A stretch of 64,000 nucleotides of DNA. Origin: Magallana gigas. Taxonomy: Eukaryota. The notes below the pieces were generated by a model, which saw nothing but the letters and a program-made list of their open reading frames with translations, did no database searches and was not told the origin of the DNA. The stretch covers positions 14,136,001 through 14,200,000 of the forward strand of contig NC_088860.1 in the NCBI RefSeq assembly GCF_963853765.1, read 5' to 3'. Position numbers and translations under genes: made by a program. Of this stretch, positions 1-64,000 are shown one piece after another (positions within the stretch are counted from its first letter, which is position 1; every line of letters begins with the position of its first letter).

Positions 1-16000: not shown

Positions 16001-17062
16001 ATAATTCATCAAAGGGTTAAATTATCAAAGGTGATACATGTATAAGCGAATGCCTTATAGAGAAGACTTATATAGGTAGTGCCTACTGTCCAAACCCTTC
16101 ACGTTTTTTGTTATAAAATATTGTTTAAATTAATAAAAATAAATAATTAAGTGAAGGCCATTTACTCGTGCAAATGTAAACAATACCTTTCTCTCGCCAT
16201 CTTTTGCACAACCAAAGACGAAGGTTTTCATGGTTCTCTCGTTGGATGGGACGACCCGGAAGCATCTCCTTGTGTCTATCTCTAACCCTCCTGAAGTCGG
16301 GCGCTCGACCCTGGAAAATGGAAATAAAATCGTCTTACAACAGTAAAGCAATATGAGCTCTTTATTTTTAAATTCCTTTTGCTGCAACCCCCTCCCCCCC
16401 CCCCCCAAAAAAAAAAAAACATGCTATTTAGATTATTACAGCAAATTATATATATTGCAATTTATGAACAACATATGATTTTCCAAGGCCAAAGACAGGT
16501 GTGAAAAAAACACCCTTTTCTTTGATTTCTTCGATTTCTTACCTGGTATAGTCTTTAAGGGAAACTGACTGTAAAGGTGATCTGCCATGCTCGTCTGCGT
16601 ATACATACAGACATCCCCTCCCAACAATCACAAAACGCTGTCGCCCTGTCCAATGAAAACCGACAGAACATTAAAAAAGGTAGCAGGTATACAGAGACCA
16701 TATTTGAGACCAGATCAAAATGAAGCAATATATCAAAATATTAAATAACCTGACATACATTTAGAAAGTTCAGAGAATATAGCTGTGAACAGTCCATTTG
16801 ATCCAACCAAACGCTCCAACTTCCCGCGCTTGCGCAAAAAGCCACTGTGGGAAACGCTATCTTTCTGTTTCAAAAGATCTTGAGCGCCTACAAGTACAAA
16901 TTATATCTAATTAAGATCCCAATCAAAGTTTGACAAGCAATATCTGAAAATATATCTAAATGTTGTTTAATTAACAGTTTTGATTCATATATATGTACCG
17001 ATGTGTCGATGAGGCTCGGACAAAGGTTCCTTCCTCCTAGTGTTAAGTGTTCCTCCGCTCAT
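10054..17062 (-). CDS. SH3BP2: SH3BP2/3BP2-like adaptor (PH domain, Tyr/Pro-rich linker, C-terminal SH2), about 359 aa, 12 coding exons
   Basis: Exons (minus strand): 16999-17062, 16759-16887, 16543-16645, 16187-16310, 15657-15715, 14900-15030, 14318-14398, 13518-13582, 13323-13393, 12943-13006, 11598-11651, 10054-10188. All introns are GT-AG with matching phases; total 1080 nt. PH region: IGAQDLL..SGFLRKRG..WRQRFVIV..CLYVY..SVSLKDYTRV..ERKEWMYKIREE, resembling human 3BP2 IGAQNLL..GYLHKKG..WPLRFVII. SH2 region: DRQKAIDILARRTSGTFLVRKS..VLSVQ..KEYKI..FKSVEKLIDNY. An in-frame stop lies upstream of the ATG. Not visible in the ORF track. Confidence 0.88.
12655..12795. repeat. Low-complexity ATAGC/CATAC repeat
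   Basis: Repeated ATAGCATAGCATACCAT units. Confidence 0.75.
15060..15520. repeat. Minisatellite, about 6 copies of a roughly 60-100-bp unit, in an SH3BP2-like intron
   Basis: Repeated core GGTTGATTTTACATGCAAGAACTCCTAAA. Confidence 0.9.
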
Positions 17063-19864
17063 CTTGTGTAAATTTCTTCATTATCTACAAGATAATTACA
17101 TAAAAATGTACAAAGTATCTCTGTCCTTAACCATTTTGTACCTTTTGATATTTGATGATCTCAGTTTCTGGAATGGTTAGCACTCTCGTATCATAACACA
17201 CTGATTTGAAAACTCTTGACAACTTAAATAAGTTGATACATAAACAGGTATATGTAAAAAAAGTGTATATGTAAATGAAAAAAGTTTACGGGAAATTTTG
17301 AGCTATAATGAATTCTTATGGCATACTCTGATTACAGTATTCTTCATAAATGGCAGTTGAGGTAAGTTGATAATTATGGTCAGAGATATGCAATTAGTAT
17401 TTGCATCTTGAAAAAAAAAATCTGTACACGGTATATATCATATCTGGTTCTTCTGGAAGACAGCACAACTATATAGTAATACATGATATCACGCTGTGCT
17501 AGTGTCCTTCCCTTTGTGTCTGCGTGATCTTAAAGCAAAATGGAAACCCAATTTGTTTGTCATTAAACTCTTTTAAATTGGATTTATTTTCTTTTGACCG
17601 TATTAATTTCTAAAAAGCTCAATTTTTTTCATTTAGACATTTTTTTTTTGGAATTGTGTAAAATTTCTATTTATGGTAAATACACGTATGTAGTTTTTTT
17701 GCACTGCGTGTCTCTTTAAATGAAACAAGGGTATCTGAAAAATAATACCGAAACAAAACGAAATCAATATGGAACAAAATCAATCCATCATAACAAATAT
17801 GATGAATGGATTTCATTTTTTCAAACATGCGCTTAAGTTTAAATATACAACATCTGACTTATAACCATAATATCATTATGTGCTAATGGTTATTCTTAAA
17901 ATGATAACAGTATGAATATAGTACTTAATGATGGAAACTTATAGAAATATTACTAAGAACACTTATACATGTGCAGTACCACTCTCACATTCCACCGCAA
18001 TCAAACCACTCATATCAAATATACAGTTACAAATTATCCAATGACTTGATGCGATATGATCCTTCAAATGAATCATTTTAACAAGGACATAAGCTTTGGG
18101 TAATTTGTGCCAAACAGCAATTATAGACATCCTATGTCTGGCTGTTTCGTTGTTAGCAATTTAGAAGTCAACAACATTTTGTGCTTATGCAATCGGTGCA
18201 TCTCTTGTCACTTTAAACTTGTTTCATTTAAATGCGTAAACTACATGTAAACAGTTACATCATGCCTTAAGTATTTAAAAAACGGTTCCATTTCTCAATA
18301 AACCGATAATTTGGCCATGTTGCATAATATTGGTGTGTTATTAAATCTAAAACCAGAAAAAATATATATGCAATATTCAAAGTGTCTGGATTAGCAATAC
18401 ATTCAGTTTCAGGCATAAAATAATAAAATAAGGAAAATATCCTTCAACCGATGATTTAAAATAATATCAAATTAACAGACGTGTTTTTAGGATCTATAAC
18501 GGCAATAAATCAACCGTAACAGTATTTACATTAAGTTATAGTAAAGATAATTCTTTTTAAAGCATATTTTATTGAATAAATTCAATAGGATTGGACAACA
18601 GGCATAGCCTATGTATATCTTCTTCTTGTATGATAGGTATAATAGTAAAGCTAGCTATCTTATGCTTTCAGGATTTATGCCAAAGATAACTGGGATTTAC
18701 AATGGATTTTGTTAACCATTATAGAACCAGGTATTTCTTAATTACTACATGTAATTACAAATTACTAATTACTTCGCATTTGGAATGGATCTTATGGCTG
18801 AACCATTTTCTCTTTAGCGAAGTATACTGTAGAGGGCACTGATTTTTCACTTCTCTAAAGGAATGGAATAAACCGCTTTCCCTTACCTCATTATAATAAT
18901 TCTATATAACGCGTTATCTGATTGGTTCTAGACAATCACGTGCCAGGGCAATAAAACTTCATATTTCTCTGTAATCGTCGTATTTTTTATATTCCACACT
19001 TTCAGAAGCCACACGAATTTTCATTCCATGCATACCGAAAATCCCGAGTATCAACATACGATGTAATAAAATGATAATTTACAAAATATTATAGGATTAG
19101 AGCCTATATCAATAAATTTTAATTCTTTAATATAACATAGAAAGAAACCGGTTACATTTAGTATTTTTTTGCTCTACAAGAGTTGAAAAACGAATTGAAC
19201 CTGGTGTATTCTAAGTTACCACCTGTCGTTCGGAATAATAAACAACTTATTGCATGAACGTTCTGGAGATATGAAGATTTATTTTCCCAGAAAAACCATA
19301 TTTTCCTCGGGCGGTGTTCTCGGAAAGTATATATATGATTTTCGTGGTGGGGGAGGGGGAGGGAGGGATAATTTCCATATTTCCCTCACCATCATGCAAT
19401 AAATGTATAACGTATCACGATCGATTTTGTTAATAGTTTTTTTTTAACTGAATCAATTCCGATGCCGTAAGTATGCAATTTTCTCGAGAACAGCTTTTTT
19501 TTTTTTTAGTAAATATATATTTTTTTATTCCAGCATATTCCTACTTTCATATCTTTTTATGCTTTGAATGAAATCCCAAATCAAAATACAAAAAAAAAAA
19601 ATCCTTGACACAACTTACCGCATTTTACATACAAAGAGGAGAGATTTTGTTTCCGTAGCTTTGTTAAAGTACGAAAAACGGAAAAATAAAGTCTTTCAAC
19701 TATAATTTTGTGAATACACTATACTCCAGAGTTATACGGTGTATTGAATTTTTTAAAATAAAAATTTGATTACTCATAGACAGCTTTCATTATTATACAC
19801 AACTATGAAATACATGATTACATGATTTACAAAAACAAGATCGATACTCTTTTCATAGACGTCG

Positions 19865-20242
19865 GAACCGGGGGGGGGGGGGCTAGAGGGGCCATTTTTT
19901 TGCAAAGTTATACCTAACCATTAGAAACATAGCATGATAGAGGGTTCGCCCCCCCCCCCAACTTTTTCACGCAGGAAAGATTATTTTTCCTAAATTTACC
20001 TTGAAAGATTGAGAAGTTGGATTCAGAAGCATACTAGCCCCCCCCCCCCCCCCCCCCCCGGATTAGGAATTTCATGATTTTGGAAAAAAACATTTGGGAA
20101 AGTTTTTTTTTCTCTTTTGGAAGGATAGGTATACTCCCCCCCCCCCCCCCCCTCCCCCCACGGATTAGGATTTCCATGATTTTGGGAATTATTCTCTTCT
20201 CAATATTTCTGAGGATTAGTCTAGCCCCCCCCCCCCCCCCCA
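19865..20242. repeat. Poly-C/poly-G tracts with a duplicated GGATTAGGA(A/T)TT(T/C)CATGATTTTGG unit
   Basis: Several C10-20 runs separated by two similar spacers. Confidence 0.75.
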
Positions 20243-20295
20243 CTTTCAATTTGCTTCCGACGCCAGTGCTTTTGAAAGACCAATTTGTTCTTCAC

Positions 20296-20326
<31 letters not shown>

Positions 20327-21517
20327 AATTGAAAGGAAACCAACAATTTTATATGAACAATGCTTACCGCATGAGTGGATATTTTGACATGATTTTACTC
20401 CCTAAACCCTGTAAACACGTATAGGAAAATAACGGTACTATACGCCATTACCTTACATTTTTGTGCGTGTATGCTCTCTGTTTACATTGGTAGGAATTTT
20501 CTTCCGTGTTCTGTGAGAAAACATTCTTAACGTTATGTACATGAATGTACACATCTGCATGTACAATAAATGATATGTAATCATACGGAAGGTGGTCATC
20601 AGATGCACGATCTACACACGTGCATGTGTACATATATACTTGAAATGCAGATTCGTTATGTTTGATTGATATCAAATTGATATAGGGGAACGTATGAACA
20701 TTGATTCCTTCAATGACACAGTATTACTGAGATTACCGGTTTTCACGACATGTATTCCCTTAATTTTCAGATCAAATACAGTCGAACATTACATGTAACA
20801 CATATCAATCAAGAATAAATGATCAACTCTTGAGATGTCATAATAGAGAAGAAATTTGAAAAGCTTACCGTTCATATGGACATTTTTCGTCCGTTCAGGT
20901 AACAACTGGGTTTATTTACTTCCTCTTCCAAAAGTTCAATAGCTGACAGGTGAACTTTAAACCGTTTACCTGGATGTAAACAGATCTAAGAACGCGTCGA
21001 GTATCTTCCAGAGACATATATTTCTACTCGATTGAAATCACGGATACATGCCCTTCTCTCAGTTCACTTTAATCAAACTAGGTTCACAATATGAATTCAC
21101 TGTGCATGACATTATTTTTAGAACACCAGTGGAATGGAACGGATGATATTAATTAAAACTGCAATACGCAATTCCTTCACAAAACTAGTTTTGGAAACTA
21201 GTTTAATTTGTTTGTTTTGATTTCAATTTCAAATTAAAAATCGGTGGATTTAAAAATATATATATTTGATAAAAATAAGAAGTTTTTTAGATTTCGGATA
21301 AAATTAATTTGTTCGTAAAGCCCGGATTTTATCTTCTTGATGTACACATCCGGTGTTGTCATGAAAAAAAAATGACAGTTGAAAAAAGCTGGTAAAAGTA
21401 ATAAATGACCTAATTTATTTATCTTGAATTCATTTATTAAAAATGCAAAACTCATAATAGCTTAAGGTGACGGAAAGTAAAACGAAGAGCAGACGTTTTG
21501 AATAATCAGCTGCTAAA

Positions 21518-24124
<2,607 letters not shown>

Positions 24125-26393
24125 ACAATGTCATATGTCATCGTTTATGTCTATGCACTGGTTGAATGGAAACTAATCATATGCTAAAACTGAACTTTAT
24201 TGTGGCATGGTTGGAAACAAATGAGTTTGTGGGTTCTTAACATAGAATTTATAGGTTTTAACACTAATCACTTTTTAAAACAAATTGTAAAATAATTTTT
24301 TTTATTTTTTTTTGTGGGGGGGGGGGGGGTGGTGGGGGGAGGTTGAGGGAAGGACAATATCAATGACTGTTTTGTATTGATAAAAAACCTTCATTTTTCC
24401 CAACTTCTTTTTTCAGATAAAAAATAAAAAGTGTTTGGAAAATATAGAAGTATATTACATGTTGTTAATAGTTGAAATAAGGGTGCACAAATAAATTAAA
24501 AGGTAGGAAGGGAAAAGAGGAAATAGTTGCTACTTGCCAGTACATATGATACATGTAAACGTATATTTGTAGATCCTAATTAAAAGTCAGGTTTAAATAT
24601 ATATGTATTGTGACATGACATTTAAGAACCCCCCCCCCCCCAAAAAAAAGAGAGAGACAGGAAAAACATTTACAGTCAATCATATTTAATGAATATTTAT
24701 GAATTTTTCACATACAGCTGTACATGTTAATTTTGTTTCTCGAATGTAAGAAAATTTGTTTGATGTGTTTTTTAAATGGATATACTGCGGAATTTGTTGA
24801 GTTACAGTATTATTTTTTACTGGTCAATAATTGGATTTTTCACGAATTTTAATGTTTAGAGATTGTTGAGATATGAAAGGACCACACCACTTTTCTTTAG
24901 CTTATAATTTAATTGTTTTTGTTTGTCAGTCACAATTTGGTTGGTGTTCTATGGAAGTAAAAACCATATATCAAATTTAAACTTCCCTGACTGAAAAAAA
25001 CACCCTAGTGTGCCAAGTGGATAAATATGAAAATTTCACATACGCATATACATATTATATGTAATAATGTTGATTGGCTTGCATATCCATCAGAAAAATG
25101 TTACAAAAATGAAAATGTAATTTTACACTATGTACTTAAAAAATGCAAAGTTAACTCATGGATTTAATTTAGATTTAGGTTTGTAAAACTGCAGAACAGT
25201 AGGTTCATTGAAATTCATTCTGCCAAGTAGTTGATTAGATTTTATGGAGATTGAATACATGTAACTTCATAAGATTTTGTTCAGACTATCATTTTTTTGA
25301 ACAATTTTTGAACAATTAAAATCATTCTTGCCTTGGTTGATTAATAATTATAACAATGTTCGTAAAATATAACCAAATAAAGTATTTCAATTTTATTTTT
25401 ATTAAGAATATACCGGTATTCTGTCATGTAATTTAGATTAATTTTCATTCATCAAAGAATAAATTACTACTATTCTGTTTTGCTTATTGGTCAATATTTT
25501 GCATTTATAACATCTTCCAGTGCCATCTTATGCTGTTGGCCTTGATCAGTTGAAAATATAGTGTTTTTTTTTCAAAATGAATTTATATTTACTGAAAAAT
25601 CAATTTAATATATAATTTAAAATAACTGAAAGATATTTGAAGTATAAGTAGTTACATGTATATGAAAATTCAACACTCTGCTCCTATTTATCAAAAGATG
25701 CGGCAGTAAGCGTTAACTTTGTGTTTTTTGTGAATGTACGGCTAGCTTAATATGACTAAAAGTACATGTTCTAATTGTCAAAAAGTTTTTATATGTAATT
25801 GTTTATTTTCAAAATGTTTTACAATAAATGTTGATGCATGATATCTGCTGTTAAAATTTTCATCTGATTTAGTTGTAATCGCAAGTTTGAAAAAACGCTA
25901 AAAACATTTTCTCGGCTCACGATTGTTCATTTTTTATAAAATTAGAAAATAGTTTATCAATTTAAACATTTTTATAATCAGTAACGGATAATTATAATTT
26001 TCAACTTATATATGAAGTACATGTAAGAGTTCTCAAATTATTATCTTACATACATGGCTGTGTGTTTTGCACAAATATACACATCATCTCCTCTCAAAAA
26101 ACCGGTTGATTGTTTATTTATGGCATATAAAATAACGTTTAGCAAACGTGACAATAATTGGCGTGTAAATAATTATCGGTCACCAAAATGAGCGTAATCA
26201 TAATTTGACGCCTGCGCGGTTGTGACGACAGTTCAGAATAGGTCAGAGGTCATTCTGTCACCTGTCAGTTTCGGTTATCACATATAAATTGATCACTTCC
26301 CTTGATAGTTTTATTTTCAACTTAACCAGAGACAAGTGTACATTTATTTTGACGTGTAATCCTTATATAAAAACGGTAAGAAGAAAAACAAGT

Positions 26394-27443
26394 ATGGAAT
26401 TCGATGAATGTATGATGGCTGGCGACTCGGAGCTTATGCTTAAGCAGTCATGTGCTTACGAATGTCGGCTTTTCAAAAATAAGTTTAGCTTTCATCACAG
26501 CACACCAAAAGAATGTACCAGCAGAAGTGTAATAGACCACAACACTTCCCATTATAACTACCTATGCAAGGATAAAACGAAGTTTAGACCGACGGAAGAG
26601 AAGACATATAAAACAATCGCTACTGATATTTCTGCAGCAGATAAAAGGATGATAAACTGCGCCACTTTGAAAGATATAAAGAAGAGAAAAGCCAGCCATG
26701 ACCAGCACCGTACAAATTCGAAGAGAACTGGAATTCAGACGTCAAGCCTAGCAAGTCAACCATTGACGAGATGTCAGCAGCTTTTAACAGAAGAAGTATA
26801 TCAATGCACCACCCCTGTGAACTCAGGAATGACACCGTATTTGTATGCAAACCGTGACCATTTGGACATTAAACACAGCACGCCTAAGGGGGTGGAAGAT
26901 ATTTTAGAAGAGGATTTGGATGAAGATGCATTGTGGGCCGGTGCTTCGGCTAAAGTCTTACAGCGCGTCATGTCAGCGCCCCAGCTTCCGGGACAACCAG
27001 AATTTCCCGAAGTGAAAAAACTGCATCATGCAATGTCACTTCCCCAATTATGGATGCCAAAACACGGAAGTCATCATCTGCATATTTGGCAGCGTCGTCT
27101 ACAGGTGTTAAACCGGAAAACGGAGAAGATGCGCGAAAAAAACCAAGCTCTGAAAGACAGACTTGAAATTATTCAAAAGCGAGCCGACCTGTTAGCCAGG
27201 AGTCCTGTGAATACACCCCCAAAACAGTCTGATGCGAAAACATCGTCCGTTCGTGGAAACAATAGATGTTACGTAAATGCTAAAATGTCCACCGATGTTA
27301 CTACTGTCAGAAAACCAAAGGTAAAAAAACAAGTGGTGCATCACCAGAACAATGTTTATTCATGTACACTCGCCAAGTTGATTATTGGAAATCCGGTGTT
27401 GCATACAACATGGAAAGATGGACAAAGGTGTACGTATGTCTGA
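26394..27443 (+). CDS. Intronless ORF of unknown function, about 349 aa from the first ATG
   Basis: The open frame runs 26289-27443 in a GC-richer block within AT-rich DNA; first ATG at 26394. Contains a coiled-coil-like segment (LQVLNRKTEKMREKNQALKDRLEIIQKRA). No recognisable domain. Confidence 0.6.
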   Translation: MEFDECMMAGDSELMLKQSCAYECRLFKNKFSFHHSTPKECTSRSVIDHNTSHYNYLCKDKTKFRPTEEKTYKTIATDISAADKRMINCATLKDIKKRKASHDQHRTNSKRTGIQTSSLASQPLTRCQQLLTEEVYQCTTPVNSGMTPYLYANRDHLDIKHSTPKGVEDILEEDLDEDALWAGASAKVLQRVMSAPQLPGQPEFPEVKKLHHAMSLPQLWMPKHGSHHLHIWQRRLQVLNRKTEKMREKNQALKDRLEIIQKRADLLARSPVNTPPKQSDAKTSSVRGNNRCYVNAKMSTDVTTVRKPKVKKQVVHHQNNVYSCTLAKLIIGNPVLHTTWKDGQRCTYV

Positions 27444-28138
27444 AATAGATTCCATACCCATCCAATGCCGCATCTTCTTAATTGTCGGCAATATAGACGA
27501 ATTATCATATATACCATGTATCTTTTGAAAATATTTTATAACACGACTTTATGATTTTTATATCAATTGTACATAACGTATACATATTATTATATTGATT
27601 TACATTTGATTTGTATTGTTGGTATCTTTCCATTGTTTAGATTGAATATATTATTTGTTAGTGACTTATCATATACTAGTTTAACTGTTTATGTGATGAT
27701 TTTTATTGTAATTGAAATAAAAAGCAGGAAAATTAAGTTTGTTAGCTTTGGTCAATACTTACGTAAATCATATTACAAGTGTATGTATAAAATGCACTTC
27801 AGATATGTATCTGCAAAGGATACTAATAAATCAAAATGAATAGATTTCAAAATCCACAGCTGATTAGGCAAATTCCTAATTAAAGACTAATTATATATTT
27901 TTTTCTCTAAATAAAAAACTTTTAGAAATTTGATATAAAAAATCCCCCATTTATTGAAAGACTGTTTTGATTGCTAATCATCTTTTCATATATATTAACA
28001 ATTATATAGTGAAAATACTAGTAGATGATCTTTTGTAAAAATATTAGAATACGTTTTTGTACTAGTTTCTAATTCATTGTAAACACACAATACTTGAATG
28101 ACCAAAAAATCTCCTTTATACAAGTTAAAAAACTTGTT

Positions 28139-28288
28139 NNNNNNNNNNNNNNNNNNNNNNNNNNNNNNNNNNNNNNNNNNNNNNNNNNNNNNNNNNNNNN
28201 NNNNNNNNNNNNNNNNNNNNNNNNNNNNNNNNNNNNNNNNNNNNNNNNNNNNNNNNNNNNNNNNNNNNNNNNNNNNNNNNNNNNNNNN
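28139..28288. other. Assembly gap (150 N)
   Basis: Run of N characters. Confidence 0.99.
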
Positions 28289-28651
28289 TTGATTGCTTAC
28301 GTCCAAATGTACTAGCAGTTCATACGCAATTAATCGATATACAATGACAAAGACGTGCAGCCTGTATGAAAAAGAAATGTGACTGTCTTGTTAAAGCCGT
28401 CTAAATTAGACAATATCCTTCTAACCTCGACCGCTGGTTTAAATGTATGAGAGCATATTCGTTCGTACACGTCTGGACTATACATATTGATCTGTAAGAT
28501 TCACAATTTCACAAGATTTAATAGGTATTTAGAAATACGCGTTTAAATAGCAAGCTCGAATGGTTTTGGATTTTTCTGTTCAGCGTTTAGGCTGTTGTTC
28601 GTAACGGTTTATTTATATCGTAGGCAGTCTAGTTTTTTTTTTGGCCTCGCC

Positions 28652-31588
28652 ATGTATGTAAGTACTCGGCTCATTTTTACTCTTGATTTTCCTCGTATTA
28701 TTGCTTTAAGTCATAAAAAACGAAATCGAAGTGTTTCAATTTACATATATAGAGGGGAGCTCAATGCAATGATTATATGAACGAACTGATATAAACTTGG
28801 AATATGGTCAGTAAAGTCGGGTTATTTCGACACAATTTTGACATAATAATGCACACTCTAATTTCAGCTGAAAAAAGCTATCATGCATCAGTTTAATTAA
28901 ACTATATTTGACTAACATTTTGCAGCCGACCGGCAGTCACGCACCTCCAGAAAAGGGAGGTCAGTATCCCCCACCCCAGGGCGGCGGATATGGTGCATAC
29001 CCCCCACCATCCGGTGGAGCTTACCCTCCACCATCCGGGGGAGCTTACCCCCCGCCCCCTGGCGGTGCCCCCGGTTACCCCGGTGGAGGATATGGAGCCC
29101 CTCCCGGTGGTTACGGAGCGCCGCCTGGTGGTGGATATGGAGCGCCCCCTGGGGGTTATGGCGCGCCACCTGGCGGGTATGGGGCTCCTCAAGGAGGATA
29201 TGGAGGATATGGACCACCCCCCGGCACTGGACCGGTTGGCCATCCTCCAGGTGGCTATGCTCCTCCACCGATGGGCAACATGGGTAATTTTGGACCACAG
29301 CCAACTGGGCCAATTTTTAACCCGGTAATTTTACATTTACATAATATGTACACGTACATGTACACGCAATTTGATAAGATACGTAAAGATTGTACCTTAC
29401 TCTTTTACTTGTAAACTTCACGAATTAAAATAAGTTGTACCATTCATATAAAATAAAAATGTTCTTGGGTGCAGCGTATAAAGAGTTTATTGAAGTTTTT
29501 CCAATAAAACTCAATACAGCATACGAATAAAAAATTTGAAGATATATATAAAAAATAAACTGATCTCCAGTTTAAATAAAGTAAAATAACAAAATTCCAG
29601 CAAGAAAGAGAAAATTCCAAAAATGGAAATTTAATGTTATTTTTCTATATAATATTAAATTACGTTAATATTTACAGCCAATCCCCTTCCAGGCCCCCTT
29701 CCCTGGCGGGGCCCACCCAGGGAGATCAATAATCGTCAAAGGCGTGATCACCGGAGATGATGGGTAGGCTTAAAAAATCCGTCATTAAAGTCAAGTTTGA
29801 TAGTATTTGTATTTTTGGGAGTTGATTTTAATCAACTCTCCTATGCACTTACTTGGGCAAAGCGAAAGTGAAACAGTGTTTGGACCTAAGCACAAATCAA
29901 TACCGCTGACAACACTTAGTTCTTGAAAATAATCGATAAATTCGATGCTATGTATTCTGAAGCATTGTTGTTCAAGAAAACTTATTCATTAATACCATGA
30001 AAATAATAAGATTTTAAATTGAACAAACAATTTAGAAATTTTTAAAGTCGTATGTATTCCTACGCTAGAGTTCAATGTAGTCTCGTTCAACCAGACGCTT
30101 GGCTGTCTCCGTTAATATCCGACAAAACAGAGTCTCTCTTGCTTGTCGGAGATAAACGGAGACAGCCGAGCGTTTGGTTGAACGAGACAAGATTTCAATC
30201 TTGCCTGGATCCACACAAATTCTCAGAAATATTTCGATTACTGATACTACTTGCCATGCAAAATCACATATCGTTGATTTTGAATAAATGATAATCGATA
30301 AAATCAACTCCCGTCAGTACTTCAGTACTTTGATTTTATTCGATTGTACACGACTTACGAAAGTCGGGGATTGGTAGTTACTACATGTATGAATGACACA
30401 AAATCAGAAGAACTAAGCGAAAAAGTATATATGTATAAAGGTATAGAGTTACGACCATGTAAATGAATTGTGTTACTAAAAGAATAAGACTATCTCTCTA
30501 CACATGAACACTTTTTTACTTATATTTTATCTTATCTTTTACTTATATTTATCTTATGTTTGACGTCCTTTGAACATCTTCGTTGTTAATGTATGGTAAC
30601 GCATTCTGCAGATTTACGCTGAATTTCAAGTGTGGAGAAGAAAACAACTTTCATTTTAACCCCCGTCCAAACCAGGGCTGTGTCGTTTACAATCACAACC
30701 AGCATGGGTGGGGTACCGAGGAGCGGCACCAGAATCCCTTCCATCCCGGACAACCGTTCGAGCTTTGTATCACCATAGAGCCAAATCAGTATAAGGTAAT
30801 CGACTCCAAATTATTATATGGATATCGGGACAAATTTTCAATTTACTGTCCACTGACTCCAAATTTGATGGAATTTGATGATTAAGATTGAATTTACATG
30901 CATCTTTATTATACATTTTACAAATATATTACTGGGACGACCGGACACATGTTTAAAAACTTTGACCTTCGTTGTTTCTTATTGAAATTATTGAAATTTT
31001 AAGATATAAAAAATCCCAAAACATTACGTTAATACGGATAATTATTTACTTTGAGAGATTTCTGTAAATTAATTGCAGAACTGAAGCTCCACAGGAAATA
31101 CGGTACACGGTCAGTCAGCCAGAATTTCCTGTGGAGCTACACTTCTGCAACTAAATTAGCCCGACAAAGCACCTATCATAACAGGGCAGGGGAGGGGCTT
31201 GTTCTTAAAGGTTTCTTTCATTTTTGGAAAAAAATAACCGAAAAACATTTTTTCACTGATCCAAAGTTTTGTTAAAGTCTCACACTTGAGTTCTGTTTAT
31301 CCAAATTGAGCGTGACCGATTAATGGGAAAAAACCCATTGCACTGGAAGGCCTGGAGAAATGAATCTACTTATCTCTCGCTTCAAGTACATGAATATCAG
31401 AATAAAGTGTTTCAACATTTTAAAATTACTTTAATCATAAATTGATCCACAATCAATGTTTTTATTTGCAGGTTTTTGTTAACCACCAACCCTTTCCCAG
31501 TTTTAACGCAAGGATGTTTCCGATAGAGAAGTTTGAACTAATACAGATTGGAGGTTCAGTTAACGTCCAAGAGATCAACTTTTCCTAA
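28652..31588 (+). CDS. Chimera-type (galectin-3-like) galectin: Pro/Gly/Tyr repeat N-terminal tail plus one carbohydrate-recognition domain (CRD), about 263 aa, 5 exons
   Basis: Exons 28652-28657 (GCC-ATG-TAT|gtaagt), 28926-29324, 29678-29763, 30612-30795, 31472-31588; 792 nt, phases 0/0/2/0. The CRD carries the galectin sugar-binding signature FHFNPR..VVYN..WGTEER. The tail has YPPPSGG and YGAPPGG repeats. Confidence 0.92.
29812..30312 (+). mobile_element. Interspersed MITE/HINE-like repeat (full copy, in galectin intron 3)
   Basis: GGGAGTTGATTTT ... AAAATCAACTCCC terminal inverted repeats and an internal palindrome of about 105 bp (30081-30187); homologous to 2027-2480 and 59130-59343. Confidence 0.8.
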
Positions 31589-33081
31589 TCGACCGTCTGC
31601 TTGTGTTTTAAACAATCACTATGAATAACAGCTAATGTTTTGGACTTTTACAATTTTATCATTAAACTTAATGTGGTTTATATAATCATTGATAAGAAAG
31701 TGTGGACACATTTTTGTGCATTCATAAATTTAGCTGAGTTATAGATCAAATAAAGGTTAATATAACTACCCATAGTCCATTGGCTTTGCTTACTTCAGTT
31801 AGTATTAGGCTACTTGTAAATGCATCGAATGTGTACCTATTGACAATGCGCACATCATTTTATCATCATCATTTTAAGGTTGCTCACTCCTCTATGAGGT
31901 TGTATCAGGAGTTTCTTGGTTAAGTTCATCATTGAAATAATTTAAAAAGAACAAAGAAAAATGAGAGGGGTCGTGTTGATTCCTCCGAGTAATCATGACA
32001 CAATTGTATCCAGTGTTATCAACGTAGTAGATTTATTTCATCAACTCTTGTTTACTGATAAAAGGACAGATTGAATATAAAGAATAAGACTCTTTTTTCA
32101 CTTCTTAATTACCAAATATAGAAGGATAGCTCGTTTCCATACTACGCTTTAATTGCTTAAAAAGGTTCGCTCCTTAGGTTTTGGGTAGCCATTTTGGGTA
32201 ACCTCTAGTCTGAAAATTCTGTATCACATATTGATTCTAGTAGTATATCTATATTTTACAATTCCAAATAAACTTTATTGAATAAAATTGTTTCAAAAAA
32301 TTACATTTTTACAGAGTTTAGTAAGAAACTATATTTTGTGGCGGAAGGTTTTGAGGAAGGAAATGAACAATTTTCATAACTCATGCAGAAGTTTTAGAGT
32401 ACGATTAGTTTAGCATTCCAAATTTCAGCGCACACCAAACTTCGAGAGTAGTTTGTGTTCAACGATTTATACATGATGTACTAAAAATCATGCTTGAACA
32501 ATATTTTGATATTTCTATCGATATGTTTTGGCATATTTAGCTTATATTTTAATTTATAGAAGTTAAGAAAAATTAACTCCAATTTAGGCCTTAAATTAGC
32601 TTATTTCATGCTATATCTCAAATTTTTGAGATGTAATCCTTTCTTACCTTTAAGATAAGACATTAAATATATGTCTATTTGTATGCAAAAATTTGTATAG
32701 AAGACATTATTGTATTTTTTTTAGCGTTTTAATTTGACCACTCCAAAATTTTGTAACATCTGTTGTTGTGTTCACTATGTATTGGTCTCTAAGCCACCAG
32801 TAAAGCAAGACTTTAAACTTTGACTTAGATTTTACTTTTATAGTCACTACATGTGTTCAACTTCATACTGCTTTAAAATTATAATTAAATAATAGTTCAA
32901 ACTGTAAATATTTGTTTGATCAATTTCCATGTCAAATGTTAGCAAAAATTTCAGAAAGAAGATGGGTGGATAAGGCATGTAAAATGCCCATACACGGTCG
33001 GACGAGCTACTGAAAAATTAAAATATCAATAAATGTGATACTTAAAAAAAACCATTTAAAGCAATATATTTTTAACACAAA

Positions 33082-33743
33082 CACTGTGCCGGATAATTAT
33101 GCCAGTGCCAACTTGAAGGTGGCATTTTTGCACCCGCTTAAGATGCAGTTTCGGAAAAATCCATATATACCAAATGGTAGACCATTGTCTAGAGAGTATA
33201 TAACCACTTTTGTTTTTAGGGTTTTTCACCTGACAGGTGAGATATTTACCTTTAAAAATTAATATCCCATAGGAAAATGATAATTCCCATAGGAGAATTG
33301 ATTCTCCTACAGGAAATATTGACAATCCTGTAGGATTTTTAAAAAGTTCTATAGGAATTATATTTCCTATAGGAGAATGGTATTTCCTGTAGTAATTTGA
33401 TTCAGACATGTAGTTTTCCTATAGGATATTAAGTTTTCCTACCGGATTTAATCAAATCCTATCGGAATTGAAATTCCTACAGGAAGTTCTTGTATTCCGA
33501 TAGGAAATTTCAAATTACCTATAGGAATATTGTTTTTCCTATGGGAAAAATTATTTTCCTATAGGAATTTATTTTTGAAAGGTAAAAATCTCACCTGACA
33601 GGTGAGATACAATGATAACAAAGGTGGATGTTAACTCTTTAAGCAATGGTCTATTATATGGCATATTTGAATTTTTCGATATATGCAGCTTAGACGGGTG
33701 CAAAAATGCCACCTTGGCACTGGCATAATTATCCGGCACAGTG
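33082..33743. mobile_element. Foldback-like element: about 175-bp inverted arms around a TTCCTATAGGAA-like tandem array
   Basis: 33082-33259 is the reverse complement of about 33570-33743; termini CACTGTGCCGGATAA / TTATCCGGCACAGTG. Confidence 0.8.
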
Positions 33744-34093
33744 TTCACATCTTTGATTTTTAACCTATAAATATGTTCAATACTTGGAATATGTTGACTC
33801 AAACAGACTTATACGTATCAAAACCTGCAAATACTGTAATTTTTTAGAACTTCAATGCATTTCCTTTTATAGAGTGGGTCTGTGCTCCATATTTTTCTCA
33901 TAGTCTAAATAAGGTCTATTGGAAAACAAACCGATTTCAATCAACAAAAACGTGGAGAGATGACCCACTATACATTAAAATTATCATTTTTTATCCCAAC
34001 AATTGAACGTTTTGAAAAAATAATACATGTCCGTAAGTTCGTGGTCAAAGTCACACATAATATTTTAACAGCCTTCTTTGTTGTGTCTGAAAA

Positions 34094-34167
34094 GGCTCAG
34101 TGGTTAAGAGTACCTGACTTAAGCTAACCTTGTATATCTGGGGTTTTTATGTTATGGGTTCGATACC
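34094..34167 (+). mobile_element. tRNA-derived SINE-like head (degenerate)
   Basis: A-box-like GGCTCAGTGGTT and B-box-like GGTTCGATACC. Confidence 0.35.
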
Positions 34168-34524
34168 ACAAAAATTTCAGACAATATTTTTTTTTCTTAT
34201 CTTTTGTTAAATATATTAAAACTGAATATAGTTAGAAATTGTGCTTTTGTAAACTTGTGTGATAATAATAATATATTTGAATAGATTTAATTGAAAAAAA
34301 AAATAAATTCAAAATTGTAGTTTACAGCTATACCGAATGGGCATTTGGGCCATTTTATTCCCCCATTTTCTTATCATTTCTGTTTGGGGCCCTATATTTC
34401 CCCCCCAAAAAATGGCATATGACATGGGTCACAAATAAAACAAATGAACATTTTAGGTCCCCATCCAAGTATTTTTTGGATGATTGACATTACTATTATT
34501 TCAGGTGCCAACCTCCTTAATGCA

Positions 34525-35340
34525 TCAAACGCTTTTAGTCCATTCTGAAAACGTGTCAAGGTCTTCTTTTGGATCGAATACCTTAACCAAATAATGAAAT
34601 ATACTAACTTCAAGTCCCGCCATGTCCAGTCTTTTGGTAAGGGCCTTTTTTGTGTGAAAGGTATTCATTTGGCGTTTGTTGTACGAGTTTTCTGGATGAC
34701 CGTACAAACTTCTGTTGTTCCTTTGGTGGTCTCTGTAATTTCCTACGGTGCGGTGTTTGATACCAGTGTTTCTATGTCTGAAACCTTGCTCCTGGCTTCT
34801 GCGCGATGCGTTGCAGATAGTGTCGATTGTTTTCTTCATATTTAAAGTTAATACAGCTGTTGTATCTCTAGAGAGGTGAATGCCATCACTTTTAAAGTCT
34901 CTCTACAGATTGCTCTACTAGGTTGCTGTTGACACCGATAAATATGTTCTCTGATTTTTTGAAATTCTGTTTAAGCACTGCATTTATCAATAAACCTTAA
35001 TTTTTGACATTCCACTCGTCTCAGTCCATCCGTTGTCTAGCTAAGTAGAGAACAATTTTGGTGGTTCGAAATTTCTTTATGGTTTTGTCAAAAAGCGATG
35101 CCATCATTTTGACACATCCTTTTGTATCAAGTTAGGAAATGATGTTATTTTTTACAGAGTGGAAATTTACCACAGCAAACTTCATGTCAGGGGCATTGCT
35201 GTCAATATTGTCATTTTCTATTTTGTAAGCTTCTTCTTTTTGTGTTGAATACTGTTCAATATGATTTATGTTTGATACTATAAGTAGAATAGGAATTGTT
35301 TGGTTTCTTGGTAAGAGATTTATTCCCACTATTGTGTGAT
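34525..35340 (-). pseudogene. Degenerate LINE (CR1/L2-like) ORF1 remnant with an SGNH-esterase-like motif
   Basis: RDFKSDGIHLSRDTTAVLTLNMKKTI (DxxH block) in frame with ORF 34525-34839, and an upstream ILLIVSNINHI segment; multiple stops and frameshifts. Confidence 0.4.
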
Positions 35341-35454
35341 GTTTGTTCTATATGAGCATTCCCAGAATTGGTCGTTGGAATGCTCGTTTGCTCAGGCTAT
35401 CTTCAGTTAGGTTTCCTTCTGGTCTCGCTGAAATTTCCTGCATTTGTGTTTGTG

Positions 35455-35624
35455 ATACAGCCAATGAGTAGCTTCAGTTTGTGATACAGCCAATGAGTAG
35501 CTTCAGTTTGTGATACAGCCAATGAGTAGCTTCATTCTGTACAGCCAATGAGTAGCTTCATTCTGTACAGCCAATGAGTAGCTTCATTCTGTACAGCCAA
35601 TGAGTAGCTTCATTCTGTACAGCC
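35455..35624. repeat. Minisatellite, 6 copies of a 26-29-bp unit
   Basis: Repeated ACAGCCAATGAGTAGCTTCA. Confidence 0.92.
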
Positions 35625-35920
35625 TATCTCTTGGCTTTCTATCGTATTTGTAAAGGATCAAACATAACTTAAAAGTGACTTGATTTCATCGTTTTTTTTA
35701 TAACAATGCGAACCAAGAGGTATTGTTCTTTCTGGGCATTTTCACATGCTTTGTTGAGATTTAATTTTATATTTCTGTTAGTACATTTTACTTTTTTGTA
35801 TTTTTCCTTTAAAATTGATTTTTGATATTCGAGAGTTGACACATTGTATATCGGTTTATTGTTTTTTTTGAAGTTTGAACACATTTTATCTTAGTTGTCT
35901 TACTTCGTGCTCATCGTAAT

Positions 35921-36029
35921 AGTAAGATCATATGAAGAGAAATCTTTCGTCATGAAGAATGGGCGGAGCGGAGCGAAGCGAAGCGTAGCCCATTCTTCTT
36001 GAGAAAGATTCTCTTCATATGATCTTACT
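35921..36029. repeat. About 110-bp hairpin (MITE-like) with a GAGCG/GAAGC repeat loop
   Basis: AGTAAGATCATATGAAGAGAA..GAAGAATGGGC / GCCCATTCTTC..TTCTCTTCATATGATCTTACT. Confidence 0.8.
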
Positions 36030-36273
36030 GTCTTAGAAATAAAATCAAATATTTGAGGAAAATACACCGCCCCTATTATGTCCAAATATTGCCGTGCCTT
36101 AATTGACACGTATGGAGGCCGGTGTATTTATTTACGTGAAAATCGGACACGCGTATTTTAACGTCTTAGAATGAATATGATTTAAAGGATATTGGTTTTA
36201 ATTAAATGGGATATTGAAATTGTGTTAAATTGTTAAATCGGTACATATGATTAAAAATATACTAGGTCTTTAA

Positions 36274-37079
36274 CGAGGCCGAGTACAGAACGAGTACGCA
36301 CGCTTTCGCGCAGCGTTTGATTTGTATTGTGACGTCATCTTTTTGCTTGGTTGACGCCATGGCGTGATAGTTTCAACTGCAGATATTCAGCGAAATTTGT
36401 TGAAAATGGCTCGTTTAATGCGTAAAATTAATGTTATATTGTGGAATAAACATAACTGTCTCGAACTATAAGCTATATTTGGGCTCGGGTCGAAAACCTG
36501 AAGAGGGTTCAGCAGACCTAACCCTCTGTCACGTTTTCTTAACCCGCCTAAATATAGCTTAATTCATATATTTCAAGACAGTAACCATGTATTTTATATT
36601 AATGACCCTTAATATGTGATGTTATATATTTTTTTATTACTTAAATATGTCTGAATGCTTTAATTATACTATAAAGATCACCTTTTCCGCCTTTCTCAAA
36701 TAAAAAATAGCCATTATCTGACAAATCTGGGAAATTGGGCATACAAAAATCAACTTTGATAAGACCCCTGGAACAAACCAGGAGGTAAAAGGTTTTTTTT
36801 ATTTGACCATTTGATGCCTTTTAGCAATAACTTTAATATGTAGAACAGAAAAAGAAATCCCTAGGGCAGAAGTTTAAAAAATGTGCAAAATTGATACATT
36901 TCAAGCGAAATCCCATAGGGTCCTATGTTAAAGATTAACAAACTTTGAGATGACCCCCTAAACAAACGGTGTGGTAAATGTTTTATTTTTTAATCTTAAA
37001 ATAATAATTATATAAATAGAAATTCAGGTAAAAAATTTCATTAAAAAATCTAGGGCAGAACTAATTAGACCCGGCCTCG
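36274..37079. mobile_element. Non-autonomous TIR element with TTAA flanks, copy 1
   Basis: TTAA-CGAGGCCG ... CGGCCTCG-TTAA; internally homologous to 51331-52358 in the opposite orientation. Confidence 0.8.
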
Positions 37080-37151
37080 TTAAATCTGTACAAGGTAACC
37101 AAATTAATACATGTAAAAGCCTTTTCTTTCTTCAGTAAATATCAATGCGTC

Positions 37152-37654
37152 TGTCACGGAGGTGACCGGCAATTCTTTATATCTACACATATTTGAAAGT
37201 CGGCTTGAAACTATTTACAAGTTTATTCACATCACCAAAGAAAAGTCACATTACATATTATGTTTAATCCATGTGCACCTCTGAATCTCCAACTCTATTC
37301 CTTACTCTATTCTACACCCATCTCCCTAATCTCTAAAGCTCATCATATATATACTATTAGGCTCCAATTGATGATTATCTTAAATCATTAGCTCCAATCT
37401 ATTAATTAATAAGCTCCATTTCTACATTTATCTCTATAAAATTCTAATCATCTTGTCTGAACTTTAACTTGACCTTGGCTCCCAATTCTACTTACAATAG
37501 CTCCCATAGCTCCAATAATTAAAAGCCCATAAAACTTGACCACTCTAGACATTAATCCATTCTTAATTACCCAAACACAGCTTGATCTGTCTGTACAGCG
37601 TATTACTCTATATAAATCACTATTAACAAATACACTAAAATTTACCCCTCATCA
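37152..37654 (-). repeat. 3' LTR of the Gypsy element
   Basis: Direct repeat of 44036-44538. On the minus strand there is an AATAAA at 37222-37227 and a TATA-like run at about 37345-37354. Confidence 0.96.
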
Positions 37655-37673
37655 TTCCTCCCCCTCATCTTTT
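37655..37673 (-). other. Polypurine tract
   Basis: Minus strand reads AAAAGATGAGGGGGAGGAA immediately before the 3' LTR. Confidence 0.88.
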
Positions 37674-38023
37674 ATATAACTGTCCTCAGTTTATGACTAC
37701 AATAACTGTAAACTAAAACTACAAAAAACTACCACTAAGAATACACGATTAGAAATAATAAAAAAACTCCACTAAACTACTTAAACATTAGGTATATACA
37801 CCTCAAAAATTAATGATCAAAATTCTCTACCCACTACCTTAATTTTTGATCTCAGTACTACTAATAAATGATATTAAAAGAAGTGCACAAAAGAATTAAA
37901 CAACAAAACATCAATTATACAATAGTAAAATAATATCTTTAACTGTTCATAGTAAAATAATATCTTTAACTGTCAATTCACGAAAATAATAATCCAATTA
38001 ATCGAAGTACTTAAGTGTCCAAA

Positions 38024-38929
38024 TCACAAACAAATATTTTCTGCGGATACAAATCGATTTCTTAAATTGTCCATATGTTCTGGTACTTCATTTAAAATGT
38101 TTTCGGCTACGGCGGAGAAGTCAATTTCTTCAGGTACAAGTCCTTCACTGTAACTGATTTCTGTCTCTCTTTCTATCGATTGGTGCCCGTCCAGATAGGT
38201 ATGTTGAAATTTCTTTAAAGTCAAAGTGATACACATTATTTCACGAGTGTCAATTTTACTAGTATGAGGGACATCTGATGAACTATCTGATGGTATTCCA
38301 TTATCCTCTTGAATCATGACATCTTCTTCTTCGTCTTCGCGGTGCACAGTATCTTCATCCTCTCCTAAATTCAGGATATATTCTTCGTCTTCATAATTTT
38401 CTGCGTTTAGGGTATATTCCTCTTCCTCCATATCGTTATCGTTCCCAGACTGCAGACGGTCCATTGTTTCTTCTAATGAGGTTAAGGATACTTCACTTAC
38501 AGGTGAATATGGATTGTCAAAAAATTCTTCAAAGTCGTTGTCATTTTCGTCGGAAATGTCTGAATACAGATCATTGGTAACAGTAACAAATACTGGCTCT
38601 TCATAGAGACTGCAATGATCCATTTTCAAATGTTGATTTAAGGCATATTTTCTTCCAAAAATTCTCCTACATGTTGTTACAGGGCATTGATGATGGAATC
38701 TTCCATGTCCATGAATTTCTCTGTTGTGACGATAAAGATTTTTTCTATGTTTAAATTTCCGATCACAAAGTGAACAATATTCAGTAGAATGAGGATAATC
38801 CATGAGTATTCGAAGAAGGCAAATGTAAGTTTGAGTTTTCTGATGAAGTTCTTCAGTATATATAGTGTCGAATGTCAAATTCAAAATTAATGTGTTTTGG
38901 GAGCCACACACAATGAATCTTGGAGCCAT
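38024..38929 (-). CDS. Extra ORF3 inside the Gypsy element: two C2H2 zinc fingers, acidic region and an unknown C-terminal domain (301 aa; 259 aa from the second ATG at 38803)
   Basis: Fingers CSLCDRKFKHRKNLYRHNREIH and CPVTTCRRIFGRKYALNQHLKMDH, then a D/E-rich tract. Lies between the pol stop and the polypurine tract, same strand as gag-pol, intact. Confidence 0.88.
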   Translation of the reverse strand: MAPRFIVCGSQNTLILNLTFDTIYTEELHQKTQTYICLLRILMDYPHSTEYCSLCDRKFKHRKNLYRHNREIHGHGRFHHQCPVTTCRRIFGRKYALNQHLKMDHCSLYEEPVFVTVTNDLYSDISDENDNDFEEFFDNPYSPVSEVSLTSLEETMDRLQSGNDNDMEEEEYTLNAENYEDEEYILNLGEDEDTVHREDEEEDVMIQEDNGIPSDSSSDVPHTSKIDTREIMCITLTLKKFQHTYLDGHQSIERETEISYSEGLVPEEIDFSAVAENILNEVPEHMDNLRNRFVSAENICL

Positions 38930-39070
38930 CCAGATGGTTTTGGAGCACTGGTCACTTTAATGTACATTATACAAGTTACGGTTCCTGTCAAATTATCTGC
39001 ATATCCATTCAACAAATTAAGAAATTTCACAGTTTTCTACTACATTTCTTCTTATTCAAATAACATTTCA

Positions 39071-42000
39071 TTAGTTTCTTCTTTGACGGTATGCAGCACC
39101 TCGACCTTTATAATTTCTTTCAAATTCCTCTAATAAATCTCCTGGGACCAATGAAGAATCTACCCATGCACTTTCCTTTTCATCGTTCTTATACTTAACA
39201 AAATATTTTGCCTCTGCTCTTCCCTTTTTATTTCTAGACCACAATTTATCACAAACTTCCACAATCTCATCATTTGATTCATTTACAGGATCCTCTTCAA
39301 TTTCATCATTTGTTCTGTTTCCTTCTTCCTGATGACAGACTTCGTTTTCATCTAAAGAATTATCTTCATCGGCACATTGATCTTCACAATATTGTAAATT
39401 TGGCGGTAAATCTTCAGGATCAACAAATATTTTCATTCTGTTTGCATGTATAATTTGCTGTTTCTTTTTGTTATCGCAACTTTCCACTTTGAAATTCACA
39501 GGAGATGTTTTCTCTATAACACGATGCGGTCCATTCCAAGGATGTATCAATTTACTTGTAAGACCTGGCTTTGTTACTGGTAAATAAATCCACACTCGAT
39601 CTCCTATGCTAAAATCTGGTTCTCTTGCATTTTTATCCTGATGTTGTTTTTGTTTTTGTTGCGCAAGTTCAATATTGTTCTTTACTAAGGTGAAAGCCTC
39701 ATTCAGTCTCTGGATTATAACACTTTTGTAGTCATCAACATCAGTATATAGTCTTGTTGGTTCAGACAATGCCACATCAATCGGTAGTCGCGCATCACGT
39801 CCATAAACTAAATAAAATGGTGTCTCCTGAATAGTTTCTTGTAAACTTGTCCTATACGCAAATAACACATAAGGAATATAAACATCCCAATCACGCTGAT
39901 GATCATTCACAAACATTGACAACATAGTTGCTAAGGTTTCATTAAACTTCTCTACCAATCCATCGCACTGAGGATGGTAAGCAGTTGTAAATATCTTCTT
40001 TGTATTCACTATTTCACAAACTTCCTTCATCAAACTCGAAGTGAAGTTACGTCCTCTATCAGAAAGTAATGTGCGAGGAGCTGAGTGTCGACAAATTATC
40101 TCTTCTACGAACAATTTTGCTGTGGTTTTTGCATCTGCGTTTGAAATTGCGAACGCTTCTACCCATCTTGTTAAGTAGTCTGAAAACACAACGATGTAAC
40201 GATTTCCTTTCAAACTTGGTGGTAATGGCCCTAAAACATCAACAGCCACTCTGTCAAATGGTCCATCCACAGGTATAGGTAACATTGGAGCTCTTTTTCT
40301 TCCCTTAGGTGTTTTTCGACTTGCACAGTTTACACAAGATTTACACCAAAAATCTATGTCTCTATACATTCCTTCCCAAAAGAATCTTTCTCTTATCTTG
40401 TAATACGTTTTATGAAATGCCAAGTGTCCTGCTGTATGGTCATCATGACACCAGGTTAAAACTTCATCTATCAATGTTCTTGGAATAACTAATCTCCTTC
40501 TAACCTCCTTGCGCTTTCCTTTAGCATCTGGAGCCCATATATGATAAAGCACATCATCCACCATCTCATAAAATGAAACGGAAGCCATAACTCTTTTAGC
40601 TCTCTCCTCATCTGTAGGAAGCTCATTGCATTTCAGGTAGTTCATTATATCACGTAACTTTGGATCCTTCATCTGCATTTCACTGATGTTCTTTGTTTGT
40701 AGTTTTTCTGGTAATTCCTCAAGAGTCATGATACTTTGTGTCTCTTTTCCCGATCTTGACAACCCATCTGCATTTCCATGCTTCTTTCCAGGTTTGTACT
40801 GAATCTCAACATCATATTCTTGTATAGCCAATGCCCATCTCGCTAATCGTCCACTTGGATTCTTTATCCCCATGAGCCATCGTAATGGATTATGATCTGT
40901 TATAACAGTAAATTTGTGCCCTAACAAATACTGTCTGAATATTCCAATTCCCCACACAACAGCTAAAGCTTCCTTTTCAATAACAGGATAGTTAAGTTCA
41001 CTCTTCTTCAAACTTCTACTGGCATATGCAATTGGACGCTCTCCAACATCTGTGTCTTGTGACAAGACTACTCCCAAACCCTGATCACTTGCATCAGTAC
41101 AGAGCTTAAATGGTTTTTCAAAATCAGGAAAACACAACACAGGAGCTTTGGTCATCAACTCTTTCAATTTCTGAAAAGCTTCTTCACATTTCTCATTCCA
41201 AGCAAATAAAGTCTCTTTATGTAACAGTTTATTTAACGGGTCTGCAATTTTCGCAAAATTGGGAATGAATTTTCGATAATATGATGCCAATCCAAGGAAT
41301 GCTCTCAAAAACTTCACGGAAGTTGGTCTCGGAAATTTACGCACGGCTTCTACTTTCTTTGGATCTGCTTTTACTCCTCCAGATGTTACAATATGTCCAA
41401 GAAATTCCACTTCAGTTTTGAAAAATGAACACTTTTTCTTTTTCAATTTCAAATTCGCTCCCCTTAATCTTGTAAACACTTCTTCAATTCTTTCTATATG
41501 CTCATCGAAGGTTTCCGAGAAAACAATAATATCATCAATATATGCCAACGCCATTTTCCACTGTATTCCTGATAGAACCAGATCCATCAGCCTCTGAAAT
41601 GTACCAGGCCCATTGCACAATCCAAACGGAAGACAGTTAAATTCATATAACCCCTCTGAGGTTACAAATGCAGTTTTCTCTTTATCCTCTTCACGAACAG
41701 GTACATTCCAATAACCTGTTAATACATCCATAACAGAAAAGTACTTTGCTTTCTGGAACACTTCCAACATTTCATCTATTCTAGGCAAGGGATATACATC
41801 CTTCCTAGTGACTGTATTCAACTTTCTGTAATCTATACAAAATCTATAACTCCCATCAGCCTTTTTCACCAAAACCACTGGTGATCCCCATGGACTACTT
41901 GAGGGCCTTATAACTTCTTTTTCCAACATACTCTTAATCTGTTTTCTTACTTCTTCCTTCTGTGCAAATGGTATTGAATATGGGCGTTGTTTTATGGGAT

Positions 42001-43030
42001 GAGCATCTCCCGTGTCAATATGGTGACTAACTAAACTTGTTTCTCCCAGATCATTATCATCTTTGGCGAATACATCTTGGTACTTTCTAAACATCCTTGT
42101 AAGTCTCTCATTCTGTTCCTTGGACATACCTTCCTTGTCTATATCTATATCCGTTAAAAGATCAGGATCGTTTCTTTCCTTTGATTCTAATATTTCATTC
42201 ACTGGATAACTGTCACGAATTTCATCTACTTCACAAAAACTCCCGATGTTCACCTTCTTATGTAGAATTACAGGCTTAGTTGACGAATTTACAACGGAAA
42301 TAGCCATCTGGTCACTGGCTTTTGTTAACACTCTTGCTGGCATTATGTTATACTTTTCAATGAACTCAATCTTCGGCTCCACAATTCCCAATTTTCCATG
42401 AAATTCCGAACTAACTCTTGCAACACACATTACTTGAGATCTTGCAGGTATTTCTATCTTTTCCATCAAATGTACGGAACACCTTATATCTTGACTGTCA
42501 CTCCAAAACTTCACATAATGTCCATTCCAGTTCACAGAACCATCCTTCATATCAAGAATTGCACCCACTTTCTTCCTAACATCAGTTCCTATAATCACAT
42601 CATAGCACAAATTCCTTGCAACAAACACATTATGTTTAAACAGTTCACCGTTCACTTCAATTTCACACTCCACTATTCCTTCAACATTAATTGCCTGTCC
42701 AGTTGCTGATACAATTCGTTTATCTGTTGACGTTAATTTAGTTCTGAGGTCAGGACCAATAAATCTTTCACTTATCAAAGAAACAACTGCTCCAGTATCC
42801 AACATTAAAATTGCATCAATTCCAAATATTTTCCCTTGAATTTGAATCCCCTGATAGTCACTTTTTACAAGTGAAGTTATTTTTCCAATGTTTTTGACAT
42901 TTTCCTCCATTTTTACTTTTAATTTTGATTCTTCATTGTCTTTTTCTGATGAACTTTTATCAGAGGTATTTCTTCCTTTTCCACCATTGACCACCTTACC
43001 CTCTTCTAAGGGGGTCTGTTTTAGTTTAAA
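39071..43030 (-). CDS. pol: Gypsy Pol (protease, reverse transcriptase, RNase H, integrase, chromodomain-like tail), expressed by -1 frameshift from gag
   Basis: Uninterrupted frame 39071-43087. Motifs: protease LDTGA; RT YIDDII; RNase H TDASDQG..EKEALAV..TDH; integrase HDDHTAGH..CKSCVNC, DVLGP..SDRGRNF..VEKFN; a GPY/F-like WNGPHRV; terminal YFVKYKN..SAWVDSSLVPGDLLEEF. Confidence 0.95.
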   Translation of the reverse strand, partial: FKLKQTPLEEGKVVNGGKGRNTSDKSSSEKDNEESKLKVKMEENVKNIGKITSLVKSDYQGIQIQGKIFGIDAILMLDTGAVVSLISERFIGPDLRTKLTSTDKRIVSATGQAINVEGIVECEIEVNGELFKHNVFVARNLCYDVIIGTDVRKKVGAILDMKDGSVNWNGHYVKFWSDSQDIRCSVHLMEKIEIPARSQVMCVARVSSEFHGKLGIVEPKIEFIEKYNIMPARVLTKASDQMAISVVNSSTKPVILHKKVNIGSFCEVDEIRDSYPVNEILESKERNDPDLLTDIDIDKEGMSKEQNERLTRMFRKYQDVFAKDDNDLGETSLVSHHIDTGDAHPIKQRPYSIPFAQKEEVRKQIKSMLEKEVIRPSSSPWGSPVVLVKKADGSYRFCIDYRKLNTVTRKDVYPLPRIDEMLEVFQKAKYFSVMDVLTGYWNVPVREEDKEKTAFVTSEGLYEFNCLPFGLCNGPGTFQRLMDLVLSGIQWKMALAYIDDIIVFSETFDEHIERIEEVFTRLRGANLKLKKKKCSFFKTEVEFLGHIVTSGGVKADPKKVEAVRKFPRPTSVKFLRAFLGLASYYRKFIPNFAKIADPLNKLLHKETLFAWNEKCEEAFQKLKELMTKAPVLCFPDFEKPFKLCTDASDQGLGVVLSQDTDVGERPIAYASRSLKKSELNYPVIEKEALAVVWGIGIFRQYLLGHKFTVITDHNPLRWLMGIKNPSGRLARWALAIQEYDVEIQYKPGKKHGNADGLSRSGKETQSIMTLEELPEKLQTKNISEMQMKDPKLRDIMNYLKCNELPTDEERAKRVMASVSFYEMVDDVLYHIWAPDAKGKRKEVRRRLVIPRTLIDEVLTWCHDDHTAGHLAFHKTYYKIRERFFWEGMYRDIDFWCKSCVNCASRKTPKGRKRAPMLPIPVDGPFDRVAVDVLGPLPPSLKGNRYIVVFSDYLTRWVEAFAISNADAKTTAKLFVEEIICRHSAPRTLLSDRGRNFTSSLMKEVCEIVNTKKIFTTAYHPQCDGLVEKFNETLATMLSMFVNDHQRDWDVYIPYVLFAYRTSLQETIQETPFYLVYGRDARLPIDVALSEPTRLYTDVDDYKSVIIQRLNEAFTLVKNNIELAQQKQKQHQDKNAREPDFSIGDRVWIYLPVTKPGLTSKLIHPWNGPHRVIEKTSPVNFKVESCDNKKKQQIIHANRMKIFVDPEDLPPNLQYCEDQCADEDNSLDENEVCHQEEGNRTNDEIEEDPVNESNDEIVEVCDKLWSRNKKGRAEAKYFVKYKNDEKESAWVDSSLVPGDLLEEFERNYKGRGAAYRQRRN
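42989..43030 (-). promoter_or_regulatory. -1 programmed ribosomal frameshift signal (slippery heptamer plus stem-loop)
   Basis: U UUA AAC in the gag frame (43024-43030), a 7-nt spacer, then GACCCCCUUA-GAAGAGGG-UAAGGUGGUC (10-bp stem with 1 mismatch). Pol is in the -1 frame. Confidence 0.82.
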
Positions 43031-43926
43031 CCAGTACGTTGAGGAGCTCTTGTGAATTTTCTTGTAGTGCTTGGTGCAAATTGACAATCTCTAGCAAGGT
43101 GATTGGGTCGTCCGCAAACATAACAACTCCGGGTCTGACGATTCCTTATCTGATTACTGTTTTGTGGTTGAACATTTCGGGTATATGGTAAGCGTTTCAT
43201 ATTCGTGTTGTTTAGACCATCCAGTTTCTCTGCAATCTTGTCAAGCTTCCCTGTCATCTTCTCAAAGGAATCCATTAATATTTTCATCTCGCTCGCCACT
43301 ACGTTAACTTTGGAAGGTTCTGGCTGACTGCTGGTGATTAATTGCTCATTACATTCTTCTCTTTTTGCTATCCTAAAAGCCTGTTCAAAACTCTGGGGGT
43401 CGGCCATCATAACATATCTTCTTAACTCGGGACGTAAGCCTTGTAAGAAATGTTCCATGACAAGCCTGTCATGCTCATCTAAAGAAACCCCTCCATGTGC
43501 ACGTCTAGCTAACTTCAGAATAGAGCTTCCATAATCTTCAACATTTTCTCTAGGTAATTGTTTCCTTTGGAATAGCTCGGTGTAATACATTCTTTGTAAC
43601 TCTTTAGGAAAAAATCTCTCCTTCATACGATCAACCAACCTATCGAAATCTTCTTGAATATCTTGATCCAAATCTTCATAAAAATCAGCTGCACGGCCTC
43701 TCAAATATGCAGGTAGCAATTCAACTTTTCTGTCTGGTCCCCATCTATTAGCTCGACCTATCCTTTCAAAAGTTTTAATCCAGTTCTCAAAATCTTCGCC
43801 AACATCTCCATAGAATTTAGAAGGAGTTACATTTGATTTTGTTTCCGTTGCTTCTCTCATAGTTACCATCCTTGGAGACGGTGATGGTATTGGTGATAAG
43901 CTTCTTTGTCTTCCTTTTCTTCCCAT
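43021..43926 (-). CDS. gag: Gypsy Gag, 301 aa
   Basis: Capsid-like motifs (PSKFYGD..FENWIKTFERI..NRW, FLQGLRPELR) and a CCHC knuckle CYVCGRPNHLARDC. Confidence 0.93.
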   Translation of the reverse strand: MGRKGRQRSLSPIPSPSPRMVTMREATETKSNVTPSKFYGDVGEDFENWIKTFERIGRANRWGPDRKVELLPAYLRGRAADFYEDLDQDIQEDFDRLVDRMKERFFPKELQRMYYTELFQRKQLPRENVEDYGSSILKLARRAHGGVSLDEHDRLVMEHFLQGLRPELRRYVMMADPQSFEQAFRIAKREECNEQLITSSQPEPSKVNVVASEMKILMDSFEKMTGKLDKIAEKLDGLNNTNMKRLPYTRNVQPQNSNQIRNRQTRSCYVCGRPNHLARDCQFAPSTTRKFTRAPQRTGLN

Positions 43927-44013
43927 TTTTATGATAACAAATTAGGTCCAAAATGAACGTTAATTTTTTTCCATATCCTGATTCCTAATTAATCCCACAG
44001 AATCAGAATAAGG

Positions 44014-44031
44014 ATCCCACTTCTGACACCA
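44014..44031 (-). other. Primer-binding site complementary to the tRNA-Leu 3' end
   Basis: Minus strand reads TGGTGTCAGAAGTGGGAT, 4 nt inside the 5' LTR. It is complementary to ATCCCACTTCTGACACCA, which I recognise as the 3' end of metazoan tRNA-Leu(CAA). Confidence 0.85.
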
Positions 44032-44035
44032 AAAA

Positions 44036-44538
44036 TGTCACGGAGGTGACCGGCAATTCTTTATATCTACACATATTTGAAAGTCGGCTTGAAACTATTT
44101 ACAAGTTTATTCACATCACCAAAGAAAAGTCACATTACATATTATGTTTAATCCATGTGCACCTCTGAATCTCCAACTCTATTCCTTACTCTATTCTACA
44201 CCCATCTCCCTAATCTCTAAAGCTCATCATATATATACTATTAGGCTCCAATTGATGATTATCTTAAATCATTAGCTCCAATCTATTAATTAATAAGCTC
44301 CATTTCTACATTTATCTCTATAAAATTCTAATCATCTTGTCTGAACTTTAACTTGACCTTGGCTCCCAATTCTACTTACAATAGCTCCCATAGCTCCAAT
44401 AATTAAAAGCCCATAAAACTTGACCACTCTAGACATTAATCCATTCTTAATTACCCAAACACAGCTTGATCTGTCTGTACAGCGTATTACTCTATATAAA
44501 TCACTATTAACAAATACACTAAAATTTACCCCTCATCA
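44036..44538 (-). repeat. 5' LTR of the Gypsy element
   Basis: Direct repeat of 37152-37654; no differences found by eye. Confidence 0.96.
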
Positions 44539-45696
44539 CGTCGAAAACTATGCCCAAACATTTTTTTAACACAGTTAATATCTGCTATTCAAAACAACAA
44601 CTGTGTTTGAGAGAAGATGCTGGAAATTTTTCATGTGACGGAACATGTGAAGGTAATAAATAATTGTGCAATTCAAAATGAAAAAAATAAATAAATTGTG
44701 ATTTAAAATAGTATATGTCACGGCCAGCCTTTCTTTGATTTGTGTATGTGGAAAGGGGGGGGGCTTACATAAAGTCACGCAACAGAGAGTTTCCGAAACG
44801 CCTCTTTTCAAAGTTTCCACCAATCAAAAACTCTTCAGTGTTGGAGAAAATGAAAAATTCTTCACCACGAAGACTGCATTCTTAGCGAGAATTTGATTGG
44901 CTGAATAACTGAGTTATGTTCTAATTATTATTGGTCTGAAGTGTCCTGTTTCGGGTCACATTTACCACATCTTTCCTTAACGTCGGCTAGTATTACTTTG
45001 ATGTCACTGAATTCCGTAGATATATATTCTCCTTTGTGCTACTGAGTCTTCTTGAGATGTTCATTAATGTCATTGTATTTTATTACAATGTTGCCTAATA
45101 ATTGATTTAGTAAATAAATTGTCTGTCAGAATATTTTTTTTTTAAATTTACATGTATCAATTTCACTGTACTCATGAGGGGGTTTTCACTATTAATTTTT
45201 TTTGTATCTGTTTGCACCCCATTGCTTTCTCGAGTTGTTTTTTATTAGTCTTCTTTGGTTCAGCATGGACATGTTTGTTGACGAGAAAGTTCATTCCCTG
45301 AATTTGAATGGTTCCTGCCATTGATTTGCACCCCAGTGAAGTTTCCACTTTCTGCTACATCGTAGAATTTGGCGTCAAATTCTTCAGAATTCTTCAGAAA
45401 TGTAGGGGTGAATCATGTTTCGTTCAACTCAAAATAGCGCAATCTAGGCATCCTTCACATACAGATAGGGTTTGATTTGTTCAAAGTAAGCTTTTTTTGG
45501 CCTTAGCACAGGTTACTGGCCGTGAGCTTGCCAGTATATAGTTCTCTAGATAATTATTGGTAGCTTAAGCATGACAATTTTTAAAAATATATATATTTTT
45601 TAGTATATTTTCGAAGAGCATGGTCTGACGGAGATAATTCGGGTTACAGGGTAATGAAGTTGTTGAATTTCTGGATTTGGGCTGACTGTCGATATA

Positions 45697-46742
45697 CGAG
45701 GGTTGTTCGGAAATTATTGAGACATTTTCTCTTATTTTTTTTAGTAAAAAAGATAAACTCTTGAAATTTCACCAAAACGTAAATCAGGATAGAGATTATC
45801 AATGTGAAAAGTTTCTTGTCCATGGCATGAATAGATCATTCCTGGTAAGCTGACCAACGTGCCTTCGTCCGGTGACCCGGCGCAACTGCAAACTTTTCGC
45901 AACGTCATTTTAACGCTTTTTATTGCTCCTGTGTTTTAAACACCTTACAAACGAATGGAAATAAGAATTATTCTTTATTTCTCATCTTTTGTTTTCATTT
46001 CAAGTTGTCATCATTTGCATTTTCTCTCATTCTTGTTTTTTTAGAAAAAGAATCGAGTTATTTTTACCCGAAAGTCGAATTACTGTGAATGTCTCTTGTG
46101 GTCATTTTTTATATATTTTAGAACTGTTGACAACAGTTAGTGTGTCAAAAGTACTTGATAATTAATCCCTTTGGCCTTATTCTAGTTAAACAATCAGTAA
46201 AAAAAAATGTAATGAACTGAAGCTCTATACCTTGTCTTGTCATTGTATAGTTTTTTAAGAAATTGCGTGGCCTTAAAGGGTCTTGTTCTGAGATTTCCAC
46301 CAGTTTGACAGTTTTCAATGCGCCGCCTTGACGTCAAAATTCAATGTAAAGTCGTTGTCAGATTTCTATTGTTTGGTAAATATATGTGTACCATATCCGT
46401 ATTTCAACTCGAACATCAGTGAAACTAAATCGAAAGTTAGTCGCAAAGAATAGCAAAATGAAGATATTTAATTTGATTTCTTTTATCATTAACTGTAATT
46501 CTACGGACACTTATAAAGTAGACGTTTAAGTTGTTAAATCTCCGAGTTCATGGCTGCGCCGGGTACCCCGACCACCGACTTATTTATCTACCGTCGCAAA
46601 CAAAATATCAAATATTCTTTTAATATTACTTTGTTTTATTATTTGTTGGCGTTTCTTCAGTGTCTATGCCAATTTTCACCAAAATTCGTCAATTAGAAAA
46701 GAAAATACTCGAGTTGTCTCAATAATTTCCGAACAACCCTCG
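45697..46742. mobile_element. Mariner-like non-autonomous element
   Basis: About 30-bp perfect TIRs, CGAGGGTTGTTCGGAAATTATTGAGACA and its reverse complement, flanked by TA; no transposase ORF. Confidence 0.85.
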
Positions 46743-48855
46743 TACATACCTATTTTACGTGGATAGAGAGCACGTCCTACTCAACAACAAGTGTTTCATG
46801 AAAAAATAAACAAGGCTGTTTTAGAATTAAAGCGTTTTCCCATACCATCGGGTTCGGTATCAGAACGGTATATCTCATTTAAAAAGTATAACATTTAAAA
46901 GACTTCCCAAATATACAATTGTGCATTTTGAAAATTCTTTTAAAAGTAAAATGTATAGCTTTCCCCCTTGTATTTCAAGCTGATGTCTTGCAGGTCAGTA
47001 GCTGATCTCCTAACCTATTGTTTTTGTTGTTCCACATTGAGATAGTGAAAAAATACATGAAGTGCATGAAATAATTATTTTGAAAGAAAATCAAGATATG
47101 GAAGTGCCCGATACCATCTTAACTGATAACAATGTACAATGTACAATGTAGTTGGTTATTTTGTATCTTTATGAAAATATTAAAATTGAACAATACACAA
47201 ATATAAGTGAGATATTCATTTAATCTTCTTTTGTATCTTTTTACGATACGTTTTAGATAACTACAATTTTTATCTTTAAGCAGTCTATAACTTAAGATGT
47301 TTTGACAAATCGAAAGTCAACCTGTGTTCATTGTGTTTAGTAATATGTCTGAAGTTTGCTTTGTTTACAATAGATGCGTAGCATGTGGGTTTAAAAACCC
47401 AATCGGGGGACTAGACTAAACAATTCCTTTTTCGGAACGTCCCCACTATACATTTGATTTGGTTTTTTGTGTTCTCATAATGAAATTGTTTTTATTAACT
47501 TTGAATATTTCTTACTTTGAAAGGAGATTTTGCTGGTGTACATAGGCGAAAGTCTACAACTGGTTCGTATGAACATTTTTTTTATAATGTAATAACCGAA
47601 AAAAAACCCAATATCAACAACAACAACAAAAATATTATGGACCATGCAGTTTTAAAAAGATTTTAGAACCATTTTAATGAGGCCTTGGACTTTCAGTAGG
47701 ATGAAACTATCTATTTCTTGCATCAAAACAATTTAAAATGACGCTGACGAAGTACAAGCGAAATATACACCGATTGCGTAGTCTTCGTTCAAAAGCCAGA
47801 CAAATCATGTTAATTTCAAAGAGCCATGACTGAGTGGCCAGCAATGAAATAGACAGGCATACGTCACATTGCCGATTGACACAGCACCCAAAGTCCAAGC
47901 TCTTGTTAAAATGATTCTAAAATAAATGTAACTAAACATTGACCCGTGCGCGCATTGGGTTGACATTGCATATGATATCGGAAATTTACAAAATAGAAAC
48001 ATTGACACACCGTATCGTTGACATTTACATAACCAAGCTTTAAGCCTACAATAATGCTTTTAATTTCACAACACTCTGATTAGTTAGAATTATCTGTGTC
48101 TCGGGACAGGCCTTCACCACAGTTAAAATGCCTCCCATACCCCGGTATACCCGTAATGTAGCAAAAAATTGCAGAATTGCTCCGAAACGATTTTGGAGAA
48201 AAGTAATGAAGCTGCATTACACTCAAATTATTCATAACAAACCATTTTGAGGCTGTAAATAGTTTTCATCTAAAAATTTAATACAGATTAATGAAGAATT
48301 AACATTTTTTCACCAACGTTTTCCACTCGCTTCAAAAAATTCAGATTGTTTTCCTTGTTTAGTAAACAAAGCCCAAGTCTTGTTTTGGTTTACATAAGTG
48401 CAGCTGGATATTGGTAAAAATGTCATTAGAAACTTTTTTTCTGTTAATAAAGATATCTGTGAACTCAATGAAATAATTTTTCTATTGTATGTCGAATATT
48501 ATTTTGTCTTTCTTAATAGTTTTGTATATTGTTAAAAAGCTAAGGCATTAATTATTCGGGGATGTTAATATTATGTAATATTCAGATATATTTTATCAAC
48601 TGAAAGTTTTATAAGTAGGTACATATATTTTTACAATAATGTATGTATATCCGTGTGTCGTAAATTGCCTAAACAGTTCTTGGAGCGCTGTCAAAGAGAG
48701 CTGTCATATCTGTCAAACAATAAATTAAAAATATGTAAATTTTATGCCCAATATCCTAGTAATATTGACGGTACTACATTATATAAAGAAAATGAATTAA
48801 TGTTTTTGGAATGATAATTATTGATACCATATCAAGTCAAGCTCTACAGAACAAG

Positions 48856-48857
<2 letters not shown>

Positions 48858-48902
<45 letters not shown>
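48858..48902. repeat. (GA)n microsatellite beside the Ly6-like exon donor
   Basis: Direct reading. Confidence 0.95.
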
Positions 48903-48905
<3 letters not shown>

Positions 48906-48909
48906 GTAC

Positions 48910-51900
48910 TTTTTTTAAGTGTAAAACAGTCAGCGGCATTGCATCTATATCCTTTACAGCAAGCATCACAGATGTTTATTCCGTGGTCTCCATGGATGAT
49001 TCTTCCTGATCTTTGAATGATTGAGTTAGTGTTGTCATTGTCAAGCATAGCTTTACAGACCTGTGGAGAAATGCGTTAATACTACTACCTGTGTGAAATG
49101 AACAAGTAAAATTGAAAAAGAGAAAAACCATTTGATAAGAAATAATGATCTGTAGAAATTGTCTTAGACAGTAATACCCGCAACAAGTGTTTGCCCCTAA
49201 ATAACATCTGTTTTGTACCAGTTATAGTAAAAATGAAGGCCATTTCTGGTAATTTTCAAAAATTATAATTTTCATAAAGGATGATATCCCATCCCATAAT
49301 ACATTATTCTTTTTTGGGCAAAGGGAGATCACTTATTTAGATAGTGAAATTAAGTAATACATGTACTTACTATATAGTAGCTTTTCTCCCATAGTAGGGT
49401 TCCCCCCCCCCCCACGGGTTTATATTTTTGGTTCAAATTCTATATTAAAACAATTATTGAAACTAGTAAGGATTTAAAAATCAATGTTTTTAACCCTCAG
49501 TTTGCATGTACCTGCTTTCATCTATACAGGTTAAGTTTTGGTATACCGATTTATTATTTTTTAGACAATTCTGAAAATTGAACAAATGTATCATGGCATA
49601 CATAGAATTTATTTAGGTAATTATCTGATAAATCAAATGATTTGACAAGATATACGTACAACCAAATGCTTCCCAGCGACAATCCCAATGACTTGATTAA
49701 TTGTTTAATTTATTAATTCGAAATAACTAAAGTCTCTTTCTCTTTGAATTTATCTTAAAATTGACGAATTGCAATTTTTTTACCTTTTTGATTTTGTAAA
49801 AAGAAATAAGTAAACAAATATAATGCATACGTTCAAATGTTTCTCGGAGATGGTTCAATATAATAAAAAAAACTTTATACTCTATTCAAAACATTTTTTA
49901 AAACTTTATCTCTGAAGGAAAGAATTCATTTAAACCATTATTTAACATTCTGTGTTTTCCACGAAACTGAAAACTTGAAACTTCACGTATTAAGGACCTT
50001 TTATAGTATATATTTCATAGGAAATGTTCTTGTATGTATTCTAGTCTTTATATACATTGTAATACATTGACATATAGTTTCAAGTGATGGTATATATCTG
50101 AGAATTTTATTTGTTGAAAAAAAAGAATACCTTTCTGAGTATATGAAATGAAATAAGTTGTATAGTTTGAAATACATTCCACAATCTAAAATTTCATTTG
50201 AAATAGAACCCCATCAAGCGAAGTACACAAATTCAGTTTTTCAATAAACCTTTGCACACAGTCTCCCGTTAGATAATTATTTAAAAGTAAAGATACTATT
50301 ATATGATTACAATTAAGATCGTCAATTCTAAAGGTATTAACTTTAAATCAATAGCCTTTGGAGACAAAGGGGGTAATAAATTTACACTCCTTAATCCCTC
50401 TGCAAAATGTATTCAAGATGTATCAGTTATTTTCTTTGATTGGAACTTATTACATTTGAAATAATACATGCCAAAATCTGTATCACATCCTTTATCACCC
50501 TAAACTCCAATATCAGCTGGGGGAACGAAGGCCATGGGGCTGTTATTGGCTGAGAGTTGATTCGAGTGTGATCCAGATTTTGCCAAGTGATGTTGTTTTT
50601 AATATCATATTTTTAATAAACAACTCGTTTATATTTTGATATGAAAAACATTATTCAGCTTTATCCTAGTTCTCCCATCTCAAAACCGGTGCATTTTTGA
50701 CGCTCAAACGTATTGTGACGTCCTTTAAAAAAACACCTCCATGTTATAACGCCATAGTCTACAAAAGTGTTCCAAAAAATCATAACAAAGGGTAAAATAA
50801 AGGGTGGTGATAAGAAATGTGATAAACGCGTGCCTTTGTTCATATCATTGATGAAAAAAAACATGTATTTTATACTATCAATTCATAAATGCATTTTACC
50901 CTAAATTTTGAGTAATCAATATCATCTCAGATATTGCAAACTATTGCCACGAACGGTCCGCCGTAAACATGCTGGAATGCAAAACAGGGGTTAATCGTCT
51001 TTAAAGTATGTATTCCGTGGTGGTAATCTTGTGATAAAAAGGGAAAAACAACTATATAGCCGACCTTCCGTAGGGGAAGTTCTACTATATAGTCATTTTT
51101 CCGAGGGGAAAAACTGCTACTCCCTGCTATTTCCAAGGGGGAAAAGGCACTTTGTAACACCGGTATGTACACCACGTGAAACCATCTAAACGACGATCTG
51201 GGCAAAACTAGTACCCGCTAATGCGACCTGTAGACCTGTGTTTGGTACGTAATTGCACACAAAGATCAGTTATTTTGATGTAGGCTATGCCACTTCTCAG
51301 CGTAGTGTATCATTATCTTTTCATATCTAACGAGGCCGGGTATAATTTGTTCTGCCCTTGATTTTTGAATGAAATTTTTTACATTAATTTCTACTGATAT
51401 AATTATTATTTTAAGATAAAAAGAACAAGACCTTTACAACAGCGTTTGTTTAAGGGGTCATCTCAAAGTTTTTTTTAACTTTTAACATAGGACCCTATGG
51501 GATTTGCTTGAAATGTATCGATTTTGTGCATTTTTTTTAATTTTTTTTTTTTTACATTTTTTTTAAACTTCTGCCCTAGGGATTTCTTTTTCTGTTCTAC
51601 ATATTAAAGTTATCGCTTAAAGGCATCAAATGGTAAAAAAAAACCCACTTTCACCTCCTGGTTTTTACATTGGTGTTATTAAAGTTGTTTTTTGTTAGCC
51701 TAATTTCCCAGATTTGTCAGATAATAGCTATTTTTTATTTGACAAAGGCGGGAATGGTGATCTTTATAGTATTATTAAAACATTCAGACATATTTAAGTA
51801 ATAAATAAATATATAACATCACATATTAAGGTTCATTAATGTAAAAAACATAGTTACTGTCTTGAAATATATGAATTAAGCTTTATTTAGGGGGGTTAAG

Positions 51901-54900
51901 AAAACGTGACAGAGGGCTAGGATTGCTGAACCTTCTTCCCGTTTTCGACCAGAGCCCAAATACTGTGGTTTCATCTATATTCGTTGAATACCAATTTTCG
52001 TGGATTTCGTTGTTGAGTTGATCCATGAAATTAAATGTTCATTGAAATGCAATTTCGTTTTACATTTTGTATTGAATGGGTCATTGGTCACGAATTTACG
52101 TATCCTTGAAACTGTGACTTCCACTTTATCCACGAAAATTGATACCCTTGAATATTAATGAAACCACAGTATAGCTTATATTTCGAGCCATTTATGTTTT
52201 TTCCTCAATATAATATCAATTTTACGCACCAAATGAGCTATTTTCAACAAATATCTTGAAACGATCCCGCCATGGCGTCAACCAAGCAAAAAGATGACGT
52301 CACAATTTAAATGAAACGCTGCGCGAAATCGAGCGTACTCGATCTGTACTCGGCCTCGTTAAATAAGCTTATCATCGTTCCCTATTCTATCACCTTTTGT
52401 ACAGTCTTTGTAATTTTAATTGCAAAAGTTATTCTTTTCATTTGTCAAACTTACAACTATTGAGTTGACCCTATTTTGACCCTATGACATTTTGTATTAA
52501 ATTTGTGTATTACATGTAATTAAGAAGCAAGTACAGAGAATTATCATGTTTATATCAGTTTTAATAGGAAGGAAGGGCTTTTTTCTTTATGTATTATGAT
52601 GCATCAAAAATAATGTAGGCCATGACCCTATTGGATTGTTCTGACCCTATGAAACAGGAAAATACCAAATATCCAGAAAACTGTTGAGATCCCCACCACT
52701 AAATCATATATATTCTTGTTTTTTGTTATCATTCTTAATGTCATTATAATGCATTAAATGGTGTGAAGTACATGACCCCCTAAAGTTGCCTTTAAATCAC
52801 CCCCTCTTTGAAATAGGAGGTGGAGAAATATTTTGATAACTTTTGAGATCCCAATCCCTAAACCATATTTATTCTTGCTTTTTGTGTCATTACGCATTAA
52901 ATGGTACATAGGTGATGCCCTCTTGGAGACACCCTGACTTTCCAGAACTGGAAATTTTATCTTATTCATATGTCGTGCTTGACCGATGTGGGTAATAATT
53001 CCTAGCTTAATGATGACTCTGCTTTGTTTAGGAGACTTTACAATTGCCCCTCATATAACATTTTGTTTATCTTAAAATTAAAAAGCAATTTTCAAAAACT
53101 TAATGTGCATCTAGAGAAAAATACCAATTAAGAAATGATTTATTTCAAAGGACAGGGGCGTAAAAGGCGTTACATATCCCCCACTTGAAGCAGCAAAAAG
53201 AACGTGTTCGAATGTTAATGAAATATGTATTCTTGGTTTGTATACATTATTTTTACTATAAATTTCACGATGCAATATGTCAATAACGTGTTTTTATTAT
53301 ATAAACCCAAGAGGTACAGATTTCCATATTAAGCCACACGTCGTTTTGTGCATAAATCTTGACCATTTACTGTGATAAATTGCAGTGTTTTGGTATGAAT
53401 TTGTCTAGTCTCCATCCTAAAAGTACTATTAAAAGGATAAGTTTTCATTCTTTTTTATTATTGATTTATTAATGTGGAGTCTAGATCCATAATGGGTCAT
53501 ATTTCGTGGTTTTTACAAAGACTTCAAACGTTATTTATAATCGTCAAACAATTAAAGTTATTCAAGACGATTGATATTTGTCGGTAGCTCGGTGTGGTAA
53601 GCGGAGGACTGTAGACAGTACCACTCGGCTGAGAGGGGTGTTCGAATCATGGTTGACTTTTCTTTTTAAATTCTGCGCTTTTGCGTCCTTTTAGGTAAAA
53701 CATATTTTTTAAAAATTTTATGTAATTAATTAAGAATTATTTTGGAAAAGCTTTAAAACTCTTCAAATAACGCCCCCTCCTCAAATATGATCTTGTCTAT
53801 TCCAAATAATGTTTAATAAACAACAGCGGTAGCACAGTCAAAGATTGCTTGAGATCACGTTGTAATGATTAAAAAAATTTAACATCCATGGAAATGAAAA
53901 TAAGAAGACAAGTATAAAGTATGAATGTATGTTTGTTAATGAGTAATGTAATTTTATTTTATACATGTCCTGGTGCACACCTTCAAGATTCCTTTATAGG
54001 AGATGCACATAAGTTGTTAAAATATCCCAGGTGCTGGGGATTCGACTGGCATTGTAAACTCTTCTTCTTTGCTACTGTACACATGCAAGAATGTTAGAAG
54101 ACTTTGAATCTTTAAAACCAGGTTTGATTTGGGGTGGGTGGGTGGAGGATAAACATTTAAAAAATTCTAATTATTTATTGTTATTAGTTTTAACTTCAGG
54201 TAGAAAATAAGACTTCTCATCATACCTCAATAGTTCGTTTGTTAATTAAGCATTTTTTACCAGTTAATTTTTTTTTATACTTTTTATGCCACAAATTATA
54301 TTTTGGTTTTAATAGATCATTCAACAATTGAAAGTGTAAATAGAAGGGTTTTTTCTTTATTTCAAACAAAAAGAGATCCAAGTTTTTTATTTAAAAAAAG
54401 TTATATCATTAGAAGTTTAATAAGGGATATACATGCGCGGATCTAGACAATTGAAGGTTTTTAAAGGTAAAACCCCTGTTTACGAGATATCTATACTTAC
54501 CTGCATCAACTTTTTGCATTTTCCCCGAGCTGCCTACGATCATGCCTGAACTTTTGAGACTACCCCTGTGGTATCATCTAGTGTTTACCCATAATGCACA
54601 AGCATACTTCCGTTTCAGTTTTGTGAGGGCCTACACAACTAGGACCCAATGAACAGGGGTGGGTGATGCAGGTAAGTATAGATATTTCGTAAACAGGGGT
54701 TTTACCTTTAAAAACCTCAAGTTTACATCAATATCTATACTTACCTGCATCAACTTTTTGCAGAATTTGTAACAGAAATATTGGGCGGGAGATTACAATC
54801 ACTATCATATAATAGTAAAATAAAGAATACACTCACCCAAAAAGATATTCTATTTTTGTTCTTTTTCTTTTGCCCATCTCGATGTATCAAGGACTGATGA

Positions 54901-57900
54901 CCTGGCAAAGCGAGCTTCTCCTTGAGGAACATCTCTCATATAGAATGAAGTAAAGGTGTTTTCTGTTGCCCAAATGAGCTGTCTGTAGAATTTCTTCTAG
55001 AGTTGCACCACTGAAAGGGCCCATGAAGTTGCCAATCGTCTTGTATCATGTGCACGCACATGAGATAAAGTCTCACTGTTATGTTCATACACAAACTTTA
55101 CTAGTGACACAATCCATCTTGAAATTGAATTCTTGGATGATGGTTTTTGTGAGTCCGATTTGTAAGTCAAGAATAAACACTTTTCATCACCACGAGAAGA
55201 CTCTGTCCTTTTTAGGTACATTTTAAGTGCTCTACAAGGACACAAAAGCAAGTCTCTACTGTCTGTTGCAAAGCTATTAAAATCTGGTATGAATATTGGT
55301 TTCCATGGCTTTCCTAATCTCTGAGTTTTGGCTAAAAACTGTATATTTGGTAATAAACGTATTCCATTCTGCTCAAGACGTAAATGTGACTCTCCAATTG
55401 AAAGAGCTTGAATTTCGCTTACTCTTGATGCTGTTGCCAGAGCTACAAGGAACACTGTCTTCCATGTAAGGTACTTCATATCGCATGAATTCATCGGTTC
55501 CAATGGGGAGTCACACAACTTCCAAAGGACAGTCGGCAAATCCCAATTTGGAAGTAATGGTCGTACATTAGGTTCAGAATTGTATATTCCTTTTATTAAC
55601 TTTGACAGATCAGTGTTGTTAATAACAGAACTATTGCTCCAACCCTTATGCATAGATGTTATCGCTGACCTATAACCCATTAAAGTATTTGGCTTACAAT
55701 TACGTTCTTCATGCAAATAGATGAAGAAGTCTGCTAAATCAGCTACAGTGGCCTCAACTGAATCCTTTTGGTTCTTGGCACACCATTCCTTGTAGATTCG
55801 TATTCTAGCATCATAGATTTTTCTTTTTGACTGTCTTCGGGTGTTGAAGATAAATGACTTAGCTTTCTCAGAAAATCTTTTCTCTGTTCTTTGTTGTTTG
55901 AAATTTTCCAAACCGCCAGATGCAGACTTTATGGACTTTGATGAATGAACTGCCCTCTTCTTTGAGTCAACATGTCTCTTATTATTGGAAGTTCCTTTGG
56001 AATGTCGACCAATAGATGTAGTAGGTCTGGAAACCATGACTGTCTTGGTGAAAACGGAGCGATGAGGAGAAGAACACACGACTCCTGTTCCACTTTCCTG
56101 AGTACTCTCGGAATTAATATGGGAGGAGGAAATGCATATGCAAACATTCCTGTCCAATCTACAGCTAGCTCATCGCATTCCCATGCCAAGGGGTCGGGAA
56201 ACGGAGAACAAAACACTGCTAGTTTCTGGTTTTCCCTTGTTGCGAATAAATCTATGTTTGGAGTGGGGAAAACTCGAAAAATCTGCTGAACTATTTCTTG
56301 GTTGAGACTCCATTCTGTCATCTTGGGAATTTGTCGCCCTCTGGACAACTGATCCGCTTTTACATTCTTTTTCCCTGGAATGTGGGCTGCTTTGAGCTGT
56401 ATCCCGAGAAGGTGACACCAATGCAGAATCCTCCATGTCATCACGCATAGGGCTGCAGACTTTGTCCCCCCTTGGTGATTGATGTAAGACACTACTGTTG
56501 AATTGTCTGTCCTCAGCAAGACTTGCCCGTGTTTGACATTGTCCCTTAAGTGATAAAGTGCATTCTCCACTGCACTGAGTTCCAACAGATTTATATGTGA
56601 TGACTGTTCTATCACCGTCCATTTCCCCGACACATTGCGATCCTCTAGGTGGGCTCCTGACCCGTAAGTTGATGCATCCGTCCACAAGGTTAGGTCTGCT
56701 CTGAAGCTCAGAATAGACGTCCCTGCCAGAACGTTCCCTCTCTCTATCCACCAGAGAAGATGTGGGATGAGGAAACTGTCGATTTGAATCATATGATCCA
56801 GTTCGTCCACATGTGGACGCCACTGGGACAGAAGGCAGAACTGAATGGGACGCATCTTGAGTCTGGCAAGAGGTACCAAATCTATACAGGCTGCCATTAA
56901 ACCAAGGACTCTGAGGAATGTACGTGCTGGGATAAAAGATTCCATAACCATGGTAGAAATTGCCCCACGCAGACTGAGAAAACTGGGGTAGACCATACCC
57001 TGTTGGAGGTTGAATAGTGCTCCAAGATACGTTATCTGTTGCGTTGGTTGCAGAATTGACTTGGATTGATTTATTACCAGGCCCAAGTCCATCAGCAGAA
57101 ACAAAGTTCTCCTTAATTGATGAACTAATGTCATTCGATCTGCATTTTTGAGAAGCCAATCGTCCAGGTACATATAAATGGAAATCTGTTGACTTCTTAG
57201 ATGTGCACCTTTTGCCCCCATTAATTTCGTAAACACTCTTGGGGCTGTTGCTAGACCGAAGGGCATTGACCTGGATTGATAATGGATATTGTCTATGCAA
57301 AACCTGAGGTATTTCCTGTCTTCTGGATAAATTGGAACATGTAGATATGCATCCTTTAGATCTATTGATGCCACCCAGTCTCCTACATTCAGAGCCTGTA
57401 TTATTGACCTTAGAGATTCCATCTTGAAATGTTGATTTTGGAGAAATATATTTAACGGTTTCAAATTGAGAATCGGACGTTAACCTCCGTCTCGTTTTGG
57501 AACAACAAAAAAGGTGCTGTAAAACCCCTGACCTTCCTGGGTCTTGGGAACAATCTCTATGGCATGCTTTCCTAATAAACTTTCTATTTCTTCTAAAATA
57601 CATTGTCTTTGGACGACATCTTGTATATTTGTTATTCTTACTCCTGTATTTGGAGGATGCTTTATGAAAACAAGTTTGAGTCCTTCCTAGACTATTTTTA
57701 AAATCGAATCGTTGGATGTAATTTTCATCCACTCCCTGTGGTACGAAATGATCCGACAGCCTACTTTGGTTGATTTCTGCAACTCGAGTCGAGTCTCTAA
57801 TTGATCCGCCAAAATTACTTTGGGGGGCGAAACCCCAAACGATATTGTGCAGAGCCACGAGTTTGACCTCTGAAGGAACCTATCGAATTAAAATTTTCGT

Positions 57901-60900
57901 CCTCTTCCTATAGTAGTCTTTTGATTCTTTTCTGCAGCAAACTTTCCCTTCTTTGCAAAGGATGACTGCTGTTCTTTCAGTTCCGAGGTGCCCACTGAAT
58001 CATCTCTCTTTCTTTTCCTCGCAGAACTAAGGGCTGAACCATCTCTCTGCTTTGAACCCCTCAGGTGCTGTGTTTCTTTAACATCGCGCATACTTTCTGC
58101 ACTTGCGTGAAGAATATCAAAATACTTCCCACAAAAGAGCTTAGGATTCAGAGTTGTCTGTACAAGGAGTTTGTTTTCAGTTGCTTTGTTTTTAAAAGCC
58201 AAATCCTCAATGTGAATGGATCTGCGGGCTGCAACTGCGCCCACTAACATGCGGGAAGTAACATCAGCCATTGACTTGAACACCTGCATGAGTGCTTGTA
58301 GGGCCTCTGTTTTGTCCTCATCAGATACAACGTTATCAATGTAGGACGTAATTAGAGAGGCATATGTCAACTCTCTAAGAAGAAGTCGAGATCCTTGATC
58401 TATCTTCCATAACTCAGTGTTGCGTGAATCCAACATAGGGTTGCGGAAATGGTAAGAATTTTTGTTTCCTTTTCTCCCTGTTGTAAAACTGCTGTCCTCA
58501 ATGTTGTCATCAAGGCGCGGCGTTGTGCAGTACTTGTCAAAGTCGAAGGAAGTGACTCGGTATTTTTCATCATCTGATGCTTTATAAGTCCGAATTGCAT
58601 CTTTTCGCTGGAATTCTTCAGCAACATCTGTTAATGTGTTCAAAATGTACCCATCCATAGGCAAAGACTGTTGTGGGGTAGATGATTTTGTCCCAATCAA
58701 ACGATTTGACATGTATGATTTGAAGTCTCGGCTCTGAGTTGATGTTCAGTTCTGTAGACACTTTTTTAACAAAATTTTTCCAGTCTACCATGCATGAACC
58801 ATTAGAGTCTGTGTCATGCGTATGTACTGAACCCAAGACAGAGTTATCAAACTCTGAACGATTGTCCTCGTGAACATCAATAACATCATCAAGTGAATTG
58901 CTTAAGACTTGATCAGTTTCACCTCTGTGGCTTACTAGATCATCTTCATCCCTATTTTTCCCTTGGTGCAGGAACAGCTCAGTATGATCTATTGCCCGAG
59001 GCCAACGGCCTGCACCAAGGGAAAAAATTCAAGTCTATTTACTGTTCAGGCATTAAATAATTGTTTTATGACCTAATTCCGTATTTATTCCGTAGGAATA
59101 CATACGACTTTAAAGAATATCTAAACTGTTTGTACTATTTAAAATCTTAGTATTTTCATGGTATTAATAAATAAGTTTTCTTGAAAAACAATGCTTAGAA
59201 TACATAGCATCGAATTTATCGATTATTTTCAAGATCTAAGTGTTATCAGCGGTATTGATTTGTGCTTAGGTCCAAACACTGTTTCACTTTCGCTTTGCCC
59301 GAGTAAGTGCATAGGAGAGTTGATTAAAATCAACTCCCAAAAATGACTTTTGCAATTAAAATGACAGAAACTGTACAAATGCAATAGGAGAGGTAACCAA
59401 GATAAAGCTTATTTAGATATAAAAAGATGATGGTACAGTATGCTTGCAAAGAGAGATCACTTATTTAAAAAGTAAAAGTAATACTTATGTATACCAGTGT
59501 CTTATAATATTGCGATACTACATAATGTACATGTATTGTGCTTACCTTTATTGGTCAACATCATAATTCCAATTATAGCACACTATGAATTATCTAAGCT
59601 GATCACCACAAAAGAAAGGTTAATGCACGTTAATTTATCCTATTCTGCATATAAAAACACATTTCTATGACATGAATTGTGAAGATTATTGATAAATAAA
59701 AAAGTTCATAATTTTTAAAAACTTCCAGAAAAAGGTAATGTTACTGATAATGTTAAACACTTGGTGCGGGTATTGTTGTCCATTGACAACATCTAATTTT
59801 AATTTTGCACTTCAGGTTTGACCATACATCTTTGTCAGGTTTGACCATACATCTTTGAATGGTAGAGATTTGTTGTTATTGACAAACCGGTTTCCACTTA
59901 TTTATCAAATTGTTGTCATAGATAAATCTTACAAACAGGTTTCTTTATTTTTGAAATTGATACACGCGTGTACTTATCTAAAAAGAATATCAGTTGGTTT
60001 TCCTATACGAATTCATGCATAACATTAACCACGTTAGATAAAATCATGATTTCTTACTTCTATGAAAGTAAAGTAATTTGTAACTTACGCGCTCTTCGTA
60101 ACATCCAACAACATATCGAATAGCTGATTGGGCAATTCGAATTCCACTAAAGCAAAGCTGTCAATGCAAAAGTCAGAAGATTTTGAATTTTATTTGATTA
60201 GCGTTAATAATTTTTTTTACAAAGAGCTAGGCCCTTAAAGGGTCCAAATCGGCCTTATCATGAAAAATCATAAAATTGGTGGAATATATGATTAAAAAAT
60301 GTTATTGTATTATCTGTACATGTACCGGATCTAGACGCTATAAATACAAAATTAATTTTTTACATACGGGTTCAGTATGTCTGATTGAAATTTCTACAAA
60401 AAAAAGAACACGTCTAATCTTTGCTTATGTAAAAAAAACCTCATTACTTCATTACTCTTATTATATAATCGATTGTTATAAATTGGTTTAAAGATATGTT
60501 TAGCCATTTTTTGTAAACAGCTGACGACTGCTACAGAACCGTCCACACACACCCCCTCCCACACCCACCCAATGACACCTTACAACAAGACATTAAATAT
60601 TTATTGTTATCAACGACAAATACATGACAAAAACCTTTGTTTGATCAAAGCTTTGATCTAATAAGAATGTCTCACAGTTAAAAATAGTTATCAAAATTTA
60701 TAAATAATCTTCGTCTTCTAAACTTTTTTATCAAACAAAATTTTAAATATCCTGACGTTTTTTGCAAACATTCAAAGATTCTTTATCTTTATCAAACATA
60801 ATTTTACATGTAAATATCCTAACGTTGTTTTGCAAACATTCCGCTCACCTCATTTGGTGGACACACTGCGGTCGTGGTACACTGTGCTACATCACTGTGG

Positions 60901-60937
60901 ACACCATCACATACAACACAGGTTTTTTGTAAATCCC
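48910..60937 (-). CDS. Partial gene for a cysteine-rich Ly6/uPAR (three-finger)-like protein
   Basis: GT-AG exons 60849-60937 (DLQKTCVVCDGVHSDVAQCTTTAVCPPNE), 60089-60157 (LCFSGIRIAQSAIRYVVGCYEER) and 48910-49060 (VCKAM..ICDACCKGYRCNAADCFTLKK) join in phase 0/0. The product has 12 Cys including CCxxxxCN. First and last exons are not resolved. Confidence 0.68.
51331..52358. mobile_element. Non-autonomous TIR element, copy 2, carrying a nested MITE
   Basis: Same CGAGGCCG termini and internal sequence as 36274-37079, inverted. Confidence 0.8.
51963..52169. mobile_element. Nested Tc1/mariner-type MITE with TA target-site duplication
   Basis: TA-CTGTGGTTTCAT ... ATGAAACCACAG-TA. The empty site (AAATATAGC on the opposite strand) is seen in copy 1 near 36470-36490. 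Confidence 0.85.
53580..53660 (+). pseudogene. tRNA-Tyr-derived sequence (pseudogene or SINE head)
   Basis: GTAGCTCGGTGTGGTAAGCGGAGGACTGTAGA resembles the tRNA-Tyr(GTA) 5' half; GTTCGAATC B box; T-run after. The cloverleaf is imperfect. Confidence 0.45.
54453..54762 (-). repeat. DIRS 3' terminal repeat and internal complementary region
   Basis: 54453-54508 is the near-perfect reverse complement of 54664-54718; 54487-54518 is directly repeated at 54731-54762. Confidence 0.8.
54930..56157 (-). pseudogene. DIRS tyrosine recombinase with two frameshifts near the C-terminus
   Basis: SAM-like N-terminal part (YKEWC..VADLADF..GYRSAI); catalytic LATASRVSEI and AHDTRR. The remainder (GATLEEILQTAH / WATENTFTSFY) continues in shifted frames. 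Confidence 0.85.
55929..57700 (-). pseudogene. DIRS RT-RNase H-adenine-methyltransferase-like ORF with an in-frame nonsense codon (5' limit approximate)
   Basis: Motifs GFYSTFFVVPK, IDLKDAYLH, PFGLATAPRVFTK, YLDDWL, WTDAS, HINLLEL, TDN, HIPGKKNVKADQLSR, IDLFAT, YAFPP. TAA at 57480-57482 in GG*RPILNLK. Confidence 0.88.
57888..58954 (-). pseudogene. DIRS ORF1 (gag-like) remnant, frameshifted and 5'-truncated
   Basis: A 274-aa ORF (57888-58712) plus an upstream coding-like frame (DEDDLVSH..VDWKNFVKKVSTELNI) running to about 58954, directly upstream of the RT ORF. Confidence 0.65.
58955..59026. repeat. Short inverted repeat (18-bp arms) at the DIRS truncation point
   Basis: TTTTTCCCTTGGTGCAGG (58955-58972) and CCTGCACCAAGGGAAAAA (59009-59026). 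Confidence 0.85.
59130..59343 (-). mobile_element. Partial inverted copy of the GGGAGTTGATTTT repeat family (start approximate)
   Basis: Reverse complement of the first ~210 bp of 29812-30312. Confidence 0.75.
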
Positions 60938-61946
60938 CTGGGGCTTAAATGAATCAAAATATTTCATTTTGATATTAGAAAACATTATCATTTCTAGAGA
61001 CTGGTTTTCTTGATAAATTGTACCGCTGAACATGTAACCATGTTACAATTTTAACGTAAACATAGAACAGTCATCCAGTTGAAATCTGCTGCTTTTTGTG
61101 GTTTATTACTTTCATATCTACTTATTTGTTGCTTTACAAGAATGATTAGGATTAAAACATCTTTTTTTCAATTGCAAAAACTACAATAAATCATATATTA
61201 TCCCATTCATGCATGTTTCATGCATGTTTGTTTCGATACAGGTTATTCTATTAATTCTAAGACATCATTTTGATGGCTTTGACATAACATTCGCAGATAT
61301 ATCGGATTACACCAACTAACATTTTTGGGTGGTAAACTCGTATAAACTGACTGATTTATGTTTTCAGAAAATAGATTAATGATTTGATAAAAAGTATAAC
61401 AAGAGTCCTTCATTCAATTGGACATCAAACTTTATTTTTTGCAATAATGAATGTCCCTGATTTTATTAGTTAAACAAGTACAAATGAAAATATTTTTTAC
61501 TGCAAACACAGGGATAATGTATACGTGTATGGAAGGAATTGTTATGCATTCATTTTCTCTATTCTGTTTAAAGTGTAAGATCAACTCTGTAAGAATCAAA
61601 TTTCGATGGTCATGCATATCACCGATTTTTTCATCCTTTTCATTCTGATATACTTTAAGTGAAAAAAGCTAACATAACTGAATTGTTGCTTTGTTATACT
61701 GTTGCCATAGTAACCAAGGGTAAACACGGAAAATAGGATGTTACAGTTTGAGAATCCATCATGAGTAATGGAAATAACTTGGGGTTAACAAAGTAAAATA
61801 TCTTATGAGAATAAATTGTCATTATTTTAAACTATAGGAAAAAAATTCTTAAGTGTTTCGTTTGGGATTAAAAATATTAATTAAAAAATTGGGTTTTTAA
61901 TATTAAATTTGAAATTGAAATGACATTCCAAAACTATTTTACCCAC

Positions 61947-62023
61947 TATGTTGACTGCGCAATATTGGCCGTTGCTAAGATAACAAGCAGAATAATAAGG
62001 AAAACGCTATTGTTTTGATGCAT
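61947..62023 (-). CDS. Candidate signal-peptide exon, possibly of the Ly6-like gene
   Basis: MHQNNSVFLIILLVILATANIAQST followed by a gtgggt donor. Its phase (2) does not match the next exon found (phase 1), so an exon is missing or the link is wrong. Confidence 0.35.
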
Positions 62024-64000
62024 TCTTAAATAGGTCTAAATATAGAATTTGAAATTTTGATATTTCATTGCTGAAGAAAACAAATTCAAGGTCAGACGAC
62101 AAGTTCCTCAATTTCATATAACATTTTCCAGGAATTTGTTAATGGTTTACTACTACTCTGACAAGCCTTCTTGCAAAAAATTAGGATACCGTACCAGGCA
62201 TTTCTGCAAAAAACTAGAGATTGCAAGTTCCTATATAATCTTCTTGAAAATACACTTGAATTGCTGATATAGAATTCAATACAGCACAACTATTGGGCCG
62301 GGTTTTGAACTCACAACCTCTAGAACCTCGCTCCTGGCAGAATGAGCCATCTAGGCATACATGTATATCCATATACAAGTAAATTTTAATCATTTTAAAA
62401 ATCATTATAAAAATACATGTAATAATTTTTTATTACAACTCTTTATTACAAGGAGATACAAAAAAGACACAAAAAATGCTCGAGGAACGTGTCGTCTGAC
62501 TGACCTTAATTCTTAACTTAAACGCAGCTTTAAAAACCCATAATTTTTTCTGACGATAATTGCCGCTGCTATGGAGTTTTTTTAAAAGTAGGAATCTCTG
62601 GGTTATTTTTTATTCTACATATTTCCATAAAAGCAATCTCTTTTGAGTTGTGTAACAACATTTCTTTCGATATGAAATGAAAATGTAAGCTCTTTACACA
62701 ATCTAACCAGAACGGAACATCCAAATCTTAAAAGTCGATAATGTTAATCAATCAGAATCACCTTTATTCCTTTCCTTTTTTTCTTGGTTTTGTTAGCATA
62801 AGAAGAGGTGTCGATGTTTATTAATCGTGTGTATAGTATGTGTACATGTATATAGTATAGATTGACAAGAAATAAAGGTTTTGATTGAAATCAATTTACT
62901 TTGATAAAGAAGAAATAACCCAACCAATATATTTCTATAATATTTAGTGGTTTTCATGGTAACATTTGACATCGTTAAATAATTTTAAAATTAATGGTTT
63001 GCATATCTCATAAACATAAAGATTTTAGTGTCATTGGACTTTTTATATGTATTTGTATTCATGTATGAAATAGAAAGAAAATTAGTGACTATGGGTGGCC
63101 GGACCCCTTATTCTAGTGTATGATTCTTATATAGAATTGAATCATCCAATTCTTACAGACTCCGCATAAGTGTGCATTACATGGACCATCTTTTCCCGGG
63201 GCCTCGTTACAACAAGCGGCACAGTTAACCAGCCCTCTCTTTTTATATCCAACATATGTCGGGGCCAAGGTAGAACAAACCTACAAATAGGACAGTGTCA
63301 ATCAATAAACGACCCTACCATCGTAAATATCTAAACAGTAATAAAATAATACTAAAATTCATACAACGTCTTATTTTAAATAAAACTTTAAACACTTTAC
63401 AAAGAATAGCGATCTGCATAATACAACAGGACTAAAAAAATATTATATGTACATCTATAAAAACAGTAAAAAAACCCAGCAGTCACATGATAAGACAGAC
63501 CATAGGTATATACGCTCTAAAAGAGAGGCATTTTCAAAACGCTGGAATTCTAAAAACAATTACATGTAATTGTTAAGTTTATGACAAATTACATTATATA
63601 TTAATATACATAACTTTCAATGTGTTAATATCATATTTTTGTAAATGAAATATGCATCTTAGTAATTACATGTACTGTATATTCCTATTTATACGCGAGG
63701 AATTAATATAAGCGTAAAATCGCAAGAAACACATTTCACGAACAGATGTAAAGTAGATTAAACTATGGTAAAAATTCGGCGTTCGCGATTTTATATTCTT
63801 CAGATTTGATGCAAAACGGTTGATTCGCGGAATTTCGTAAGTCCTCGCGAGAAATAAAAAATCTACAGTATATATCATAACTTTTAGTTTCTTAAAACTT
63901 AGAAATTTCTTTCTTTTTTTTAAATTTGCTCTTTAAAGCCCTTGGCAATTGACACTAAGAAAACACACATAAACCAGGAAAGCGGGTTATGTAAAATAAA

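Follow-up and report, generated by a model that had tools for sequence, protein, structure and literature searches.

A young Gypsy element with a third open reading frame

The window, a 64,000-nucleotide stretch of Magallana gigas contig NC_088860.1, holds an intact and very young Gypsy element on its minus strand (Table 1). Its two LTRs are each 503 bp long, have TG..CA ends, and are 100% identical, and with the CGTC duplication at their flanks they bear out the earlier note, which had reported two identical LTRs. The LTRs and duplication, the order of the pol domains (protease, RT, RNase H, and integrase; Pfam matches), the gag domains, and a primer-binding-site-like sequence and polypurine tract beside the LTRs are those of a Ty3/Gypsy element (Metaviridae). 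The integrase tail, which is kept in four relatives, matches Pfam Chromo weakly (E 0.035; 14.5 bits against a cut-off of 25.1) and gave a single weak match in a PDB profile search (E 0.015). Rfam returned one sub-threshold snoRNA-like match over the entire element and nothing else.

A third open reading frame, ORF3, lies where the earlier note had placed it, on the gag-pol strand between the pol stop and the polypurine tract. The frame at 38024-38929 is uninterrupted for 301 aa; the random expectation of 301 open codons, calculated by base composition, is ~2e-10, which argues against a mis-called ORF. While the open frame described in the note thus stands, its 301 aa are probably not the length of the product. 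ORF3 starts at the residue equivalent to Met43 in all relatives, and the 42 codons 5' of Met43 show no protein-level conservation in the related locus L003 and lie within or before the promoter-like block described below. Based on these comparisons, the likely coding sequence is 38024-38803, and the product is probably 259 aa.

Table 1. Features of the Gypsy element and its ORF3, with positions counted from the first nucleotide of the window.
Feature	Position	Strand	Remarks
Target-site duplication CGTC	37148-37151; 44539-44542	.	read from LTR flanks
Gypsy element	37152-44538	-	
3' LTR	37152-37654	-	
AATAAA, 3' LTR	37222-37227	-	
TATA, 3' LTR	37346-37353	-	
U3 hexamer cluster, 3' LTR	37360-37514	-	
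Polypurine tract	37655-37673	-	adjoins 3' LTR on inner side
ORF3, likely coding sequence	38024-38803	-	from Met43, 259 aa plus stop; mechanical ORF reaches 38929
Conserved C-terminal domain	38027-38245	-	long beta-hairpin plus helix
Acidic linker	38246-38605	-	mostly disordered; net charge -38
Family motif in linker	about 38519-38566	-	Y-[SE]-D-[IV]-[ST] plus acidic run
C2H2 finger 2	38615-38692	-	C-x4-C-x12-H-x4-H
C2H2 finger 1	38711-38779	-	C-x2-C-x12-H-x4-H
TATA box	38858-38864	-	61 nt 5' of Met43; putative ORF3 promoter
Conserved non-coding block	38869-38989	-	5' of ORF3; candidate enhancer part of internal promoter
GCTCC(C)AA, three copies in block	38940-38946; 38920-38926; 38897-38904	-	
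pol	39071-43087	-	open; -1 frame relative to gag; stop 39071-39073
gag	43021-43926	-	open; capsid-like domain and CCHC knuckle
Slippery heptamer TTTAAAC	43024-43030	-	immediately 5' of gag stop; putative -1 frameshift site
Primer-binding-site-like sequence	44013-44031	-	begins TGG, 4 nt past 5' LTR
5' LTR	44036-44538	-	
TATA, 5' LTR	44230-44237	-	
U3 hexamer cluster, 5' LTR	44244-44398	-	

The ORF3 protein

The N-terminal part of ORF3 scores above threshold for Pfam zf-C2H2 over two stretches (28 bits against a cut-off of 25.2), and the translation confirms both fingers of the earlier note with their helix residues, H-1/N3/R6 in finger 1 and R-1/A3/Q6 in finger 2. An AF2 model folds each as a beta-beta-alpha unit (pLDDT 76-89), and the closest structures to the finger region by Foldseek are DNA-bound Tramtrack, CTCF, and WT1. 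By spacing, fold, and Pfam score, these are classical C2H2 fingers. The linker between them differs from the canonical DNA-binding type, and Pfam families of RNA-binding fingers match weakly and below threshold (zf-met, E 0.004; jaz, E 0.013).

Such matches would suit an RNA-handling cofactor whose fingers bind element RNA and aid its export, translation, or packaging, a role with a precedent in the Rev-type proteins of complex retroviruses. A Gypsy accessory protein, CERV, is likewise needed for genomic-RNA export (PMC10309623). Yet these Pfam matches remain below threshold, the closest structures are fingers on DNA, ORF3 has no homology to CERV, and the conserved block ahead of ORF3 (38869-38989) gives no RNA-structure signal (z +0.7), so we see only a slim chance of an RNA-handling role.

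The linker that follows the fingers contains 41 D+E per 120 residues, in line with the strongly acidic tract of the earlier note, and its family motif is present in 18/21 family members. The C-terminal domain (~70 aa), for which the note had proposed structure prediction, is modelled by AF2 as a beta-hairpin plus helix (pLDDT 82-96) that matches no solved or viral fold: Foldseek against PDB and BFVD (viral folds) gave best E values of 0.06-0.3 with TM <0.4. A Pfam search with this domain found no family, even at E 10, and a PDB profile search with ORF3 found generic zinc fingers only. This layout of fingers, acidic linker, and orphan C-terminal domain is consistent with a DNA-binding regulator.

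ORF3 occupies the place after pol where an envelope gene might be expected, and this position is all that speaks for a degenerate env. The 19-residue Kyte-Doolittle mean peaks at 0.46 from Met43 onwards and at 1.05 in the extension upstream of it; accordingly, ORF3 has neither a transmembrane helix nor a signal peptide, as the earlier note had maintained. The protein is also highly acidic and half disordered, with no match to a Pfam envelope family or a viral fold. We rejected a degenerate env, which is hardly credible.

Homologues, position, and selection

In L001/L002, L003, L005, L006-L008, L009, L012, L013, and L014, the integrase C-terminus is directly followed by an ORF3 homologue of the same layout, and an ENA contig also carries gag-pol-ORF3. 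The earlier note had asked whether homologues sit consistently in this position; they do in every relative with readable flanking DNA, even though RT identity among carriers is as low as 48-54%. Named hosts include the oysters Crassostrea virginica, Saccostrea cucullata, S. echinata, M. gigas, and C. angulata and the mussels Mytilus edulis and M. galloprovincialis. Scans of JGI metagenomes and IMG/VR for further loci found no relatives. RT and ORF3 distances are weakly correlated in the co-phylogeny (rho 0.46, p 0.09) because ORF3 identity is near saturation (25-45%).

Named records of the family are annotated as "uncharacterized," "C2H2 domain-containing," or, for one NCBI member, "Cp190-like." An ORF3 fragment truncated at its 5' end, with no accompanying pol, carries a host-gene annotation in both C. 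angulata and M. gigas. All members of the C-terminal-domain family with readable flanks are in or beside Gypsy-element sequence. Among the matches listed, no host gene of another architecture carries this domain, and none of the 150 listed (of 314, E up to 0.001) that matches the C-terminal domain is a protein >340 aa.

The comparison of dN/dS among copies that the earlier note had proposed points to purifying selection. In L006 and L014, an unsaturated pair, ORF3 omega is 0.25 (17 synonymous and 17 non-synonymous changes), with values of 0.15 for the fingers, 0.17 for the C-terminal domain, and 0.47 for the linker. Between the window element and L003, ORF3 dN is 0.29, far under a saturated dS; constraint on the C-terminal domain (dN 0.15) equals that on the integrase C-terminus (0.13). 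L006, L007, and L008 are near-identical copies, too similar for dN/dS. However, the youngest pair, the window element and L001, gives an ORF3 omega of 1.2 where gag and pol have 0.10-0.13 (Fisher p 0.002-0.005), with non-synonymous change elevated in the linker and fingers. This suggests relaxed or diversifying evolution in part of the protein.

The omega of about 1.2 and the truncated fragment without pol are what might be seen if ORF3 were a passenger, either a mis-called ORF or a host zinc-finger gene that was acquired in a single event and has since drifted neutrally. The earlier note had raised neutral host capture against its own reading, and it is contradicted by the constant position across several genera, by selection in both the unsaturated and the deep pair, and by the Gypsy context of the C-terminal-domain family. 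We regard a passenger as very improbable. Altogether, ORF3 is a real accessory gene under selection, carried by a Gypsy lineage in pteriomorph bivalves (oysters and mussels). The constant position, purifying selection, and lack of membrane features agree with the earlier note's view of an element-encoded gene that is not env, and we are highly confident that ORF3 is such a conserved accessory gene.

The elevated non-synonymous change in the linker and fingers would also be expected under host conflict, and thus for a chromatin adaptor that serves as an anti-silencing factor or integration tether. Here, the fingers or C-terminal domain would anchor ORF3 to element DNA or integrase, while its phosphorylatable acidic motifs would make contact with a chromatin or SUMO-pathway factor of the host, blunting silencing or steering insertion. 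The widely kept linker motif fits this idea, as does a slight enrichment of SUMO-interaction-like (aliphatic-core-plus-acidic) stretches in the linkers (18 versus 10.4 +/- 3.7 in shuffles). However, this enrichment is weak (22/500 shuffles reach 18), the adaptor has no identifiable partner, the integrase already has a weakly chromodomain-like tail, and the promoter-like block with U3 motifs is left unexplained. We consider an adaptor unlikely, and return to ORF3 as a DNA-binding regulator.

A promoter-like block and motifs shared with U3

The non-coding block 5' of ORF3, about 120 nt long, shares 87-88% identity with L003, against 43-55% in the sequence on either side. Boxes equivalent to the TATA box beside it are found in L003, L005, L009, and L010, such that a TATA lies 56-82 nt ahead of the ORF3 ATG in five loci from roughly three lineages. 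The hexamer TGG(G)AGC occurs three times in the block and six times in U3 just ahead of the LTR TATA, and the spacing of all six U3 copies is kept in L003. TTGGAGC is found 14 times in the window versus 4.8 expected, with 9 of the 14 inside the element, and all five window copies of TGGGAGC (5/5) are inside it. Judged from sequence, this suggests that the block and TATA may form an internal promoter that is co-regulated with the LTR, and it lends circumstantial support to ORF3 as a DNA-binding regulator.

The Mytilus element L013, an independent lineage, has another 8-mer, GAACCGAC, twice in U3 ahead of the TATA and twice ahead of ORF3; one further copy lies in the U3 of the 3' LTR, and there are none elsewhere in 20.7 kb. 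By the canonical finger code, which we use here as a heuristic, the contacts that can be assigned with confidence point to G-G-A as the target of the window protein and to GGGGAA as that of the L013 protein. The repeated motifs include GGAG (window) and GG(GG)AA (L013), in partial agreement; this match is post hoc and leaves part of each motif unaccounted for. For L009, L012, and L006, comparison of U3 with the sequence ahead of ORF3 gave no common motif, or none that was convincing. L006 and L012 have palindromic U3 repeats ahead of their TATA. In L006-L008, just 27 nt separate pol from ORF3, with no TATA.

The best reading of ORF3, drawn by analogy with foamy-virus Tas, is an autoregulatory activator: an element-encoded transcription regulator, probably activating, that would act on the internal and LTR promoters via their shared hexamers. 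A trans-activator is one of the two roles that the earlier note had suggested, beside an anti-silencing factor. We give the activator mechanism a probability of roughly 0.4. In this model, ORF3 would be a small, soluble protein whose two N-terminal fingers read ~6 bp of DNA, while the C-terminal beta-hairpin/helix module probably serves in self-association or partner binding. In the window subfamily, ORF3 would be expressed from a dedicated TATA promoter within the element and bind the TGG(G)AGC hexamers in U3 and the internal promoter; by acting on both promoters, it could set up a feed-forward circuit in the style of Tas and its internal promoter. Several observations count against this mechanism: the hexamers could equally be host-factor sites, three loci yielded no convincing shared motif, L006-L008 have a short pol-ORF3 gap and no TATA, the finger-code match is partial, the inter-finger linker is not canonical, RNA-binding finger types match weakly, and omega is 1.2 in the youngest pair.

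The same cis elements would equally serve a negative autoregulator that binds the shared hexamers, damps LTR transcription, and limits harm to the host through copy-number control. The present data do not distinguish the sign of regulation, and two-finger proteins can act as repressors or as activators. However, long acidic stretches with aromatics among them are more typical of activation regions, and we consider a repressor quite unlikely.

Known systems and implications

Like ORF3, the foamy-virus regulator Tas is encoded 3' of the structural genes; the targets of Tas are the LTR and an internal promoter (PMC12789967). The putative promoter just 5' of ORF3 also lies inside the element and, as in foamy viruses, has cis elements related to those of U3. 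In contrast to Tas, the putative DNA-binding part of ORF3 is a C2H2 finger pair, carried by a bivalve retrotransposon without env, and neither a Pfam scan, a PDB sequence search, nor a viral fold search found Tas/Bel homology. In the Gypsy-like Tor elements of Oikopleura, expression of the third gene depends not on splicing but on an internal promoter that lies within or past pol (PMC4402516), which resembles the arrangement proposed for ORF3; however, the Tor third gene encodes a membrane glycoprotein (env), while ORF3 encodes a soluble zinc-finger protein. CERV, from the C. elegans Gypsy element Cer1, is a non-structural nuclear regulator that its own element needs for expression and that is phosphorylation-dependent and lineage-restricted (PMC10309623). 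ORF3 is similarly element-encoded and non-structural, with a putative regulatory role, but CERV is a 517 aa protein with other domains, is translated from a spliced mRNA that overlaps gag, and acts in RNA export. In LTR retrotransposons of bdelloid rotifers, the slot past pol also holds non-env cargo, a GDSL esterase and a DEDDy exonuclease (PMC5408684). Those ORF3s are enzymatic and show no departure from neutrality, whereas the bivalve ORF3 is of a DNA-binding type and under purifying selection.

Host C2H2 proteins share with ORF3 a pair of classical beta-beta-alpha fingers and, after it, an acidic region. Unlike them, ORF3 has no BTB or other host-type effector domain, and its C-terminal domain is found, among the matches listed, only in this family of small proteins. 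ORF3 also lacks the membrane fusion glycoprotein features of errantivirus-like, env-carrying Gypsy elements. The earlier note knew of no described Gypsy clade with this cargo, and we found no description of C2H2 ORF3 cargo in LTR retrotransposons in the literature searched; a mollusc LTR survey, a metazoan env survey, the rotifer ORF3 paper, and papers on Steamer-like elements do not mention it. ORF3 marks a family of accessory genes, undescribed in the literature searched, in the Gypsy elements of oysters and mussels. Complex retroviruses are distinguished by their accessory regulatory genes, which are, to our knowledge, very rare in animal LTR retrotransposons.

It is possible, though doubtful, that the whole lineage consists of "complex retrotransposons," each with its own sequence-specific zinc-finger trans-activator, a dedicated internal promoter, and recognition residues that co-evolve with its own U3 motif. 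If so, the U3 motif would be GGAG-type in the window subfamily and GGAA-type in the Mytilus subfamily, and each subfamily's transcription would be partly independent of host factors and subfamily-private.

The ORF3 family occupies the env slot of Gypsy elements that are seemingly active now or were recently, in bivalves of commercial and ecological importance. If ORF3 is an element-private transcription factor, it would represent an independent origin of Tas-like autoregulation and give a handle on how retrotransposon subfamilies break free of their reliance on host factors. Several host "genes" mis-annotated in the genomes of oysters and mussels would then be explained as well.

The Gypsy element and its third open reading frame

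Gag, pol, and ORF3 (the third ORF, in the env slot) of the Gypsy element are all open, with zero breaks, and ~270 nt of non-coding sequence separates pol from ORF3. The two LTRs are 100% identical and a CGTC duplication lies on the flanks; this LTR identity marks the element as a very recent insertion. Relative to gag, pol occupies the -1 frame; the gag stop is immediately preceded by the heptamer TTTAAAC. The C-terminal tail of pol is chromodomain-like, matching Pfam Chromo under threshold (E 0.035) and giving a single weak match in a PDB profile search; it is kept at three loci that carry ORF3 relatives (L003, L005, and L009). A chromodomain-bearing, env-carrying Gypsy clade was reported in molluscs by a 2026 survey (PMC13524379). 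Elsewhere in the window, a second retroelement remnant includes one ORF that matches reverse transcriptase (RT; RVT_1, E 1.3e-17) and, weakly, RNase H; the remnant is 23% identical over 132 aa to the pol of the Gypsy element.

Coordinates of features in the window and at loci carrying ORF3 relatives
Sequence	Feature	Coordinates	Strand	Description
Window	Gypsy element	37152-44538	-
Window	LTRs	37152-37654, 44036-44538		503 bp each; TG at start, CA at end
Window	Primer-binding-like site	44013-44031	-	TGG-initiated, inward of 5' LTR
Window	gag	43926-43021	-	capsid-like domain, CCHC knuckle
Window	pol	43087-39071	-	protease, RT, RNase H, integrase (zinc-binding, core, p58-type C-terminal domains)
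Window	pol C-terminal tail	39074-39220	-	chromodomain-like
Window	Promoter-like block	38869-38989		between pol and ORF3
Window	ORF3	38929/38803-38024	-	after non-coding stretch 3' of pol
Window	3' UTR			370 nt, between ORF3 and polypurine tract
Window	Tandem duplication in 3' UTR	37922-37973		perfect, 27 nt, 1.9 copies
Window	Polypurine tract	37655-37673	-	adjoins 3' LTR
Window	Second retroelement remnant	54997-58712	-	unrelated; overlapping ORFs in several frames
Window	Tandem repeat, host flank	35456-35624		26 nt, 6.3 copies (97% matches), 1.5 kb from element
Window	Satellite-like tandem array, host flank	15097-15532		70-235 nt
Window	N run	28139-28288		150 N (assembly gap or mask)
Window	ORF	26289-27443	+	384 aa; no Pfam match
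L004	ORF3 fragment	9701-10408		Crassostrea angulata
L006	U3 repeats	1595-1750		four 38-bp repeats with internal palindromes
L012	U3 repeats	3550-3625		two units with internal palindromes
L013	Array downstream of element	13982-20286		837-bp unit in seven or more copies

The earlier note described an uninterrupted 301-aa ORF with two C2H2 fingers, a strongly acidic tract, and no membrane segment, and the translation agrees on each point. A 301-codon open frame has a chance probability of ~2e-10 given the base composition; the fingers score 28 bits in Pfam (cut-off 25.2) and carry exactly the helix residues quoted; the linker has 41 acidic residues out of 120 and a net charge of -38; and a search of the translation for a hydrophobic segment found none. 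That ORF3 is a remnant of env is scarcely credible. The open frame stands as described, but its product is probably shorter: all relatives start at a position aligned with Met43 (residue 43), the stretch before it is not kept as protein in the ORF3 frame of L003 (a 59%-identical relative), and the first ATG (38929) sits among clustered, repeated DNA motifs that have a TATA box downstream. Thus, the product is most likely 259 aa (38803-38024).

Structure was predicted by AF2 with the family alignment, and the C-terminal module, for which the earlier note had proposed such a prediction, was also folded alone. The model has two beta-beta-alpha fingers, which match DNA-bound Tramtrack, CTCF, and WT1, then a disordered linker, and a C-terminal module consisting of a long beta-hairpin and a 17-residue helix (pLDDT 82-96 when folded alone), with no match in Pfam, PDB, or BFVD. 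On its own, an exposed hairpin-plus-helix of such a size would probably be unstable, so we infer that the module may self-associate or bind a partner. We consider it unlikely that the protein is a chromatin adaptor, that is, an anti-silencing factor or an integration tether.

Relatives, genomic position, and selection

The first relatives came from a word-index search, which returned four: P0001 (95%), P0002 (59%), and one annotated protein each from M. gigas and C. angulata, both matching only the C-terminal half of ORF3. Scanning 1.84 billion representatives exhaustively with a HMMER profile of the family gave 21 proteins with E below 1e-10, with generic zinc-finger proteins ranking lower and matching the fingers only. 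True relatives have a common layout of two fingers, an aliphatic stretch plus motif, a variable acidic linker, and a conserved ~70-aa C-terminal domain; in 18 of the 21, Y-[SE]-D-[IV]-[ST] and then an acidic run come after the aliphatic stretch. Wherever the source is named, it is an oyster or a mussel; the database names are generic only.

We read the genomic context of each relative for which flanking sequence was available. L001 is a whole element collapsed on one LTR, with gag, pol (99% aa), and ORF3 (96%). Full elements are found at L009 (Mytilus edulis) and L014 (Crassostrea virginica), gag-pol-ORF3 at L012 (Saccostrea cucullata) and L013 (M. edulis), and gag (466 aa), pol (1337 aa), and ORF3 on an ENA contig. 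ORF3 follows the integrase end at L002 and the integrase C-terminus at L003, L005, L006, L007, and L008. In answer to the homologue search proposed in the earlier note, ORF3 thus lies downstream of integrase on the same strand wherever flanks were read, and relatives at so many loci contradict a capture private to this copy. The carriers' RTs form two groups (about 72% and 66-79% identity within); because identity between them is only 48-54%, either ORF3 has a long history in this part of the Gypsy tree or it has moved between lineages.

At the loci of the relatives, one large deletion lies inside L003 pol, L012 has pol in two pieces and one internal duplication of ~2 kb in the ORF3 region, pol of L013 is split into five pieces or more, and L014 pol differs from L006 by one length difference. 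The L004 fragment is 5'-truncated, has 0 stops in 237 codons, lacks a matching pol, and is followed by the 3' UTR and then an LTR, of which the first 50 nt are present; the NCBI model splices it to a downstream exon. The host "genes" LOC128174653 (C. angulata) and K1QI46 (M. gigas) are such stop-free, 5'-truncated ORF3 fragments with no matching pol, either mis-annotated or incipiently co-opted.

The dN/dS comparison among copies, also proposed earlier, covered three pairs. Between L006 and L014 (unsaturated, dS 0.11), ORF3 shows 17 changes of each class, synonymous and non-synonymous (omega 0.25; fingers 0.15, linker 0.47, C-terminal domain 0.17), with gag and pol at about 0.3. For the deep pair, window versus L003, dS is saturated and ORF3 dN is 0.29 (fingers 0.24, linker 0.46, C-terminal domain 0.15; integrase C-terminus 0.13). 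By these per-part values, the fingers and C-terminal domain have stayed under constraint over time, and the linker evolves fast. In the youngest pair, window versus L001, the ORF3 count is 12.5 non-synonymous against 2.5 synonymous changes (omega 1.2), with none falling in the C-terminal domain, versus omega of 0.10 in gag and 0.13 in pol (Fisher p 0.002-0.005), so recent change in this subfamily is either relaxed or diversifying. A neutral passenger is a very improbable account of ORF3. Separately, ORF3 synonymous divergence between L006 and L014 (0.11) is 3-4x that of gag and pol (0.03-0.04), a hint that sublineages may have recombined in the region of ORF3.

A promoter-like block and motifs shared with the LTR

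Between pol and ORF3, we describe a new promoter-like block of ~120 nt that is 87-88% identical between the window and L003, where non-coding flanks are 43-55% and ORF3 coding sequence 63-82% identical. The block has three copies of GCTCC(C)AA inside 50 nt. In U3, six copies of the reverse complement, TGG(G)AGC, lie at LTR positions 141-289, the last ending 13 nt before the LTR TATA box. In L003, the order and spacing of all six U3 sites are preserved, though the LTRs are just ~72-75% identical. TTGGAGC occurs 14 times in the 64-kb window versus 4.8 expected, nine of these inside the 7.4-kb element, as are all five copies of TGGGAGC. Downstream of the block, a TATA box lies 61 nt before Met43, with counterparts 56-82 nt upstream of the ORF3 ATG in L003, L005, L009, and L010; the decamer ACTATATAAA is invariant in the L005/L009 alignment. 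The block has no RNA-structure signal and no Rfam match. Because its hexamers are inverted relative to U3, the block may instead be an antisense promoter.

L013 is a Mytilus element that belongs to the other RT group, and its U3 has two copies of another 8-mer, GAACCGAC, immediately ahead of the TATA box; two more lie upstream of ORF3 and a further one in the U3 of the 3' LTR, with none elsewhere in 20.7 kb. No motif common to U3 and the pre-ORF3 region was found in L009, L012, or L006. Directly ahead of the TATA box, L006 and L012 have palindromic U3 repeats, an arrangement that a dimeric binder would fit.

In canonical C2H2 contacts, Arg specifies G and Asn specifies A. Applied as a post hoc heuristic to positions -1, 3, and 6, this code predicts a G-G-A core for the window protein (finger 2 Arg at -1; finger 1 Arg6, Asn3, His at -1), and the motif core is GGAG. 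For L013 (finger 2 Lys6, His3, Arg at -1; finger 1 Arg6, Asn3, Asn at -1) it predicts GGGGAA, which is present in one U3 copy, with GGAA in two others and AGAA in one. For L006 and L012, it predicts GAG for finger 2, and GAG is present in both palindromic repeats. The matches cover part of each motif only and are consistent with recognition by each protein of its own element's motifs.

Proposed function and known systems

Altogether, our preferred reading, to which we give a probability of roughly 0.4, is that ORF3 encodes a transcription regulator, probably an activator, which would be expressed from an internal promoter within the element and would regulate both this promoter and U3 via the common hexamers. 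A negative autoregulator, repressing its own expression, is improbable. The activator reading is closest in its proposed working to the foamy-virus circuit of the regulator Tas and its internal promoter (PMC12789967), with which ORF3 has no common sequence or fold. Gypsy-like Tor elements are documented to have an internal promoter for a third gene (PMC4402516), Cer1 to encode a regulatory accessory protein (PMC10309623), and rotifer elements to carry non-env cargo in the ORF3 slot (PMC5408684); unlike the window ORF3, none of these, nor Tas, is a C2H2 protein. An RNA-handling cofactor resembling CERV, the Cer1 regulatory protein, is more doubtful still than negative autoregulation.

The earlier note knew of no Gypsy clade with this cargo, and we likewise found no description of C2H2 ORF3 cargo of LTR retrotransposons in the literature searched; a mollusc LTR survey, a metazoan env survey, and papers on Steamer-like elements do not mention it. 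The element belongs to a known kind, LTR elements whose accessory gene is something other than env, and its C2H2 cargo was not found described in that literature. Whatever its mechanism, ORF3 is very probably a conserved, selected, non-env accessory gene.
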